Shown in pieces: positions 1 through 64,000 of a DNA stretch of 64,000 nt. The stretch lies in IMG/VR virus record IMGVR_UViG_3300038461_000154; one strand, written 5' to 3'. The position numbers and the translations under genes were made by a program. Within the stretch, counting starts at the first letter, position 1; each line of letters starts with the position of its first letter. Source of the DNA: an uncultured virus (IMG/VR IMGVR_UViG_3300038461_000154). Taxonomy: Duplodnaviria; Heunggongvirae; Uroviricota; Caudoviricetes. Below the pieces are notes generated by a model. It saw nothing but the letters and a program-made list of their open reading frames with translations. It was not told the origin of the DNA and did not search any database.

Positions 1-21
1 ATAATAACTTTAAGTTCAACC

Positions 22-321
22 TTAAACCTTCTTCTGATTGTGAATGTAAAGTTCTCCTCTTGTATTTCCCATCATTTCTCTGTCTTGCATCTCGGCTATA
101 TCACTATATCGGAAATGTTGACCGCATAATACACATATATCTTGTTCCATTAGTACGAATGTAGTATGATGACGATTTACCATCAAAATTCCATCTCCGC
201 AAACAGGACAATCTGAACTGTATCGGCTATTTTTGCTACTGCGCTTCAAATCGGCATGTTTGATTATCTTTTCAGGCTTATCGTAATTGCATAATTCAAT
301 AACCATTTTGCACCTCACCAT
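22..321 (-). CDS. hypothetical Zn-ribbon protein
   Basis: CPVC and CVLC pairs; promoter motif just upstream. Confidence 0.65.
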   Translation of the reverse strand: MVRCKMVIELCNYDKPEKIIKHADLKRSSKNSRYSSDCPVCGDGILMVNRHHTTFVLMEQDICVLCGQHFRYSDIAEMQDREMMGNTRGELYIHNQKKV

Positions 322-361
322 TACTGTATCGTAATTTCACGTGGATGCTATGATAAAATTT

Positions 362-402
362 AAAAATAAGAAAGCCCTGCAAGGTCAATCCTTGTAGGGC
401 TT
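362..402 (-). terminator. intrinsic terminator
   Basis: 13-bp stem aagccctgcaagg/ccttgtagggctt followed by a T-rich tract on the minus strand. Confidence 0.7.
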
Positions 403-678
403 CCTTAATGTTCTTTTTTGTCTCCTAGTATTTTCGCGTGGTCGTTTATCAGCGCAGCCGCATGGTACACCTCCTTTTTATTCTAATCGTTTAGTGTTTC
501 ATCAAGTTTGCAATCAAAAGTTTCAATTTGTGGGGCTTTCGTCACGGGAATGGCATGATTTTAGTCCTCAAAAACTAGCCAATTCTTTAACGGTCACTGT
601 CTACTCTACTTCTGTATTGCGTCCTTCAACTCTTATATATCGTCAAATCTCGCCATTTTTCTTGAACAATCTTGAAAA

Positions 679-879
679 TTAAATCTCGTAAAGTTCACTT
701 TCAAAGGCATTGGTTTGGTAAGTGGAAGTTCCATCTTTCTTGGGCAATGATATAAGACTATATTCCCACACGCCCAATCTAAACCGCAGAACCTTTTCAA
801 CAACCATCTTGCCTTTCCAGGTTATATGGCGGCACATAGCTCCTTTTTTCCATTTCGCCGGTTTTTCGATGTACCTCAT
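679..879 (-). CDS. hypothetical protein
   Basis: ORF with GGAG RBS. Confidence 0.65.
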   Translation of the reverse strand: MRYIEKPAKWKKGAMCRHITWKGKMVVEKVLRFRLGVWEYSLISLPKKDGTSTYQTNAFESELYEI

Positions 880-896
880 TTTGCAACTCCCTTAAT

Positions 897-1079
897 TTAA
901 TCCAACTTGCTTTCGGCATCCCTCACACGATTATAAGCAGCCAAGAAGTCTTCGTCAGACAAAGCGGCCAGCCACTTAGTGTAGGCAGCAACATCCGTCT
1001 GGCCTTTTCTGTTTTCGTACTCATAATCAAGCCAACCATTCCGCTTGATTTCTTCTACCATCAATTCACGGAGAGACAT
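897..1079 (-). CDS. hypothetical protein
   Basis: ORF with AAGGAG RBS. Confidence 0.7.
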   Translation of the reverse strand: MSLRELMVEEIKRNGWLDYEYENRKGQTDVAAYTKWLAALSDEDFLAAYNRVRDAESKLD

Positions 1080-1184
1080 TTGTTTAGCTCCTTTTTAGGG
1101 ACTTAGAAGAGCAGCGCACATTTCAAGCGCAGTAGGGCGTATCCCCTATTTCCGCAAAAACGATTGCTCTTTTAGTCCCGTTTT

Positions 1185-1487
1185 TTACCGGGCGTCGTAA
1201 GCGATGTACAGGATGCCATCAACCACCACCGAAATGAAATCGTTCTGCACTTCGGCAATGTCCAGATGCGCCACAATGACCTTCTGAATCTTGCGCACGT
1301 AGGAATCATTGATATCACTGCCATTCACCGCATAGCCGCGCCCCTTGCCCTCAGCAGCAGCCGAAGCCGCCGTGTAGCGATGCTTGCCAGCACAACCACA
1401 GCAACACTTACCATCAATGCCCCGGTACACATGGGGAGCCTTCAAAACTCGCTCACTCACATTGGCACTCACAGTAGTCGTTGTCAT
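1185..1487 (-). CDS. hypothetical protein (CCCGC motif)
   Basis: AAGGAG RBS before MTTT; promoter motif at 1533. Confidence 0.7.
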   Translation of the reverse strand: MTTTTVSANVSERVLKAPHVYRGIDGKCCCGCAGKHRYTAASAAAEGKGRGYAVNGSDINDSYVRKIQKVIVAHLDIAEVQNDFISVVVDGILYIAYDAR

Positions 1488-1532
1488 GGTCTTAACTCCT
1501 TCAAAAAGGTTGATTGGTTTCCTCACACTTAT

Positions 1533-1558
1533 GTATCGTCAAAGCGTGGCTTATTTAT
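1533..1558 (-). promoter_or_regulatory. phage promoter-like motif ATAAW-N13-GACGATAY (representative of about 25 copies)
   Basis: ATAAA-taagccacgcttt-GACGATAC upstream of an RBS and ATG; motif recurs intergenically across the window. Confidence 0.7.
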
Positions 1559-1916
1559 TAAGGATTCCTAAAATTAGCCACTTAGCAATTGCACGTGCAG
1601 CCTTGTCAATCTCGGCATACTCAAAGAAAATCTTGCTTGCATAGACATTCTCATTTGGAACGTTGCTATTATCAAAGTCAAAACGCCCACCCAAATAGAT
1701 TACGATGTTGTCAGAACTCCGGTACTCAGAGAACGAAATGGCAGTGTCAATGGAAGGATTACCGGTATCACGCACAATGTGAAGGCCATGTTCGCGGCCA
1801 TTATCATAGCCACTAACATAAACCGTAGGTGCATTCTTACCTGTCAGCTTGCCCTTGACAAGCTTCCTGACAGTCTTCCACACCTTGTTTGCCACAGTTC
1901 TTGAATCGCTAATCAT
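1551..1916 (-). CDS. hypothetical protein
   Basis: AGGAGG RBS; promoter motif at 1938. Confidence 0.75.
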   Translation of the reverse strand: MISDSRTVANKVWKTVRKLVKGKLTGKNAPTVYVSGYDNGREHGLHIVRDTGNPSIDTAISFSEYRSSDNIVIYLGGRFDFDNSNVPNENVYASKIFFEYAEIDKAARAIAKWLILGILNK

Positions 1917-1975
1917 CGGTAAAATCCTCCTTCTTATGTATCGTTAAAAAGGAAGGATTTTATAAATAAATCAGT

Positions 1976-2344
1976 TCAGATTTTTTCTTGGCTATACACT
2001 TCCAAAACACCGTCATATTCACCACGAGCTTTCAGGATAGCTATTTTATGTCCTATCACAGCTTCATCCCATGTGCAATAGCGATATTGGTCTTCATTAT
2101 GTTCACCACCAAAAATCATGGTTTCAAACAATATTGGAATGTGGTCTTCATCTGTTGAAAAGGAGTGGTCCATACCTAAAAATACGGTACTAACTTGTAT
2201 TGAATTACCATGTCTATCTTTGAAATTATCATTAGCCACATGACGATTAACTGTGCCAAACCACTTCCCCCATTTAAATAAATCAGGTTCTTCTATTGGG
2301 GTATGGCCATCTAGGATATATTTGCCGGTTGTTAAGTGAGGCAT
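1976..2344 (-). CDS. hypothetical phage protein
   Basis: ORF with VSTVFLGMDH..FETMIFGG, a motif type I recall from phage hypotheticals. Confidence 0.75.
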   Translation of the reverse strand: MPHLTTGKYILDGHTPIEEPDLFKWGKWFGTVNRHVANDNFKDRHGNSIQVSTVFLGMDHSFSTDEDHIPILFETMIFGGEHNEDQYRYCTWDEAVIGHKIAILKARGEYDGVLEVYSQEKI

Positions 2345-2348
2345 AATT

Positions 2349-2428
2349 TGGTTCGGATGACAGGAGTTTCACCTGTATCATTCCAGCCCTATGAATGGCT
2401 GGCGCTCTATTTTTTAAGCTACATCCGG
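2349..2428 (-). tRNA. non-canonical tRNA-like gene, probable anticodon CAT
   Basis: Cloverleaf: CCGGATG/CATCCGA acceptor, GCTT/GAGC D stem, CCAGCC/GGCTGG stem with 8-nt loop, ACAGG/CCTGT T stem, encoded CCA. Confidence 0.7.
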
Positions 2429-2444
2429 TCACTCTCCAAAAATA

Positions 2445-2513
2445 GGCAAAGAAGATAGTCAGTTAGCCGCTGCCTTGGGGGCAGTTCGGTTTATCCTGGC
2501 TACCTTCCCTGCC
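2445..2513 (-). ncRNA. long hairpin structured RNA
   Basis: About 18-bp basal stem whose mismatches become G-U pairs on the minus strand, plus apical CTGCC/GGCAG stem. Confidence 0.5.
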
Positions 2514-2521
2514 AAACTTAG

Positions 2522-2622
2522 AGGCGAGTAACCTTTGCCATGCCTCATCAGGGCATGAGCGACATTCCATCAATGCCGCCTTCGCTACCCTTCCTGTATG
2601 GGGCAGGTTGGGTTTCGCGCCT
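2522..2622 (-). ncRNA. multi-stem structured RNA candidate
   Basis: Closing AGGCG/CGCCT with internal hairpins CCTG/CAGG, GGCGGCATT/AATGTCGCT and CATGCC/GGCATG. Confidence 0.4.
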
Positions 2623-2702
2623 ATTTAGTTACCACCTTCCCAATGTCTTAGCGGGAACTATTTTCATAGCTCTGATGTTGCTTACCGCTGACGTAAACTA
2701 TA

Positions 2703-2777
2703 TGGGGTGGCAGGCTTCCATACCTGCATTTTCGGTAGTGTTCTACTTCTCCGACGTTTGAGTTTAACCACACCCCA
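2703..2777 (-). ncRNA. tRNA-like RNA with aberrant anticodon arm
   Basis: TGGGGTG/CACCCCA acceptor, short D arm, TCGG/CCGA arm, GCAGG/CCTGC T stem. Confidence 0.55.
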
Positions 2778-3486
2778 TCATTTCTTCAATCCTCACGAAA
2801 GCAGCCGCTCCAGAGTTGGCTGGATTTCTCCTGTTTTCACAGGCGGCTCCTACAACACTTTGCCTTGCATTGGCCGCTTTCGCTTTGGCTTTTGTTTTTG
2901 AGTCTTTGGCAGTATCCTTCTAAACTCTCACGAATTTAGTTGGCCTGGATGCTTCTAGTCGCATTACCAGCGTTCCCGTCAAAAACTCGCAAAATCTCTT
3001 TTATGCAGGCGATAGTATGTAAAATTCTTTCGGCCTCACATGTACGATTTAAGCACGGATTAAGTTCCACCTACCTTAACCTCACCTTGGCCATCGCTTC
3101 CAACCATGTAACCCCTAAGAACCCCCTATCCTTTCTTATTCCTGCATTAAATTAGAATCTATAACGCTCCTCACAACTGTTAAGGATTCACGGCCACTTG
3201 TGGGCCATTCACGTTACAGACCCCATTTTTTCTTATTCCTGCACTTGTGAGTTATGGAATTGGTTTCTGTAGCCCACGTTGTACCAGCATCGCCAAACTA
3301 AGGCGTCTTACTGCTTCTGGCCTGAACGTACCAATCAAGGGGAGTCTTCAGCACTATCTGTAATTGTTCATCACAACTACGCTGCACAACCTCACTTGCC
3401 TCACTCTTCAGTTTTGAAAGAACCACAACCTTCACATCTATGTATCGTCATTTTATCTGATTACTATTAAAAAATCCAGAAAAATC

Positions 3487-3729
3487 TTACTTCTTTGCGA
3501 AATAGCCCTTCATCGGCTGCTTCTTGCATTCTGGATTCGCTTGTGCAATCTTGGCAATATTGGCATTCGCTTTCGCCACTCGTGCAATCACCTTCAGATT
3601 GTCATTGAATTGCTTGACTTGTTCAGGGGAAAGCGTCTTTTCATCCCCAAAACACATAATCCCCCGTTGCATGTCTTTTCCCGCATTCTTAAACGTTTTC
3701 CAGTTAATCATTGTCCTTCTCCTTTTCAA
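3487..3729 (-). CDS. hypothetical protein
   Basis: ORF; start may be MINWK (3711) after AGGAG. Confidence 0.6.
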   Translation of the reverse strand: MKRRRTMINWKTFKNAGKDMQRGIMCFGDEKTLSPEQVKQFNDNLKVIARVAKANANIAKIAQANPECKKQPMKGYFAKK

Positions 3730-3789
3730 AATGTCGTCTTTTAGTGTATCGTAAGATGATTGTGATTGTTAGTAAAATCCAACAAATAT

Positions 3790-4284
3790 TCAAATTCCAG
3801 TCTCAGGAAAAACAACCATGTCAAAATCTTCCGGTTGGCAATGCACTACTTCACCATAGCGGTTTTCCACAAGAAAATAGTTATCATCGGTAATTTGATG
3901 TAGTAAATATTCTACGCCCTTATCAAAATCAAGACGTTCACCACTGCATATCACTGTCGGCAAATCAGCACCATCTAAAACGAACGTGTTAGCTCCAATC
4001 TTTACTACTTTATAGGAGCCGTCATACTCTTTACTTTCAATATCAATCCAATGATGTTCACGCAAGTCTATAAGCTCATTACGGATAAGACCTTCTGCCT
4101 GATAGCGCGAATTGAACGGGTTGAATTGAAAGACATTCACTTTCTTTTTGAGGTTAAGAGTACGTTTTTCATAAGCAAAACGGCCATTCTGCATATCAAA
4201 TAGACTTAGCACAATGACAGTTTGGCCATCATTTTTGCGGCTAAGTATGGTTTTCGATACACAAATCACCGTTTGTCTCCTCAT
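3790..4284 (-). CDS. hypothetical protein
   Basis: 164-aa ORF directly behind promoter motif at 4290. Confidence 0.7.
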   Translation of the reverse strand: MRRQTVICVSKTILSRKNDGQTVIVLSLFDMQNGRFAYEKRTLNLKKKVNVFQFNPFNSRYQAEGLIRNELIDLREHHWIDIESKEYDGSYKVVKIGANTFVLDGADLPTVICSGERLDFDKGVEYLLHQITDDNYFLVENRYGEVVHCQPEDFDMVVFPETGI

Positions 4285-4428
4285 TTCTTATATCGTCAAA
4301 CTTGTGAAGTATTTTAAAACAAAAAATCGGGTCTTTTTATAGCCCCCGATGCGATTTTAGTTAAACCTATTGTACTTCTTATTTTAAATGACTATTAGCC
4401 CATCAATTTGAACGACTATTCCTTCCGT

Positions 4429-4620
4429 TTAGGAAGGTTTTTGTGTGCCAGCAGCTTTGGTGGTAGCATAGGAAGCATTCTGAATGTTCTGCAACGCTTC
4501 CGTAGGCTGATTCTGGCTAGGCCCACCAGACGCACCTTTGAACCACTCGCTACTGTGCAAATCGCTTGTGGCCTCTCTTGCGCCCTTCTCTGCCGCTGCA
4601 CGCTCACTTTGACTGGCCAT
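4429..4620 (-). CDS. small hydrophilic protein
   Basis: GAGG RBS before MASQ. Confidence 0.55.
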   Translation of the reverse strand: MASQSERAAAEKGAREATSDLHSSEWFKGASGGPSQNQPTEALQNIQNASYATTKAAGTQKPS

Positions 4621-4734
4621 ACTGCCTCCTCTCCCCTCCATTCGCCTGACAAAGAACCGCTCCAACAACTTCACTATTCACACTATACTCTCTCTGTTTC
4701 TCATTGCAACTCCAAAATCTTAAAATTCCCGTTG

Positions 4735-5152
4735 CTCCTGTAGCACCCGTTGAACCTGTAGAGCCTTGTGAAGCCAGTGGAACCTTGTGGAGCCTGTAGA
4801 GCCTTGTGGAACCTGTGGAGCCTGTAGAACCTTGTGGAGCCTGTTACTCCTATTGGACCTATTAAACAATATTTCGTAAACTCTTTGAGATTAAGCACTT
4901 ATCAATTATAATTTATGCATCTATTCGAAGAGTAAAAAATAACGTCAAATTTAACGTAAGATAATGTCTTTATTTATATAGGTTTACACAATCATAAACA
5001 CAATCAACTACAATCAACTACATTCATCTCCTGAACCCGTTGGACCTGTAGCACCCGTTGGACCTGTTGACCCTTTGAAGCACCTGTAGCACCCGTTGGA
5101 CCTGTTGACCCTTTGAAGCACCTGTAGCACCCGTTACTCCTTGAATACCCTA
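4735..5152 (-). pseudogene. degenerate collagen-like (Gly-X-Thr) repeat remnants
   Basis: Two patches of about 9-nt periodic repeats encoding GPT/GAT/GST triplets with frameshifts; 38-bp tandem unit at 5044-5135. Confidence 0.55.
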
Positions 5153-5234
5153 ATCTGCCCAACATGAACGTGCATGTGCAAAGTTTTTGATTTTCTGATA
5201 ATTAAATCCACTTTTGACGATATATAAATAGGAG

Positions 5235-5486
5235 ATGAACTGCACAATGAAACCACAAGTTCTTAAACTCGGCACTCTTGAAGCTTTACGAGAATGCGTT
5301 ACCAACCATCAACCACCAAATGTTGATGGACCAGCCGGTAACTTAGTGCGAGTCAATAAGCCCGATGCACTCTTTCATCTCCACAGTGGTAGACAGGTTT
5401 TGCTGTTGAGAGCTTCAGGACTCGCTTTTTGGATTACCGAAGATGAGTTGCAAAATGCAAATGGTAAATATTTCGTCAAGTGGTAA
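5235..5486 (+). CDS. hypothetical protein
   Basis: Plus-strand promoter motif at 5216 and AGGAG RBS. Confidence 0.65.
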   Translation: MNCTMKPQVLKLGTLEALRECVTNHQPPNVDGPAGNLVRVNKPDALFHLHSGRQVLLLRASGLAFWITEDELQNANGKYFVKW

Positions 5487-5490
5487 ATAT

Positions 5491-5868
5491 TTACTGCTCA
5501 TAACACCATTCATACCAACCAAAACCATAGATGCCCATGTTCGGCTCAGCACTCTTTCGATATATTCGCTTTTTCATATCTAATAACTTGCCAAATTGCT
5601 TCGTTACATTCAATATTCCTTGCTCTGTACTCGCCACTTGTATCTTCCCGCCATCTGTGCAATTTATCTCTTGCAACACATAAAATCTGCCATCTGCTTT
5701 CATCGGTGCCCAAGTAAAGGCCATTATCAGCCAAACAATCAGTCCAGCAGTTACGCCCATTAAAAGCCAGCCTGTTGCTTTTCCAATATTGCGTTCCGAT
5801 GCTACAGATAACCGTAATCCAGTCAGCCCCAAGATTATAATTATGATGATTAACGCTATTACTGGCAT
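5491..5868 (-). CDS. membrane protein
   Basis: Two hydrophobic segments at the N-terminus. Confidence 0.7.
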   Translation of the reverse strand: MPVIALIIIIIILGLTGLRLSVASERNIGKATGWLLMGVTAGLIVWLIMAFTWAPMKADGRFYVLQEINCTDGGKIQVASTEQGILNVTKQFGKLLDMKKRIYRKSAEPNMGIYGFGWYEWCYEQ

Positions 5869-5872
5869 TTTA

Positions 5873-6355
5873 TTACCCCACCGTGTTCTCTTTCAAAATC
5901 CTCAAAATCTCATCTTTGGCTTCTTCATCTAACACTATCACATGTGCAGTGGCTTTATTATCAAGTAATTCTTCGGCCTGCTTCAAAACTCTCGTTCTGT
6001 CTTCGGTTTGTTCTGGTGCTACGAATACTCTACTCATGTCCTCCAATGCCAACTCTAATAACACTATGCGCTTTTTTGCTATGTCTAAATCTGCACAATA
6101 TTGGTCTGCTTCATCACTCGTTGTTCCAAAGGCTTCATTAAGTTCCTTCACCTCTGTTTTCAATTCTTCATTCTCTTTGAAAACTTGTAAAAATCTATCC
6201 ATCCAGTGTTTAACCTCTGGACTTACCTCTGGCCCACTATATAGCTCTTCTTCAGGTATGCTATTCAACCTGTCGCCTATTTTCTCATTGGCGAAATCAT
6301 GGATATCGCCTACATTCTCTTGTGGCCTTTCCATGTCATTGGTATCATCGTTCAT
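5873..6355 (-). CDS. acidic coiled-coil protein
   Basis: Heptad-like E/K/L-rich ORF; ATGA overlap. Confidence 0.75.
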   Translation of the reverse strand: MNDDTNDMERPQENVGDIHDFANEKIGDRLNSIPEEELYSGPEVSPEVKHWMDRFLQVFKENEELKTEVKELNEAFGTTSDEADQYCADLDIAKKRIVLLELALEDMSRVFVAPEQTEDRTRVLKQAEELLDNKATAHVIVLDEEAKDEILRILKENTVG

Positions 6356-6591
6356 TGTTTTATCTCCATAGGCTTTCCTAATAGCATCTCAATTTGCATC
6401 TTGTGATGATTCAGAAAGTCTATTATTCCAGGCACCTTCTCGGCTTTGAATTCACTTAACCTATTAATACCCAAAATGATATTAAGTATGACTGTAGCTT
6501 GAATATCAGGGTCAGAATGCGGTATGCCTTCAACCGGCTCTGGCATGAATTTCTTCAAATAACCATGTAATCTCGTTTCTTCTTCTGTCAT
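6352..6591 (-). CDS. hypothetical protein, paralog of 6588-6863
   Basis: Shared LHGY and K(V/I)P motifs. Confidence 0.7.
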   Translation of the reverse strand: MTEEETRLHGYLKKFMPEPVEGIPHSDPDIQATVILNIILGINRLSEFKAEKVPGIIDFLNHHKMQIEMLLGKPMEIKQ

Positions 6592-6863
6592 TTTACAATC
6601 CAATCTTTTTTCATCTCTAACCACTTCCCGCCCTTCTTACCTATTAAACTGATTATAGCCTTTTTATGAACCTTTAGGAACCTCTTTGCTTCTGGTATCT
6701 TCGTCGGGTTAATCACACCCCAATTGTTGTTCATTACCAAATTCGCAAGTGCCCAAGCATCAACATCACCTTCAGTCTCATGCTTTCCCGTAACTGGCCC
6801 GTTCATCCATTTCAAAAAATAACCGTGTAATTTGAATCTCTTTTCTTCACTTGTTAGCTTCAC
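6588..6863 (-). CDS. hypothetical protein, paralog of 6352-6591
   Basis: Shared LHGY motif; coupled overlaps. Confidence 0.7.
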   Translation of the reverse strand: MKLTSEEKRFKLHGYFLKWMNGPVTGKHETEGDVDAWALANLVMNNNWGVINPTKIPEAKRFLKVHKKAIISLIGKKGGKWLEMKKDWIVK

Positions 6864-7156
6864 ATCGTACTCCTTTTCCTAGATGATTTAGACAGTTTTT
6901 CTTGACTATATACTTCCAAAGTTCCGTCATCATGAATTACAACTTGTGGTGTATAAGAAACCGACCTTTTCAAGAAAATTTCGTTGCCTCTCTTTTCCAT
7001 GCCAAGAATATCTGAGTCAGCATAATCTAAAGCTTCAGGAAAACTGATTTTCATTGTCAGTTGTTTATTTGGTATCTTAGACAAAACATCAATCAAATCC
7101 TGTACCGTAGGACCAGAACCCCAATTTACTATGTTCTTCGTGCTCATCTTTTTCAT
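6860..7156 (-). CDS. hypothetical protein
   Basis: Coupled ORF in operon. Confidence 0.7.
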   Translation of the reverse strand: MKKMSTKNIVNWGSGPTVQDLIDVLSKIPNKQLTMKISFPEALDYADSDILGMEKRGNEIFLKRSVSYTPQVVIHDDGTLEVYSQEKLSKSSRKRSTM

Positions 7157-7881
7157 CTTTTAAGTTCCTGCACTATTTTATCAAACCACGTCTGCTCTTT
7201 CTCAAAAATTATGTACTTCCTTTTCGTGTTCAAACAAGCAAACGCAGTAGTACCCGAACCCCCAAAAGAATCCAAAACCACATCTCCTTCATTCGAACTT
7301 GTCTTAATCAACTTCTCAAACAAACTCAATGGCTTCTGGTCTGGATGCCCTACTCGCTCTCTGGAAAGATGCCCCGTCAAAGCAGGACATTCAATTACAT
7401 CTCTCGCCAATGCACCTTTCGATACGTCATATGGTAATGCTTCTTTATTATATCTTCCACAACTAGGCCGTATTCTGCCTTGTAATTTTAATGTGCTTGG
7501 TAAATACTCGGTTCTAGCTTCATCTTCATTCCATGTCGCTTCAGCACTCTTATAACCATATATTATAGCTTGCATACTCATCCGCCAACGTCCTCTTGGT
7601 TTAGGACTATTTTTGTAATGCCATATCAATAACTCTTTCTTCCACATCTCAAATTGATGAAACCAATGCTCTGCTACTATATTCTTGTCACCAAATACAT
7701 AAATAGAACCTGTACTTTTAAGCAATCTGTTGAATTGCTCAAAGTATGGTCTTAATTCAATTAGCTCATATGGCGGGTCTGTTAAAATCAGGTCAATAGA
7801 TTCATCAGGTAATTCTTTCATGCCTTCTAAACAGTCTTGGTTTAATACTGTATTAGTCATTGAACTAAAATCAGTTATCAA
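7153..7881 (-). CDS. DNA N6-adenine/N4-cytosine methyltransferase (beta class)
   Basis: DLILTDPPY catalytic motif precedes HPDQKP and VLDSFGGSGTT SAM-binding motif. Confidence 0.9.
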   Translation of the reverse strand: MITDFSSMTNTVLNQDCLEGMKELPDESIDLILTDPPYELIELRPYFEQFNRLLKSTGSIYVFGDKNIVAEHWFHQFEMWKKELLIWHYKNSPKPRGRWRMSMQAIIYGYKSAEATWNEDEARTEYLPSTLKLQGRIRPSCGRYNKEALPYDVSKGALARDVIECPALTGHLSRERVGHPDQKPLSLFEKLIKTSSNEGDVVLDSFGGSGTTAFACLNTKRKYIIFEKEQTWFDKIVQELKR

Positions 7882-8114
7882 GTCGTATCCTCACAATATC
7901 CACAATCATTACACCATCGGCAATATTGTCCACCATTCATGTCCTTATGTTTACATTGTGTACTTAATTCTTTTTGTTTAAGATGTATTTTCTTCTTAGC
8001 TTCAAGATAGCTTTTTTCTAACTGGCCTAGCTCTATGTCTAAAGCTAATCTCTTCTTTCGTATCTCTGTTTGTTTCATTTTACCTTCTCGATTTAATGGC
8101 CATAACTGCTTCAT
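7878..8114 (-). CDS. coiled-coil plus Zn-finger protein
   Basis: CKH..CNDC C-terminus. Confidence 0.6.
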   Translation of the reverse strand: MKQLWPLNREGKMKQTEIRKKRLALDIELGQLEKSYLEAKKKIHLKQKELSTQCKHKDMNGGQYCRWCNDCGYCEDTT

Positions 8115-8325
8115 ATTGCCCTTTACTTACACCCGGATGATTATAGAGCAATTTCAACCGGGCTTCTGCACTATTCCTTGCTCTTGTCTTTTTACCGTAT
8201 TTCTTAGGCTTATCTGATGTAATGGCTTCAGGATTAAAAAATACATCAGGTCGCCAGGAACCTTTATAATAATAGGTTCTCTCAGTTTCTACTTCTGGAT
8301 GAATGGTATAAATATAGCGCGGCAT
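8080..8325 (-). CDS. hypothetical protein
   Basis: AAGGAG RBS before MPRY. Confidence 0.6.
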   Translation of the reverse strand: MPRYIYTIHPEVETERTYYYKGSWRPDVFFNPEAITSDKPKKYGKKTRARNSAEARLKLLYNHPGVSKGQYEAVMAIKSRR

Positions 8326-8342
8326 GTATAGCTCCTTTTTTC

Positions 8343-8606
8343 TTAGCGTTTCCAAAAATGTCCCTTATCGTCTGAATGAAAAAACACTTCCTTATCTTTC
8401 TTCTTCGGTTTCACTGCCAATCTCAAAAGCACTTCAAAAAAGTCCTTTGTAACGCCGTATGCCTCTTCGTATGTCTTTCCCTTATCCACTACTTGATAGA
8501 AAATCATCGGCTCATCGGCCCACGTTGAAGTCACCTTAAGTAGCGATAGACCTTTGGCGGGGAGTTTCCATTCCTTAACCTTCCAGGCTTCTAGTGCCTT
8601 TTTCAT
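8343..8606 (-). CDS. hypothetical protein
   Basis: ORF; TATAAT just upstream. Confidence 0.6.
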   Translation of the reverse strand: MKKALEAWKVKEWKLPAKGLSLLKVTSTWADEPMIFYQVVDKGKTYEEAYGVTKDFFEVLLRLAVKPKKKDKEVFFHSDDKGHFWKR

Positions 8607-8713
8607 GGTGCTATTATACAAAAGATTTCTTGATAATTTAAGGCATTTTTGACGATATACATAATGAGGAAGAACTATTTAAAGACTACTTAATTACCTT
8701 CTTACACCTTCTA

Positions 8714-8977
8714 TTAACTGTATGTTCCAATATATGGACAATTCTCTGGCACCTTATCCTTAAATCTTAAATTGCTCCCTATTATTGTTGGGTTATCTTC
8801 TTCTTCATCTATTCCCTTAAATCTTTCCAATGGTTTATATTTCCTGCCATCAAAAGATGCTATTGGACACCATATCCTTTTTTCTGCCCATATCTCTTCA
8901 AAATCTTCCCTCTTTCCATGCTCTACTAATATTCCGTCTCCAGCATAACATTTCCAGCATAACTCTTTCACAAACAT
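8714..8977 (-). CDS. CPYLE family Cys-rich protein
   Basis: CxxC, WC, CPY; LE tail degenerate. Confidence 0.75.
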   Translation of the reverse strand: MFVKELCWKCYAGDGILVEHGKREDFEEIWAEKRIWCPIASFDGRKYKPLERFKGIDEEEDNPTIIGSNLRFKDKVPENCPYIGTYS

Positions 8978-9162
8978 ATCACCTGCTCCAAAAGATAAGG
9001 ACATTCTTCCGGTACTTCTTTCCTCACATTAATGTAATCCTTGTTGTATTGGCACCATGTTCTACCACTATCCCAATCACTCGTAAATACAGTCTTCCAA
9101 TATCTCTTTTTGCTCTTTATCAATTCAAAAGAACATTTCAAACAAATTTCTCTATTTAACAT
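8968..9162 (-). CDS. CPYLE family Cys-rich protein
   Basis: Family motifs. Confidence 0.85.
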   Translation of the reverse strand: MLNREICLKCSFELIKSKKRYWKTVFTSDWDSGRTWCQYNKDYINVRKEVPEECPYLLEQVICL

Positions 9163-9382
9163 TTACCACATGCTCCATATAATACGGACACCTTGGACCT
9201 ATCACTGTCTCATTGATTTCTTCCTCTCCTAAATGTAGCCAATTCATATACCACTCACAATATACCCTCCCATTCTTCCAATTCTTATTGTACCACAGCT
9301 TATACGATGTCTTGTGTATCTTCAAATAAAGCGATGTGTTCCCATAACTGCACTTCCAACATACCTCCTTATCTAATTTCAT
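9152..9382 (-). CDS. CPYLE family Cys-rich protein
   Basis: Family motifs. Confidence 0.85.
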   Translation of the reverse strand: MKLDKEVCWKCSYGNTSLYLKIHKTSYKLWYNKNWKNGRVYCEWYMNWLHLGEEEINETVIGPRCPYYMEHVVNVK

Positions 9383-9642
9383 CTTTCAATACCTTCACTA
9401 TTCATTACATGCTCTAAAAAGTAAGGACATTTCTCCGCTAATAATACCCCCGTCTCTTTCTTCAATAAAATGTGCTCCCTTATTCCTACACAATCTAATA
9501 TCCCATATTCTTCCCATTCCATCACAAATTCATTATAGAATTCATCCCACGTCTGTTCTTTACAACTATTCTCAGTTACTATTATCTTCGGTAACTTATA
9601 TTTCCCTATACAAAGCCAACATATCTCCCTGTTTAATTTCAT
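9379..9642 (-). CDS. CPYLE family Cys-rich protein
   Basis: Family motifs. Confidence 0.85.
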   Translation of the reverse strand: MKLNREICWLCIGKYKLPKIIVTENSCKEQTWDEFYNEFVMEWEEYGILDCVGIREHILLKKETGVLLAEKCPYFLEHVMNSEGIER

Positions 9643-9820
9643 CTTTCTTACCTCTTGGATTTTAGCCATTCCCTTATATTCCAAATTCTCCGTTTACTTA
9701 ATAAAATCATTTCACCTTCTTTCCACGTCTTCGGTAATACGCCTTGTACTTCAAGCTTATACCTGTCAATTTCATTCTCTCGCATTATTCGCATCATACT
9801 CTCATAACTCTTAGTCCAAC

Positions 9821-10075
9821 TCATTTTTCTAAGCTCTCAGAAATCATCAAGTGCTCTAAAAAATACGGGCACTTCTCTGCCAGTATTCTATCACGGTTTT
9901 CTCTATATTCACGCTCATATATCCCCGAAAACATCTTTTCTAAATCACACCAATTATGCTCTGTTCCCCACCACCACTTAAATTCTTCCCGATAGCTCAT
10001 CCAAATATCATCTAGCTTCATCCATTGTTGTCTCCCTTTACGACATTTATCACAAATTGATTTATTCGGTTGCAT
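9821..10075 (-). CDS. CPYLE family Cys-rich protein
   Basis: Family motifs. Confidence 0.85.
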   Translation of the reverse strand: MQPNKSICDKCRKGRQQWMKLDDIWMSYREEFKWWWGTEHNWCDLEKMFSGIYEREYRENRDRILAEKCPYFLEHLMISESLEK

Positions 10076-10131
10076 CTAAAAAGAACTCCTCTCAGAAATC
10101 ATTATACAATTCAATAGCTTATAAATCAGAC

Positions 10132-10224
10132 TTATAGGTCAGATTAACAACTGCTTATACCTTTCATAATTCAAACTACCCACAAAATCATTTATAGGTC
10201 AGAGTAATAACTACTTGTACCTTT
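10132..10224. repeat. 33-bp imperfect direct repeat x2 (period 60)
   Basis: ttataggtcagattaacaactgcttataccttt vs ttataggtcagagtaataactacttgtaccttt. Confidence 0.75.
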
Positions 10225-10584
10225 GGCAATCGCGTATAGGATGGATATGATTTATAGCTCGTATGGGAGTAAAGAACCTATAAGAAGCTAATTTGATTGT
10301 AAAAACCCAAAAGTTTTTTTGAGACTTATAAGAAAATTTTACGACATTTGCGGGCCTTTTTACTATTGAGATATTGAGATATGGCCTATTTTCACTATTA
10401 AGGCACTTAGCTTTCACTATATAGAGTCTTCCCATCCATCCCTGTAATTTGTCATAACGACTTGTTCGATTTTACTAAATGTAACAGTTTAGGTTTATCT
10501 CCTTACACATCAACGGGTTAAGCTTGCAATTTTGAAAGATTTTACTAAAGATGATACAAGGGTACAAATTTTGATAATATAGTA

Positions 10585-10797
10585 TTAGGGTACACGTTGA
10601 TTCCATTCTGTATAGCATTGGGATTTAGAGCCAAAAGCGGTTTTATAAGCGCAGCAGAGTGGACAGCGGATGAGCCATTTTTGAGGGGGTTTATCTGGTG
10701 ATTTGGATTTAGAAGTGGTGATAGTAACAGGGAGTTGTTTAAGGATTTGGATATCATCGTTACCACAGAAGGGGCAGGATTTAAGTTTACTTCTCAT
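10585..10797 (-). CDS. Lar-like restriction alleviation Zn-ribbon protein
   Basis: LKSCPFCG...IRCPLC...WNQR pattern. Confidence 0.7.
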   Translation of the reverse strand: MRSKLKSCPFCGNDDIQILKQLPVTITTSKSKSPDKPPQKWLIRCPLCCAYKTAFGSKSQCYTEWNQRVP

Positions 10798-11171
10798 GGT
10801 GCAGTAGTTCCTTTTTGTGGCATATCTGGTTGCGATTTAGGTGTGAAGTCAACGGGGATAATTTTAGCGGCATGTTCTGAGGCGGGGAAAGCGAGCCATT
10901 TATTACGGAGCAATTCATTAACGGGGCTGGCGGTATTTACTATTTCTACATAGATAGCATAAAGCGGATTATCATTTTTCAAGTCTCTGATAGCTTCATA
11001 GGCTATTTTAAGTAATTCACGGAAAGCGTCGTGAGATTCTTTTATTTTTTTATCTAGGAGGGCGATTCTAAAGAGAGCGAAAGCTTGAGCGATTGCGGGG
11101 TGTTGGCATGTAGGTGTGAGTGTGAAGAGAGCAATTACATCGGACGGGGTTAAGGCGCTTGGTTTTTCCAT
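10794..11171 (-). CDS. hypothetical protein
   Basis: ORF behind sigma70-type promoter. Confidence 0.7.
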   Translation of the reverse strand: MEKPSALTPSDVIALFTLTPTCQHPAIAQAFALFRIALLDKKIKESHDAFRELLKIAYEAIRDLKNDNPLYAIYVEIVNTASPVNELLRNKWLAFPASEHAAKIIPVDFTPKSQPDMPQKGTTAP

Positions 11172-11200
11172 TTTGATTCATCGTTCCTTTCTGGTATTTG

Positions 11201-11228
11201 ATTATAGACGGTCTAGGGGAAAAGTCAA
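11201..11228 (-). promoter_or_regulatory. sigma70-type promoter
   Basis: TTGACT-N16-TATAAT. Confidence 0.65.
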
Positions 11229-11233
11229 TAAGA

Positions 11234-11301
11234 ATATCGTAACTGTTATGCGTGAAATGTAAGGTATGGTCTATACAAGGGGATATCGTAACTGTTGTGC
11301 G
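11234..11301. repeat. 19-bp direct repeat x2
   Basis: atatcgtaactgtt(a/g)tgcg at 11234 and 11283. Confidence 0.7.
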
Positions 11302-11547
11302 CTAATTTTGGGAGACAGTATGTTCTAAGAGGTAAGGGCAGAAATCAGGCGGGTAGGAATACTGTGGGTTGGATTTATGTTTAGGCAGATATTTAATCTT
11401 GGGGAAATATTGAGCGTAGAGGCTAGTGGGTTCTACTTTTCTTGAAGCGATATTCCATAAGAGAGGGTAACCGCACATAGGAGAATTGTTTTGTTGGCTT
11501 TGTTGATGATTCTTGTAGCATTTCTTACAGAGGGCTTTGATAAGCAT
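11302..11547 (-). CDS. CPYLE family Cys-rich protein
   Basis: Family motifs; similar to 11840. Confidence 0.85.
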   Translation of the reverse strand: MLIKALCKKCYKNHQQSQQNNSPMCGYPLLWNIASRKVEPTSLYAQYFPKIKYLPKHKSNPQYSYPPDFCPYLLEHTVSQN

Positions 11548-11604
11548 GGGATTATTTTCCTCTTCATCACAGCCATTAAATTATAGTAGTTTAGGCGTAG
11601 GAAG

Positions 11605-11835
11605 TCAAGGGTGATTATATTTTCTGATGGTGGCGAGCAAAGTGTCAACTGTGGATTTTTGATGAATCCAATTACAAGACTGGCAAGACCATATTTGTTT
11701 ATTCTTTTTGGTAGTGATGAAATATCCTTTTTGTGGATTAAGGCAAGGGTAGAAGGGGCAATAACAGAAAGTGCAATCTTGAAGGTTAGAGTGACAGGGG
11801 AAGTATTTACAAGCTTTATTGGCTCTACTAGGCAT
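11605..11835 (-). CDS. cysteine-rich small domain (zf-like) protein
   Basis: [28 protein letters not shown]. Confidence 0.8.
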
Positions 11836-11839
11836 AGTA

Positions 11840-12094
11840 TTATTTTCTCTTATGATTTATTGTATGTTCTAGCAAGTAAGGGCACCAAAGAGGGGGAATA
11901 GATGTTAATGGGTTAAAGCTGGCAAAATTAGGAAAATGTCTAGCGAAGAGGCTATCAGGCGCTATATTTTTCAAGTCATATTTTTCAGCAGAGATATCCC
12001 ATAAAAAAGGGACACCACAGACGACGGTGGAAGGAATTCGTTGAAGGCATTGATTATTCTTGTAGCATTTTTTGCAGAGAGGTTTGTTAAGCAT
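11840..12094 (-). CDS. CPYLE family Cys-rich protein
   Basis: Family motifs. Confidence 0.85.
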
Positions 12095-12359
12095 TGTTCA
12101 CCGTTTGCTCTAAAAGGTAGAGGCACTGTTCTGGTATTGCTGCCGATGTATTCAGGTTACCGCCTACCACAAAGAACACCTTTAGTTTGCTTTGTGTCCT
12201 TTTTGAAATGTACAGTTTTTGCATACAGACAGGACAGCAAATCAAATCCACTTTCCAACGCTCCTCAAACAAGCGTTCCGGGTTTATAATTTCAAGCTGG
12301 AGCGGGTTTGAAGTCGCTACGCTTGAGCAACATTTTCGACAAATCTCTTTGTTAAGCAT
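12087..12359 (-). CDS. CPYLE family Cys-rich protein
   Basis: Family motifs. Confidence 0.85.
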   Translation of the reverse strand: MLNKEICRKCCSSVATSNPLQLEIINPERLFEERWKVDLICCPVCMQKLYISKRTQSKLKVFFVVGGNLNTSAAIPEQCLYLLEQTVNNA

Positions 12360-12591
12360 TGACAGTATGCTCCAGAAGATACGGGCAATTTTCTGGAGTC
12401 TCATGAAAAGGATTGGTTTGGCTTTGAACGGGGCAAGGGCAATCAAGATAATTCCATTGAATGTTGAAACTTTGTTCGTTTGTAAGTCTTTTACCTTTGT
12501 ATATGGAATAGTCATCATCATCTTGCAGGCGGGCGGATTCACGTCTTTTGTAAGCCAGATAACAGTTAAGGCAGATAGATTTATTCAGCAT
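12352..12591 (-). CDS. CPYLE family Cys-rich protein
   Basis: Family motifs. Confidence 0.85.
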   Translation of the reverse strand: MLNKSICLNCYLAYKRRESARLQDDDDYSIYKGKRLTNEQSFNIQWNYLDCPCPVQSQTNPFHETPENCPYLLEHTVNA

Positions 12592-12601
12592 TGCTTGTCT
12601 C

Positions 12602-12817
12602 TTATTTTGTTTCGTTTAATACGTGTTCCAAAGCATACGGACACCATTCAGGGGGCGGGTCACTGATTTTGCATGTAGGAAACTCAAAGCTATTATGCAG
12701 AGCCAAAGGGCAGCTAATCAATTTGTTTTCTTCCCATTGGTTGTCAACAAGGACAGTCCATCTATTCCCCATGAAATATTGGACATGACATCGTTTGCAA
12801 AATTCTTTATTCAGCAT
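12602..12817 (-). CDS. CPYLE family Cys-rich protein
   Basis: Family motifs. Confidence 0.85.
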   Translation of the reverse strand: MLNKEFCKRCHVQYFMGNRWTVLVDNQWEENKLISCPLALHNSFEFPTCKISDPPPEWCPYALEHVLNETK

Positions 12818-13010
12818 TGACGTTTTTCCGTTCCGTCAAAGTCTGTTCTAAAAGGTAAGGACATTTTTCAGGCGGGTCATTAGTGATATAGATTGGCCAT
12901 ACGCGACAAATAGCAAAACCAAAAGTAGTCCAACGCAAATCAAATAATGCAAGAGTATCTGCGTGAAAATATTCCTTGTAGCATTTTTGGCAGATGGTTT
13001 TATTCAGCAT
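12807..13010 (-). CDS. CPYLE family Cys-rich protein
   Basis: Family motifs. Confidence 0.85.
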   Translation of the reverse strand: MLNKTICQKCYKEYFHADTLALFDLRWTTFGFAICRVWPIYITNDPPEKCPYLLEQTLTERKNVNAE

Positions 13011-13230
13011 TTATGGTCTGCTCTAAAATGTACAAGCATTTTTCTGGTGGTTTTGACTTAAGAGGCAGTCCATCAAACGTCAAGGTACAAGGACAGATAT
13101 TTTTCTCCCAAAATTGATTAAAGCGGTAAATATAGCGCGTCTTGTCGAATGGTTTTTCGATTTCAGATAAACCATCCGCAAAAAATTCGTTGCTTTTGTA
13201 GCACCTTAAACAAATGGCTTTGTTAAGCAT
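13000..13230 (-). CDS. CPYLE family Cys-rich protein
   Basis: Family motifs. Confidence 0.85.
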   Translation of the reverse strand: MLNKAICLRCYKSNEFFADGLSEIEKPFDKTRYIYRFNQFWEKNICPCTLTFDGLPLKSKPPEKCLYILEQTINAE

Positions 13231-13232
13231 GA

Positions 13233-13439
13233 CTAAAATCTCTTCTGGCTGGTTACCAACTGTTCTAGCCAATAAGGACATTCTTTCGGTGGTGGATTAC
13301 CGATACGAGTAGTGCCGAAAGGACAAGCAATAACATCAAGTTTCCATCCTGATTCAAAATAGGCAGGCAACACTATGGAAGTAATAACTTTCCTGTAATA
13401 TACGTTGTAGCATTTTCGGCAGACTTCTTTATTAAGCAT
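13233..13439 (-). CDS. CPYLE family Cys-rich protein
   Basis: Family motifs. Confidence 0.85.
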   Translation of the reverse strand: MLNKEVCRKCYNVYYRKVITSIVLPAYFESGWKLDVIACPFGTTRIGNPPPKECPYWLEQLVTSQKRF

Positions 13440-13677
13440 GACAAACATCCTCACAAACCAAATGCTCCATAGCATAGATACATGCGTGAGGCGGTTCATA
13501 TCCGATACTCACATGGAAAAGCATACCACCGAAACGGTCTACGCAAGGCGCATATTTTTCTTCTGCCCATCTCTTTTCAAAATTGTCAAAAGAAGTCCAT
13601 ACCTCATATTTGTAAGGCGGCTTATGGCTTTGATGCCATTGAATGCAGCACTTCCGGCAAATCTCTTTATTGAGCAT
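13432..13677 (-). CDS. CPYLE family Cys-rich protein
   Basis: Family motifs. Confidence 0.85.
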   Translation of the reverse strand: MLNKEICRKCCIQWHQSHKPPYKYEVWTSFDNFEKRWAEEKYAPCVDRFGGMLFHVSIGYEPPHACIYAMEHLVCEDVCHA

Positions 13678-13879
13678 GGACAATGTGCTCCAAAACATAC
13701 GGACAAATTTCAGGCGGTATTATAATTGAATCTTCACCAACAGGCAAGTGAATACATTTGAATTCGTTTTTATTCCAATGGTCTGACATAATGTGCCACC
13801 AAAGGCAGATATCATTCTCTTCGAAACCATTTTCATCAAGATAGCGATTAACGCAGTTTTCACATACTCGCCTATTCAT
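13667..13879 (-). CDS. CPYLE family Cys-rich protein
   Basis: Family motifs. Confidence 0.85.
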   Translation of the reverse strand: MNRRVCENCVNRYLDENGFEENDICLWWHIMSDHWNKNEFKCIHLPVGEDSIIIPPEICPYVLEHIVHAQ

Positions 13880-14093
13880 TGACAACGTGCTCCAAAATAT
13901 AAGGGCAATCTTTTGGCACTTCTCCTTTTGATGACCTACCAAACGGTGCTTTAGTTGGATTTGATGAACAAATAACAAGATTGCTGTCATCCCAATTCCT
14001 ATCAAAAAGCCATTTCAAATACTTAAAATATTCAGGGCTTTGATGCTTTTCTTTATCCATACAACACTTTTTGCAAATCTCCTTATTAAGCAT
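13872..14093 (-). CDS. CPYLE family Cys-rich protein
   Basis: Family motifs. Confidence 0.85.
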   Translation of the reverse strand: MLNKEICKKCCMDKEKHQSPEYFKYLKWLFDRNWDDSNLVICSSNPTKAPFGRSSKGEVPKDCPYILEHVVNE

Positions 14094-14346
14094 TGACTAG
14101 ATGCTCCATAAGATATGGGCAATCCGCTGGTGCTTCATCCGTAGTGTTCTGCATACGAATGTTATCCAAGCACGTCAGAGTACACCAAATTCTACCGTTA
14201 TTCCAACCCTTGTTGAAGTTTTTTCCGTACTCTGAATATTGAAAGGTGTTTTGTAGCCGTGTAGGAAAGTCTGCATAGGTTTTATCCCATTGCTGCTTAG
14301 AACACTTGAAACAAACGTCATGGCTCACTGGCGTCTTAATTAGCAT
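14086..14346 (-). CDS. CPYLE family Cys-rich protein
   Basis: Family motifs. Confidence 0.85.
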   Translation of the reverse strand: MLIKTPVSHDVCFKCSKQQWDKTYADFPTRLQNTFQYSEYGKNFNKGWNNGRIWCTLTCLDNIRMQNTTDEAPADCPYLMEHLVNA

Positions 14347-14557
14347 AATAGTGGACTTCCTCTTGCATTACCATTTGTTCTAAGGCGTAAGGGCATTCAG
14401 GAGGCGGGTCAAGTTCAGGCTGTGTGACAACCAAACCACGACTATAGACACCACAGAAAAGCAATCGTCTGCTCCAATCAAGGTCAAATACCCCGCTCTT
14501 TCTCAAAGTCTTACTGCGATTTTGATAGCACTTGTAGCACACCTGTTTGTTCAGCAT
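14336..14557 (-). CDS. CPYLE family Cys-rich protein
   Basis: Family motifs. Confidence 0.85.
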   Translation of the reverse strand: MLNKQVCYKCYQNRSKTLRKSGVFDLDWSRRLLFCGVYSRGLVVTQPELDPPPECPYALEQMVMQEEVHYYAN

Positions 14558-14739
14558 TTAAGCGGTCCATCCTTTTCCCACTCCAATTTGTCTTTAATCA
14601 TCCGGCGCATTCTACCAGCAAGCCGTTTATTTGATTGTTCTACCACCGGCAAAGCTTCGGCAATCATGTCTTCAAGGCGAAGAGTTAGTTTCGCAAGTTC
14701 CCAAATACGTCTTTGTTCGGGAGTGAGTTTTGTTTTCAT
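14551..14739 (-). CDS. non-family helical protein embedded in array
   Basis: Coupled overlaps on both sides. Confidence 0.7.
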   Translation of the reverse strand: MKTKLTPEQRRIWELAKLTLRLEDMIAEALPVVEQSNKRLAGRMRRMIKDKLEWEKDGPLKC

Positions 14740-14999
14740 ACTTCGTCTCCATTCAACAAGTGTTCTAGCTCATAAGAACAAAAATCAGGCAGGCTTCCTC
14801 TATTACTTATTACATCATACACATCGTCAGAAGCTCTTTTCAAACAAGGCGCGAGTCCTTTAATCCATTGCCTCTCAAATTCATTTATATGCACCCACGG
14901 TCTGTAATGATGATACGGATTCGTTGCCTCTTGATAAGGCCAGCAGTGTGCCTTGTGCCATTTGACTAGACATTGATAGCATACCTCTTTGTTTAACAT
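14736..14999 (-). CDS. CPYLE family Cys-rich protein
   Basis: Family motifs. Confidence 0.85.
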   Translation of the reverse strand: MLNKEVCYQCLVKWHKAHCWPYQEATNPYHHYRPWVHINEFERQWIKGLAPCLKRASDDVYDVISNRGSLPDFCSYELEHLLNGDEV

Positions 15000-15484
15000 A
15001 ACAGCTTTACCAACTTTCTTACAGCATCGCAAAACTTGTAGAAATCATCAAAGTCTGATTTGAAAGAATTAGGACGCACTTTCAGTGTTTCAAAGTACGG
15101 GCCTACAAAAAAGAGAAGCGTGAACAATACCGCAAGCATAACGGCCATAGTAATGACTTCTGTGTGTCTGTGCCAAAAGTACCTAGCTCGTATTTTGAAT
15201 CTGCCATAGCCCACAGGTTCCGTAATGGTATGTTCCAAAAGGTACGGACAATCAGTTGGCGGCTTTTCAAGAATGAATTTATAGGCGTGCTTGAATGTGC
15301 CCAAATGACAAAGGCAATTGTACTTTTTCCAATGTTCTTCAAAGTAGGCATCGGGAAGCTTCTTTTCAAATTCAAGCTGTATACCGTTGTGATAAACGGC
15401 AATTGGTCTAAGAGTATTCGGGTATTTGCAATCCGATGTCCAGTATTTCTTGAAGCATCGGTGACAGAGTTTCTTATTTAGCAT
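14993..15484 (-). CDS. CPYLE family protein with C-terminal transmembrane segment
   Basis: Family motifs plus VITMAVMLAVLFTLLFFVG. Confidence 0.85.
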   Translation of the reverse strand: MLNKKLCHRCFKKYWTSDCKYPNTLRPIAVYHNGIQLEFEKKLPDAYFEEHWKKYNCLCHLGTFKHAYKFILEKPPTDCPYLLEHTITEPVGYGRFKIRARYFWHRHTEVITMAVMLAVLFTLLFFVGPYFETLKVRPNSFKSDFDDFYKFCDAVRKLVKLLC

Positions 15485-15719
15485 GTGAATGCTCCTCTTG
15501 ATTCACAAGCTGTTCTACGGCGTAAGGACAATTCTCTGGAATACCCCATGGTGGAAAAAATTGGTCGAAAAACCGGCAGAGACAAAAAGTATTCGTACCC
15601 CAATTGTTCTCAAAAAACTCTCGTTCTTTTTCAAGCGTGGGCACATAGCCATTGCCTTTAGGGCATCTCTTTCTGTACTCAACATAGCACTTAAAGCACA
15701 CTTCTTTGTTTAGGTACAT
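15474..15719 (-). CDS. CPYLE family Cys-rich protein
   Basis: Family motifs. Confidence 0.85.
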   Translation of the reverse strand: MYLNKEVCFKCYVEYRKRCPKGNGYVPTLEKEREFFENNWGTNTFCLCRFFDQFFPPWGIPENCPYAVEQLVNQEEHSHAK

Positions 15720-15720
15720 T

Positions 15721-16053
15721 TTAGTATCCGCAGTAATGAGCCACTACCGGGAATGTGACAACGAATACCATATACCAACCAATCATAAAAAACAAAAGAT
15801 GAACGTTAGATTTCTGTTCATCTTTGGTACGCATGTAAAAATGACCGAAACGCGGGCCGATAGCGAGCAAGCCTATAAAAGCCAAAAACATCAAATTCAT
15901 GTGAACGAATTGGACTTGACCATACCAATAATCAGGGTTTTGAGGCCAAATGAAATCGGGAAGGTGACGCATGAAATTGAAACGGCCTACTGCAAACAGA
16001 ATAAAAAGCATGATAGCAATAAGGCCAAAGTAAATGCCAACAATGGTTTTCAT
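15721..16053 (-). CDS. three-TM membrane protein embedded in array
   Basis: Three hydrophobic segments. Confidence 0.75.
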   Translation of the reverse strand: MKTIVGIYFGLIAIMLFILFAVGRFNFMRHLPDFIWPQNPDYWYGQVQFVHMNLMFLAFIGLLAIGPRFGHFYMRTKDEQKSNVHLLFFMIGWYMVFVVTFPVVAHYCGY

Positions 16054-16277
16054 ACAAGTTTTCCTTCCTGAGTGGCTAACATCTGTTCAAGGATGTAGAC
16101 ACAATTTTTATGAGGGATATCTGTGATTTTCTTGTCATATATGTCTTTGACCCAATAAGGACAATAGCAAATGCCTTTTTTATCCCATGCTTTGTCAAAC
16201 CATTTTCTACCAGCATTCGGGTTAGGATATACAACAACTTCTAAATAGCATTTGCAACAAATTTCTTTATTAAGCAT
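16050..16277 (-). CDS. CPYLE family Cys-rich protein
   Basis: Family motifs. Confidence 0.85.
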   Translation of the reverse strand: MLNKEICCKCYLEVVVYPNPNAGRKWFDKAWDKKGICYCPYWVKDIYDKKITDIPHKNCVYILEQMLATQEGKLV

Positions 16278-16278
16278 A

Positions 16279-16503
16279 TTACAATTCGCCCTTTTGATTT
16301 GCCAATATCTGTTCAAGAATGTAAGGGCAATTATCATGTGGTGACGCTCTGGTAATGTGCATATCGTTCAAGCCGCCAACAAAATGCGGACAGTAGCACA
16401 CCTGTCTTTTCCATGCTTCCTCAAACCAAATATGAGCCATGTGTTTGTTATGGCGTTTGTCGGCTGTGATATAACACTGCTTACACACGGCTTTGGCAAG
16501 CAT
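16279..16503 (-). CDS. CPYLE family Cys-rich protein
   Basis: Family motifs; promoter motif at 16532. Confidence 0.85.
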   Translation of the reverse strand: MLAKAVCKQCYITADKRHNKHMAHIWFEEAWKRQVCYCPHFVGGLNDMHITRASPHDNCPYILEQILANQKGEL

Positions 16504-16566
16504 GTGATAATTCCCCTTCTCTCTTTGGAGTATATCGTAAAAGACGAGCGGATTTTGAAATGTAAA

Positions 16567-16842
16567 TCAAATTTGTGGCGATTGTGTGCTTATAGCTTGT
16601 TCTAGCAAATAATAGCAATCGTTTGGCGGTGGTTCATAAATAGACGTGAAACCAAAATGAAGTGCATCATTCATAAGAGGACAAGCGCACAATTCCTTCA
16701 AATCCCAAGCCTCATTAAAATACAGAGTGTGGAATTCCTCTTCGCCAACTTTCACCGGCTCTTTGACGTGATGAGCATAAGCGTTGACTATTCCCATATG
16801 GTGTTTTACATAACAGCGAAGACAAAGTTCCTTATTGAGCAT
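16567..16842 (-). CDS. CPYLE family Cys-rich protein
   Basis: Family motifs. Confidence 0.85.
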   Translation of the reverse strand: MLNKELCLRCYVKHHMGIVNAYAHHVKEPVKVGEEEFHTLYFNEAWDLKELCACPLMNDALHFGFTSIYEPPPNDCYYLLEQAISTQSPQI

Positions 16843-17026
16843 TGACGCTATGCTCCAAAACATAGAAACACTTTTTCAAGCACGGCACATCAACTTTTTC
16901 CATTCTATCCCCCTTCACGCAATGAGGGCAGTAAACATAATTTCTATTCCACAAAAGTTCTTCAAACATTGTCCATTCCCAACGTTGTTTTTGATAGCAG
17001 CATTGACAGATTGCTTTAGTGAGCAT
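16832..17026 (-). CDS. CPYLE family Cys-rich protein
   Basis: Family motifs. Confidence 0.85.
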   Translation of the reverse strand: MLTKAICQCCYQKQRWEWTMFEELLWNRNYVYCPHCVKGDRMEKVDVPCLKKCFYVLEHSVNAQ

Positions 17027-17237
17027 TGACACTATGTTCCAAAATAAAAGGGCAATCTTTAGGCGGGTCTTTGTCAGTATCAGCTATACGAAAGTTTGAA
17101 TGACTTGTAATTTTGCCGTGTTTACAAATGCAACATCCGTCATTCCAATACAGCAAAAACATGGATTGCGTTATGGGAGAATGCCATTCAAGCGGGTCAA
17201 CTCTGAAACAATGAAGACAGATTGCTTTAATTAGCAT
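17016..17237 (-). CDS. CPYLE family Cys-rich protein
   Basis: Family motifs. Confidence 0.85.
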   Translation of the reverse strand: MLIKAICLHCFRVDPLEWHSPITQSMFLLYWNDGCCICKHGKITSHSNFRIADTDKDPPKDCPFILEHSVNAH

Positions 17238-17463
17238 TTACAAGGTGCTCCAAAACGTAATGGCAATGTTTGGGCGGTGGTTCTGTAATTTTGCTCCTAC
17301 CAAAAGGCAAGACACAGCAAATAGCTTCACCTTTTTCCCACGCGCTTTCAAACCACTTGTCAAAACACTCTTTAACAACAGGAGAATTATCAATACCTGC
17401 TTGAACATCTGCCTGACGATGAGTGCTGGTGAAACATTCGTAGCAGACAGCTTTACTAAGCAT
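17227..17463 (-). CDS. CPYLE family Cys-rich protein
   Basis: Family motifs. Confidence 0.85.
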   Translation of the reverse strand: MLSKAVCYECFTSTHRQADVQAGIDNSPVVKECFDKWFESAWEKGEAICCVLPFGRSKITEPPPKHCHYVLEHLVNAN

Positions 17464-17486
17464 CGTAATAACTTCCTCAAATGGCA

Positions 17487-17804
17487 TTATACAAGAGGAA
17501 TGCCTTTATTGACAATATGTTCAAGGAAATATGGACAGTTCTCTTGTGGTGGTTTGTAGTTGTAAACCAAACTACCATGCTCACGAATCAAACAGCAGCA
17601 AATGAAGTATCCGTATGTCCATTCAGCTTCAAAATCATAAGGGCATGGCTTAGTATCACCACACCAAGGCTGTAAAGTGTTTTTCACATAACAATGCCAA
17701 CAAACTTCTTTATTGAGTTTTGGTTTATGTTCCCGGCAGTCTTTTCGCAAGACTCGCTTATGTGAGTCAAAGTAGCATCTAAAACAAAACTTTTTACCTA
17801 GCAT
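17487..17804 (-). CDS. CPYLE family protein with doubled N-terminal CxxC
   Basis: MLGKKFCFRC then LNKEVCWHC. Confidence 0.85.
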   Translation of the reverse strand: MLGKKFCFRCYFDSHKRVLRKDCREHKPKLNKEVCWHCYVKNTLQPWCGDTKPCPYDFEAEWTYGYFICCCLIREHGSLVYNYKPPQENCPYFLEHIVNKGIPLV

Positions 17805-17994
17805 GTTCTTCCGCCAAAATGTGTTCTAAAGTGTACGGACATTGATATGATGGTTCGCCGTCAATCCATCTCCATTTTGCCCACTCAAGCACATAGCAAT
17901 AAACCTGCCTTTTACCCCAAAGGTTTTCATCATACTGAGTCCAACCTATGCCCGTATGTATTCTACAGGCTCTACAAATTTCTTTACTTAGCAT
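17794..17994 (-). CDS. CPYLE family Cys-rich protein
   Basis: Family motifs. Confidence 0.85.
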   Translation of the reverse strand: MLSKEICRACRIHTGIGWTQYDENLWGKRQVYCYVLEWAKWRWIDGEPSYQCPYTLEHILAEEHAR

Positions 17995-18193
17995 TGACTA
18001 TATGCTCCAATTCATAAAGACAATAATATTCTGGTTTTTCGTCTATGCAGCGCCAAAAGCCAAGAAAAACGTCATTATCACGAACTGGTGGGCAGTAGAC
18101 TTCTTTATCACGCTTCCATCTTATTTTGTCAATGCGACACCAACCAATGCCGTGTATTTCGTGACACTTCTTACAAACTCTTTTACTTAGCAT
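17984..18193 (-). CDS. CPYLE family Cys-rich protein
   Basis: Family motifs. Confidence 0.85.
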   Translation of the reverse strand: MLSKRVCKKCHEIHGIGWCRIDKIRWKRDKEVYCPPVRDNDVFLGFWRCIDEKPEYYCLYELEHIVNAK

Positions 18194-18383
18194 TGACTAC
18201 GTGCTCCAATTCGTAAGGACAACTTTGTTGGAGTCTACCGCGCCGATTATACCAACTCCAATTGTTCTTTGAAACTTCTGACGGGCAGAACACATAATTA
18301 TTATGCCACGCTTCTTCATCAACATAATCCCACACACTTTTGTTTGTACGATGACACTTTTTACAGACCGTTTTACTCAACAT
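18183..18383 (-). CDS. CPYLE family Cys-rich protein
   Basis: Family motifs. Confidence 0.85.
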   Translation of the reverse strand: MLSKTVCKKCHRTNKSVWDYVDEEAWHNNYVFCPSEVSKNNWSWYNRRGRLQQSCPYELEHVVNAK

Positions 18384-18720
18384 TTGTGCTCACCAAATGC
18401 TCTAGGGTGTAAGGGCAATTCAAGTGCGGTTCCTTTTCAATCCAACGCAAACCGTTTATGTCATGGGGGTGTTTTTTAGCAGTACAAAACACCACTCTGC
18501 CATAGTTCCAAGAAGTTTCAATGGGTTTATCCCAAACCCAATTATTGACCTTGTAACACTTCTTACAAACTGCCTTGCTTAGCTTTGGCCTCATATAGTC
18601 GTATGTTTTATCCATCAGCGTCTTTTTTAACACTTGATGTAGCTCCGCAACTTTTTGAGCCGTCTGATAAAGCGATTCACAGGGCAATTGCGCTGTCTTG
18701 CCCTCATCATATATGCCCAT
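18373..18720 (-). CDS. CPYLE family protein with N-terminal extension
   Basis: Family module after about 45 extra residues. Confidence 0.8.
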   Translation of the reverse strand: MGIYDEGKTAQLPCESLYQTAQKVAELHQVLKKTLMDKTYDYMRPKLSKAVCKKCYKVNNWVWDKPIETSWNYGRVVFCTAKKHPHDINGLRWIEKEPHLNCPYTLEHLVSTNVE

Positions 18721-18726
18721 TCTCGT

Positions 18727-18951
18727 CTACTTTTGTTCATCATTTTTCTCATTCACCACGTGCTCCAAATAAAAAGGGCAGTGCTCTGTAGGTTCACCCG
18801 TTCGATTATACCAGCCTCTCACGCGGCTTATCGCATCTTTTAGATACATACAATATACAACGTTACCATTATCCCATTGGTCTTCATCATAAGTATCCCA
18901 AAGAAAATTCTTTGTTTCATGACACCGTTTGCAAATATGTTTATTTAGCAT
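18727..18951 (-). CDS. CPYLE family Cys-rich protein
   Basis: Family motifs. Confidence 0.85.
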   Translation of the reverse strand: MLNKHICKRCHETKNFLWDTYDEDQWDNGNVVYCMYLKDAISRVRGWYNRTGEPTEHCPFYLEHVVNEKNDEQK

Positions 18952-19165
18952 ATAATGTCTGTTCCAAAAGATAAGGACATTCATCTGGTGGGGTGCCTAT
19001 AACGTCAGTGAATACTGCCAATGTCGGGTCAAATGTTTTATAATGACTGTTGTAACCTGCTTGACAAAATACTTTGCCATATTCCCAATCTTCTTCAAAA
19101 AAGGATGGTGGTTCGCTTGCTCGTTTGGCTTGATAACACTTCCGGCAGACCACTTTATTCAGCAT
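18941..19165 (-). CDS. CPYLE family Cys-rich protein
   Basis: Family motifs. Confidence 0.85.
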   Translation of the reverse strand: MLNKVVCRKCYQAKRASEPPSFFEEDWEYGKVFCQAGYNSHYKTFDPTLAVFTDVIGTPPDECPYLLEQTLYAK

Positions 19166-19373
19166 GGCTTTGTTCCATTAAAAGATGCTCCAATACATAA
19201 GGGCAATCTTTGGCAGGCGGATAAAAAGTTCTGTTATTACCACCATTCACCATACCTACTCCACAATGTACTAAATAAAAAGGATGATTCCAATTCTGCT
19301 CAAAAAATTCTCGTGCAGTAGAGCATATATCTCTTTTTAAGTAACAATGAAGGCAAATGGCTTTATTCAGCAT
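19155..19373 (-). CDS. CPYLE family Cys-rich protein
   Basis: Family motifs. Confidence 0.85.
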   Translation of the reverse strand: MLNKAICLHCYLKRDICSTAREFFEQNWNHPFYLVHCGVGMVNGGNNRTFYPPAKDCPYVLEHLLMEQSHAE

Positions 19374-19572
19374 GGCTTTGTTCCACTATAAGATGCTCTA
19401 AAACATAAGGGCAATGGTCAGGTGGTGATAATACCGTAGAATGATAACAACCGTAAGTCTCCGTAGTATTACAAAACACAGAATGAATTTTTTTCCATGT
19501 AGAATCATCGTGCCTATCCCATTTCCAGCCCAAATTTCTATAACACTTTTTGCAGATACTTTTATTCAGCAT
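19363..19572 (-). CDS. CPYLE family Cys-rich protein
   Basis: Family motifs. Confidence 0.85.
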   Translation of the reverse strand: MLNKSICKKCYRNLGWKWDRHDDSTWKKIHSVFCNTTETYGCYHSTVLSPPDHCPYVLEHLIVEQSHAE

Positions 19573-19750
19573 TGACTATATGCTCCAAAACATAAGGGCA
19601 TTCTATCGGCGGCTCGTTCACTTTATAAAGCGTGGAGTAGTAATTGTTTTTCATCACACAGCCACAATACACAAGACCCAAGTTCCAAAATTTCAGAAAG
19701 TTGTGTTCATACCGTACTTTGCACTGTTGACAGATATCATAGTTCAACAT
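19562..19750 (-). CDS. CPYLE family Cys-rich protein
   Basis: Family motifs. Confidence 0.85.
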   Translation of the reverse strand: MLNYDICQQCKVRYEHNFLKFWNLGLVYCGCVMKNNYYSTLYKVNEPPIECPYVLEHIVNAE

Positions 19751-19944
19751 GGCCGTTTACTCGCTACAAGGTGTTCCAAAACATATGGGCATTCTTTTGG
19801 CGGTTCATCATGTTTAACGTCAAGGTTATAGTACCCATGGCCAACCATCGCGCAAGCACAATGGACAAAACCCATTTTCCAATACTTGAAAAAGAGATAC
19901 ACATACCTTGACTTGCATTGGTGACAAACTTCTTTGTTCAACAT
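19744..19944 (-). CDS. CPYLE family Cys-rich protein
   Basis: Family motifs. Confidence 0.85.
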   Translation of the reverse strand: MLNKEVCHQCKSRYVYLFFKYWKMGFVHCACAMVGHGYYNLDVKHDEPPKECPYVLEHLVASKRPC

Positions 19945-20162
19945 GATTCTTGTTCCTGTAACAAATGCTCTAAAAAGTATGGGCAATCTTCTGGCGGTAG
20001 TTTCGCAATTTCCCGTCTGCCAGTTTTGCTGAGAGAACCCCAACAAATCGTCCAGCCGGTATCCCACATATTTTCAAACGTTTGGTATATTGGTGATGTG
20101 GTGCCTAGAATCCTTTGGGCTTCCGTATAAAAGCACTTATGGCACACTTCTCTATTCAGCAT
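19938..20162 (-). CDS. CPYLE family Cys-rich protein
   Basis: Family motifs. Confidence 0.85.
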   Translation of the reverse strand: MLNREVCHKCFYTEAQRILGTTSPIYQTFENMWDTGWTICWGSLSKTGRREIAKLPPEDCPYFLEHLLQEQESC

Positions 20163-20395
20163 TTTTCGTATCTCTTGTGCGGTGGAACTGAGATATGCCA
20201 ACAACCCGCGTCATGGCATTCTCGCACTCTTGGTTTGAAAGCTTTACCACACTTCGGGCAACGGACTAATGATGGTATCTTGTGTTCATTCATTTTTGTC
20301 TTGATTTTTGAATGCTCGCGCTCACCCCAATGATTGCTTACGTCTTGAGCGTCTGTACAACACCAAACAAGTTTTCGTGGTTTTTTGTTCAGCAT
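20156..20395 (-). CDS. non-family Zn-finger protein carrying the MLNKK start
   Basis: CPKC..H; no CPYxLE. Confidence 0.75.
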   Translation of the reverse strand: MLNKKPRKLVWCCTDAQDVSNHWGEREHSKIKTKMNEHKIPSLVRCPKCGKAFKPRVRECHDAGCWHISVPPHKRYEKC

Positions 20396-20604
20396 GATTT
20401 CTGCCCCGCCATTAAGTGTTCAAGAATGTACGGGCATTTGTCATGTGGTGGTTTGTCAATAGACTGTGCAAATGGACTAACCATCCAATCATCGTTAGCC
20501 GGAATACAACAAACAATTCCTTGACGCCAAAAGTATTCATCCTCATCCCATTGTTGATGATAAGCATTCATAAGGCACTTCTTACAAACATTTTTATTGA
20601 GCAT
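20389..20604 (-). CDS. CPYLE family Cys-rich protein
   Basis: Family motifs. Confidence 0.85.
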   Translation of the reverse strand: MLNKNVCKKCLMNAYHQQWDEDEYFWRQGIVCCIPANDDWMVSPFAQSIDKPPHDKCPYILEHLMAGQKSC

Positions 20605-20842
20605 AAACAAGATGCTCTAAAAGGTACGGACAATCTGGTGGTGGTTCCTCAACAATCTTCATCGGTTCGCTATTGCCATATTCGGGACAGTTACAAATGC
20701 CTTTATCCCATGCGTTATAGAAATTAACAAGTAATTGTTTTCGGTATGCGTTATCGTTGTACCATACCGCATAATATCCGGCGCAACACTTCGCGCAACA
20801 CTCTTTGTTCAGCTTTGGAATACTGTCACAAGCCGTTCCCAT
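20594..20842 (-). CDS. CPYLE family Cys-rich protein
   Basis: Family motifs. Confidence 0.8.
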   Translation of the reverse strand: MGTACDSIPKLNKECCAKCCAGYYAVWYNDNAYRKQLLVNFYNAWDKGICNCPEYGNSEPMKIVEEPPPDCPYLLEHLVYAQ

Positions 20843-21072
20843 ACCGACATTATACGAGATTTAGGTTCCTGATTCAAGACTTGTTCTAAAAGGTATTGGC
20901 AATCTTCTGGCAGGGGCGGTCCAATGTTTATCGCCCTTGACTTGTACGGGCAATAACATAAACCCACTCGCCAATACATTTCAAATGCTTCTTCGTTGCA
21001 ATGGGAGAATAGCGTAAAAGATTCACGCACACGATTCTTATAACACATAAAACAGATAGATTTAACAAGCAT
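20809..21072 (-). CDS. CPYLE family Cys-rich protein
   Basis: Family motifs. Confidence 0.85.
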   Translation of the reverse strand: MLVKSICFMCYKNRVRESFTLFSHCNEEAFEMYWRVGLCYCPYKSRAINIGPPLPEDCQYLLEQVLNQEPKSRIMSVWERLVTVFQS

Positions 21073-21484
21073 TGATAATATGCTCCAAAAGATACGGGCA
21101 AAAATCGGGTGGTTGACCATTGATGCTATGTTGCTCTTGCGAGTCTTCAAATATATCAGTCGTCGGCACAGGGCAATCTACAATATAATAGTATTTCCAA
21201 TTGTACTCGTCTTCTTCCCACCACTTTCCGTTCATTTGGTGCTCTGTAACACATTTCATACAAAGCTTTTTATTCAGCATTATTTTGCCCTTGCCATATT
21301 GAGTATTAGTGGTTTGCTCCAAAAGGTACACGCAATTATCCGGTGGGGCCGCTTTAATAATAGGAAGTGTATGGTTATTATAAGGGCAGTAACATTTCTT
21401 GTACTTGCGCCAATGTGTTTCAACGCTCCACTTACCTATCCTGTGTTTATCCCAACATCTTTTGCAAATAGCCTTTTTAAGCAT
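21062..21484 (-). CDS. CPYLE family two-module fusion protein
   Basis: Two complete modules in frame, no stop between. Confidence 0.8.
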   Translation of the reverse strand: MLKKAICKRCWDKHRIGKWSVETHWRKYKKCYCPYNNHTLPIIKAAPPDNCVYLLEQTTNTQYGKGKIMLNKKLCMKCVTEHQMNGKWWEEDEYNWKYYYIVDCPVPTTDIFEDSQEQHSINGQPPDFCPYLLEHIINAC

Positions 21485-21698
21485 TGACTGTATGCTCCAA
21501 AACATAAGGACAATACTCTGGCGGCTCACCTTTTGTGTCCAATGTTTTCGTGCCTTTAGTGAATTTCTGACTCCAATGAGCGCAATAAACCTCTTTTGCC
21601 CTCCAAGCTCTCTTGAAGCATATCCGAATGTAATGCTCATCGTGCTCTTTAAGCCAATCATTCAATTGGCAATTGAGACAGATTTCTTTTTTAAGCAT
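21477..21698 (-). CDS. CPYLE family Cys-rich protein
   Basis: Family motifs. Confidence 0.85.
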   Translation of the reverse strand: MLKKEICLNCQLNDWLKEHDEHYIRICFKRAWRAKEVYCAHWSQKFTKGTKTLDTKGEPPEYCPYVLEHTVNA

Positions 21699-21903
21699 TG
21701 ACGATATGCTCCAAAAAGTAAGGGCAACCATCGGGCGGTTCTCCATTGATGCCGGTAAATGTAAAACCCCTTTCTCCCGTCCACAGCTTTACTCTGCATC
21801 TTACAAAACCCATTCCCCAACGCAACCAAAACCCATCATAGTCAATGTGGGTCTTTTTATCATTCTCTAACGCACATTTGTAGCATATCTCACTACTCAG
21901 CAT
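21691..21903 (-). CDS. CPYLE family Cys-rich protein
   Basis: Family motifs. Confidence 0.85.
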   Translation of the reverse strand: MLSSEICYKCALENDKKTHIDYDGFWLRWGMGFVRCRVKLWTGERGFTFTGINGEPPDGCPYFLEHIVNA

Positions 21904-22129
21904 GAACAAGTTGCTCCAAAATATACGGGCAATCATCTGGAGGATTATCAGTTATGTCCACTAGGTGTGAAGCTAAAACACTGGCTGTGCGGTCAGTTCC
22001 TTTTCCATTCCACTGCTCACATAACATGTAACTTGTCGTAGACCAACGGAATTCAAATGTTTGCGATGATAGCTGGTCATTGCCGTATCTGTTAAAATAG
22101 CATTGTCGGCAAATATCTTTATTGAGCAT
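21893..22129 (-). CDS. CPYLE family Cys-rich protein
   Basis: Family motifs. Confidence 0.85.
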   Translation of the reverse strand: MLNKDICRQCYFNRYGNDQLSSQTFEFRWSTTSYMLCEQWNGKGTDRTASVLASHLVDITDNPPDDCPYILEQLVHAE

Positions 22130-22358
22130 AAGGAGCCTCTTGATTCACCATTTGTTCAAGCGCGAAAGGACATTTTGGAGGTGGTGGATGTCTGATTGGT
22201 GTAAAACCAATATAAGCTATGAAGCAGTTTGTGTTTTGGTAGCTCCAATGTTTTTCAAAGTCGGCAATCAGAGCTTCCTGCTGTTCTGACGTGATGTTCT
22301 TAATAGGATACGGCCTGTTTTCAAGCCAACAATGTAGACACACCTTTTTATTTAACAT
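22119..22358 (-). CDS. CPYLE family Cys-rich protein
   Basis: Family motifs. Confidence 0.85.
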   Translation of the reverse strand: MLNKKVCLHCWLENRPYPIKNITSEQQEALIADFEKHWSYQNTNCFIAYIGFTPIRHPPPPKCPFALEQMVNQEAPYAQ

Positions 22359-22582
22359 GAAATTATATGCTCCAAAAGGTATGGGCATTGTACAGGTGGC
22401 TGATTTTCAATTGGAATAATATATGACGCTCCATCAAATGCACTTGAACAAAATACCAATTTCTCTTCATTCCATCGTTCTTCATCCCTTTGGTTCCACC
22501 ATTCGCCAGTCCATCTTGGGTCAAAATCCATTGACCGAAAATGTGCTATCACACAAGCTTTACAAACCTTTTTGTTAAGCAT
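22352..22582 (-). CDS. CPYLE family Cys-rich protein
   Basis: Family motifs. Confidence 0.85.
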   Translation of the reverse strand: MLNKKVCKACVIAHFRSMDFDPRWTGEWWNQRDEERWNEEKLVFCSSAFDGASYIIPIENQPPVQCPYLLEHIISC

Positions 22583-22817
22583 CAGAAACCCCTTGACTCA
22601 CCAAGTGTTCAAGGGTGTAAGGGCACGTCTCTGGTGGTTTTCCATCTATTCTAGGATAATCGGGTCCATCGAATGGCATCTTTAAGTATTCAGGGCAGTT
22701 ACATTGCTTATATTTACGCCATATTTGATGAAAGGCTATCAGCATATTTGTTCGGCCAATGACATACTTCGCCACTCTGTTTTTGAAGCATCGTTGACAA
22801 ATTTTTTTATTCAACAT
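22575..22817 (-). CDS. CPYLE family Cys-rich protein
   Basis: Family motifs. Confidence 0.85.
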   Translation of the reverse strand: MLNKKICQRCFKNRVAKYVIGRTNMLIAFHQIWRKYKQCNCPEYLKMPFDGPDYPRIDGKPPETCPYTLEHLVSQGVSDA

Positions 22818-23020
22818 GATTCATTCACCAAATGTTCAAGCTGATAGGGGCATTTTTTTGGTGGCTCATTGCCAATGCTTATTGCAACATGTGAATAATC
22901 AACCTTATATGGACAAAAAACAATTTTCTCTTTTGTCCAATGATGTTCATCAAAGTCAACCCAACCAAGAGAATCATGATAATGTATAAGACAATGTTTG
23001 CAAACCTTTTTGTTTAACAT
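22811..23020 (-). CDS. CPYLE family Cys-rich protein
   Basis: Family motifs. Confidence 0.85.
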   Translation of the reverse strand: MLNKKVCKHCLIHYHDSLGWVDFDEHHWTKEKIVFCPYKVDYSHVAISIGNEPPKKCPYQLEHLVNESC

Positions 23021-23286
23021 GCCTTTCCCCATGTTTTCCTGCACCAACTATACAATTTATCCTTCATGCTTTGTTCTGGATTCTGGTCTGAAACAAGCTG
23101 TTCAAGTTCATAAGGGCATTGCTTCGGTGGTGGTCCATGAATAGACCAACTTTCATTGAGTGTGGCGCAAAGGCATATCTCGCTTCTCCACCAATCATTA
23201 AATCCTTTCAATGTAATAAGTTCATCGTGGTTTGGGCTACGCTGGTGTTTATCGAAGCACTTTAAGCAAATCTTTTTATTGAGCAT
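23014..23286 (-). CDS. CPYLE family Cys-rich protein
   Basis: Family motifs. Confidence 0.85.
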   Translation of the reverse strand: MLNKKICLKCFDKHQRSPNHDELITLKGFNDWWRSEICLCATLNESWSIHGPPPKQCPYELEQLVSDQNPEQSMKDKLYSWCRKTWGKAC

Positions 23287-23524
23287 TGATGACATGCTCC
23301 AAAATATAAGGGCAATCAGCAGCCGGAAGCGCAGCAAAAGCCTTCGCAATTCCTGCCATATCTTCCTTATAATGCCCTTGGCGAATCCCAAGCAGTCCTT
23401 TACGAACCATGCAAAAAAGTATCTTATTTTTCCATTCTATTTCAAAATGCGTCGTAGAGGTATCTTTACCCCAACTAAGGTAACGCTGTTGGTAACAATG
23501 CTCGCACACTTCTTTTTTAACCAT
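23276..23524 (-). CDS. CPYLE family Cys-rich protein
   Basis: Family motifs (MVKK start). Confidence 0.85.
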   Translation of the reverse strand: MVKKEVCEHCYQQRYLSWGKDTSTTHFEIEWKNKILFCMVRKGLLGIRQGHYKEDMAGIAKAFAALPAADCPYILEHVINAQ

Positions 23525-23768
23525 TGACAATATGCTCCAACAGATACGGACACGCCCTTATCAATCTCGCGTTTTTTGTTTTCCTTTTCTTTGACTTATC
23601 CCAAAAGTCATGGAAGTCTTTATTTAGGCAAATCCAATTTCCCTGTTCCACACACCACAACACACCTCTTCCCCAATCTTCATTAAACACTTGTTCTGAC
23701 CACGATGCTATTAACATCGTTGCTCTTGCTTCCTTACAGCACTGCAAACAAATCGCCTTATTCAACAT
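23517..23768 (-). CDS. CPYLE family Cys-rich protein
   Basis: Family motifs. Confidence 0.85.
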   Translation of the reverse strand: MLNKAICLQCCKEARATMLIASWSEQVFNEDWGRGVLWCVEQGNWICLNKDFHDFWDKSKKRKTKNARLIRACPYLLEHIVNG

Positions 23769-23967
23769 TGACAGTGTGCTCCAATAAATACGGGCAATCA
23801 TTAAGCGGCAACAAATCAAACACACATAATGGTCCAGCATCAACTCCTATTTTAGTTATACACTCAAGCCGTCTGTTTTTCCAATCAGGTTCAAATGTGA
23901 GTATCCAAAAGCCATTATGAGGCTTCCTGCTTTCGTAACAGTGTCGGCACACCTCCTTTTTAACCAT
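23758..23967 (-). CDS. CPYLE family Cys-rich protein
   Basis: Family motifs (MVKK start). Confidence 0.85.
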   Translation of the reverse strand: MVKKEVCRHCYESRKPHNGFWILTFEPDWKNRRLECITKIGVDAGPLCVFDLLPLNDCPYLLEHTVNVE

Positions 23968-24232
23968 TGTGCATCATGTGCTCCAACAGGTATGGACAAT
24001 TTTCTGGTGGTTCTCTGTACGTGCGTTGTTTATGAGGAGAACCCTTACAATGTGGGCAAGTACAAAGTTCAACTCTCCACATACGGGCAAACGATTCCAT
24101 GAATGCCGTCATGCTTCGTGGGCGCATTTCACGTTTTACGTATTCTCTAACACATAATCTACATGCTTTTCTATTTAGCATGAATTCTCTAAAAAATGAT
24201 TTTGGTATATAAGGCATATTCTGTTTAAGCAT
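23960..24232 (-). CDS. CPYLE family Cys-rich protein
   Basis: Family motifs; second in-frame MLNRK at 24181. Confidence 0.8.
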   Translation of the reverse strand: MLKQNMPYIPKSFFREFMLNRKACRLCVREYVKREMRPRSMTAFMESFARMWRVELCTCPHCKGSPHKQRTYREPPENCPYLLEHMMHNG

Positions 24233-24452
24233 TGACAATATACTCCAAAATGTACGGGCAATTTTTTGGAGGGTTGCTTGTTGAAACAGACAAGTTAGCT
24301 TTACCGACATTTCTATGAGGACACATGCAATATCCATCTTCCCAAAAATCATTGAATGTGCTTATATAGTAGTCAATACTGTCCTTGACCCAATCAGGAT
24401 GTCTCTTACAATACTGTTCTACGCAAAGTTTACAAAATTTCTTGTTAAGCAT
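24225..24452 (-). CDS. CPYLE family Cys-rich protein
   Basis: Family motifs. Confidence 0.85.
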   Translation of the reverse strand: MLNKKFCKLCVEQYCKRHPDWVKDSIDYYISTFNDFWEDGYCMCPHRNVGKANLSVSTSNPPKNCPYILEYIVNA

Positions 24453-24645
24453 TGACCACTTGCTCCAAAAGATAAGGGCAGCTATCAGGTGGTTGTTTTC
24501 TTGTGTCGCATTCAACGGTTGCTAATTCTAAATCATCTGAAGGACAATTAACCATTCCTCTTTTTTCCCAATCATCTAAAAACCTAGACCACGCTATCCA
24601 AAAACGTTTCTGATAACACTGTGCGCATATTTTCTTGTCAAGCAT
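24445..24645 (-). CDS. CPYLE family Cys-rich protein
   Basis: Family motifs. Confidence 0.85.
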   Translation of the reverse strand: MLDKKICAQCYQKRFWIAWSRFLDDWEKRGMVNCPSDDLELATVECDTRKQPPDSCPYLLEQVVNA

Positions 24646-24838
24646 TGATAACATGCTCCAAAAGATATGGACAGTTACTCGGTGGTTCATCTTTTATCCA
24701 AGTTCTAGCAGCAACCATAGGCACTTGAGATTTGTTTGGCGGGCATATAACATAACCATATTCCCAATCGGTTATAAAGAGATATGCCATTGTATACCGC
24801 TTATTGTAACAGCGTCGGCATATTTTATTGTTAAGCAT
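24638..24838 (-). CDS. CPYLE family Cys-rich protein
   Basis: Family motifs. Confidence 0.85.
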   Translation of the reverse strand: MLNNKICRRCYNKRYTMAYLFITDWEYGYVICPPNKSQVPMVAARTWIKDEPPSNCPYLLEHVINA

Positions 24839-25100
24839 TGGTAGACTCCAAACTAACCACATGCTCAAGCACATAAGGACATCGCCAATCAGGTTTGTCT
24901 GTGATTTCAGTATAATGAGATTGCCACGCATAATTATTATTGTCAGCAGTGTTTTTGTCTCTGCACCAAGGTTCTGGGAAAACACAAAAAACTCTGCCAT
25001 TATTCCATTCCAAAGGGAAAAGTTTTTCTACTGCTGCCCAAGTTGTATGTTTTGGGTAGTATTTTTCACAACATCGTTTGCATATCTCTTTATTAAGCAT
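24831..25100 (-). CDS. CPYLE family Cys-rich protein
   Basis: Family motifs. Confidence 0.85.
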   Translation of the reverse strand: MLNKEICKRCCEKYYPKHTTWAAVEKLFPLEWNNGRVFCVFPEPWCRDKNTADNNNYAWQSHYTEITDKPDWRCPYVLEHVVSLESTNA

Positions 25101-25362
25101 TGACGGTATGCTCCAAAAGATACGGGCACTTACTTATCAACTCATCGTTCAATTTTTTATTATATGCCCCTCCTATACCTTCAAAAGTCATTGACTTGGC
25201 TCTTTTAGTTTTTGGTCCATCGGTTAGCCAAATCCATGCTTGTTGTCTACCACAATCTACTACTCCAATTTTCCAAAAGTCATCAAATATGCTTTCATAA
25301 AAAGCAAATTCGTGTTTTAGTCTCTCTTTACAACAGCATAGACAAATCGCTTTATTAAGCAT
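25093..25362 (-). CDS. CPYLE family Cys-rich protein
   Basis: Family motifs. Confidence 0.85.
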   Translation of the reverse strand: MLNKAICLCCCKERLKHEFAFYESIFDDFWKIGVVDCGRQQAWIWLTDGPKTKRAKSMTFEGIGGAYNKKLNDELISKCPYLLEHTVNA

Positions 25363-25555
25363 TGACTGTATGCTCCAAAACGTAAGGACAATCAGGTGGC
25401 AAACTACTAAATTTGTAAGACAATTTACCTTCCAAATTCGGCATACAATCGAGCGTTTTATTTTTCCAATCGTCAGATAGCCACTTCTTTCCATCAGAAT
25501 GGTATCTCTTCACATAACAACGTTCGCAAATCTTCTTAACCATTGATGCACTCAC
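25355..25555 (-). CDS. CPYLE family Cys-rich protein
   Basis: Family motifs (MVKK). Confidence 0.8.
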   Translation of the reverse strand: MSASMVKKICERCYVKRYHSDGKKWLSDDWKNKTLDCMPNLEGKLSYKFSSLPPDCPYVLEHTVNA

Positions 25556-25902
25556 TTTCCTGCAATAAAATCCTTGAACGAAACCTTGGCATCATCTTTG
25601 CCAATCGGGAAACACTCATAGAGCATTGAAGCACGAAAATGCTTTGGATTCCGTCGCCTTCCTTCTGCATAAAGAGCGGCAGTCTTATCAGCCGGAACAC
25701 CAGTAACGATGACATTGTTTGTCTTATCCGCGCCAATGTCAACTATGTAATTCAACTTCTCACCCGGCACCAGACCTATACTCAGCAATGAGTCTAGGGC
25801 AGTATCACTCGTTTCACCCGTCTCACCAATTCGGGTTTCAGACAAGTCTATCTTTGGCTGCTTCGCTTTCTTAGCCTTTACAGCCTTCGCTTTCTTTGCC
25901 AT
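25552..25902 (-). CDS. hypothetical protein with K/A-rich N-terminus
   Basis: AGGAG RBS; promoter motif at 25957. Confidence 0.75.
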   Translation of the reverse strand: MAKKAKAVKAKKAKQPKIDLSETRIGETGETSDTALDSLLSIGLVPGEKLNYIVDIGADKTNNVIVTGVPADKTAALYAEGRRRNPKHFRASMLYECFPIGKDDAKVSFKDFIAGK

Positions 25903-26093
25903 TTGATGCTTCTCCTAAAAGGTTTCTCCACAGACCTTCTAACTGTCACCAATTGTATATCGTTAGTTCACTCCGTTCTAGTGAAATCTTTAGGCTTCGA
26001 AATGAAAACGCCCCTTAGAATTACCCAAGAGGCACTATCATTGTAATTTAGGTTTATCTTAGCCATTCATTTCTTGTGCTTGAGCCGCGATGC

Positions 26094-26831
26094 CTATGCT
26101 GCTTTTTTGAACGTGCTTGCCAATATATTCCCCACATTATGAAAATGCTGATATGAAATTCTCAACAGGTTAATATCATGCTTTAAACAGTATTGTGTTT
26201 TAATCTCATCATTACGAACAGTCTTGCGATATTGTAATACGTTCACGCTCTTATCTTTGCTCCACCTGCCCACTTTGAAATGATGTTCCCCGTCATATTC
26301 AATGCAAGTATTGTAGTCGGGAACATAAAAATCAAAAGGCAACGGTCTTTTTCTACCTCTACAATCCAAAAAAATCTTCTGTTCTTCAAACTCAATTCCT
26401 TGGAAGAGCAACCATTCTCTAATAGCCTTCTCTCCCTTTGACTTCCCGCAATTACAACCGCCTCCTAATAAATGATATTTTGGTGTTTGCTCAAAAACAC
26501 CGCACTTAGGACAAATTATTTTAACTTTTATTAAGCCACTTTTATATTTCACCAAAGAATAATCATAACAATCACCATGTACTTTTCTGAATTGACTAAT
26601 AATCATTGTTTGTGATTTGGTTTTGTTTTTAGAAATAAGAGTTCCTTTGCATTTCAGACACCCTCTCCCCTGCAAATGATTACTTGGTGTTTGTAAAAAT
26701 TCGCCGTGCATAGGACAAAGTATGCTTACTTTAATTTTTGTATTGACAAACAAAACAGAAGAATAATCATACAAAAAATGATGTATTTCCGTAGCTCTTT
26801 GGATAAAATCTTCTTTGGTAATTTTCTTCAT
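26094..26831 (-). CDS. free-standing homing-type endonuclease (Zn-ribbon repeats plus PD-(D/E)XK/Vsr-like domain)
   Basis: Two YDYS.V....K..I.CP..G.F.QTP..HL.G.GC repeats, then SKGE..FDFY..IEYDGEHH..LLRI. Confidence 0.8.
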   Translation of the reverse strand: MKKITKEDFIQRATEIHHFLYDYSSVLFVNTKIKVSILCPMHGEFLQTPSNHLQGRGCLKCKGTLISKNKTKSQTMIISQFRKVHGDCYDYSLVKYKSGLIKVKIICPKCGVFEQTPKYHLLGGGCNCGKSKGEKAIREWLLFQGIEFEEQKIFLDCRGRKRPLPFDFYVPDYNTCIEYDGEHHFKVGRWSKDKSVNVLQYRKTVRNDEIKTQYCLKHDINLLRISYQHFHNVGNILASTFKKAA

Positions 26832-26883
26832 TTCCAGCTTCTCTTTTACCATTAGAAGCCGGATTATCAAAAAATTGTGACTC

Positions 26884-27177
26884 TTAACTTACCGTGTGTT
26901 CAAGCAAGTACGAACACTTATCTGGCGGCTTTAAGCGTAGCGTGAACATTATATCCATCTGCAAAGGCGGAAAACTATCAACTTGGCATTCTGAGCCTTT
27001 TATCGGGCATGGTACTCTTCTATCATAATTGCTAAGCATTATTTTGAACCATTCATTGTATTGGAAATCAAGATTAGGTATTTCCTTTTCCATGTCGGCA
27101 GGAGTCCACACCCCACTACGGCAGAAGGACTTTTTCAACATTTCTTTGATGCACTTCTTGCAAACTCTTTTATTCAT
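26884..27177 (-). CDS. CPYLE family Cys-rich protein (long subfamily)
   Basis: Family motifs; similar to 27174. Confidence 0.85.
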   Translation of the reverse strand: MNKRVCKKCIKEMLKKSFCRSGVWTPADMEKEIPNLDFQYNEWFKIMLSNYDRRVPCPIKGSECQVDSFPPLQMDIMFTLRLKPPDKCSYLLEHTVS

Positions 27178-27476
27178 GCTGTCACCGTGTGCTCCAAAAC
27201 ATAAGGGCATTCTGTTGGCGGGTTGGACCGCGATGTACAGAATACCTCTAATTGTAACGGTTCAAACATCAACCCATGACATTTTGACGAATCTACAATC
27301 GGGCAAGGAACTTTACCACCACCGCTAGTGACTTTTTCAAACCAATCGCCTATCTGATGGTCTAAGTAAGGCATTTCTTTTTTGATGTCTTCTAAAGTCC
27401 ACGTTCCTGTTTGTTCGCAGAAACACTTTCTCAGTCCTTCGTCAACACACTTTTTGCAAATCGTTTTGTTTAACAT
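27174..27476 (-). CDS. CPYLE family Cys-rich protein (long subfamily)
   Basis: Family motifs. Confidence 0.85.
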   Translation of the reverse strand: MLNKTICKKCVDEGLRKCFCEQTGTWTLEDIKKEMPYLDHQIGDWFEKVTSGGGKVPCPIVDSSKCHGLMFEPLQLEVFCTSRSNPPTECPYVLEHTVTA

Positions 27477-27480
27477 TGAC

Positions 27481-27813
27481 TCACTCCATAGCCAAACATG
27501 ATTTAACCGATGTCACTGTATGTTCAAGTACATAAGGACAATTTTCTAGCGGCTTCGGTATTAAAACATAGAAGTAAACCAAATCGAGAGGATAATAAGG
27601 AATCATTTCGTGGTCATAGGATTCTCTATCTTTATCACCTATATAATTGAAACATGGTGCCATAAGATATCCTTTGGCCCACAGTTCATTAAACCACAAG
27701 TCGAATTGTTTTTCGTGATTCAATAACACAGCTTCTTTCATGTTTCCAAAAACACTAATATATCGTCCTTTCAAATATTGTTTTATACATCGTCTGCAAC
27801 ATTCTTTATTCAT
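27481..27813 (-). CDS. CPYLE family Cys-rich protein (long subfamily)
   Basis: Family motifs. Confidence 0.85.
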   Translation of the reverse strand: MNKECCRRCIKQYLKGRYISVFGNMKEAVLLNHEKQFDLWFNELWAKGYLMAPCFNYIGDKDRESYDHEMIPYYPLDLVYFYVLIPKPLENCPYVLEHTVTSVKSCLAME

Positions 27814-28073
27814 TGGTTCACCGTATGTTCTAAAAGGTATGGACAGTTGTGTGGTGGAAATTCTTGTATTGAACGATTACGCACTTCATCTGGAACATTC
27901 AACTCGGCACAAAAATAAGTGCAATAGACTTCACCAATTTTCCATTGCTTGTGAAAGAAGTCCATTATCTTCTTATAGTGGTATTTTTTCTCTTTGTTGC
28001 TGTAAGACAAAGATGCCATCAAGCATTTTGAGTCGGTTTTTCTACATCTCAAACAAGCAGCTTTGTTTTTCAT
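27810..28073 (-). CDS. CPYLE family Cys-rich protein
   Basis: Family motifs. Confidence 0.85.
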   Translation of the reverse strand: MKNKAACLRCRKTDSKCLMASLSYSNKEKKYHYKKIMDFFHKQWKIGEVYCTYFCAELNVPDEVRNRSIQEFPPHNCPYLLEHTVNQ

Positions 28074-28279
28074 TGCCCCACCAATTGTTCCATGTAGAAG
28101 TGGCATTCTTCTATTGGGCCGCATCTAACGTCACTGCTAAAATGCTCCTCACACCAAACCAAATTAGCGTTCTTCCAATTCCATTCGTCAAGTATACCCC
28201 AACCCACCGCAAGGTCAAATTGATTCGGCTTCTGTTTTCTGTTCGCTTTACACTTTATGCAAATTTCTTTATTCAACAT
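28070..28279 (-). CDS. CPYLE family Cys-rich protein
   Basis: Family motifs. Confidence 0.85.
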   Translation of the reverse strand: MLNKEICIKCKANRKQKPNQFDLAVGWGILDEWNWKNANLVWCEEHFSSDVRCGPIEECHFYMEQLVGQ

Positions 28280-28530
28280 TGGTTCACCGTATGTTCAAGT
28301 AAATATTCACATCCTTCGGGTAGAACAAAATCCTTATTGTATTTAGGAGACACATTCACAAGCGCATCCCGGTAAGTCACCAATGCTATTTCATCTTCGG
28401 AAAAACCTTCTCTGCATCTTCGCACATTGTCTCTGACTATTGGAGACAACCTATCACAAAACACAAGAAAACCATTATCGTATGGTATCCAATTCAAATG
28501 CTTACACAAATGGCACGCTTTGTAGTTCAT
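28273..28530 (-). CDS. CPYLE family Cys-rich protein
   Basis: Family motifs. Confidence 0.85.
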   Translation of the reverse strand: MNYKACHLCKHLNWIPYDNGFLVFCDRLSPIVRDNVRRCREGFSEDEIALVTYRDALVNVSPKYNKDFVLPEGCEYLLEHTVNQC

Positions 28531-28820
28531 TGTGTCACCGTATGTTCTGTAATGTAGGGGCACGATTCAGGCGGTATTGTTCTCTTCATGTAGAAGTATC
28601 TCTTCTTAAAATGCGGATACCACTCAGAATCTAAATGTTGACTTTCTATTTCACCATAAACCGTTGGGAGATGATAACAAGGTGACTTATCTTCGCACAA
28701 AGACCACAGTTGTTTGAACCATGCAGTAAATCGTTCGTCGTGATGCTGTTCTTCTTGGAAACCATGTATATAGCTTCCCATGAATTTCTTAACGCATCTA
28801 GCACAACACTCTCTGTTCAT
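28527..28820 (-). CDS. CPYLE family Cys-rich protein (long subfamily)
   Basis: Family motifs; 3' end near-identical to 28817. Confidence 0.85.
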   Translation of the reverse strand: MNRECCARCVKKFMGSYIHGFQEEQHHDERFTAWFKQLWSLCEDKSPCYHLPTVYGEIESQHLDSEWYPHFKKRYFYMKRTIPPESCPYITEHTVTQ

Positions 28821-29122
28821 TTGCTCACCGTATGTTCTGTAATGTAAGGACACGATTCAGGCGGTATCGTTCTCTTGACGTAATAGTACACATGCACAGC
28901 AGGCGGATAGTATTCGTCCTTTATTATCTGGCTTCCTGTTTCGCCATCAACCATTCTGAGAAAACGGCATGGTGCTTTTCCTCTACATTTCCGCCACAGT
29001 CCATCAAACCATTCACTAAAAGCTTCTTTATGCCGTTGTAGCCTTACCTTCTTACCCCACCCATAGTTAATTTGCGCTTCCATGACTTGTTTCACACATT
29101 GTTTGCAGCATTTTTTATTCAT
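28817..29122 (-). CDS. CPYLE family Cys-rich protein (long subfamily)
   Basis: Family motifs. Confidence 0.85.
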   Translation of the reverse strand: MNKKCCKQCVKQVMEAQINYGWGKKVRLQRHKEAFSEWFDGLWRKCRGKAPCRFLRMVDGETGSQIIKDEYYPPAVHVYYYVKRTIPPESCPYITEHTVSK

Positions 29123-29337
29123 TGGTTCACCGTCTGTTCCATTAAGTAAGGGCATCTTTCAGGCAAGCTATTACATTTTATGGTTAAGTAAAGTCCAGCC
29201 TCTAAATACTGGCACGGGGTGTATCCTTTCCCCCAAGACTCAAAAAAGAAATCTCTTGATGACTGCACCATCCCCGGCCTGTTTTTCTTAACACAAGCCA
29301 TCCAACATTTATAGCACAGTTTTTTATTTAGCTTCAT
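29119..29337 (-). CDS. CPYLE family Cys-rich protein
   Basis: Family motifs. Confidence 0.85.
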   Translation of the reverse strand: MKLNKKLCYKCWMACVKKNRPGMVQSSRDFFFESWGKGYTPCQYLEAGLYLTIKCNSLPERCPYLMEQTVNQ

Positions 29338-29660
29338 CGGCTCACCGTATGTTCAAGCAAAAATGGGCAATTGTCTGGCGGGTATGAAACATACTCATAC
29401 CAAAAGTCAGTTGTAAAAAACTTGGACAATTTGTACTCTTCGTGATGAATCCATGTATCAGTTTTCCAACAAGGCATAGGCAATGCAGCTTCAACTTCAC
29501 GCTTAGAAGATTTCCTTAAAGTCTTAAGCAGACTTTCAAACCATATAGGGAATTGAAGTTCGTGCCGTTTTTCAAGCATTATGCGGTCATAGCCATTGAA
29601 TGCGCAAAGCTCACCGGCAATTTCTTTGTAGATGCAGTCATGACAAAGTTTTTTATTCAT
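29334..29660 (-). CDS. CPYLE family Cys-rich protein (long subfamily)
   Basis: Family motifs. Confidence 0.85.
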   Translation of the reverse strand: MNKKLCHDCIYKEIAGELCAFNGYDRIMLEKRHELQFPIWFESLLKTLRKSSKREVEAALPMPCWKTDTWIHHEEYKLSKFFTTDFWYEYVSYPPDNCPFLLEHTVSR

Positions 29661-30297
29661 GACAGTCGTTTCCCGCACTTACAGTATGTTCAACTAAAAA
29701 TGGGCAATTGTCTGGTGGGTTTTTCAACCAATGATAAACATAATGAGCAGCCCACCACTTTAAACCATTTTTGAGCCTTATTTCATACTTCTTCATTCGG
29801 TCAGGCTTATGAGAATCGGTTGCATATCCACAAGGCATAGCCCAAATATTTTCTTTGCAAAATCGTTCAAACCACTTGTCATATCCTTTGTTGTGTAAAC
29901 TTTCTACCCATTTCTCATTACCCTCTCGTGTCGTTAAATCACGTGAAAGATTGTGAAAAATGCACCGTTTGCAGACCACCGGATTAGCCTTGATGTAACC
30001 CCACCTGAAAACAGACTCGCTACATCTAGCCAACTTTATAATAGCCTCTCTGTCTACACCAAACAGATTTGCCACATGCTTAGCCGTGCAACAATGAGCC
30101 AACAGTTTGAATCGGTGGTCTACGTTTGGCTGGACTCCCTTGCCATTGCAGCATTCACACCATTCCTCTTTATCTGGATACCAACGTCCTTTGCTATCAA
30201 ACTGCCCTTTCGGACGTGCTTTATTATGTTTCCGCTCAAAGAATACCTTGGCGGCTGCATCTAATCTAGCGTCTACAATGGTTTCTTCGGCTATCAT
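29653..30297 (-). CDS. fusion: PKGxFD..CECC..HC..HVANL domain plus CPYLE module
   Basis: N-half is a paralog of 30294-30608; C-half has family motifs. Confidence 0.85.
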   Translation of the reverse strand: MIAEETIVDARLDAAAKVFFERKHNKARPKGQFDSKGRWYPDKEEWCECCNGKGVQPNVDHRFKLLAHCCTAKHVANLFGVDREAIIKLARCSESVFRWGYIKANPVVCKRCIFHNLSRDLTTREGNEKWVESLHNKGYDKWFERFCKENIWAMPCGYATDSHKPDRMKKYEIRLKNGLKWWAAHYVYHWLKNPPDNCPFLVEHTVSAGNDCHE

Positions 30298-30608
30298 TTT
30301 AACACCAATTCTTGATGTTTTGCCAGCTTTTTCACAAGAGCCACGTCTACACCAAACAAGTTCGCCACATGCTCAGCAGTACGACAATGCACCAAAAGAG
30401 AAAATGGGTAGCTGCGAGTTGGACGACGAATGTTTTTGCAGCACTCACATCGTTCGTCATAATTGGGCGTCCAACGACTTACACTATCGAAATTGCCTTT
30501 AGGATGTGCCTTCCGGTATTTACGGTCAAGAAATGTCTTAACCGCTTCATCTATCGTGCCATCCAAAACAGCAATCATTTCTGCATCTGTTACGTTTTTT
30601 GAGTCCAT
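30294..30608 (-). CDS. hypothetical Cys/His metal-binding protein
   Basis: HPKGNFD..CECC..HCRTAEHVANLFG; AGGAGG RBS; promoter motif at 30650. Confidence 0.8.
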   Translation of the reverse strand: MDSKNVTDAEMIAVLDGTIDEAVKTFLDRKYRKAHPKGNFDSVSRWTPNYDERCECCKNIRRPTRSYPFSLLVHCRTAEHVANLFGVDVALVKKLAKHQELVLK

Positions 30609-30655
30609 TTTTCAACAAATCCTCCTTACCGCCAACGCTTCTACAGCATGTATCG

Positions 30656-30886
30656 TCAAACGGCAAGCTTTTTATCAGGCGTCTCTACGGTTTGTTCCAA
30701 TACATAAACGCAATCTTCATGCGGGTCTTCATTAGTTCTGCTTATATTGGCCGAAAGGCAACAGAGGATGAGATAACCCTGTTCCCATTCTTTTTCAAAT
30801 TCTCTTGCCAATAAAGGTTCGTTGCAATATTCATCGTGAGAATATCTGCCTCTCCAACATTTCTCGCAGATAGTCTTGTTCAACAT
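30656..30886 (-). CDS. CPYLE family Cys-rich protein
   Basis: Family motifs. Confidence 0.85.
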   Translation of the reverse strand: MLNKTICEKCWRGRYSHDEYCNEPLLAREFEKEWEQGYLILCCLSANISRTNEDPHEDCVYVLEQTVETPDKKLAV

Positions 30887-31086
30887 ACGCTTTGCTCGAC
30901 AATATAGGGGCAATCAAAAGGCGGCTTGTCCAAAACGAGTAGATTTATCGAAGCATAGTAACAGGTACAAAATCCATCATTCCAATTTTTTCGAATCACT
31001 ATCATGGCACTCTCAGCAAACTTCTCCCCATGTCTACGCCGCAAGTATTCTTCGGCACAATGGAAACAAACTTCACTATTTAACAT
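30880..31086 (-). CDS. CPYLE family Cys-rich protein
   Basis: Family motifs; promoter motif at 31113. Confidence 0.85.
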   Translation of the reverse strand: MLNSEVCFHCAEEYLRRRHGEKFAESAMIVIRKNWNDGFCTCYYASINLLVLDKPPFDCPYIVEQSVC

Positions 31087-31143
31087 GGGTATCCTTCTTC
31101 ATTCATTTCAGTATATCGTCAGTACGTCAAGTATTTCGAAAAG

Positions 31144-31180
31144 AAAAAGCCCTCTTGCCAATCACGACAAGGGGCTTTTC
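31144..31180 (-). terminator. intrinsic terminator (possibly bidirectional)
   Basis: aaaagccctcttg..caaggggctttt hairpin downstream of the methylase. Confidence 0.65.
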
Positions 31181-31209
31181 TCAATACCTACCTACTACCT
31201 AAACAAATA

Positions 31210-32001
31210 CTAATGCAAACACCACGCAATTAGTTCTGCCCTATTCGTTCTCGTTTTTGAAGTCTTAGGGCCATTCACCAATACCGTCTCTAATCCCGCT
31301 CTCTTATACAGCCGTTCCACCGTTGCCATATTGCTTACCACAATGTTTATGTCTTGCTTCACGGCATCGGCAACCCAATCCGTAACGTCTAGCTGGTCTG
31401 AAAAACTCCACCATTGATTGCCGTATCCTAACGACTCAGGATAAGGCGGGTCTATGTAAACCAAATCACCCGCCTTAGCTGTCTTGATAGTTTTCTTCCA
31501 ATCCGCACAAGCTATTGTGTCATTGCTTCGTAACCAGTTGACTGTAAAGAATGCTTCAAGCCGTTTTTTGAGATATTCCGGCTTCGCAAACTTTGGGTTC
31601 ACTGGATTTTCATTTCCCATTGAACCATCAGCCTTGCTTTTCCACCTGTTTCCCCAAGCTGTAAAAAGACAAACGGCAAACTTATTTGCTTTCTCTGCAA
31701 CGGAAAGCTTACCAATGTCTTCATCTTTCAAGGCTCTCCAATAGTCTATCGCCATGTAGTTATCGGCAATAGTGCAGCCTTCTATTTGAGATTGAAATGC
31801 TGCCATTAGCCAAGGATTCGCGTCTGAAACGTATTGTTTTGTGTTGGGAAAAAGCCGTCTGACCAATGCCGATATGCTACCACCACCAACGAAAGGGTCT
31901 ATATACGTACCTTTGCCTTCCCATTGTTGTAGAATAGGAGTGAGGCGTTCAACCATCCAGCGTTTTGAGCCGTTCCAAGGAAACCATTGGTGACTTTTCA
32001 A
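31210..32001 (-). CDS. dam: DNA adenine methyltransferase (Dam/D12 class)
   Basis: PWNGSK, YIDPFVGGGS, VYIDPPY; probable TTG start overlapping the upstream stop. Confidence 0.85.
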   Translation of the reverse strand: MKSHQWFPWNGSKRWMVERLTPILQQWEGKGTYIDPFVGGGSISALVRRLFPNTKQYVSDANPWLMAAFQSQIEGCTIADNYMAIDYWRALKDEDIGKLSVAEKANKFAVCLFTAWGNRWKSKADGSMGNENPVNPKFAKPEYLKKRLEAFFTVNWLRSNDTIACADWKKTIKTAKAGDLVYIDPPYPESLGYGNQWWSFSDQLDVTDWVADAVKQDINIVVSNMATVERLYKRAGLETVLVNGPKTSKTRTNRAELIAWCLH

Positions 32002-32162
32002 GATGTGCTTCTCGAAAGGGCAAGGATAATAAGTAGAACAATCACAGCAAAGATAACTACCATCGCACAACCACAAGCCGCACCTACTAAAAGAGGCGCT
32101 TGTTGCTGAGCTTTATTTCGTCCAGAAGGATATTGTACAGTATGGCCTTGTTCCTCTTCCAT
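31998..32162 (-). CDS. small membrane protein (54 aa, not in ORF track)
   Basis: Hand translation MEEEQGH..AMVVIFAVIVLLIILAL; TTGA overlap with the methylase. Confidence 0.6.
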   Translation of the reverse strand: MEEEQGHTVQYPSGRNKAQQQAPLLVGAACGCAMVVIFAVIVLLIILALSRSTS

Positions 32163-32173
32163 GTACTTACACC

Positions 32174-32569
32174 TTATTTGCTTTTAATACCACTTGGTTT
32201 AATCACCGTTTCTTTATTGTCATACTGGTATTTTTCTTTGCTCAATTCAGTAGACACAACACCAATTGGCAATTTTTTATCCAAACAAATTTCTGCCGAC
32301 CACAGATGATAGCTATGCGTCTCTTCATTATGGCATAGTGTGTTACCCAAAAATACAGATAATGCCTGAAAGGTATCGGGGTGCATATGTAGTTTATAAA
32401 CAAGCCCATCATTATATTCTGAGATAGCACAAATATAATTAGTCAATTCCATAACCCACTCAGAGAAGTCAATAGTGACTTTCTTTGCAAGCGGGAAGGC
32501 TTCTCTTGGCCCACCCGTTGGAATTTCTGGCAAATGAATTTCACTAGCGGCCACGACTCTAACGCTCAT
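32174..32569 (-). CDS. hypothetical protein
   Basis: AGGAG RBS. Confidence 0.75.
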   Translation of the reverse strand: MSVRVVAASEIHLPEIPTGGPREAFPLAKKVTIDFSEWVMELTNYICAISEYNDGLVYKLHMHPDTFQALSVFLGNTLCHNEETHSYHLWSAEICLDKKLPIGVVSTELSKEKYQYDNKETVIKPSGIKSK

Positions 32570-32579
32570 TGGTTTCTCC

Positions 32580-32816
32580 TTACAACATTATCTTACCCGC
32601 TTCTGCTAAATAATTTGAAGCCTTTTCTTTCTCTGCTTTATCTTTATTGTTAGCCCAATACTGTAGCTTCATGGCAATGGAAAACAAAATAGCAACAACT
32701 ATCCACCAAGCAGGATGTTGTATAACGGCACCAGCGAGTGAAAAACCAGCCAACAGCATCAAGCCATTAGTATATGGCGTGACTTCGGCCATATGAGAAT
32801 AATGCTCTTCTGCCAT
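32580..32816 (-). CDS. small two-TM membrane protein
   Basis: Two hydrophobic segments. Confidence 0.7.
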   Translation of the reverse strand: MAEEHYSHMAEVTPYTNGLMLLAGFSLAGAVIQHPAWWIVVAILFSIAMKLQYWANNKDKAEKEKASNYLAEAGKIML

Positions 32817-32817
32817 A

Positions 32818-33144
32818 TTAGTGCTTCCCTTTCTTTTTGAATGTATAGTAAGCGCGGCCACTCTCATTGTAGCCCGGTTTATCATATACAACAGTCCAAC
32901 CGGCCTTTCTGAAAAGTGGTTCAACATCCAACCACTTGTTACCAAAAATCTTCTCGTCGTTTTTGAATTTGAGCTTGCGTCTTATTAGCTCTAACACTTC
33001 GTCTTGCATAACAGTAGCTTCACCGGAAAGCGTGTCTATGTCTTTGGCAATTAGCTCATTGAAAGCCTCTACTACTTCGTTTGGAATGTCTTCTCTGGCT
33101 CTATCAACCGCTTCCTTTGGGGTGACTGGCTTTACCGTAGGCAT
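32818..33144 (-). CDS. hypothetical phage protein
   Basis: ORF in operon; GWTVVYDKPGYNES motif. Confidence 0.8.
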   Translation of the reverse strand: MPTVKPVTPKEAVDRAREDIPNEVVEAFNELIAKDIDTLSGEATVMQDEVLELIRRKLKFKNDEKIFGNKWLDVEPLFRKAGWTVVYDKPGYNESGRAYYTFKKKGKH

Positions 33145-33146
33145 TG

Positions 33147-33866
33147 TTAGCTCGCCATCCTTTCTTTACACGCGAAATACTCCCGCAAACAATTCCCGCA
33201 CCTAGCACAAGCATACGTCTTCGCGTCTTTTCCGCAAGTGTAAACTAGAGAATTCCCTACGTACCTTTGAATGATGCTATCACACGCCTTCTGTGTCAAA
33301 ACCCAATAGCTGTTTAACGTCCTCTTACGGAACTCATAGCTATCTTTGTATTGCTCTGGAACAGTCAATTCGTAGTAAGCCATGAAGGTCAGGATTACCG
33401 GAATTTTGCGGCTTGTATAATAGGTTACAGCTTCATCACACAAAGCCGTATTCCACATATTAACCCTGAAACGCACATACATTAGGTTCTTCGGTAGAGG
33501 GTCTGAAATCTTATGGAAATGGCTATCTGTCATTTTGCTTGGGTTGATGGTCAAGACTACAGGGGCCGGGAACTCTCCAATTTTGATAGGTAGAGAAGTG
33601 TTGAAAAAACGCTGTTTGTAAATGTTAGTTGCGTCAATAACCAAATCCCGTTGGTTATTGGAATCATTGCCGTCATTTACACGAACTACTTTGCCTTCTG
33701 CTTCTTCGGCAGACGGCATGTTAGGCAAGTTCTTTTCTAGCGGCTCCAAATAAGAGCGGCCAGACTGAAAGAAACAATCGGCACAACCAACCGGACAAAT
33801 GCCGACTTGAGGGATTGCGGCAAGCATTCCACTACCTGCCAACTTCGGATTCACTATGTATGTCAT
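33147..33866 (-). CDS. radical SAM-like protein
   Basis: CxxxCxxC (CPVGCADC) near the N-terminus; extra C-terminal Cys cluster. Confidence 0.7.
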   Translation of the reverse strand: MTYIVNPKLAGSGMLAAIPQVGICPVGCADCFFQSGRSYLEPLEKNLPNMPSAEEAEGKVVRVNDGNDSNNQRDLVIDATNIYKQRFFNTSLPIKIGEFPAPVVLTINPSKMTDSHFHKISDPLPKNLMYVRFRVNMWNTALCDEAVTYYTSRKIPVILTFMAYYELTVPEQYKDSYEFRKRTLNSYWVLTQKACDSIIQRYVGNSLVYTCGKDAKTYACARCGNCLREYFACKERMAS

Positions 33867-34021
33867 CTCGTTTCTCCTTTGATTTTCTCTCTGTTATAAA
33901 TCACTAATTCGCCTATACCTACTTCGTACCGTTTCCCACCCATTGCCCTAGCAAGTGCGAGCCTGCCTTTTGGAGTACGCAGCAAACGAGCGATTATGAC
34001 TTCCTTATCTTGACTATTCAC
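33863..34021 (-). CDS. small protein (52 aa, not in ORF track)
   Basis: Hand translation from GTG; ATGA overlap with the radical SAM gene. Confidence 0.5.
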   Translation of the reverse strand: MNSQDKEVIIARLLRTPKGRLALARAMGGKRYEVGIGELVIYNREKIKGETR

Positions 34022-34030
34022 GTTTAATAC

Positions 34031-34240
34031 TCATTCTTCTGACGCCCCTACATCACACTCATTTATTGGGCCTTCACACACAGAGCATCCACCACCGCTA
34101 TCATGGTCTACACATACGCCGTCTACATGCCTACAACCGGCACACAAACAAAATTTACCAACATATGGGCCTTCGTCATCACTGAGCGGGCCATGGCAGA
34201 TGTAGGAATCGTCTATTTTCTTCTTAGGTATGGAAGTCAT
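34031..34240 (-). CDS. small Cys-rich protein
   Basis: Eight Cys; coupled overlap. Confidence 0.65.
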   Translation of the reverse strand: MTSIPKKKIDDSYICHGPLSDDEGPYVGKFCLCAGCRHVDGVCVDHDSGGGCSVCEGPINECDVGASEE

Positions 34241-34575
34241 TTAGCATTCCGCCTTTTTAATCTCTCGGCTTGCACTTTTGCCACAGCTTGATTGGCTGCT
34301 TCCCAATCTTGCAATTCCTCTAGCTCTTTTTGTATGGCACGCTGGCCTTCATCAAAATCTCTTTCGCGTTTCTGCTTCAAATAATCAGTTAGAGAAGTCC
34401 AGTTGTGGGCTAAAACACGTTGTTTAGTTGACTCGGAAATTGTGCCTGTTTGTTCAATGTCTTGTTTAATACTAAACAGGATATCCCTTGGTTCAGCAGC
34501 CGCGCATTCTTGAGAACAGTAGTTGGCATCAATAATTCCAACACCACACGTTTGGCAATTACACAAATGAGCCAT
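34237..34575 (-). CDS. Zn-finger plus coiled-coil protein
   Basis: CQTC..YCSQEC then helical region. Confidence 0.7.
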   Translation of the reverse strand: MAHLCNCQTCGVGIIDANYCSQECAAAEPRDILFSIKQDIEQTGTISESTKQRVLAHNWTSLTDYLKQKRERDFDEGQRAIQKELEELQDWEAANQAVAKVQAERLKRRNAK

Positions 34576-34589
34576 TGGTTTTATCCTTT

Positions 34590-34787
34590 CTATGGTACAT
34601 TGCGACTCTCAACCCACTCACCTTTTGTTTGTACTCCTGAAATAAAAGGACGCGCATCCTCTATTGCCCTATCAAGTATTCTTCCACGGCTTCCTAAATT
34701 ACGTATGGCATTGTTGGTATTGGCTTGGTCATAAGCATCACGTATCCATGCCAAGACTTCTTTTAGCTTTTCAACTTCTGTATTCAT
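34590..34787 (-). CDS. hypothetical protein
   Basis: ORF in operon. Confidence 0.6.
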   Translation of the reverse strand: MNTEVEKLKEVLAWIRDAYDQANTNNAIRNLGSRGRILDRAIEDARPFISGVQTKGEWVESRNVP

Positions 34788-34791
34788 AACC

Positions 34792-34989
34792 TTACCCCGG
34801 AACTCTGTCTGCCCAATACTCTCTATCTTCTTCAATTTCTTTACGATGCTGCTCGTCTGACAGGTATTTTTTCTTGCCACACATGCACGGATTATAGTCG
34901 CAAACTCTACAATATCCCGTCACATAATCTCGTTTTCCGCACATACACGGGCTTGCATCACAGTGCGTACAATGTCCAATCTCACTCAC
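34792..34989 (-). CDS. small protein with two CxxCDxxPCMCGK repeats
   Basis: Internal duplication. Confidence 0.65.
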   Translation of the reverse strand: MSEIGHCTHCDASPCMCGKRDYVTGYCRVCDYNPCMCGKKKYLSDEQHRKEIEEDREYWADRVPG

Positions 34990-35251
34990 TTGTTTTCTCC
35001 TTGTCAAAATCAGATGCACAGATACACACAAAGCCGAATTCCTTTCTCACATCCTGACCGGCCTTATATTGCGCCTCATTGTTGCCGTCTAAAAGCTCTA
35101 TTGCTCTTTGTACTGCGTAGTCTGTTGACAAAATAGGTGTCTCTCCAATCATTCTACCAAACATCGTACCCTCTGTAGAACTATTTCCTACACGATAGAT
35201 GAACCATTGATTGCGGTCATCGTCTTTTACCCTAAACGTGAGCATGAACAT
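34982..35251 (-). CDS. hypothetical protein
   Basis: AAGGAG RBS. Confidence 0.7.
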   Translation of the reverse strand: MFMLTFRVKDDDRNQWFIYRVGNSSTEGTMFGRMIGETPILSTDYAVQRAIELLDGNNEAQYKAGQDVRKEFGFVCICASDFDKEKTSE

Positions 35252-35269
35252 TTTTGTCTCCTTGTCATA

Positions 35270-35494
35270 TTACTGTTTTAATGCCCTGTCTTCTTCCTGC
35301 TGTAATTTGGCATGATGCTCACAAGGATTATCCACAAAACAGCAATCCGTTATTCCAATCCTCTTGCCATTTTTAATGTATGGCTTTAACCAAACATGCT
35401 CACCAAAGTCATTCACAACTTTCATATCATCATGCCAACGCAATGCCGCAAGCACATCTTCTGGTTTAAGATTAACGTCAACGATTTTGTCCAT
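35270..35494 (-). CDS. hypothetical protein
   Basis: ORF in operon. Confidence 0.65.
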   Translation of the reverse strand: MDKIVDVNLKPEDVLAALRWHDDMKVVNDFGEHVWLKPYIKNGKRIGITDCCFVDNPCEHHAKLQQEEDRALKQ

Positions 35495-35515
35495 TATCTG
35501 TTCTCTTTAATTATA

Positions 35516-35585
35516 TGGCGCGGGCCGGATTCCCATTTTCATTATTTCGGCTTTCACTCAGGTCACGCACACTGCCGCCGCGCCA
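35516..35585 (-). ncRNA. structured RNA with GGCGCGG/CCGCGCC closing stem
   Basis: Intergenic; shares the 3' end CGGCCCGCGCCA with the 58488 and 58632 elements. Confidence 0.55.
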
Positions 35586-35589
35586 CACT

Positions 35590-35766
35590 TCACCGCTCTT
35601 GAACTATCACACGAACCGCTTTTACTGGCGAATATTGGGAAGGAGCCGAAGCAGTAAGCATTGGCCCACCTATATTCGGCTTCACAAAAAATACTGAGGG
35701 AATCAACACACCAGTCTTCATATTCTTGATTCCCCAAGCCAGTAGTTTAGCTTTCTTTTTTGCCAT
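35590..35766 (-). CDS. hypothetical protein
   Basis: ORF in operon. Confidence 0.55.
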   Translation of the reverse strand: MAKKKAKLLAWGIKNMKTGVLIPSVFFVKPNIGGPMLTASAPSQYSPVKAVRVIVQER

Positions 35767-35953
35767 GTTTCTTGTCTCCATCTACTTGATGATATGCTCT
35801 GGCACCGCGTGGAAAGCCAATCGGATGGTCTTCTATAAAATCTCCCAAAGTCTCGTAGTAGCAATCAGAACAAACGGGTTTACCGTCTATCCTTTCGCAT
35901 TCGTCATCGGATTCCCATTTCTTACCGCATTTCGAACACTTCCAATATCCCAT
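35747..35953 (-). CDS. small Zn-finger protein
   Basis: CSKC..CSDC. Confidence 0.65.
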   Translation of the reverse strand: MGYWKCSKCGKKWESDDECERIDGKPVCSDCYYETLGDFIEDHPIGFPRGARAYHQVDGDKKHGKKES

Positions 35954-36225
35954 TATATCCCCCTTGCCTTGGTAAATATCGTTAGTTCACCTTGTTCTGA
36001 CGTAAGTTCCTTGTCTTCTGGAAACGTCAACCATATAGGTTTTTGACAAGCAAGGCACACGTCGCCTTTTACTTCGCTCTTCAAGAACATTTTACTCACG
36101 TGGCCATTTTCACAACGCCAAGTTGCATCATCCAACCATCGTTCAGGAAAGCCCATGAATCGTGAGCCTGTTTCTTTCTTGTCGGCGTCTATGATGATTT
36201 GCGGTTTGGTCATTATTCTTTCCAT
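35953..36225 (-). CDS. small Zn-ribbon protein
   Basis: CENGH..CLAC. Confidence 0.65.
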   Translation of the reverse strand: MERIMTKPQIIIDADKKETGSRFMGFPERWLDDATWRCENGHVSKMFLKSEVKGDVCLACQKPIWLTFPEDKELTSEQGELTIFTKARGI

Positions 36226-36512
36226 GTAGTGTGTGGCCGTTTGGCTTCCTCTGGCCCATCATACCAAGCTCGGAACATGGATTTGATATTTGAACCTCTA
36301 CCATCGTCCACATACCGTCCAAAGCATATCATATCGTCACGGCTGAATAATTTAGATGAACTTTTTTTAGTGCTTTGCGTGCTATTTGGTTCCGGTGGTT
36401 GATACCCTTTAGGAACTCCTGGCTGATTGAAAAATTCCCGTAGTATCTTTTTTGTCTTAGCATCCAGTCGCGTATCTCTACATCGCACTCTTGGGTCTTT
36501 TGGGTCTAGCAT
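36213..36512 (-). CDS. hypothetical protein
   Basis: GGAG RBS before MLDP. Confidence 0.6.
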   Translation of the reverse strand: MLDPKDPRVRCRDTRLDAKTKKILREFFNQPGVPKGYQPPEPNSTQSTKKSSSKLFSRDDMICFGRYVDDGRGSNIKSMFRAWYDGPEEAKRPHTTWKE

Positions 36513-36514
36513 TT

Positions 36515-36733
36515 CTATCTCCCTGATGAAAGCCACACAGGTAAAAACACAGCAAGCCCCCATGCGGCTACAACGCAAAAGAGAATCAATAGCGCAAATT
36601 CAACTCTGTGTACCCTCTTTTCTAATGCACAAGCTCTACATGGCTCTTTGTCGCCAACACAAATTATGCAACGGTCTTTAGGAATCTCTCTCCCCATTCG
36701 AGTAACATTCATCGCTTCTTCTCTTTTATCCAA
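36515..36733 (-). CDS. Cys-rich membrane protein
   Basis: CIIC..CRAC plus TM segment. Confidence 0.6.
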   Translation of the reverse strand: MDKREEAMNVTRMGREIPKDRCIICVGDKEPCRACALEKRVHRVEFALLILFCVVAAWGLAVFLPVWLSSGR

Positions 36734-36975
36734 TCGTCTTCCACTGGCACAATCTTGAAATTGGGTCCGGGTGCCTCACTACCGCCGTCCATAGGAACTA
36801 GTTCGTCACCAACTAAGATGTAGCAATCAACTTCTTCAAAGCCAAAACCTTCCCACCATGTGCCTTTTCCTTTAGGCCATCTACCGCCAAGCAAAGCCTT
36901 CAAGTTCTCTTTGCTGATGGTTGTTGGAGCCTTTTTGTGCATGAGTTTGATATCATAAACACGTAAACATTCCAT
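36709..36975 (-). CDS. hypothetical protein
   Basis: AGGGG RBS. Confidence 0.7.
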   Translation of the reverse strand: MECLRVYDIKLMHKKAPTTISKENLKALLGGRWPKGKGTWWEGFGFEEVDCYILVGDELVPMDGGSEAPGPNFKIVPVEDDWIKEKKR

Positions 36976-37004
36976 TTTTAATCCCCTTTATACCAAATTG
37001 CCGG

Positions 37005-37250
37005 TTATCCTTTCAATGTTCCTTTTCTGGAAAGGAGAATGTAGTTAGCCGGAACACGCACGGCTTTGTTCCATGCGTTCGTTGCGTCTGCCCAAGCATC
37101 GTCAAAGTAGAATTCTGGCCCGTTTGTTTTGCACTTATGACAATATACCGCTATGGGTTCTCCATTGCCGGGATTGCCTGACAGATTAACATTTTTGCTG
37201 CCACAAAACGGGCAAGGTCTAAGCTTAGGATATGTTTCACTTTTAGCCAC
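37005..37250 (-). CDS. Lar-like restriction alleviation Zn-ribbon protein
   Basis: LRPCPFCG..VYCHKC..AWNK. Confidence 0.7.
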   Translation of the reverse strand: MAKSETYPKLRPCPFCGSKNVNLSGNPGNGEPIAVYCHKCKTNGPEFYFDDAWADATNAWNKAVRVPANYILLSRKGTLKG

Positions 37251-37264
37251 GGGTAAGTCTCCCT

Positions 37265-37522
37265 TTACTCTTGCACTACAGTTGGCTTCATAGCATCCAC
37301 AACGATAGGTGCCAAGGCCATAGCGAACATACCCCAAAGGATATTCCCCCACGCAATCTGATTATTGACAACCAAATCGCCATGAAGAAATGTGACGATT
37401 GGGCCAAGAACAAGACCCAAGACTAGACTTTGGAAGAAAGTATGTAAGCCTAGACTATGGCTATACCACGTGCATTTGCCATAGACGGGACTGTTACATT
37501 TCTGAGGTTTTGCCCAAAGCAT
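37265..37522 (-). CDS. small membrane protein
   Basis: Two hydrophobic segments. Confidence 0.6.
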   Translation of the reverse strand: MLWAKPQKCNSPVYGKCTWYSHSLGLHTFFQSLVLGLVLGPIVTFLHGDLVVNNQIAWGNILWGMFAMALAPIVVDAMKPTVVQE

Positions 37523-37757
37523 TGTTGGTATCCCCTAACGCGGCAAGTGTTTCCTGCCATGAATCAATTCTAAAGCCTCATAGTGTTGTGCATACTTCGG
37601 GTTCAACCTGTCGCGTACTTGCTTCTGCATTTCGGCAAGCTCTTCTTTGCGGAAGATGTCGGTTATCTTGATGATTTTCCGGTTAGCTCTCACGTCTTTT
37701 TCCTCAGTCTCTCACGCATTATATAGAGACATGAGGCAGTATTTGTAGAATTTTTAT

Positions 37758-38057
37758 TTAGCCATACCCCGATATGTCAAGGTGGTCATATGGCTTACAG
37801 ACGAAGTAAACAACCTTAGTCCAAAACTTCTTCCACGGTGTAGCGTTTATCGTTTGTTCTAAAAGATAAGGGCACGCATCAGGCGGTTCATCAACGATTT
37901 TTATATTGCTCTGTTCTGGTGTTTTCGGGCAATCACAGAAGCAATCATATTTCCAACTTCGTTCAAACCATCTTTCAACATGGTCCTTTGGCATATCAGA
38001 ACGATGAATAGCCTTGCTGTCCACATAGCACTTTTTGCAAATTCGTTTTACTAACAT
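37758..38057 (-). CDS. CPYLE family protein, basic/aromatic tail
   Basis: Family motifs. Confidence 0.85.
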   Translation of the reverse strand: MLVKRICKKCYVDSKAIHRSDMPKDHVERWFERSWKYDCFCDCPKTPEQSNIKIVDEPPDACPYLLEQTINATPWKKFWTKVVYFVCKPYDHLDISGYG

Positions 38058-38281
38058 GGGATTCTTTGGCTCACAAGAATATGCTCCAAAAGATAAGGGC
38101 AATTGGAAGGCGGTTCACCTGTGATTGCCCGTCTGCCTTTAGGGCAATCACAAATCCAATCCCTTCTCCAATTCTGTTCAAATACGTATGTTATGTCTTC
38201 GTCAGTAACCCATGCTGCCATGTATTTTCTTTCACCGTCTTTGTGCCGCAAGTAACATTTTTTGCAGACTTCCTTGTTCAT
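38051..38281 (-). CDS. CPYLE family Cys-rich protein
   Basis: Family motifs. Confidence 0.85.
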   Translation of the reverse strand: MNKEVCKKCYLRHKDGERKYMAAWVTDEDITYVFEQNWRRDWICDCPKGRRAITGEPPSNCPYLLEHILVSQRIPC

Positions 38282-38287
38282 GGTTAG

Positions 38288-38653
38288 CTACCAAAATCTG
38301 CCGAATTCAGACGAGTAACCAAATTTGAATCGAGAACCACAAACTACCCTTCGCCAAAGCCGATAGAATACCCACGCTTTATATAAGATGCTATCTTGTT
38401 TTCGGCTCACAGTTTGTTCTAAAAAGTAAGGGCAATCAGAAGGAGGTTCTGACGTAACAAGAAAGTCTTTATTAGAAGGCTCTTGATAAGGACAGCGGCA
38501 TTCAAAATCTTTCCAACGTTCTTCAAAATGGGCATCTAGTTCACTTTCTAATATCGGCATGTGGTATTCTGTATACCCTTTATCACGATGTAGAATAACT
38601 AGCATCTTTTTATATCGGACATAGCACTTCTTACAAACGGCTTTGTTTAACAT
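38288..38653 (-). CDS. CPYLE family protein, basic/aromatic tail
   Basis: Family motifs. Confidence 0.85.
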   Translation of the reverse strand: MLNKAVCKKCYVRYKKMLVILHRDKGYTEYHMPILESELDAHFEERWKDFECRCPYQEPSNKDFLVTSEPPSDCPYFLEQTVSRKQDSILYKAWVFYRLWRRVVCGSRFKFGYSSEFGRFW

Positions 38654-38906
38654 GACGCACCCGTTTCTTGGCAGGCATTATACCGGCAGCAAGTGTATGT
38701 TCAAGGATGAAAGGACAAAAATCAGGCGGGTTTTTGTCTATGTATGTGACAATTTGAGAACGAATTGCGCCGTCTTCTCGTACTCCACAAAAAACGATAC
38801 CCATTGCCCAATAGTATTCAAAGGTTCCCTGACAACCAGTTGGGCAGTTATCCTGTAGAAAACGCATTTCAAGGTGACATTGTTTACAGATGCTTTGAGT
38901 CAACAT
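38631..38906 (-). CDS. CPYLE family Cys-rich protein
   Basis: Family motifs. Confidence 0.85.
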   Translation of the reverse strand: MLTQSICKQCHLEMRFLQDNCPTGCQGTFEYYWAMGIVFCGVREDGAIRSQIVTYIDKNPPDFCPFILEHTLAAGIMPAKKRVRHVKQSRL

Positions 38907-39115
38907 TGCTTTGTTCCCGGCGTGTTGACGATATGTTCTAAAGCGTAAGGGCAATATTTCGGTGGAGGTTTGCTTGTGTCGAAAGCATACGAAAATGGCG
39001 CAGTTAAGCTATCTTTGTCATTGCAAAAAACAAGACCATCAATTTCCCAATGTTCTTCAAACCAAACCTGCCTCATAAAGCGGCATTGTTTGCAGACGCT
39101 TTTAGTTAGCATCAT
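38900..39115 (-). CDS. CPYLE family Cys-rich protein
   Basis: Family motifs. Confidence 0.85.
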   Translation of the reverse strand: MMLTKSVCKQCRFMRQVWFEEHWEIDGLVFCNDKDSLTAPFSYAFDTSKPPPKYCPYALEHIVNTPGTKQC

Positions 39116-39460
39116 TTATCCATCCCTCAAAACCTCTTTGTAAAAGTCTCGGAACATGAAGTAAACACTTCTGCAAGTAAGACGAAAATACACCCACCAT
39201 TTATAAAGAGAGTTTGGCTCACTGACCGTATGTTCTAATACATAAGGGCAAGACTTAGGTATTGGCCATGTGATGAACATTACCAAGCGCATGTAACTGC
39301 CATAGCCATAATCTTCAGCATAAGGGCACCAGAAAGTGTAAGACTCACCCCATTTAACTATCATGGCTTTGTTTTCACGGCTAGGTTCGGGCCGGTCATC
39401 TTTACACGGCTTACTTCTATATTCACAATAGCACCTTTGGCAAACTTTTCTATTTAGCAT
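39116..39460 (-). CDS. CPYLE family protein, basic/aromatic tail
   Basis: Family motifs. Confidence 0.85.
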   Translation of the reverse strand: MLNRKVCQRCYCEYRSKPCKDDRPEPSRENKAMIVKWGESYTFWCPYAEDYGYGSYMRLVMFITWPIPKSCPYVLEHTVSEPNSLYKWWVYFRLTCRSVYFMFRDFYKEVLRDG

Positions 39461-39722
39461 GTTTAGTCTCCTGCCCGTTAAGAAGATGCTCTAAAGCATA
39501 GGGACAGCATTCGGGCGGGTCTTCATCTATGCCAATTTTAGTCGTAAGGAAACTCGTAATGTTCTTCACATCCCCGCCACAGCATTCCACATATTTTTTC
39601 TTCGTCCAATTGTATCCGAATGTTCTTGGCGGTTTGACATTAAATACGGGGAAAATACTCCTTTGTTTTGCATAGACTGTTTTTCTTATAGGACATTTTT
39701 TACAAATGATTTTGGTCAGCAT
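39450..39722 (-). CDS. CPYLE family Cys-rich protein
   Basis: Family motifs. Confidence 0.85.
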   Translation of the reverse strand: MLTKIICKKCPIRKTVYAKQRSIFPVFNVKPPRTFGYNWTKKKYVECCGGDVKNITSFLTTKIGIDEDPPECCPYALEHLLNGQETKHAK

Positions 39723-39958
39723 ATTTCACCACCTTGATTACTCACTGCATGTTCAAGAAGATATGGACAATGCTTCGGCGGTTGTTTTTTGATGTTGAGA
39801 TGTTCGTTTCTTACAGGACAAGCACATTTCGATTTAATGCGCCACAACTCAAGAAACCATGCGATTTGTTCCTTCACTTCATCATCATTAAAGATGTAGT
39901 GCTTGACATTTTTGCAATCGTCCACAAAACACTTGTAGCAAAGCTTTTTGTTTAGCAT
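39716..39958 (-). CDS. CPYLE family Cys-rich protein
   Basis: Family motifs. Confidence 0.85.
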   Translation of the reverse strand: MLNKKLCYKCFVDDCKNVKHYIFNDDEVKEQIAWFLELWRIKSKCACPVRNEHLNIKKQPPKHCPYLLEHAVSNQGGEIC

Positions 39959-39959
39959 G

Positions 39960-40187
39960 TTACATCACCACAGTTCCACTCTTCCGTTTCGAGTAAGGCG
40001 TATTCTCACGCTGCACACGCTCCACTTCGGCTTCAAGATGCACCTTCATCCTGTCAATTGCTGCCAAATATGCTGGCACAGGCTTGACCATTTCAGTGCT
40101 CATAGAATGTACGTCATGCTCATACTTGGCACATTTCAAGCCGTATCGCAAGGCTTCTAGGTAAGCTTCCCGCTCGTTCTTTTTCAT
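39960..40187 (-). CDS. non-family helical protein embedded in array
   Basis: ATGA overlap. Confidence 0.7.
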   Translation of the reverse strand: MKKNEREAYLEALRYGLKCAKYEHDVHSMSTEMVKPVPAYLAAIDRMKVHLEAEVERVQRENTPYSKRKSGTVVM

Positions 40188-40447
40188 TTGTTTAATCTCC
40201 CGCCATTCACCACGTGTTCTAAAGTATACCGGCACCAAGGAGGTACTGTATCATGAATCTCTGATGATTCATTACAATCTTCTTTCCTATCTGGCCTAAC
40301 ATTATAACACAGAACCCATTGACTTTTCCAACGATGCTCAAAACGTTTTATGTCTCCTGCCTTCAAAGCATCTTTGTTGCCCTTTCTATCGTCGTTCAAA
40401 GAGATAGAATGCAAGTAACAACGTAGGCACACGGCTTTAGTCAACAT
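40184..40447 (-). CDS. CPYLE family Cys-rich protein
   Basis: Family motifs. Confidence 0.85.
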   Translation of the reverse strand: MLTKAVCLRCYLHSISLNDDRKGNKDALKAGDIKRFEHRWKSQWVLCYNVRPDRKEDCNESSEIHDTVPPWCRYTLEHVVNGGRLNK

Positions 40448-40659
40448 TGGCTCACGCTTTCTTGACATACTTTGTGCTCTAAGACGTAAGGACAACGTTC
40501 TGGCGAGTCATTGAAAATGGAAGACATTTCCCAATATCTCGCCTTTCCGACAAACAGCATCAAACAATCAACCAAGCCTTCTTGTTCCCACATAAAATCA
40601 AACTCAAAATCTGAACCACCTCTGTAGCGGCATTCTTTGCAAATCGCTTTGTTCAGCAT
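40441..40659 (-). CDS. CPYLE family Cys-rich protein
   Basis: Family motifs. Confidence 0.85.
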   Translation of the reverse strand: MLNKAICKECRYRGGSDFEFDFMWEQEGLVDCLMLFVGKARYWEMSSIFNDSPERCPYVLEHKVCQESVSQC

Positions 40660-40892
40660 GTTGTCACCTTGCCTTCGCTAACAAGGTGCTCTAAAAAGTA
40701 TGGACATTCTTTTTGCAAGTGCCGGTTTGCGTATTCCCAAGTGTCTCTCCAAAATGTAGTATCCAATTCAGGGCACCAAAAATTATGTCGGTTGTGCCAA
40801 TCGTCATTGAATTCATCTTCATGGAAAACGAAATCATTGTTCCTGTAATACCGCTTCTGGCATTTAATACATACCGTATAACTCAAAGTCAT
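40653..40892 (-). CDS. CPYLE family Cys-rich protein
   Basis: Family motifs; close paralog of 40889. Confidence 0.85.
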   Translation of the reverse strand: MTLSYTVCIKCQKRYYRNNDFVFHEDEFNDDWHNRHNFWCPELDTTFWRDTWEYANRHLQKECPYFLEHLVSEGKVTTC

Positions 40893-41116
40893 GACAGCAC
40901 CTCTTGAGCATTCACGATATGCTCTAAAACATAAGGGCATTCCAAGTTCGCGTATTCCCAAGTATCTTTGTGAAACACAGATTCGCCCAATCTCGCACAC
41001 CAAAAATTATTTCGGTTATACCAATCATTATTAAACGCATCTTCGTGAAAAGGGTAATCAACCTCTTTGTGATACCTCTTTTGACAATTGAGACACACTT
41101 CGTAATTCAAAGTCAT
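40889..41116 (-). CDS. CPYLE family Cys-rich protein
   Basis: Family motifs. Confidence 0.85.
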   Translation of the reverse strand: MTLNYEVCLNCQKRYHKEVDYPFHEDAFNNDWYNRNNFWCARLGESVFHKDTWEYANLECPYVLEHIVNAQEVLS

Positions 41117-41313
41117 TGGCTCACGCTTTCTTGGCATACTGCGTGTTCAAGAGCGTATGGACAATGTTTTGGAGGTAGTTCGTTAATAGAAACAACTTCA
41201 AATCCTATGTTCTCAGGATTTTTGTAGCAAACAACCATACCATTATTCTTCCAATAAAGCTCAAAGAACCTATGTCTATATTTACATTCTTTGCATATCG
41301 TCTTGCTCAGCAT
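41113..41313 (-). CDS. CPYLE family Cys-rich protein
   Basis: Family motifs. Confidence 0.85.
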   Translation of the reverse strand: MLSKTICKECKYRHRFFELYWKNNGMVVCYKNPENIGFEVVSINELPPKHCPYALEHAVCQESVSQ

Positions 41314-41519
41314 GTCACCGCTTCCTTTTCATTGACAAGGTGCTCCAAAAAGTAAGGGCAACATTCTGGCGGATTACTATAAATAAAAGTTGCTTCCCAA
41401 TGGCCTTTACCTTCTGTATTTTTGTAACAGAAAAGCCTTCCGCGCCGCCATTGGGTTTCAAACTTGTCAGGATACTTGCCCCTATATTCGCATCGTCTAC
41501 AAATGCTTTTCTTCAACAT
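41307..41519 (-). CDS. CPYLE family Cys-rich protein
   Basis: Family motifs. Confidence 0.85.
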   Translation of the reverse strand: MLKKSICRRCEYRGKYPDKFETQWRRGRLFCYKNTEGKGHWEATFIYSNPPECCPYFLEHLVNEKEAVTC

Positions 41520-41725
41520 GGCATTACCTCTTGAGCATCAACGATATGCTCTAAGGCATAAGGGCAGCACTGTGGAATTTTGCTCGTACCCTTAACTTCC
41601 TCAGTACGGCCCTTCCATTCTCTATTGCTAAAACAAAAAAACCAGCCCGAACGCCATTGGGTTTCAAAGGCTCTTGGGCCTACCATGCGGCACTTACATT
41701 GTTTACATATCTCTTTTTTCAACAT
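41513..41725 (-). CDS. CPYLE family Cys-rich protein
   Basis: Family motifs. Confidence 0.85.
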   Translation of the reverse strand: MLKKEICKQCKCRMVGPRAFETQWRSGWFFCFSNREWKGRTEEVKGTSKIPQCCPYALEHIVDAQEVMPC

Positions 41726-42042
41726 GGTAGCACCCAAGAAATGTTCTGTACCAACTTTTTCCATTTTAACCACCAACGATAACGGCGGTCTGGTTCATAA
41801 AGAGTATGTTCAAGGATGTACGGACATTCGTTTGGTGGTTCTGCCGTTACCTTTATGTAAGCTGATTTGTTATGAAAATTACACGGGCAATGTAGCTTCT
41901 TCCATTTCCGCTCAAAAGAACGCTCACGAAGAAGCTTCCTTCGCTTAGGACTGGCCATTATGAAGCTCAAAGGATAACCATACTTAGTGGTATCTATTGG
42001 CTGTTCAACGCAGCACTTTTTACATATCTCTTTATTCAGCAT
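41719..42042 (-). CDS. CPYLE family protein, basic/aromatic tail
   Basis: Family motifs. Confidence 0.85.
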   Translation of the reverse strand: MLNKEICKKCCVEQPIDTTKYGYPLSFIMASPKRRKLLRERSFERKWKKLHCPCNFHNKSAYIKVTAEPPNECPYILEHTLYEPDRRYRWWLKWKKLVQNISWVLPC

Positions 42043-42211
42043 GACTACCACTCATGGGTTATCCTTCAACCATTTTTCCCGTGACCTCTTCGCTATCTTG
42101 TACCACCAGTCCATCTCTTTTCTAGTGGCAAGAGCTTTTTTAGGAACGCGCTTCTTCTTTTTCATGTCCACTCACCTTTCCCTATCACTATATCGTCACA
42201 AAGTAACTTTT

Positions 42212-42505
42212 TTACTGATACCATTCTTCCCGTCTAGGAATCGGTTCGCCTATCCCATGCGATTCAACAGGCTCAAAAGACGTTTCTGCCGTAACCGTAT
42301 GCTCTAATAAGTATGGACACGTTTTAGGTGGATTTGAGGTAGTCTTAATGAAGATGGACCTGAAATACGGTGTGCCTTCTTTCTGAATACAATAACAAAG
42401 ATGATGAACGTTCCAATAATCGTCAAAGTTCTTTTTACTACGCTGTACATCTTCATCTTTTACAGCGTCTATCCAACACCGCAAGCAAGTCTCATAGTTA
42501 AGCAT
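42212..42505 (-). CDS. CPYLE family Cys-rich protein
   Basis: Family motifs. Confidence 0.85.
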   Translation of the reverse strand: MLNYETCLRCWIDAVKDEDVQRSKKNFDDYWNVHHLCYCIQKEGTPYFRSIFIKTTSNPPKTCPYLLEHTVTAETSFEPVESHGIGEPIPRREEWYQ

Positions 42506-42506
42506 T

Positions 42507-42833
42507 TTACATCGGCGCTCCAACAAAGGGTTCAAAAACAGTATGCCAAACCCACTTCAATGAGTTTTTGATTCTCTGTTTCAATGGTGGTGGTTGTGTC
42601 TCTAAAACATGTTCTAAAGCGTAAGGGCATTCATCCGGCGCGTTTTCGTCAATATGAACGTGAGTTTGACAACGAACGTGTGGGCATTCAACCATATATT
42701 CATACTTCCACGTTATGTCAAGATTATCCAATTCGGCATCTTCACGGCTTTCCCATTCATAACGGTCAAGTCCCGAACATTCTTCACGGCACCATTGTTT
42801 GATGCACTTTTCACACACTGACTTGCTTAGCAT
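42507..42833 (-). CDS. CPYLE family protein, basic/aromatic tail
   Basis: Family motifs. Confidence 0.85.
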   Translation of the reverse strand: MLSKSVCEKCIKQWCREECSGLDRYEWESREDAELDNLDITWKYEYMVECPHVRCQTHVHIDENAPDECPYALEHVLETQPPPLKQRIKNSLKWVWHTVFEPFVGAPM

Positions 42834-43068
42834 TGACAATCTGCTCCAAAAAATAAGGACATTGTTCTGGCGGCTTCTCTTTAAGAAGGGGCTGTCGAAC
42901 CGATGCCACACAACGGCAAACGCCAGCACGCCAATCATTCAAGAATTCGCGTTCCCTTTCCTTGAAAAAGTCATGATGAAAAGCACTATCAATGCTCATA
43001 CCATAGAAGCCATAAAAATGGATTATCCATTTCCTGTGACATTTTGAACAGACTTTTTTGTTAAGCAT
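42811..43068 (-). CDS. CPYLE family Cys-rich protein
   Basis: Family motifs. Confidence 0.85.
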   Translation of the reverse strand: MLNKKVCSKCHRKWIIHFYGFYGMSIDSAFHHDFFKEREREFLNDWRAGVCRCVASVRQPLLKEKPPEQCPYFLEQIVNAKQVSV

Positions 43069-43300
43069 TGACAGTCTGCTCCAAAACATAAGGGCACCTA
43101 GCCGGTATACCACATTCCACGTCCGAATCTATCACTATATCATTATTGTTGAATGCCACACAATGAACCAAGCCCCTGCTCCAATGTCTCTCAAAAGCCC
43201 TCTCAAACCATTTCATATCTTTATCCAATGAGCTTAACCGCGCCATTTCTATTAGCGTTTTTTCACGACAACAATATTTGCAAATCTTCTTGTCTAACAT
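43061..43300 (-). CDS. CPYLE family Cys-rich protein
   Basis: Family motifs. Confidence 0.85.
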   Translation of the reverse strand: MLDKKICKYCCREKTLIEMARLSSLDKDMKWFERAFERHWSRGLVHCVAFNNNDIVIDSDVECGIPARCPYVLEQTVNA

Positions 43301-43509
43301 GACATTGCCCCTTGAGAAACAAGGTGTTCTAAGATATAAGGGCAATCATTCGGCGGGTCATCTTTGATTAGATAAATACGCGAAGGATATCCTGTTCGTG
43401 CAGGGCAATACACATGCCCGTTTTCCCATGAATAATTAAACATGTTCTCTGTTGCCAATGGGCTTCGCAAACTAAAAATACAGCGAGAACAAGCCTTTTT
43501 ATTTAACAT
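43294..43509 (-). CDS. CPYLE family Cys-rich protein
   Basis: Family motifs. Confidence 0.85.
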   Translation of the reverse strand: MLNKKACSRCIFSLRSPLATENMFNYSWENGHVYCPARTGYPSRIYLIKDDPPNDCPYILEHLVSQGAMSC

Positions 43510-43739
43510 GGCTTTTGTTCCTGTAACATGTGCTCAAGAACATAAGGGCACCGTTTCAGAAGTCCAGTGCCAGCCTCTCCGTAAATGTTAACGTCATTGT
43601 TATACGCCTCTGGACATCTCACGGCTCCCTCTTTCCAATTTCTGTCAAATGCTTTAACAAGCCAAAACACCGGCACAGTCTTGTTATTTTCTTTATTCGT
43701 CTTAATGAAGCATCGTTTGCAAATCTTCCTACTTAGCAT
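43503..43739 (-). CDS. CPYLE family Cys-rich protein
   Basis: Family motifs. Confidence 0.85.
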   Translation of the reverse strand: MLSRKICKRCFIKTNKENNKTVPVFWLVKAFDRNWKEGAVRCPEAYNNDVNIYGEAGTGLLKRCPYVLEHMLQEQKPC

Positions 43740-43930
43740 GATGCATTTCCTGCCAATGTCTGTTCCAAAACGTATGGACACTTTTCAGGCGGCTTGCTTT
43801 CTTTAACATCAACCCAATGTCCACAACAATAGACAAAGACTGCATCGGTGTCAACTATAGCATGTGGGCTATTACTTGGCAAACGTTTTAATCTTTTCCA
43901 ACACTGATAGCAAATCTCTTTGTTTAACAT
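43733..43930 (-). CDS. CPYLE family Cys-rich protein
   Basis: Family motifs. Confidence 0.85.
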   Translation of the reverse strand: MLNKEICYQCWKRLKRLPSNSPHAIVDTDAVFVYCCGHWVDVKESKPPEKCPYVLEQTLAGNASC

Positions 43931-44169
43931 GATTGCACCGTATGTTCCAAAAGAAAAGGGCACTCAGCAATCATCTTCTCGTTCCACTCATCAGAATCTG
44001 GATAAAGAATGCCAAAGCTTACCCAAGACTGCTGCCGTTCGCACCACACTCTGCGCTGTCTCCATTCTTGTTCAAATGTACGCTCATATTTTGCCCAACG
44101 ATGAAAGAATGGGTTCAGCTTCTTTCTAGTTCTTCGGCAACACTTCAAACAAATCTCTTTACACAACAT
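43924..44169 (-). CDS. CPYLE family Cys-rich protein
   Basis: Family motifs; promoter motif at 44209. Confidence 0.85.
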   Translation of the reverse strand: MLCKEICLKCCRRTRKKLNPFFHRWAKYERTFEQEWRQRRVWCERQQSWVSFGILYPDSDEWNEKMIAECPFLLEHTVQSC

Positions 44170-44246
44170 GGCACAGACTCCCTTTCCCGACAACACATCC
44201 TAATCAGTGTATCGTAAGAAGTGAACCGTTTTTCAAGAGAAACTTT

Positions 44247-44453
44247 TTAGGTATTGATTAGGTGTTCTAAAAAGTAAGGACAATAATCGGGTGTGTCGTT
44301 GCGAATAAAAGCAACGGCAGTGGGAGTACAATGGACGTAATGATAGTGTTCCCAATTCGTTTTGAAGAACGATTCTTCTGCGTACTTACCGGCGTGAATA
44401 ATGGTTGCGCTTCTGGATGCAATACACTTTCGGCAGACTTCTTTATTGAGCAT
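44247..44453 (-). CDS. CPYLE family Cys-rich protein
   Basis: Family motifs. Confidence 0.85.
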   Translation of the reverse strand: MLNKEVCRKCIASRSATIIHAGKYAEESFFKTNWEHYHYVHCTPTAVAFIRNDTPDYCPYFLEHLINT

Positions 44454-44661
44454 CTAGTGTGTGCTCCAAAATATAAGGACAACTTTCTGGTGGTCGTGCT
44501 TGACTTGCAAACATTGTCCCGCCACAATATAAACATACCCAATAGCTTCTATTCCAACTCACTTTGATTAGCCTCATTTTTTCTTTCACGACTTTCTTAT
44601 CATCGCCAAATATGGAGCGAACATATAGCTCATTGCAATGGTAACAAATTTGTTCATTCAT
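44443..44661 (-). CDS. CPYLE family Cys-rich protein
   Basis: Family motifs. Confidence 0.85.
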   Translation of the reverse strand: MNEQICYHCNELYVRSIFGDDKKVVKEKMRLIKVSWNRSYWVCLYCGGTMFASQARPPESCPYILEHTLDAQ

Positions 44662-44873
44662 TTGGAATCTGCCAATGTCTGTTCTAAAAGGTAAATGCAC
44701 TCATCCGGCACTTCTTCAGTAATGTAAAACGAGCCGCCATGATAATAACAAGTCACCTCACCTTTTATCCACTGCTTTCTGACTTCTGGCATGGACTTTT
44801 TGGTGTAGATTTCGCCAAAAGTATGCATATACCACGCCTCTATGCACTTCAAACAGATTTCTTTATGAAACAT
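44658..44873 (-). CDS. CPYLE family Cys-rich protein
   Basis: Family motifs. Confidence 0.85.
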   Translation of the reverse strand: MFHKEICLKCIEAWYMHTFGEIYTKKSMPEVRKQWIKGEVTCYYHGGSFYITEEVPDECIYLLEQTLADSK

Positions 44874-45078
44874 TTTGAGCCGCCATTAAGTGTTCCAAAA
44901 TATAAAGGCACTCCGGTAACGGGTTTTCGTCTATCGCAATCTTCTTTCTTGATGGTACACAATAGCAGAATCCATTACGCCAGCAAAGCTTGAAATTGTA
45001 GTCTTCCTCAAGCTCTTTGTACAAATCCGAACTACGACGCATACAAACACACTTCTGACAAATATCGTGATTCAACAT
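44863..45078 (-). CDS. CPYLE family Cys-rich protein
   Basis: Family motifs. Confidence 0.85.
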   Translation of the reverse strand: MLNHDICQKCVCMRRSSDLYKELEEDYNFKLCWRNGFCYCVPSRKKIAIDENPLPECLYILEHLMAAQNVS

Positions 45079-45263
45079 TGTGGTTGTCTTTCACTTACTG
45101 CATGTTCCAAAACATACGGACAGTCTATTGGCATTTTATCTATTTTGCGATGATAGTAACAAGGTGTCCTTCCTGTTTTCCATTCCTTTTCAAAATCACC
45201 TTCCGCCCCATATCTTTTATCTATACTGAGTAAACACTTTTTACATACCTTTTTATTAAACAT
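45072..45263 (-). CDS. CPYLE family Cys-rich protein
   Basis: Family motifs. Confidence 0.85.
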   Translation of the reverse strand: MFNKKVCKKCLLSIDKRYGAEGDFEKEWKTGRTPCYYHRKIDKMPIDCPYVLEHAVSERQPQC

Positions 45264-45474
45264 TAGAGTGCCCTTCCAATACGTGTTCTAGCATATACGG
45301 GCAATCCTGTGGTTCTTCATTCTTTGACAAAAATATCAGTTGTGAAGTACCAGTTCTTTTGCATCTAAGCAATCCTTTATTCCAATCGTCAAGAAAAAAT
45401 ACCCGCAAAGTGTCAGGCGGATAACCTTTCCACGATTTGATATAGCACTGTAAACAAATTTTCTTGTTCAACAT
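45256..45474 (-). CDS. CPYLE family Cys-rich protein
   Basis: Family motifs. Confidence 0.85.
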   Translation of the reverse strand: MLNKKICLQCYIKSWKGYPPDTLRVFFLDDWNKGLLRCKRTGTSQLIFLSKNEEPQDCPYMLEHVLEGHSNV

Positions 45475-45698
45475 TGACGCTGCCCTTCTACTACGTGCTC
45501 CAATGTATACGGGCAATTGGTTGGCACAAAACTTTCAACCATAAAATACTCCGTTGCTCCTGTTGCCTTGCAGCGACATATCCCCTTCTCCCAATCTTCA
45601 ACAAAGAACCTCTCCAAAAGCTCTATGTCAAATATTGCAGACGAATAGGCTTTCAAATGCCTTGAATAACACCGCGAGCAAACAGTTTTGTTCAACAT
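45468..45698 (-). CDS. CPYLE family Cys-rich protein
   Basis: Family motifs. Confidence 0.85.
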   Translation of the reverse strand: MLNKTVCSRCYSRHLKAYSSAIFDIELLERFFVEDWEKGICRCKATGATEYFMVESFVPTNCPYTLEHVVEGQRQC

Positions 45699-45892
45699 GC
45701 TATCTTCTTTTGAACCCGTGTTGGTGTCGCATAATAGTGGGCACCTTTGGCCGAATTAAGCTTGTTCAAACGGATAACTTCTTTTACCGCCTTCTCTGGC
45801 TCCCAAACAACACTCTTAACCGTAACAACTTTCGCATCACTGGCAAAAACATCTTCACGCACAATGGCGTATGCTACTTCGTAACCCTTCAT
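45692..45892 (-). CDS. hypothetical protein leading the sub-array
   Basis: GGAG RBS; promoter motif at 45926. Confidence 0.7.
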   Translation of the reverse strand: MKGYEVAYAIVREDVFASDAKVVTVKSVVWEPEKAVKEVIRLNKLNSAKGAHYYATPTRVQKKIAC

Positions 45893-45987
45893 CTTATTTT
45901 CTCCCTACACGTTCGCACCATCATTGTATCGTTAATCAATACCGAATTTTATTGTAGAATTCGGCTAAAAACAAGTATATACTGCCA

Positions 45988-46170
45988 ATGGAGGTAAAAG
46001 AAATGAAAAAAGTAATATGTGCGCTTTTTGGTCATAAATGGATTGGAACACACGAAGAAGTCAATGAACGCACCCGTATGACTACCGGCGTCAATCAAAC
46101 ATGCGACAGGTGCGGGAGAAAACGGTTCAAAACGGATAAGCATCCGCGTCATGTTGGTGGAATGTGGTAA
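45988..46170 (+). CDS. DUF1660-like small phage protein
   Basis: ICALFGHKW..CDRCG; GGAGG before MKK (46003). Confidence 0.65.
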   Translation: MEVKEMKKVICALFGHKWIGTHEEVNERTRMTTGVNQTCDRCGRKRFKTDKHPRHVGGMW

Positions 46171-46173
46171 GCC

Positions 46174-46374
46174 ATGTTAAACAAAAAAGTGTGCATGACT
46201 TGTCATAAATCGTATGACCACAACTGCAAAGAACATGGTTGCGAAAAAGCATGGGAAGAATTTGGGATTGTATACTGTCTTTGGGCGTGGTCTATTCATA
46301 CTGAAAAAGAACCACCAAAACAATGTGCATATATCCTAGAACACGCAGTAAATCAGAAAGCAAGTAAATGTTAA
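46174..46374 (+). CDS. CPYLE family Cys-rich protein (inverted block)
   Basis: Family motifs. Confidence 0.85.
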   Translation: MLNKKVCMTCHKSYDHNCKEHGCEKAWEEFGIVYCLWAWSIHTEKEPPKQCAYILEHAVNQKASKC

Positions 46375-46586
46375 ATCATGAGCTTTGTAAAAATTGCTGC
46401 CGTAAAAATGCTTTTGCTGGCTTCAAAAACGATGCAGAGTTTGATGAAGTATTCGAGAAGCGTTGGAATTACGGATTGGTTAATTGTGTTTCTGAAGGGT
46501 GGTTTCATTTCGACAAAAGAGCTACACCGCCTGATTCATGTTTATACATTCTTGAACAAACTTTGGAGAGATGCCAACATGAATAA
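46368..46586 (+). CDS. CPYLE family Cys-rich protein (inverted block)
   Basis: Family motifs. Confidence 0.85.
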   Translation: MLNHELCKNCCRKNAFAGFKNDAEFDEVFEKRWNYGLVNCVSEGWFHFDKRATPPDSCLYILEQTLERCQHE

Positions 46587-46926
46587 ATATAAATACGTAA
46601 CGCCGAAATGCTGTGAACGAGCGCAAAAGGAAAAAGCCGTCTATCTTAGAGTGAAGGACGGCTACTACGGCAACAATATCAACCGCGATAGCCCCGTTGA
46701 ATGGGTTACGTCTGGTTGGGCAGATGAACTGAATTGCCAACAAGAAGTACCAGCTAACTTTTGTCCGTTCTGTGGCACGAAAGTACCTAGAATTGTGAAG
46801 CGCAAAGACCCGCCAGAAAAAGTGATTACTGTTTCTGACGGTGGTTACTACTGTGATACATGCAAAAAACGGCTGAATGTGTGCGAGTGTGAATGCATAG
46901 AAGCTCTTTGGGAACCGAAATGTTAA
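46579..46926 (+). CDS. non-family Cys-rich protein
   Basis: CC..FCPFCG..CDTC..CEC. Confidence 0.75.
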   Translation: MNKYKYVTPKCCERAQKEKAVYLRVKDGYYGNNINRDSPVEWVTSGWADELNCQQEVPANFCPFCGTKVPRIVKRKDPPEKVITVSDGGYYCDTCKKRLNVCECECIEALWEPKC

Positions 46927-47138
46927 ACTACAAAGCCTGTGTTTCTTGTGTCAAAGAAAATTTTGGCGATAAAATGTCAGATTCTATATTGACAGAATGG
47001 AAAAATCGTTGGAAATTTGGAATGTGCAATTGCCCTTATCATCACAGCTTTCCATATCTATCTTTTTCAATAAAAGTTGAAGCCAAAGACCCGCCAGAAA
47101 ATTGCCCTTATGTGTTAGAACAGATGGTAAGCCAATAA
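46920..47138 (+). CDS. CPYLE family Cys-rich protein (inverted block)
   Basis: Family motifs. Confidence 0.85.
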   Translation: MLNYKACVSCVKENFGDKMSDSILTEWKNRWKFGMCNCPYHHSFPYLSFSIKVEAKDPPENCPYVLEQMVSQ

Positions 47139-47140
47139 AA

Positions 47141-47353
47141 ATGCTTAATAAGAAACTTTGCCAACGTTGTTTTCAAGAGCAACTACCTTCGCATCTTGAG
47201 AAGTGGAACGAACGAGATGAAATACGGTGGGAACAGAGTGTTGTTATGTGCCCTGCCAATGTGAGAGCTTATCGTCCGTTTCTTTTTCCAATAAATGAAG
47301 TGCCTAGCCATTGCCCTTATATTTTAGAGCATACCGTATGTTCAAGCGCGTAA
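47141..47353 (+). CDS. CPYLE family Cys-rich protein (inverted block)
   Basis: Family motifs; 3' end overlaps a convergent paralog. Confidence 0.85.
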   Translation: MLNKKLCQRCFQEQLPSHLEKWNERDEIRWEQSVVMCPANVRAYRPFLFPINEVPSHCPYILEHTVCSSA

Positions 47354-47508
47354 GGACATTTCTTCGGCATACGCTTGATGGATTTTGGTTCATCATTATC
47401 AGTAAAAGGACAAAGCACCTTCCCATTCTTCCAACGTTTTTCGTCTTCTTTATCCCACTTTAACATGGTCCGATTGCAACATTGTTTACAAATTCTTTTG
47501 TTTAGCAT
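47317..47508 (-). CDS. CPYLE family Cys-rich protein
   Basis: Family motifs. Confidence 0.85.
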   Translation of the reverse strand: MLNKRICKQCCNRTMLKWDKEDEKRWKNGKVLCPFTDNDEPKSIKRMPKKCPYALEHTVCSKI

Positions 47509-47702
47509 TTCTTGGCACTCACCAAATGTTCAAGTGTATACTTACAATGTTCTGGTGGTGTGAGAATGCCACTATATATCATGTTGAAATGGTTATCGAG
47601 AGGACAAATTATTATTTTACGTCTCCAACGTCTTTCGTCAACGCTAGTCCATATTGTCCCATATCGCTTAATGCACTTTTTACAAATCTTTTTGTTCAGC
47701 AT
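47502..47702 (-). CDS. CPYLE family Cys-rich protein
   Basis: Family motifs. Confidence 0.85.
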   Translation of the reverse strand: MLNKKICKKCIKRYGTIWTSVDERRWRRKIIICPLDNHFNMIYSGILTPPEHCKYTLEHLVSAKKC

Positions 47703-47908
47703 TGGCTAGATTCCATCAGCACATGCTCCAAAAGGTATGGACACTTTTCTGGAACCTTAAAGTTTTTGTCCTCAAGCCAAGTTACATCGGCCAATAAGCA
47801 TCGTTTGAACCAGCAATGACAACACCGGAAATCTCTTCTAATTTCTTCCATGTCTGCATCAAGACTTATCCCTCTGCAAAGTTTCTCAACTTGCGCCTTG
47901 CTAATCAT
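47696..47908 (-). CDS. divergent CPYLE family protein
   Basis: CPYLLEH tail; rearranged Cys pattern. Confidence 0.75.
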   Translation of the reverse strand: MISKAQVEKLCRGISLDADMEEIRRDFRCCHCWFKRCLLADVTWLEDKNFKVPEKCPYLLEHVLMESSQC

Positions 47909-47918
47909 GTCTCGCCTT

Positions 47919-48902
47919 CTACACTAGCGTCTTCATCGTTGCAAGATATTCAATTGCCTTCTCAGTTCCCCAAGCATGAATACACCAATTGTTTTTCGTC
48001 ACGTCTTCTTTGGTGAACAAACTCATTACGTGTTGCAGATTTGTCTTTGACCAATCAATGTTAATCACTCGCTTCCGCCAGCCAATCTTGAACGTTCCTA
48101 CCGCAGTCTTCACTAGATACCAAGGTGCGCAAACAGTACAAGGGCAGTATTCATTTGGAATAGCCGCTATGTCTTGAACCTTGTATCCGGCCTTGTAGAA
48201 AATGTCCAAGAAGTTTTCCTTCTCTGCCTTGGCCTGCGCAGTACGATGACAGTTGTAATGAGCGAATTTGAAGACATAAACATAAACGTCGTCACCTTCC
48301 TGAATAACATAGTTTTCGTCAATGCCTTTCTCTTTACCAACCCACCCTTTCTCGTTCACTTTAAGAGTCTTGTAATCGGGGAGAGGAGTCAAATCAATAT
48401 AGCGGTCATTGCGAATCGGCTTATCATAACAAAACCAATAGATTCCATCGGTCTTTTGATTCAACAATTCCTGCAACGCTTTCAAAGTGGTGCCTACATG
48501 TTCCTTCAATGACATGACAATATTTGACTTCAGTTCTACAGTGTCATGGCAATTTTCAATAGTCCATTTCTCACCACACACGGAACAAACAACTCGTTCT
48601 GGTGGAATACCGTGTTCAAACGAATGACTATAGCCTTCGTCAGAACCATTAGCTCTCAAAAATTCAGACAAGGCTTCTCGCGTAATAATATCGGGGATAG
48701 CAGGGAACCTCTCTTTCAACGACTTCCCAAGAACTTTGCCACAATTGCCACATTCATCCAAGACCCAACGGCCCAAAATCATAAACCAATCCAGCCGTTC
48801 GTGGTCGTCATAACCAGATTTTTTACGGCTTTTGGTTAGCTTATTCAATTTTTCCAGGCTTCCCAAACAATCTTGAATCTCTCCAATCGTATTGTATTTC
48901 AT
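47919..48902 (-). CDS. hypothetical phage protein (327 aa)
   Basis: Long ORF; IGWRKRVINIDW C-terminal motif; several Cys pairs. Confidence 0.85.
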   Translation of the reverse strand: MKYNTIGEIQDCLGSLEKLNKLTKSRKKSGYDDHERLDWFMILGRWVLDECGNCGKVLGKSLKERFPAIPDIITREALSEFLRANGSDEGYSHSFEHGIPPERVVCSVCGEKWTIENCHDTVELKSNIVMSLKEHVGTTLKALQELLNQKTDGIYWFCYDKPIRNDRYIDLTPLPDYKTLKVNEKGWVGKEKGIDENYVIQEGDDVYVYVFKFAHYNCHRTAQAKAEKENFLDIFYKAGYKVQDIAAIPNEYCPCTVCAPWYLVKTAVGTFKIGWRKRVINIDWSKTNLQHVMSLFTKEDVTKNNWCIHAWGTEKAIEYLATMKTLV

Positions 48903-49270
48903 CCCACTCTCTCCTTTTGAGTTTCCATGCCTCTTGAAACCAAATGTTCTAAAACATACCGACAAGTTTCTGGTGGTTTGTTGGCATAAGCGAAGCAGAA
49001 ATAGAATTGAAGAGGTGGATAATAATGTCTAGTTACCAGCTTCATAGAGCTAGAATCATTTAACATTCTCGCCACATCTACCAATTCTTCGGCCTTAATC
49101 GGGCAAGGCATCTTCCGGCTCTTACCAAAAGTTTCTTCAAACCACTTATCAAATTCTCGTTCGTGCAGTTTGAGCCAACTTGCATGACCACCACGCGCTA
49201 CCACTTGAAGATGATAAGCGCGCATGTACTCGTAAATGCACCGCTTGCACACGTCTTTCACCAATAACAC
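48899..49270 (-). CDS. CPYLE family Cys-rich protein (long subfamily)
   Basis: Family motifs; AGGAGG RBS; promoter motif at 49298. Confidence 0.85.
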   Translation of the reverse strand: MLLVKDVCKRCIYEYMRAYHLQVVARGGHASWLKLHEREFDKWFEETFGKSRKMPCPIKAEELVDVARMLNDSSSMKLVTRHYYPPLQFYFCFAYANKPPETCRYVLEHLVSRGMETQKERVG

Positions 49271-49313
49271 GGCCTTGTAGAACCTCCTTGATTAGTTGTA
49301 TCGTTACGCGGCA

Positions 49314-49544
49314 TTATTTTTTCAAAACAATATGCTCCAAAACATAAGGGCAAAAATCAGGCGCTTTGTCATGGATATTGGTTAGGATGCAATCTGCCGC
49401 TCTACGCTTATCCGTATATTGGCACCACACTTGTTCGTTCTGCCATGTTCTTTCAAAATGGTAATCATAATTCGTCCAATGATTTTTTCTAGCGGCGTGG
49501 CATCTTTTACAGAGCGTTTCGTTAAGCATTTGGCCTTTAGCCAT
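49314..49544 (-). CDS. CPYLE family Cys-rich protein
   Basis: Family motifs. Confidence 0.85.
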   Translation of the reverse strand: MAKGQMLNETLCKRCHAARKNHWTNYDYHFERTWQNEQVWCQYTDKRRAADCILTNIHDKAPDFCPYVLEHIVLKK

Positions 49545-49789
49545 CCTCTCTTTTGACCCGCCAACATTATACTTGCAGACAAAATCACTTTCCACAACAA
49601 TCCTCAATAACACAAATCATGCACGATAACTAAGACAGCTTTGCCGTGCGTTTTAAGCGTTACTAATGCACCTTGTGCAAAAGCAGCCGAAGAGATAGTT
49701 ATTGACAAAGGCTAATCTGTTAGAAGTTAGATGTAAAACAGGCCCACAGCGCGTCTAATGAGCGGTAAAGGGCATTTGGTGAAGGATAC

Positions 49790-50101
49790 TTAGTCCGTTG
49801 CTTCCTTTGAGTCCTGAAAAACGATATGTTCCATCTGATAAGGGCATTTTGGATGAACAAAACGAGCCGGTCCTTCGTTATACTTCCGACAAGGACAATA
49901 ACCTTCAAGCTGTCTAATACGTAGTTCTCTCACTTCCCCGCTTGTGCGCTCTATGTCGGCTATTACTTTGACTAATTCTTCGTCGTTTGTCCCTTTGGCA
50001 AACAAGCTGCGAATGTTGTTTAGCTGTGCAGTAATGGCAGGCTCTAGTATTTGACTGGTACACTTATGGCAAATAGTTGGACTAACTTTAAGGCGCATCA
50101 T
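49790..50101 (-). CDS. divergent CPYLE family protein
   Basis: CHKC..YCPC..CPYQMEH. Confidence 0.8.
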   Translation of the reverse strand: MMRLKVSPTICHKCTSQILEPAITAQLNNIRSLFAKGTNDEELVKVIADIERTSGEVRELRIRQLEGYCPCRKYNEGPARFVHPKCPYQMEHIVFQDSKEATD

Positions 50102-50474
50102 TTTGGGCTATCTCTTTGGCCTTTTCAAACACATTGGCAAACGTAAAATCCTTACCCAATACTTTACCTTTAGCAACCAAAAAATTGATGGCATTTGTCA
50201 ATTTTTCTTCATACTCGCGTTGTGCCCGTGCCTTCTCTATTTTATCTTGTTCGTCTTTTTCTGCCCATTTGATTCTGTATTCGATTCTTCCGGGTTCATC
50301 AAGGTTACTTTCAAGCACCTCTTTGATTTCAAAGTCTTCATCATACACCTCAAAGTAGTTCTGTATTTCTTTGCGCAGAGTCCAGTAACGGGTTTTGAAT
50401 TCTTGAGCTTTTTCAGCCTTGACTTTGGCAACAGCTAGTTCTCGTTCTTCCTCTGTTTTGTCGGATGCATTCAT
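50088..50474 (-). CDS. charged helical hypothetical protein
   Basis: Coupled ORF. Confidence 0.75.
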   Translation of the reverse strand: MNASDKTEEERELAVAKVKAEKAQEFKTRYWTLRKEIQNYFEVYDEDFEIKEVLESNLDEPGRIEYRIKWAEKDEQDKIEKARAQREYEEKLTNAINFLVAKGKVLGKDFTFANVFEKAKEIAQNDAP

Positions 50475-50671
50475 TTTATATGCTCGCCTTTCTTCATTGA
50501 CTCGTACATAATTCCAACTCGGTTACAAATCGGGCAACACCATTCTCCATTTTTCGTGCGCCAACCTACCCGTTCCATAAACATCTGAGAATCAAATTCA
50601 GGGTCATCTGGCTCGGTGTATAGCGTCAATGTAACTTTCACACCACATTTGCATTGGCGTATGAATTCCAT
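50471..50671 (-). CDS. small Zn-binding protein
   Basis: CKC..GW..CPIC; AAGGAG RBS. Confidence 0.7.
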   Translation of the reverse strand: MEFIRQCKCGVKVTLTLYTEPDDPEFDSQMFMERVGWRTKNGEWCCPICNRVGIMYESMKKGEHIK

Positions 50672-50685
50672 TTTAGACTCCTTTC

Positions 50686-50907
50686 TTACTTATTGGCTTT
50701 TGCTTCTCTACGCTGCGCTAGAATTTTTTGTATAGTGGTAATGTAATCAGTCCATGGCATAAAATCGTCAGAAGGAAAACAGTCATCTTCATCATATTGT
50801 TCTTTAGACTGCTCCCAAATACGATTTTCATTCTGTGCCATAGAAAGAACTTCCCACAATTGTTTAGTGGGAAGTCTTTCTAATTGCGTGTCAGTAAAAA
50901 TTCTCAT
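50686..50907 (-). CDS. hypothetical protein
   Basis: ORF in operon. Confidence 0.6.
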   Translation of the reverse strand: MRIFTDTQLERLPTKQLWEVLSMAQNENRIWEQSKEQYDEDDCFPSDDFMPWTDYITTIQKILAQRREAKANK

Positions 50908-50920
50908 GTGGTTAAAGCCA

Positions 50921-51406
50921 TTATTCCTTGCGCCAACCACCAATAGCAATGTTTGTAAAAGCCACAGTTCCACTAGGCAATCCATTGTCAGTTACACAAG
51001 AAAACGTCACAATTGGCGTGCGTATGAGAATGAGTGCTTTATGGCATCCCAACTTTGAAAGAATGTCAAGTTTCACATCAATTTGCTTTTGTACTGCATT
51101 GCGAATGAAACTTTCGCCTTGTGGACCTTCTGCCGAAAGTTCAAACAACGGCATGAACTGCCGTTTTCTCTTTTCAAGGACGGTAAGAATATCATTACCA
51201 TCCTCTATAAATACCATGTTAGGCGGTGTCTTCAATACCTCTCCTGAATCCAAAACAAGGCCAGCCCCAACGATGTGAAGCTCTCCATCTGCTAACGTGT
51301 AAGTACCAACTTCAATCTTCTTTGTTTCTGAGGCAAGAACCTTTGACCCAATCAAAGGCATGGCAAAAGCAGCGGCACCAAGTCCGAAAAATGAACGTCT
51401 GTCCAT
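50921..51406 (-). CDS. protein with twin-arginine (Tat)-like signal peptide
   Basis: MDRRSFFGLGAAAFAMP..VLA; GGAGG RBS. Confidence 0.75.
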   Translation of the reverse strand: MDRRSFFGLGAAAFAMPLIGSKVLASETKKIEVGTYTLADGELHIVGAGLVLDSGEVLKTPPNMVFIEDGNDILTVLEKRKRQFMPLFELSAEGPQGESFIRNAVQKQIDVKLDILSKLGCHKALILIRTPIVTFSCVTDNGLPSGTVAFTNIAIGGWRKE

Positions 51407-51459
51407 GGCAAATCCTCCAAAAAGTTTCCACCGCATTATACTTGGACGTTGAATGTTTT

Positions 51460-51795
51460 CTACAAAAAAATTTGGTTACGGATGAGGGATTTGAACCCCC
51501 AACCTAGAGCTTCAAAGGCTCCCGCTCTGCCAGTTGAGCTAATCCGTAACAACATCCTTCCTTTCTTTGGTGCTTTCTTTCCGTAATACTCGTAATCCGC
51601 GTCAGCAATCATTTGCTTCGCGTCATATATTCTACCGCAATTGGAACATAAAATGTAATACGGTTCAAAATTTTTCTTGTGATTCAAAAACCATGGTCTT
51701 GCTCCACAAATACAACGCATCTTGTCACCAGCACGATTAAGAATCATTTTGCGCAAGTCTGCAATTTTTACTGGCTTCTTAGCAAATGGGCGCAT
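51460..51795 (-). CDS. small Zn-ribbon protein (frame runs through tRNA-Gln)
   Basis: CIC..CSNC; GGAGG RBS. Confidence 0.55.
   Translation of the reverse strand: MRPFAKKPVKIADLRKMILNRAGDKMRCICGARPWFLNHKKNFEPYYILCSNCGRIYDAKQMIADADYEYYGKKAPKKGRMLLRISSTGRAGAFEALGWGFKSLIRNQIFL
51473..51548 (-). tRNA. trnQ: tRNA-Gln(TTG)
   Basis: Canonical 76-nt cloverleaf; CT-TTG-AA loop; GGTTCAAATCC; encoded CCA. Confidence 0.92.
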
Positions 51796-51796
51796 T

Positions 51797-52732
51797 CTAC
51801 CCTCCAAAGAATTTTTCCGCATTCACATAAGGAATGCCAGCCCGTGTTGCCGTTGTGTTATCGCTGGTCATATCACCTACGAATTTACAAAGTGCTGGAT
51901 TTAACTTGTACTTCTCAATGAACTGCACCACCAAACCTGTCTGTGGCTTCCGGCAAAAACATTGAATCGGCGCTGGTGCATGTGGGCAGAAAGCATATTC
52001 AATGTCCACTCCCAATAGCTCATTGGTTCTCTCAAAACACTTCCTTGCATCTTCCTCTGTAAACTCGCCTTTTGAAATACCACTTTGGTTTGACACACCC
52101 AACAGACGATAGCCTTGCTTCTCACAATCAAGCAGAATTTTTGTACGCCCTTCCAAAACTTCAACGTCATCGGGAGTGATAGGATACTTTCTGCCCGATT
52201 TGCTCTTGCGCAAAGTTCCATCGAAATCAAAGAAGACTGCCTTGTTTATGTATGTTGAATCATACTTGCGTTTGAATTCAACGAACTCAACACTGGCAAA
52301 GCCTTCTGACGTGTGAGGAAGTTCTACTTGTTTCCGGTAAGAGAACAAGGCAGCGGGCGGGAATACATTAGGGTCTTTGCACGCCTTAATCTGTGCGGGC
52401 GAAAGCAAACTACCATGCCGCTTAATCATTCGGCAGACCGCATTGATTGCCGCATCTTCAATGGTGGTATTCAACCAAACGACGCGAACGGGGATGTTAA
52501 ACTTCTTACCAATGTCAACGATTTTCTTGCGCTGGTCTTTCTTGGTGTATGTGTTGTCAAGGACGTAGCTCTGTTTATCGCCATTTGCCAAAGCACTAGC
52601 TAAGGCATTGGCAATATCATCAAGACTGCCACCTTCGGTGTCACGGTTCAAACGTTTATGGTCTGGATATTGGTCAACGAAAGATGTTTTTCCAGCAGCG
52701 GGGCATCCACATACCAAGACGATTTCAGGCAT
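51797..52732 (-). CDS. bifunctional P-loop kinase / HAD-IIIA phosphatase (polynucleotide kinase-phosphatase-like)
   Basis: GCPAAGKT Walker A, VLDNT; DFDGT, SNQSG, CPH..CFCRKP, VGD. Confidence 0.85.
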   Translation of the reverse strand: MPEIVLVCGCPAAGKTSFVDQYPDHKRLNRDTEGGSLDDIANALASALANGDKQSYVLDNTYTKKDQRKKIVDIGKKFNIPVRVVWLNTTIEDAAINAVCRMIKRHGSLLSPAQIKACKDPNVFPPAALFSYRKQVELPHTSEGFASVEFVEFKRKYDSTYINKAVFFDFDGTLRKSKSGRKYPITPDDVEVLEGRTKILLDCEKQGYRLLGVSNQSGISKGEFTEEDARKCFERTNELLGVDIEYAFCPHAPAPIQCFCRKPQTGLVVQFIEKYKLNPALCKFVGDMTSDNTTATRAGIPYVNAEKFFGG

Positions 52733-52733
52733 T

Positions 52734-53000
52734 TTACTTTTCCTTTTTTACGGGTAGTAGAGCCAATGTTGTCCAAGCAAAAGTTAAGATTAGACACGCT
52801 CCAATTGTATTTTCCGTGTTATGATTCCACGCACTAAGACCCAACAGAACAAAGGCAATGATAATACCCGTCATTGATAGTGGCTTAGCATAATCTAAAA
52901 ACATTTGCATTTTAATCATCCCTTCGTTCGTCTTCTTCATGAAAAGAATGTGCGTTTTCATGCGCACATCTGATACACATTCCCGTCCAATCGTATCCAC
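52734..53000 (-). CDS. small two-TM membrane protein
   Basis: Two hydrophobic segments; start uncertain. Confidence 0.55.
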   Translation of the reverse strand: MDTIGRECVSDVRMKTHILFMKKTNEGMIKMQMFLDYAKPLSMTGIIIAFVLLGLSAWNHNTENTIGACLILTFAWTTLALLPVKKEK

Positions 53001-53074
53001 CTACTTCATTCAAAGGGCAATGACAAACCTCACAATAGCACCGTATTACCTTCTGTTTTTCCTTTGTGTTGTCT

Positions 53075-53284
53075 TCATTCATCCTTCATCGCCTTTTCTG
53101 CCGCCTTGTTTACATCTTCAACAATATAATCACGCCTTACCTTAACCACATCGCCATACCAAAGTTCTGCGCTACACGACTTGCGCTTTGGATTTTTCTC
53201 AAACCATTTGTAAAGCTGCTTAATCGCTTTTGCCGCAGCCTTGACAAGCTGTTTCTTGCTCAGCCTCTTGCAAAGCATAATCAT
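53075..53284 (-). CDS. small basic protein
   Basis: ATGA overlap. Confidence 0.65.
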   Translation of the reverse strand: MIMLCKRLSKKQLVKAAAKAIKQLYKWFEKNPKRKSCSAELWYGDVVKVRRDYIVEDVNKAAEKAMKDE

Positions 53285-53604
53285 GGTTGCTTCTCTCCTT
53301 CTTTCTCAGGTGGTGTATTCGGCAATAGTTCAATGATGACAACAAAAGCAACAGTATGAGAACTATCGCCAATAGGTTCGGTGATGCCTGTCATAGAAAC
53401 AGTCTTGAACTCTTTGTGCGTGTTTTGAAATTCGCCCAAACGGTCCTTGGACACCTTCCATGTTTGCTGGCCGGATTTCTCATTGGTGCTGATAAGTTCA
53501 GGGTCAGCATGGCGAGTATTATAGTCGCCATTGAAGATGCCAAAAATAATGGCAACAATGGCAACGACTACTAATATTTCAATGACTGTAACACCGCGTT
53601 TCAT
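53281..53604 (-). CDS. prepilin-type N-terminal cleavage/methylation motif protein
   Basis: MKRG-VTVIEILVVVAIVAII. Confidence 0.75.
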   Translation of the reverse strand: MKRGVTVIEILVVVAIVAIIFGIFNGDYNTRHADPELISTNEKSGQQTWKVSKDRLGEFQNTHKEFKTVSMTGITEPIGDSSHTVAFVVIIELLPNTPPEKEGEKQP

Positions 53605-53611
53605 TGACGTT

Positions 53612-53932
53612 CTACTCCTTTCCTTTTTCGGCCTTTGTTGCCTCAAAAGTCTCCGTAATCATAACCTTCCCCTGCAAGATGCCAAGATTACTGTATTCTT
53701 GGAACGTCAACACTTCAGGCTTCTCACCTTCGCGTGGTTCTCGGTGCAGTACCCAAAGGTTGTTATCCTTCCACGTGATATTGATTACTTTGGCTGAAAC
53801 CTTCTCGTTGATAGTCCCGCCAAACCTCTTGGCAGTCCAATTAGAACCGCAAATCGTCCAAATCAAGATAACAAGAATGCCCACGATGAACAAAATGTAA
53901 AGCAGTTCAACAATGGTAATTCCGCGCTTCAT
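53612..53932 (-). CDS. prepilin-type N-terminal cleavage/methylation motif protein
   Basis: MKRG-ITIVELLYILFIVGIL; promoter motif at 53973. Confidence 0.75.
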   Translation of the reverse strand: MKRGITIVELLYILFIVGILVILIWTICGSNWTAKRFGGTINEKVSAKVINITWKDNNLWVLHREPREGEKPEVLTFQEYSNLGILQGKVMITETFEATKAEKGKE

Positions 53933-54005
53933 AGTCTTCTCTCCTGTTGTAATGTTCCCTTTTCACATCTTTGTATCGTCAACTTCGCTTCTTTTTATCA
54001 CAGAA

Positions 54006-54284
54006 TTACTTTGGCATTTCTCCGTCACGAAAAGCTTCATAGGTAACAGAACCACCACACTTGCCTACTCCCGTAACAATAAGGGAACCTTTCGAGAGAT
54101 AGACCATATGGACATCACTGCGTTCTTTGCGCTTGATGAATGGCGTATAAGTAATGTCCTCACAGCCTGTACCTTGACAACGCAGGCATACCACAGCTTC
54201 ACCTTTAGCTTCGGCAAAACCACGATAAAGTCCAGTACCATCACAAGCACTACAAACCGCACGTACTGTTGCTTTGTTGCTCAT
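54006..54284 (-). CDS. DnaJ-type CxxCxGxG Zn-finger protein
   Basis: CSACDGTG and CLRCQGTG. Confidence 0.7.
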   Translation of the reverse strand: MSNKATVRAVCSACDGTGLYRGFAEAKGEAVVCLRCQGTGCEDITYTPFIKRKERSDVHMVYLSKGSLIVTGVGKCGGSVTYEAFRDGEMPK

Positions 54285-54489
54285 ACTTTCTTCCTTTCAA
54301 ATTCTCTTTCCAGCACGAACAAACAAACTTACCAACTTCACCAACACAGTACGTATCATCCCAAAGCAATGGACAAGGCTCTCCAATTTCACTAACGGCG
54401 CTCACATTCACTTTAAGTCCAACTTTGTCAAGATAGACACAATGGCCAAATTGTTGTGCAGCCTTGTCACTGTAATAGCCAATCTTCAT
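54250..54489 (-). CDS. hypothetical protein
   Basis: ORF in operon. Confidence 0.6.
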   Translation of the reverse strand: MKIGYYSDKAAQQFGHCVYLDKVGLKVNVSAVSEIGEPCPLLWDDTYCVGEVGKFVCSCWKENLKGRKYEQQSNSTCGL

Positions 54490-54493
54490 GGTT

Positions 54494-54739
54494 TCAGACC
54501 CACATCAATTCCTCAATTGCTGCCGGATTATCATGCACCATCTTAGCAATGTCTTTGGCCTTCAAACCTTTCTTTTGCGCACCTTCAAAAACGAGTTTAG
54601 GACTCACCGCGCCACAAGTCAACTGCAAACCAGAACAAATCCAAGCCAACAATTCTGTCTCGTTACAATTAGAGGCTCCTATCTTCTTGCCGGATTTGAG
54701 CGCAGCTTCGTATGTCATGATTGTTCCTGTTTCTCTCAT
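54494..54739 (-). CDS. hypothetical protein
   Basis: ORF in operon. Confidence 0.65.
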   Translation of the reverse strand: MRETGTIMTYEAALKSGKKIGASNCNETELLAWICSGLQLTCGAVSPKLVFEGAQKKGLKAKDIAKMVHDNPAAIEELMWV

Positions 54740-54751
54740 TGTAAAAATTCC

Positions 54752-55345
54752 TTATACCTTAACACTCGTAGCCTCTTGAACCGAAGTGGCAAACGCTACC
54801 ACTTCCTCAAAAGTAGCAAAGGTGGTGCGCTCGACGTATTCAGCATGAGTTTGAGCCTGATAAGGAAGGGGTGCACATTCCCAAGACCGATTTTTGTTCA
54901 TAAGCCACACAACAGCATCTTCGCTATCGTGAATGATGACGTAACCTTCCTTAATCTTGCGGATAGTCATACCGGGGCAACCGGGGCTTTTCCATTCAGC
55001 CGCTTCCCAAAGGTAAGTCTGGTCAACGTCAAATACGTCTTCGTTCTTTTCAACTCGTTCAACATCGGCATAGATTTCGGTAATGCCATTCTTCGGATAA
55101 AACTTTGTTTCATGCCAAGCCAGTGTAGGCTTCTCGTTTTCATCGTAGTAGTTGTGTTCTGCAATCTTCTTGTTGGCTTCCTCAAAGTCCTTAAAGTCCA
55201 GAGTCAAACATAGAACAGTGCAGTCGTGTTCTACTCTAACACCAAGAACCCGCGCCCTTTGGTTAGGACTGAAATCAACGCAGTCAGCTTCCAATACGCG
55301 CCGGTTGAACTTGATGACTTTGCCTTCTAGCTCGTGAATGTTCAT
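54752..55345 (-). CDS. hypothetical protein
   Basis: 197-aa ORF; ATGA overlap. Confidence 0.8.
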   Translation of the reverse strand: MNIHELEGKVIKFNRRVLEADCVDFSPNQRARVLGVRVEHDCTVLCLTLDFKDFEEANKKIAEHNYYDENEKPTLAWHETKFYPKNGITEIYADVERVEKNEDVFDVDQTYLWEAAEWKSPGCPGMTIRKIKEGYVIIHDSEDAVVWLMNKNRSWECAPLPYQAQTHAEYVERTTFATFEEVVAFATSVQEATSVKV

Positions 55346-55770
55346 TTTCTTTTTACCCTCAAAGCACTCCTGTATTCAAACCCTTTTACCACACCGTTTT
55401 CTTTTATCAGCACTAACTTGCCATATTCGGCAGAAGCCACAGAGAACCGGACTTCGTTCTTTTCAAGCAACTCTTCAATTTCACAGGTAACGGCGTAATC
55501 GGGGAACCAATAGAGTTTGCCGTTAGGGGAACGCAGAATAGGTGCGGAAGTAAGAGCGCCAATGTCTTCGGGATTAACAAACTCCCAACCGTTACAAAGC
55601 TGCCATTCAAGCAAGTCTTGGAAGATATGGGAAGTACCACGCTTCCACCCAATTTCATCATCCGTTTCTTCGGTCTTTTGGCTTTCCAATTCCTGTCTAC
55701 CAGCTTCAGTCAGCTTGATTAACAGGCAATCAGGAGTCTCTACAAGTTCAACGTTGCGTTCCATCGGCAT
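55342..55770 (-). CDS. hypothetical phage protein
   Basis: PEDIGALTSAPIL..W..PDY motif; promoter motif at 55788. Confidence 0.75.
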   Translation of the reverse strand: MPMERNVELVETPDCLLIKLTEAGRQELESQKTEETDDEIGWKRGTSHIFQDLLEWQLCNGWEFVNPEDIGALTSAPILRSPNGKLYWFPDYAVTCEIEELLEKNEVRFSVASAEYGKLVLIKENGVVKGFEYRSALRVKRK

Positions 55771-55823
55771 CAACCTTTCCTTCTTTTGTATCGTCAAAAC
55801 GGCTCAAAATTCTAATGAAAATC

Positions 55824-56066
55824 CTAAACGGCTTCATGTTTCCGAATGAGATTGATGACATTCTTTGCGTAGCCGTAATCTGTGTACTGTGTCATCCTAT
55901 CCGCAGCCATTACACCCCGTTGTTTACCACAACGGATACACTCTTCAACAGCATAAAGTATTACGCATTCACGGATTTCGCCGGTCAAATTGCTTTGTGA
56001 TTTACCGGGGCCAACTTGTTCATCGGTGCGCTTCCACGAATGCTTAAAAAAACATTTCCAACACAT
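55824..56066 (-). CDS. small Cys/His protein (DUF1660-like pattern)
   Basis: CFFKHSW..CIRCG. Confidence 0.6.
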   Translation of the reverse strand: MCWKCFFKHSWKRTDEQVGPGKSQSNLTGEIRECVILYAVEECIRCGKQRGVMAADRMTQYTDYGYAKNVINLIRKHEAV

Positions 56067-56083
56067 GCTCGTTTTCCTTTCGC

Positions 56084-56815
56084 TTAGTAATCCAACGGCA
56101 GCTTCACGCTCTCACCAACGACAAACTGGAAAAACTCTTTCAGGCTCTTGGGGTCATTCACGGTATCCAGAACGGTCTGAATCTTGGAACGGAGCGCCAA
56201 AGCATCGGCCACTTTCTTCTTTCCCGGCGTCATTTCTGGAACCGAAATATCAATGACAGGCAGTACAACCACTTCACTTGCAGAGTAACCCGGCCTTGCG
56301 CGATGACTAGGGCTTTCCACAATATTGCTGTAATTCGGCTCAAAAGTGCTACCCTTGACAATCATTCCGGCATGGTAGGAGTAGTAGATAGAACCATCAG
56401 GATTGCGGCTTGGAAGATTGTGCGTACCCCACTTGCCAACGAGTCCGATAGGCTTCAAAAGATTCTTGCCATCCACGTTCACCACTTCACAACGCACATA
56501 GTCTTCAAAGCCGTTGCAGTAATGAACAATCTGGCCAACCTTCAAAGAAGCGTAGAAGCCCGCATGTGAATCGCGGCTCTGTTTCCAAAAGTTATCAGAC
56601 TTGACGGCGCTGGCGATTTCCTCATTGCCAAAAACCTTCGTGTGCCCAACCCAATCACTGTCAATGAGCTTGCCGTCTATTTCCACCGGCTCATTGACAA
56701 TTTCCGCAACCCAACAACCCCGGCCTTTGGAAGCAACAACCTTCCAAAGCGGATTGCTGTCAGCGTGAGTGTAGCGGAATGTAGTGCCGATTTTTACAGA
56801 AGCTGGTCTACCCAT
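56084..56815 (-). CDS. hypothetical protein
   Basis: 243-aa ORF; AGGAGG RBS; promoter motif at 56839. Confidence 0.85.
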   Translation of the reverse strand: MGRPASVKIGTTFRYTHADSNPLWKVVASKGRGCWVAEIVNEPVEIDGKLIDSDWVGHTKVFGNEEIASAVKSDNFWKQSRDSHAGFYASLKVGQIVHYCNGFEDYVRCEVVNVDGKNLLKPIGLVGKWGTHNLPSRNPDGSIYYSYHAGMIVKGSTFEPNYSNIVESPSHRARPGYSASEVVVLPVIDISVPEMTPGKKKVADALALRSKIQTVLDTVNDPKSLKEFFQFVVGESVKLPLDY

Positions 56816-56880
56816 GTCTTTGAAATCCTCCTTCTAATGTATCGTCAAAAGGCGCGATAATTATAAAGGAATCGGTAAAT

Positions 56881-57069
56881 TCAGCCCTTTTTCCAAATAA
56901 GTTGGTTGTTCATCAAACGCCGGATTTCAACAACCTCTTCGGCTGTGTCTTTGCGGGCCGATTGCTTGACTGCACGTGCAACGTCTTTCTTATCAGGAAC
57001 GTTGCCTAGCCATGTCAAGACAACTCGTATAATCTTACCAGACAACAGTTTAACCGTGTATATGGTCAT
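56881..57069 (-). CDS. hypothetical protein
   Basis: ORF in operon. Confidence 0.6.
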   Translation of the reverse strand: MTIYTVKLLSGKIIRVVLTWLGNVPDKKDVARAVKQSARKDTAEEVVEIRRLMNNQLIWKKG

Positions 57070-57072
57070 TGT

Positions 57073-57318
57073 TCAATCCTTTAGCATCTTGTTAATGTCT
57101 GGTTGAAGCCTGTCAATCCACAACCTGTAATCTTCTGAATTAGCAGCTTCATGAGCGCGTTTGACGGATTCTACACCGTCTGGACATTCACGCAAACGCT
57201 TTTGCATCTTACTACATGCCTTGCGCAATTCTACAACCGTCTTAGGAACGTGTGTAATTTCACGTTCCAATTGTTCATGCAAGGCAAAAAACAAAGCTCT
57301 CAGGTGTGTTTTTGTCAT
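57073..57318 (-). CDS. hypothetical protein
   Basis: ORF in operon. Confidence 0.65.
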   Translation of the reverse strand: MTKTHLRALFFALHEQLEREITHVPKTVVELRKACSKMQKRLRECPDGVESVKRAHEAANSEDYRLWIDRLQPDINKMLKD

Positions 57319-57323
57319 AGCTG

Positions 57324-57518
57324 TTATCCGTTAACAGCCACAACAGGCTCAGATACAACGGCTTCAATGACCTTGTAGCCATTGATATGAATGAACTCGT
57401 CCTGCGAAAGCGGCTTCGGAATACCACCAACTTCCTTACACGCCTTCAGATAATCCTTGTACTGCTTACCCACCTTGACCGCACTGATTTCGATGGTGAT
57501 TGGCGACGGCTTGACCAT
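57324..57518 (-). CDS. hypothetical protein
   Basis: AAGGAG RBS; promoter motif at 57577. Confidence 0.65.
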   Translation of the reverse strand: MVKPSPITIEISAVKVGKQYKDYLKACKEVGGIPKPLSQDEFIHINGYKVIEAVVSEPVVAVNG

Positions 57519-57614
57519 GACTCTCTCCTTTTTCCTGTCTCCTTTAGAACCAAAACATTTTGGTTCTGACTTTTATGTATCGTCAACTCACGCCGACTTT
57601 ATTACTCAAACTGT

Positions 57615-57863
57615 CTACTTTTCGTCCTTACCACACATCTTTTCCCAACACTCAGAACAAGTGCCGCTCACAAAAAGTTCACGGTCATCTTTGGAGAGGT
57701 TAGGGAAAGCAGCTTGAATGTGAACACCGGCTTCTCTAAGTTTTAGTCCCACAATTGGAACTTCAACGCGCTTCTCTTTCTTACAAATAGGGCAAATGAA
57801 AACGCAAATCACAGTGCCAGATTTTGCGGAAGCGATAATGGCTGCTGGCTGGTACATAGGCAC
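57615..57863 (-). CDS. small Zn-binding phage protein
   Basis: CPIC..IQAAFP.LS..RE.FVSGTC..CW. Confidence 0.75.
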   Translation of the reverse strand: MPMYQPAAIIASAKSGTVICVFICPICKKEKRVEVPIVGLKLREAGVHIQAAFPNLSKDDRELFVSGTCSECWEKMCGKDEK

Positions 57864-58051
57864 CTATCCTTTCTTCAATTCCTTCACGATGATTGCGTTC
57901 CATGTTTCACGCCATTCATCCTTCGTGTCTTTGTCAACCAAATCATATTCTTGCCGAAAGCCGCGCCGGTCTGTCAAATCGGCCATAAGGCGCTTCTGAA
58001 TGCTTTCGGCAAGTTTTGTGATTTTGTCTTTCGGCTTCATCGTTTTTTTCC

Positions 58052-58300
58052 TTAGAGTGCAGCAACCTTGGCTTTAATGGCCTTCAAATCGCCAACGAAA
58101 AGGTACGTGTAATCACCGTCTTCAACTCCGTACAAAGACTTGTCTTTTGCCTTCTGAGCAAATTCAAATCCGGCTTTGAAAGCAGTAAATCCTTTATCGT
58201 TATAATCGCACAAACCATCAGTGACTTTAAGGATGTATGCTCCCGCATCCACCTTGCTCTTTACCAAAGCCGTTAGTGCAGCATCAGTTTTGTAGAACAT
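58052..58300 (-). CDS. hypothetical protein
   Basis: ORF downstream of RNA cluster. Confidence 0.7.
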   Translation of the reverse strand: MFYKTDAALTALVKSKVDAGAYILKVTDGLCDYNDKGFTAFKAGFEFAQKAKDKSLYGVEDGDYTYLFVGDLKAIKAKVAAL

Positions 58301-58313
58301 TTTTCCCTTTCCA

Positions 58314-58383
58314 ATCGCGGTGAGAGATTTGGACTCTCACTTCCCTGCGTGCGTGCAAGGCGTGCTCCTTACACCAACCGCGA
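58314..58383 (-). tRNA. non-canonical tRNA-like gene, anticodon ambiguous
   Basis: TCGCGGT/ACCGCGA acceptor, GTGT/GCAC D stem, CCTTGC/GCAGGG stem with 6-nt loop, GAGAG-TCCAAAT-CTCTC. Confidence 0.7.
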
Positions 58384-58394
58384 AACCGTTGTAA

Positions 58395-58481
58395 TGCAGG
58401 ATAGACCACGCCCGCCATATCACTGAATTCTAGCTGGTACTATGAGGCCAGTAGAACCCACGGGCCTTATGCTATCCTGCA
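58395..58481 (-). ncRNA. structured RNA candidate
   Basis: Perfect 10-bp terminal inverted repeat TGCAGGATAG/CTATCCTGCA plus internal stem. Confidence 0.55.
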
Positions 58482-58487
58482 AAAATG

Positions 58488-58609
58488 TGGCGCGGGCCGA
58501 CTCATCGAACGTCGTCTCTTAAAAGCGAGTATCAACGCAACTCCCTTAACAGCGAGCGTCACCGATTCTTTGCGCAAGAACCATTTGGATGTATCTCCCC
58601 GCCGCACCA
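58488..58609 (-). ncRNA. structured RNA with GGTGCGG/CCGCGCC closing stem and T-arm-like hairpin
   Basis: CGAC-GTTCGATGA-GTCG adjacent to the 3' strand. Confidence 0.55.
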
Positions 58610-58631
58610 CTTCAAATTGTCAAAAAGCAAA

Positions 58632-58714
58632 TGGCGCGGGCCGGTCGCTGTCGTAACCCGGACACATCGTAACTATCCGCCGTAGAGGCTTTCGCTTCGC
58701 CGGATTGCCGCGCC
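58632..58714 (-). ncRNA. structured RNA with GGCGCGG/CCGCGCC closing stem
   Basis: Internal ATCCG/CGGAT and CCGG/CCGG stems. Confidence 0.55.
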
Positions 58715-58724
58715 TTTCATTTTC

Positions 58725-58880
58725 AAGGTGAATGTTCTCGGTTCTACTAATGCAACCGTCATTCGGCTTCGCTATGATTTTTGCTTTCATCGGCAAAAGG
58801 TTTCCGAAGCGTTTTGCATTCCACCAAGAAGCGACTCTTGTATTTAGCCGACTTCTCAATTGGCTTGTCTCATTCACCTT
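58725..58880 (-). ncRNA. structured RNA candidate
   Basis: Perfect 10-bp terminal inverted repeat AAGGTGAATG/CATTCACCTT. Confidence 0.5.
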
Positions 58881-58897
58881 CAATTGTCAAAAAACAA

Positions 58898-58998
58898 TGG
58901 GCGGATTCACTGCCAGCATGTTGTGGCCTTATGTGTAGAGCCGCCCCTATCCTTAAATGGTACTTCAACTCCCGCAAGGTCTAACTTCAACCCGCACA
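58898..58998 (-). ncRNA. structured RNA candidate, first in transcript
   Basis: TGTGCGGGTT/AATCCGCCCA closing stem starting about 6 nt after promoter motif at 59004. Confidence 0.4.
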
Positions 58999-59003
58999 TT
59001 TAT

Positions 59004-59029
59004 GTATCGTCAAACCGTGTTAATTTTAT
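59004..59029 (-). promoter_or_regulatory. promoter-like motif heading the RNA cluster
   Basis: ATAAA-N13-GACGATAC. Confidence 0.65.
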
Positions 59030-59097
59030 CAAACAATTCACAATTTTTTTATTATGTGCTTCTGTAGCAAGAGGATGAAAGACGAAAGGATAGCGTA

Positions 59098-59346
59098 ATG
59101 AACAACATAAAAATCGCTTCTGAGCTTGTAAAATTGGCACGCGAACTCATGGCCGATATGTTTAATATGCGCCTGTACAGCCGTATAACCCATGAGAAAA
59201 TCCAAACCTATTGTGCTCCCGGCAATAAGCATTGTATTGACAAGCTGCTTCGTGATTTAGAAGAGGCTCAAGAATCGGAACCACGTAATCAATGGATATT
59301 GGAGACAAGAGGAATGGTATCTGACTGGCACGAATATAAACCATAA
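59098..59346 (+). CDS. hypothetical protein, amphipathic N-terminal helix
   Basis: MNNIKIASELVKLARELMA. Confidence 0.7.
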   Translation: MNNIKIASELVKLARELMADMFNMRLYSRITHEKIQTYCAPGNKHCIDKLLRDLEEAQESEPRNQWILETRGMVSDWHEYKP

Positions 59347-59356
59347 GGAGTAAATT

Positions 59357-59707
59357 ATGAAAATTGCAGAGATTGTAGAACGAGTTGCCAAATCAGTTAT
59401 GGCGTATGTAGAAGTAAAACAAGGCAACGTCAAAGACCCAAAGAGACTACTTGACAAATGCAATAGAAAATTTGGCACAAAATTGAATGTCCGTCACCTT
59501 GCAGACAATTGGGGATTCAATTCGGCAGAGTGGCAATCACCAAAGAACGTCTATACAACAGTTGATGAAAATGGTGACTTCAGCGGCGCAATGTATGGCA
59601 TTCATTTGTACGGTCATTTTGAAGAAGAGACTCACATACTGATTTTAGATGAAGTCGTTTATAACTTGAACTATCAGGAAGACAAAAAAGAAATGACTTT
59701 TAGGTAA
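59357..59707 (+). CDS. hypothetical protein, amphipathic N-terminal helix
   Basis: AAGGAG RBS; MKIAEIVERVAKSVMA. Confidence 0.75.
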   Translation: MKIAEIVERVAKSVMAYVEVKQGNVKDPKRLLDKCNRKFGTKLNVRHLADNWGFNSAEWQSPKNVYTTVDENGDFSGAMYGIHLYGHFEEETHILILDEVVYNLNYQEDKKEMTFR

Positions 59708-59715
59708 TTGCTACA

Positions 59716-60615
59716 ATGGATACAATGCAGTTCAGAATCATCATACCAAATGATGCCAACTTTGACTACACATTCACCTTGCCAATCTACGGTGGTGGTG
59801 CTTCCTATACGCAAAATTTCGTAGTGGATTGGGGCGATACTTTTTCTAGCACAATCACTTCTTACGACGACACAGATAGAATACATACCTATTCCACTTA
59901 TGGAACCTATGACATTCTATTATCAGGTACTTGCGAATGGTTCTGTTTTAATAACGAAGGTAGTAGCAAAAGCAAAGTCACTCAGTTGCAAGTCATAACC
60001 GGCGATATGGGATTCAAGAAGCTGAATTTTTGGGGCTGTAATCATCTATCTACTATTGTTGCATTAGGTACGAAAGCCAGTCTTGACACACTGGATAACG
60101 TTTTCAGAGGTTGCTACATTACTTCCATTCCGTCAAGCATCTTTGCAAGTTGTCCAACCGTTACAAGTTGTTCTGGCGCATTCAGTAACAACGAGGTACT
60201 TGATTTTGGAGCAACGGGAATACCTGTAGACCTTTTTCGGTACAATACGCTCATTACGGATTTTTCCAATGTGTTCTCAGGCTGTAGAAATCTAAATGCC
60301 TTACCTGCTGGTATTTTTGATTACAATACACTGGCTACTACATTTGGTCTTGCCTTCTACAAATGCAAACTACATCAAACTATACCTGGAAACATTTTTA
60401 GGTATTGCGTCAGCCTTACTGATTTAAATGCCGCATTTTATGGTACTTTTCTTTACGGACATGGTTGGGGGCCGGGTACTATACCTAGCACTATCATCTA
60501 TTGGACTACACAGCCTGGACATTCGACACCTACCAATACCAAAGGTTGTTTTTACGGTTCAATAAGTCTGAGTGATTATACGAACATACCCGCAACATAC
60601 AAATCAGGTTTCTAA
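59716..60615 (+). CDS. surface/virion protein with PKD-like domain and BspA/DUF285-type leucine-rich repeats
   Basis: VDWGD..HTY; repeats F.GC..L..IP..LF.YNT. Confidence 0.75.
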   Translation: MDTMQFRIIIPNDANFDYTFTLPIYGGGASYTQNFVVDWGDTFSSTITSYDDTDRIHTYSTYGTYDILLSGTCEWFCFNNEGSSKSKVTQLQVITGDMGFKKLNFWGCNHLSTIVALGTKASLDTLDNVFRGCYITSIPSSIFASCPTVTSCSGAFSNNEVLDFGATGIPVDLFRYNTLITDFSNVFSGCRNLNALPAGIFDYNTLATTFGLAFYKCKLHQTIPGNIFRYCVSLTDLNAAFYGTFLYGHGWGPGTIPSTIIYWTTQPGHSTPTNTKGCFYGSISLSDYTNIPATYKSGF

Positions 60616-60809
60616 TTTTCCGCACTCACAATATGTTCTAAAATATACGGACATTTTTGTGCTATTTTGAAATTTTCAGAAAATTTACCATTGGCGTAAA
60701 AAACCAAGCCATGTGACGTTGACTCGGAAAAAGCGAGATAGCAAAATTTTTCTATACCATAGCCAACTGTACAAAGCCATTCACATCTTTTACACAAGAA
60801 ACTATTCAT
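60612..60809 (-). CDS. CPYLE family Cys-rich protein
   Basis: Family motifs. Confidence 0.8.
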   Translation of the reverse strand: MNSFLCKRCEWLCTVGYGIEKFCYLAFSESTSHGLVFYANGKFSENFKIAQKCPYILEHIVSAEN

Positions 60810-61083
60810 GCTGACTCTCCTGTGAAACCACATGTTCTAAATGGCAAGGACATTTCTCAGGCACCGTGTCAATGTTCGTCATTACTTCTTCTATCGTTAT
60901 CCCCGGACAATACTCTGGTGGGTGTGTCTTGACTTTGAAAAACTTCTCCATGGCGTTCAAAGCGGCAAGTCTTTTCTCATTATCATGCGCTACTATTTTA
61001 GCACTTGTGATGACCTCTCTCCAAAAGAAGAGGTACTTAGAACGCTTCCTACAATACTTCTTGCAAACGCTTCTATTCACCAT
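60802..61083 (-). CDS. CPYLE family Cys-rich protein
   Basis: Family motifs (CxxxC variant). Confidence 0.8.
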   Translation of the reverse strand: MVNRSVCKKYCRKRSKYLFFWREVITSAKIVAHDNEKRLAALNAMEKFFKVKTHPPEYCPGITIEEVMTNIDTVPEKCPCHLEHVVSQESQHE

Positions 61084-61306
61084 GTTCTTGACTCATCAGT
61101 TGTTCCAAAAGGTAAAAGCAGTTGTCAGGTGGTGTCGTGTAGATGTCCCAAAACAATGAATCATCTGGATGTGCCTTGCAAAGACACCTTGCCATTTTCC
61201 AATAGGTATGGAACAATTCTTCGGTAAAAAAATAGTCTTCTTCATACATCTTGCCTTTGGCACTACGGAAGCATTTTAGACACAGTTCTTTGTTAAGTAT
61301 TTCCAT
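61073..61306 (-). CDS. CPYLE family Cys-rich protein
   Basis: Family motifs. Confidence 0.85.
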   Translation of the reverse strand: MEILNKELCLKCFRSAKGKMYEEDYFFTEELFHTYWKMARCLCKAHPDDSLFWDIYTTPPDNCFYLLEQLMSQEHGE

Positions 61307-61550
61307 TGTCACACCCACTCGACACCAAGTATTCCATGTGAAAAGGACATTTCTTGGGCCATTTGTCTTCGTCAACATATAAGTCTTTAGTTCCGTAAGC
61401 ACATTGGCAAATCCCTTTTTTCCAAGCAAAATCAAAATCCTTCATTGCTCTTTTGAAATACTTTAAATGCTGCAAAGTTTCAGGTGGGTAAAGCGAATTT
61501 TCCCGATACCATTTAGCGCAGCATTGGTAACAGAGTTTTTTGTTTAGCAT
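61293..61550 (-). CDS. CPYLE family Cys-rich protein
   Basis: Family motifs. Confidence 0.85.
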   Translation of the reverse strand: MLNKKLCYQCCAKWYRENSLYPPETLQHLKYFKRAMKDFDFAWKKGICQCAYGTKDLYVDEDKWPKKCPFHMEYLVSSGCDNGNT

Positions 61551-61560
61551 TATTGCACCC

Positions 61561-61776
61561 TTATCTCTTGAACCATTTAATCAATTTATCCAGCCATGTA
61601 TCTTGATAATTTACCGTGTGTTCAAGTAGATAAGGGCAATTGTCTGGTGGATTGCCGTTTCTCCATTCACAAGTAAAAGAGAAATTTTTATGTTCTCTAT
61701 CATGCCTTTGTATTTCCACAATCAAATTGGTTAAGCATCTACTGCAAATTTTGTTATCGTACTTGTCGTGGCTCAT
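61561..61776 (-). CDS. CPYLE family protein, basic/aromatic tail
   Basis: Family motifs. Confidence 0.8.
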   Translation of the reverse strand: MSHDKYDNKICSRCLTNLIVEIQRHDREHKNFSFTCEWRNGNPPDNCPYLLEHTVNYQDTWLDKLIKWFKR

Positions 61777-61927
61777 GGTTCCTGCTCCACAAGTACTTAA
61801 AGGCACCTAGCGGGCAAAGCACAACCTTGTTTTTCCAATGATGCTCGAAAACAGCGTCATCCCAAGGCTCCCACCTCTCAGAACGGTTCTTCTTATTACA
61901 GTGCTTACAAATCTCTTTGTTAAGCAT
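61754..61927 (-). CDS. truncated CPYLE family protein
   Basis: MLNK..CxxC..W..C present; CPYxLE lost. Confidence 0.7.
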   Translation of the reverse strand: MLNKEICKHCNKKNRSERWEPWDDAVFEHHWKNKVVLCPLGAFKYLWSRNHEPRQVR

Positions 61928-61980
61928 GACACCCTCTACTACCCACTGTATCGTTATAGAAGGGCTTTTCAACAAAAATT

Positions 61981-62205
61981 TTATGGCTCTTTGTTCACCG
62001 TGTATTCTAAAATGTAAGGACAATGATATGGCGGTTCACTTTTAAGATTAACTAGCTGATAAGTCGTACCACCATGACGACCATAACACATGGCAAATCC
62101 AAGCGACCATATTTTGTTAAACTCTTTACAAGTGTCAGCTTTGCCATGGCCGTTACGTTGGCCAATTTCTGAACAGCACTTGAGACAAACATCGTACATT
62201 AGCAT
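61981..62205 (-). CDS. CPYLE family Cys-rich protein
   Basis: Family motifs. Confidence 0.85.
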   Translation of the reverse strand: MLMYDVCLKCCSEIGQRNGHGKADTCKEFNKIWSLGFAMCYGRHGGTTYQLVNLKSEPPYHCPYILEYTVNKEP

Positions 62206-62480
62206 GGTTCTATCACTTCCTCATCAGAAACGATGTGTTCTAAGGCATAAGGACAAGTTTCTGGTGGTGAAGATTCCGTAGACCAAAGAAAAGCATGGCC
62301 ACGATGTTCACATTTGAAGATACCTGCATCAAAGTTGTGAATAAAATCTTCCACTGCCTCTTTGTAATTATGCACGACTAAAGATTTTGGAGCATTTACT
62401 TCTGCCCATCCGAGAATAAATTCGTGGTGTTCATGATACCACTTTTCAAAACACTTCACACAAACGTCTCTATTCAACAT
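62199..62480 (-). CDS. CPYLE family Cys-rich protein
   Basis: Family motifs. Confidence 0.85.
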   Translation of the reverse strand: MLNRDVCVKCFEKWYHEHHEFILGWAEVNAPKSLVVHNYKEAVEDFIHNFDAGIFKCEHRGHAFLWSTESSPPETCPYALEHIVSDEEVIEPC

Positions 62481-62700
62481 TGGTTTCTTCCATCGTGTGT
62501 TCGAGCACGTAAGGGCACTTTTCCATATCAGCATGTAATTCCACAATGCCGAAGATACGACTATTGTAGCTCAAGTTCACGGTTGGTGCAAATCCTAAAC
62601 ATGGAAGTAGTTCAGCTTTTTTGAACTGCCAAGGATGAGTCAATACAATATCTGTTTGATACGGTTTACAGTATTTAGTGCACACGGATTCAACTGGCAT
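62470..62700 (-). CDS. CPYLE family Cys-rich protein
   Basis: Family motifs (CxxxC variant). Confidence 0.8.
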   Translation of the reverse strand: MPVESVCTKYCKPYQTDIVLTHPWQFKKAELLPCLGFAPTVNLSYNSRIFGIVELHADMEKCPYVLEHTMEETNVE

Positions 62701-62902
62701 TCTTTTTTGTCCTTGTAAAAATCACTTGTTCAGTATAGTAAGGACAATCAGACGGCACACCCTTGTAATGCCCAATAGCCTTCATCATACAAATCTTGCC
62801 CTTGACAAACTTCTGCATTTTACCGTTCTTGATGCTTATACCTATCATGCCTGAAAAGTACAGATGGCATTTGTCACAGACTTCTTTTTTAGGTCTTAGC
62901 AT
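62690..62902 (-). CDS. CPYLE family Cys-rich protein
   Basis: Family motifs. Confidence 0.8.
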   Translation of the reverse strand: MLRPKKEVCDKCHLYFSGMIGISIKNGKMQKFVKGKICMMKAIGHYKGVPSDCPYYTEQVIFTRTKKNAS

Positions 62903-62913
62903 CGGCTCACCAT

Positions 62914-63141
62914 TTAGTCATCAACCTTTTCTTTCAAAACCATTTGTTCCACACAGTACCAACAGTTTTCAGGAATGACGTACAGACTTTGTGCTATCGG
63001 AAGATGTGGAGGACAAATGCAAAACCTTCTCACATCCCAAACCATATCCCAATGTTCATAGGCATTCGGGAACTTACCATCAGGATGCTGTTGCCACATG
63101 TAACTTTGGAAGCAGTGTTTGCAAAGCGTCTTGCTTAACAT
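62914..63141 (-). CDS. CPYLE family Cys-rich protein
   Basis: Family motifs. Confidence 0.85.
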   Translation of the reverse strand: MLSKTLCKHCFQSYMWQQHPDGKFPNAYEHWDMVWDVRRFCICPPHLPIAQSLYVIPENCWYCVEQMVLKEKVDD

Positions 63142-63347
63142 TGAATCACTTCTTTTTGTGCAAGAGTATGTTCTAAAAGAAAAGGGCAACAGTCTGGCGG
63201 TGGTTCATCAATACGCACAATTCCATATCCACCATGACCACGATACGGGCAATGAACCACCCCATTTCTTACCCAAAAATTTTCATCACCATCCGTCCAT
63301 GTGTCACACTTCTTGCAAAGCTCTTTTACCAACCGAAAGCTACCCAT
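63135..63347 (-). CDS. CPYLE family Cys-rich protein
   Basis: Family motifs. Confidence 0.85.
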   Translation of the reverse strand: MGSFRLVKELCKKCDTWTDGDENFWVRNGVVHCPYRGHGGYGIVRIDEPPPDCCPFLLEHTLAQKEVIQC

Positions 63348-63348
63348 A

Positions 63349-63639
63349 TCACTTTTCCCAATCCTGCAATGGCGTATCTTTGTTCATTCCAAACCAATTG
63401 AACTCTCTGGCTTCTTTCATAAGCTTCTTTGCGCGTCCTAATTCATCTTGCGTACCTATCTTATTTACTGTGATTCTTTCACCTTCTGTTGTGGCAGATA
63501 CGATATTGTCAAATCTGATTTTGTGCTCATAGATGCCAACCAACGTCATGTAGCCTTGTTCTGGCTTAAACGTCCAAAGAACTCCCTTGAATGTCTTCCC
63601 GTCTTTCGTCTTCACTGTCGTCACATGCATAAGCGCCAT
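63349..63639 (-). CDS. hypothetical protein, possible Sm/LSm-like beta fold
   Basis: VKTKDGKTFKGVL..F..MTL pattern; promoter motif at 63654. Confidence 0.65.
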   Translation of the reverse strand: MALMHVTTVKTKDGKTFKGVLWTFKPEQGYMTLVGIYEHKIRFDNIVSATTEGERITVNKIGTQDELGRAKKLMKEAREFNWFGMNKDTPLQDWEK

Positions 63640-63821
63640 TCCTTTCCACCACTATATCGTCAAGAATGAGAAGTTCTATCACCATTCTTTGAAAAGTGAT
63701 GTTAGGTCATATTAGGGTAGTTGGTATATACAAGTTATAAGTCGTTTGTGCTATTTGGCTTACATAATTGTTTATAAAATCGGCCCGTTTTGACGATATA
63801 TAAGCAGGAGGATTTGGAGTC

Positions 63822-64000
63822 ATGCCGGATACAGGATGGAAATGGGATGAATCGTTCGAGTGCTACTTCTGTGGCGAGAAGGGCGATGGTTGTGGTGTCT
63901 ATCAAGTTAAAGAAGCCTTTGTTCCCGAAGACGCTGGCCATATTGGTGAATGGACCGGCAATGTGGTTTTGGGAGATACCATTGAAGGTATCCGGCACTA
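63822..64000 (+). CDS. hypothetical protein (runs to window edge)
   Basis: Plus-strand promoter motif at 63792, AGGAGG RBS, open frame MPDTGW.. Confidence 0.55.
   Translation, partial: MPDTGWKWDESFECYFCGEKGDGCGVYQVKEAFVPEDAGHIGEWTGNVVLGDTIEGIRH

Follow-up and report, generated by a model that had tools for sequence, protein, structure and literature searches.

The DNA stretch analyzed here (64,000 nt, hereafter the window) belongs to a 126,653-nt contig of a peat phage, which represents a partial genome (CheckV 68%). About 195 diverged paralogues of one small four-cysteine protein gene fill 38% of this 127-kb contig, and their products follow the consensus MLNKxxCxxC…W…C…PPxxCPYxLEH. The family genes and the promoter-like motifs located in the window are the following:

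8714..10075, minus strand: block of 5 family genes
11302..15719, minus strand: tandem block of ~16 family genes
13872..14093, minus strand: reference member (73 aa), basis of the structure model
16050..25543, minus strand: main tandem block, 41 family genes with head-to-tail overlaps, holding repeat sites
26884..31086, minus strand: block of ~13 longer, more diverged family genes
37758..45698, minus strand: tandem block of 31 family genes, mainly long-tail junctions, few repeats
46171..47353, plus strand: four family genes on the opposite strand
47317..50107, minus strand: six scattered family genes
60612..63383, minus strand: block of 12 family genes; more blocks follow past the window, up to 126 kb
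16529..16538, minus strand: promoter-like ACGATATACT, a -10-like hexamer with ACGA extension, in an array gap
25955..25963, minus strand: variant promoter-like motif, upstream of the main block
31110..31119, minus strand: promoter-like motif ahead of a block
44206..44215, minus strand: promoter-like motif inside the 38-46 kb block
45923..45932, minus strand: promoter-like motif ahead of the 38-46 kb block

Family copies may be expressed from promoters of this ACGA-TAyAmT form. Some start motifs run into unrelated sequence (20156-20395).

Among 100 aligned members (numbering of the reference member), Cys7, Cys10 and Cys63 are present in all and Cys42 in 99, as is expected of the cysteines of a Cys4 zinc finger. 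The CxxC is N-terminal, Glu68 is invariant and Trp34 nearly so. The core is highly diverged: the median identity to the best paralogue is 31%, and only 4 of the 195 copies have a paralogue above 50%, which argues against recent amplification. Net charge ranges from -6 to +7 (median +1) along the 195 copies; pI is above 8 in 85 of them and below 6 in 45. Orthologue dN/dS is 0.20 over 24 pairs, indicating purifying selection. In the variable core it amounts to 0.24 at dS ~0.7, a ratio biased down by the choice of pairs with at least 60% identity.

We scanned 100 of the ~195 members against Pfam, PHROGs, NCBIfam and PADLOC. No profile was shared by two or more members (best E 0.003), and PHROGs 16571, 14146, 32354 and 28062 were matched by none of the 100 at E 0.01. 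The AlphaFold model of the reference member (pLDDT 88.7) has a mainly helical predicted fold. Foldseek gave no match to it at E 0.001 in PDB or in the viral library, and the best VIA-align match (Z 4.4, rmsd 1.7, 40 aligned) falls on ion-channel linker helices, which does not demonstrate a new fold. Only unnamed viral clusters, with scores below 0.9, were retrieved from the ESM Atlas. Public data contain 2,721 family clusters at 50% identity, and a second phage carries 86 family copies in 49 kb. A weak search for longer fused forms of the protein found none, annotated phage genomes gave no match for the two members searched, and a literature search, thin on subscription journals, retrieved no account of this four-cysteine family or array.

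A first-pass annotation had pointed to an inverted repeat, GAGCAT-N7-ATGCT, at the junctions between these genes. The repeat is real: it occurs at 15 sites in the window, when 0.08 matches are expected from shuffled sequences, and all ten repeat coordinates given earlier are among the 15. Counted by strand there are 20 matches, as five sites with perfect 6-bp arms count on both strands; the entire contig contains 17 sites. The arms correspond to the Glu-His codons of the C-terminal CPYxLEH motif and to the Met-Leu start of the next gene, always on the minus strand. We term tight those junctions with 13 nt from the Glu codon to the ATG (n = 31). The sites in the window are:

12355..12372, minus strand: tight junction, 5-bp repeat plus G-U
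14089..14106, minus strand: tight junction, 5-bp repeat plus G-U
16837..16855, minus strand: tight junction, perfect GAGCAT-N7-ATGCTC (Glu-His codons, 7-nt spacer, Met-Leu start)
17990..18007, minus strand: tight junction, 5-bp repeat
19568..19585, minus strand: tight junction, 5-bp repeat
20599..20617, minus strand: tight junction, perfect 6-bp repeat; the counterpart in relative L005 reads CAC, breaking a pair
21068..21085, minus strand: tight junction ending the gene placed elsewhere in relative L005
21480..21497, minus strand: tight junction, 5-bp repeat plus G-U
21694..21711, minus strand: tight junction, 5-bp repeat plus G-U
23281..23299, minus strand: tight junction, perfect 6-bp repeat; strongest isolated hairpin, -6.6 kcal/mol
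24641..24658, minus strand: tight junction, 5-bp repeat plus G-U
25096..25113, minus strand: tight junction, 5-bp repeat plus G-U
25358..25375, minus strand: tight junction, 5-bp repeat plus G-U
40906..40924, minus strand: perfect repeat in the coding tail E-H-I-V-N-A-Q, internal control
41533..41551, minus strand: perfect repeat in the coding tail E-H-I-V-D-A-Q, internal control

At the last two sites the ATG at +13 is no gene start. As had been remarked, the repeat is not universal: of the 38 junctions between 16,800 and 25,400, just 19 are tight and 11 have the 5-bp repeat. GGAG ending 10 nt before the ATG, also described earlier, is found at 27 of the 31 tight junctions, and at 15 of 15 in the relatives. 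The contingency test that had been proposed shows GAG as the Glu codon in 29 of 31 tight junctions and in 39 of the 147 junctions that are looser or distant (p = 2e-12, the paralogues not being independent of each other). Four long-tail junctions had been cited as using GAA together with a separate GAGG; GAA is present in all four, while the GAGG holds for three of them, AAGGGG standing in its place near 22592.

Stop and start overlap at 125 of 141 close junctions, mostly by 4, 7, 8 or 11 nt. Short overlaps with a Shine-Dalgarno site inside the upstream gene, here GGAG at its proper spacing in 27 of 31 cases, are what termination-reinitiation calls for. The overlaps thus support, at the level of sequence, the earlier proposal of an embedded ribosome-binding site with likely translational coupling, which would proceed by termination-reinitiation. 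The arrangement resembles that treated in passages of Huber et al. (2019; PMC6728339), where stop and start likewise overlap and the Shine-Dalgarno site lies within the last codons of the upstream gene. It differs in that 125 instances are repeated here within one family, in overlaps that are mostly 7, 8 and 11 nt and not 1 or 4 nt, and in being read from the DNA alone.

We consider it probable that the inverted repeat is a coding by-product of overlapping gene ends, in an array whose genes are shuffled whole by homology. The GGAG within the terminal Leu-Glu-His codons of one gene is likely the ribosome-binding site of the next, and those codons lie 7 nt ahead of its Met-Leu start, so that the repeat would arise from coding. 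Consensus residues and the GGAG site account for five of the six stem pairs, hence our preference for a by-product. Outside the stem, the G preceding GAG is found at 27 of the 31 tight junctions, and the G/A pair flanking the arms does not lengthen the stem. At the overlapped residue the upstream protein prefers Ala to Val (17:1), and does so even without a start there. In the second phage, only three of 89 family ends form tight junctions, none with the 5-bp repeat. The repeat may serve as a warning: conserved overlapping gene ends plus a Shine-Dalgarno site can mimic a palindrome without any selection for pairing.

The first-pass annotation had proposed a selected mRNA hairpin that hides the Shine-Dalgarno site and the AUG until the upstream ribosome melts it, thereby enforcing coupling at tight junctions. 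The geometry does place GAG and AUG in one stem, and local structure blocking de novo initiation at overlaps has been hypothesised for E. coli in passages of PMC6728339. Isolated hairpins reach -4 to -6.6 kcal/mol. Windows around tight junctions fold somewhat more stably than the rest (-11.1 against -9.3 kcal/mol, p = 0.005), their accessibility is lower (0.42 against 0.48, p = 0.008), and a null blind to the upstream frame gives excess pairing (p = 0.0035). That excess vanishes, however, once both frames are respected, whether pairs are counted (p = 0.11 and 0.28) or energies compared (p = 0.60 and 0.16); two simpler nulls were rejected for not taking the upstream reading frame into account. 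On folding, as had been recommended, the stem was the dominant fold in only 7 of 31 tight junctions (probability above 0.5 in a 65-nt context; median 0.02), and five of the 31 isolated 19-mers did not fold at all. CAT, which pairs, is not enriched, either in the own genome (CAT:CAC 18:7 at tight junctions vs. 69:38 elsewhere, p = 0.64) or in the relatives, whose 15 tight junctions read CAT in eight cases, CAC in three and a Gln codon in four. Compensatory pairs were absent from the small sample of 31 tight junctions. CTC, the Leu codon that completes the stem, is enriched when own and related loci are pooled (11/40 vs. 2/37, p = 0.014), an enrichment that we ascribe to Gln being the commonest upstream residue at that position. 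The GAG enrichment fits a Shine-Dalgarno site as well and cannot separate it from a hairpin, and the hairpin would cover just 31 of the 141 close junctions. We therefore regard a selected hairpin as quite unlikely, although 31 non-independent junctions leave room for weak selection for pairing and a stem could exert a small physical effect without being selected.

For comparisons between genomes, relatives were searched by DNA pattern. The pattern of tight junctions retrieved no viral locus, and a single-protein scan no relative; a looser pattern retrieved three viral loci, two of them from G001 and one, L014/G002, a chance match without family matches. L010 and G001 are identical in sequence and were counted as one lineage. 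L007, without a family member, was likewise rejected. In bacterial genomes the looser pattern gave four loci, none with a family member, which thus provide no clue to the host.

The suggestion that the genes are exchangeable units is borne out: relatives gain, lose and move whole genes. The differences observed are whole-gene indels plus one moved gene:

21065..21280, minus strand: family gene; in L005 its orthologue is found three genes farther downstream

Of 28 informative block ends in alignments with five relatives, 25 lie within -27 to +51 of a Glu codon, alignment ends gravitating to conserved junctions whatever the mechanism. The conserved junction of ~50 nt is about 69% identical between tight junctions, and exact shared stretches of at least 12 nt occur in 5.7% of junction pairs and 21% of tight-tight pairs, against 0.1% of core pairs. 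Whole-gene shuffling is likely driven by homology at these shared gene ends, and the ~50-nt junction would act as crossover handle for a general, not a site-specific, recombinase. The incomplete contig yielded no RecT or ERF recombinase.

Tyrosine-recombinase sites have inverted binding arms of about 11-13 bp around a spacer of 6-8 bp that is matched between partner sites. The repeat had also been read as such a site, each gene being an integron-like cassette moved site-specifically. As with these sites and with integron attC cassettes, two inverted arms flank 7 bp and the mobile units are gene-sized. The arms, however, are only 5-6 bp long, and the spacers, although of fitting length, come in 24 different sequences among the 31 tight junctions; besides, the "site" is wholly coding in two frames. 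The repeat is carried by 7 of 24 broken and 3 of 10 kept junctions (p = 1.0), some of the "broken" calls being probably diverged orthologues, and 14 of the 24 broken adjacencies lack it in both genomes. Breaks are thus not enriched at the motif, which was the refuting condition set for this reading beforehand. Of the two events examined, one switches inside the ATG-YTN-AAY-AAR start and the other just past the decayed right arm, that is, at different places. The remark that no recombinase is visible holds for the 127-kb contig, which gave no match to PF00589 or PF00239, and the G001 fragment gave none to PF00589; the contig being partial, an enzyme could be encoded elsewhere. Contigs of eight runs, which lose rare variants, contained no long-sided joint indicative of reordered copies or circles. 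Joints with sides of 20-49 nt (15 among those listed), as well as a single one with a side of 22 nt and both ends loose, were discarded, being attributed to paralogous junctions of other contigs. Taking this into account, we consider site-specific recombination at the repeat extremely improbable.

Shuffling handles made of short repeats between accessory genes have a precedent in the PeSL cassettes of T4-type phages, as presented by Arbiol et al. (2010; PMC2839356). Those cassettes consist of a promoter and a terminator and are non-coding, whereas here the handle would be the conserved ends of the proteins themselves, and mini-circles were not seen in our contigs, which drop rare variants.

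Many paralogues are rarely kept in phage genomes, and here one uncatalogued domain accounts for ~195 genes. The four cysteines may bind one zinc, clamping the conserved ends into a core that would display the hypervariable middle, and each copy might have a host protein of its own as target, serving host takeover or counter-defence. That the copies are such putative host-directed binders we judge at slightly less than an even chance. In that case they would offer a large and still untapped supply of proteins for counter-defence or host takeover, as well as a natural scaffold of ~75 residues that tolerates loop changes. More tentatively, a clade of very large uncultured phages may carry a germline "binder library", in which a new zinc-clamped mini-scaffold recurs hundreds of times and its conserved ends are at once folding core, ribosome-binding and coupling signal, and recombination handle. 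In a single step, whole hypervariable binders could then be exchanged, gained and expressed together, the phage equivalent of an antibody or effector repertoire directed at host defences.

The copies could instead be regulators that bind DNA or RNA through a zinc finger, or proteins that pack the genome, roles put forward for the zinc ribbons of Bacillus phage G by Iyer et al. (2021; PMC7824862). The Cys4 motif, the many Lys and aromatic residues and the basic pI of 85 copies agree with it, but the median charge of +1 and the 45 acidic copies do not; the conserved positions look structural with no basic patch, and some 200 regulators appear far beyond the need of such a genome. We hold it to be unlikely. 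Less likely still, and very improbable, is that most of the array is neutral or selfish filler, grown by unequal crossing-over and padding a large capsid. High turnover between relatives and the start motifs running into unrelated sequence would fit filler; the low dN/dS even in the variable core, the intact reading frames, the maintained RBS spacing and the scarcity of similar paralogues speak against it.

The phage G expansion, ~35 copies and called unprecedented for a jumbo phage (PMC7824862), likewise concerns a small cysteine domain that multiplied within one lineage, in a phage of very large size. The present family exceeds it more than fivefold, with ~195 copies in 127 kb and in coupled tandem arrays, and its predicted fold is mainly helical, where that of phage G is described as a ribbon. 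In the sections of PMC5871332 on its genomic accordion, Bodo saltans virus, a giant virus on the 1.39 Mb scale, is described with 148 ankyrin-repeat genes, equally in large, mostly co-directional tandem paralogue arrays that were read as anti-host arms-race factors. That virus infects eukaryotes and its repeat fold is known; here the record is that of a prokaryotic virus, the domain is new and its share of the DNA much higher. Its duplicates are very recent and near-identical, in contrast to a median best-paralogue core identity of 31% in the array.

The window contains 15 sites of the GAGCAT-N7-ATGCT inverted repeat that the first-pass annotation had described at gene junctions (20 strand-matches versus 0.08 expected), and the whole contig contains 17. 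The window sites belong to an array of small paralogous genes arranged head to tail and read on the minus strand, with the family consensus MLNKxxCxxC…F…W..G…C…PPxxCPYxLEHxV. It is the array that produces the repeat, the left arm being the Glu-His codons and the right arm the Met-Leu codons of the next gene. A family profile built from 66 seeds of the same contig matched 198 ORFs (E < 0.001), of which 182 lie on the minus strand and 16 on the plus strand; the search was partly circular, the seeds being counted among the matches. A start can be called in 195 of the 198, the summed length is 48.4 kb (38% of the contig), and 126 of the 195 genes lie inside the window. The median member is 78 aa long. 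In the variable core, identity to the best paralogue has a median of 31% and exceeds 50% in just 4 of 195 genes; the duplicates are therefore old.

The virus record is linear, 126,653 nt long (CheckV 68%) and present in peat metagenome runs; the window covers its first 64 kb. A related array sits on a 338,312-nt contig (L010, a second phage lineage), and from this we infer that the carriers are probably jumbo phages. Named ORFs, from PHROGs and Pfam, include DNA methylases, HNH-type nucleases, a polynucleotide kinase/phosphatase, a dCMP deaminase, two transposase-family proteins, which we take to be IS605/TnpB-like, and weak tail-like matches. The PHROGs scan comprised 79 ORFs (2 family members plus 77 chosen by eye among 136 other ORFs of at least 100 aa) and the Pfam scan 21; no integrase was found among the ORFs so scanned. 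The 214-aa fusion listed below has no match in Pfam. The ORF at 20156-20395 suggests that a junction may capture foreign genes.

Individual features (window positions unless a locus is named)
7153-7860, DNA methylase
31210-31956, DNA methylase
26094-26852, HNH-type nuclease
51797-52732, polynucleotide kinase/phosphatase
Locus L001, 9820-11010, 397-aa transposase-family protein
Locus L002, 15531-16721, 397-aa transposase-family protein
51473-51548, minus strand, tRNA-Gln(TTG)
58314-58383, minus strand, odd tRNA-like gene, anticodon called as 4 bases
14993-15484, minus strand, family member whose long C-terminal tail includes a strongly hydrophobic, probably membrane-spanning stretch
20156-20395, minus strand, ORF starting MLNKK at a normal junction, then unrelated sequence
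29653-30297, minus strand, 214-aa fusion in which a family domain follows an unrelated, cysteine-rich N-terminal domain
46171-47353, plus strand, four family genes converging on a minus-strand block, with a matching block in the related locus L008

Tails like that of the member at 14993-15484 also occur in members from the related locus L009 and from L010.

The commonest distance from the Glu codon to the next ATG is 13 nt, found at 31 tight junctions. Twenty-five of these are found in the 9-25.4 kb stretch, a clustering that suggests a single type of junction has spread locally. Overlaps, chiefly of 4, 7, 8 or 11 nt, are present at 125 of 141 close junctions, and this geometry matches the termination-reinitiation with intragenic SD motifs reported in PMC6728339; translational coupling at the family junctions is probable.

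It had been proposed that an mRNA hairpin hides the ribosome-binding site and the AUG, with GAG enrichment at tight junctions as its test. The enrichment is strong: GAG is used in 29 of 31 tight junctions but, where the spacing is loose or distant, in 39 of 147 (13 of 24 at intermediate junctions). The same codon also forms GGAG 10 nt ahead of the ATG, and the G preceding it, which lies outside the stem, is found at 27 of 31 tight junctions and at all 15 tight junctions of relatives. Conservation of a base outside the stem favours a Shine-Dalgarno site as what the GAG enrichment would reflect. At positions that matter to the stem only, tight and other junctions do not differ significantly (CAT:CAC 18:7 versus 69:38, p 0.64; CTN:TTR 27:2 versus 23:7, p 0.15; CTY:CTR 17:10 versus 9:14, p 0.16). 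On the side of the hairpin, a null model freeing the downstream Leu codon leaves excess pairing (5.03 versus 4.72 pairs, p 0.0035), tight-junction windows are slightly more folded and less accessible, and the Leu codon CTC is enriched (11/40 versus 2/37). The Leu bases of the repeat also form part of the upstream gene's reading frame. In that frame Ala outnumbers Val 17:1 and the residue that most often follows is Gln, even in genes without overlap there. The excess disappears under a null model with these upstream-residue preferences (pairs p 0.11, energy p 0.60) and under one with both frames fixed (pairs p 0.28, energy p 0.16), which argues against a selected occluding hairpin. In 65-nt contexts the median probability of the stem is 0.02, and the stem is the dominant fold at 7 of 31 junctions; no compensatory pair was found among the tight junctions, and two perfect repeats sit at non-start sites. 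In the lineage of L010 (also G001), with 86 members in 48.9 kb, the commonest spacing is 22 nt, tight ends number 3 of 89 and the 5-bp repeat is present in none of the three, no start being called for 49 of the 89. The repeat is real yet likely ordinary, and what remains of the junction signal is ordinary overlap geometry.

The second proposal was that the repeats are cassette sites of a tyrosine recombinase. A metagenome scan gave seven loci: five relatives at 72-87% DNA identity (L005, L006, L008, L009 and L011), L010, and L007, in which no family member is present. Compared with the window, L006, L008 and L011 carry extra whole genes, L011 shows a jump of about 14.5 kb, and the gene at 21065-21280 has its L005 orthologue three genes further down. 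Of 32 alignment-block ends, two contig ends and two ends of a block over opposite-strand genes were excluded; 25 of the 28 informative ones are within -27 to +51 relative to a Glu codon. Hence the genes do behave as units. The repeat does not mark the breaks. One or more orthologues could be assigned at 34 junctions; the relative carries the repeat at 7 of the 24 that are broken and at 3 of the 10 that are kept (p 1.0). The pattern used to fetch the loci demanded tight spacing, so a bias towards the repeat would be expected, and a few broken calls are probably diverged orthologues. Fourteen of the 24 broken junctions have no repeat in either genome. Two events read base by base have different switch points: one falls within the ATG-YTN-AAY-AAR start, the other immediately beyond a decayed right arm. 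The 31 tight-junction spacers comprise 24 different sequences, and synonymous divergence is as high in the conserved ends as in the core (0.49 versus 0.45), unlike a DNA site under selection. Neither a tyrosine or serine recombinase nor RecT or ERF was found in the contig, the record being incomplete. An exact match of at least 12 nt is shared by 5.7% of the junction pairs sampled, by 21% of the 465 pairs in which both junctions are tight and by 0.1% of core pairs, and tight junctions are 69% identical in register over 52 nt. The simplest mechanism, and probably the explanation of the whole-gene turnover, would be homology-driven exchange at the conserved ends of the proteins themselves.

In the contigs of 8 of 13 runs the array is essentially invariant, without a rearranged joint with long sides; runs X1 and X2, possibly the source samples, show zero differences over 8,500-25,500, and four runs, each of a different study, show one substitution. 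The stretch at 25500-26060, immediately upstream of the main array, is polymorphic among strains in four runs although the array itself is otherwise invariant, with dozens of substitutions and small indels confined to a non-family gene and gap. Other contigs of the same runs have family-like junctions, seen as loose ends (e.g., at 12361, 19553, 19772, 21937 and 24480). Five loose ends that were sampled are missing from the 127-kb record, which makes it likely that the phage or close kin have more copies than counted.

Over 24 orthologue pairs (at least 60% identity, two window genes used twice) dN/dS is 0.20 (core 0.24, ends 0.09) at a dS of about 0.7, and individual copies are thus maintained. 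AlphaFold (pLDDT 88.7) predicts helices at 4-14, 20-37 and 66-71 and two short strands. Trp34, Glu68 and the four cysteines are invariant or nearly so, whereas the central part differs between members in both length and sequence; the cysteines presumably bind zinc. Among 100 members scanned, no Pfam, PHROG, NCBIfam or PADLOC family was hit by more than a single member, two members had no match among 50,697 annotated phage records, and no structural match stood out in a fold search. The family profile matches 2,721 of 1.84 billion 50%-identity cluster representatives, some of them this genome's own; matches include head-to-tail fusions of two or three domains, often ending CPYAAEH (from other lineages, P0002, P0003, P0004, P0013, P0019, P0025, P0052 and P0083). 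We tentatively favour, at somewhat short of even chances, a panel of zinc-clamped binders aimed at different host proteins, ranked ahead of nucleic-acid binders, a structural role and filler. That the members bind nucleic acids is unlikely. Their net charge ranges from -6 to +7, which speaks against one nucleic-acid ligand common to all and also against DNA mimicry as a uniform role.

No paper describing this family was found in the literature searched. The nearest phage case found is the zinc ribbon of Bacillus phage G, with about 35 copies and called unprecedented in PMC7824862; Bodo saltans virus, which has 148 ankyrin genes, comes nearest in scale (PMC5871332), and the nearest shuffling precedent is that of the PeSL cassettes (PMC2839356). 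The array is a new, extreme form of paralogue expansion in phages, with a putative function.

The promoter-like motif ACGATAYAMT occurs five times in the window versus 0.37 expected. Looser copies number 17 on the gene-bearing (minus) strand of the contig.

Promoter-like motifs in the window
3743-3752, 16529-16538, 31110-31119, 44206-44215 and 45923-45932, minus strand, promoter-like ACGA-TAyAmT
4296, 25963, 49304, 53979 and 55794, minus strand, looser copies

Several looser copies lie ahead of array blocks, and some promoter-like motifs are within or just past the tails of family genes.
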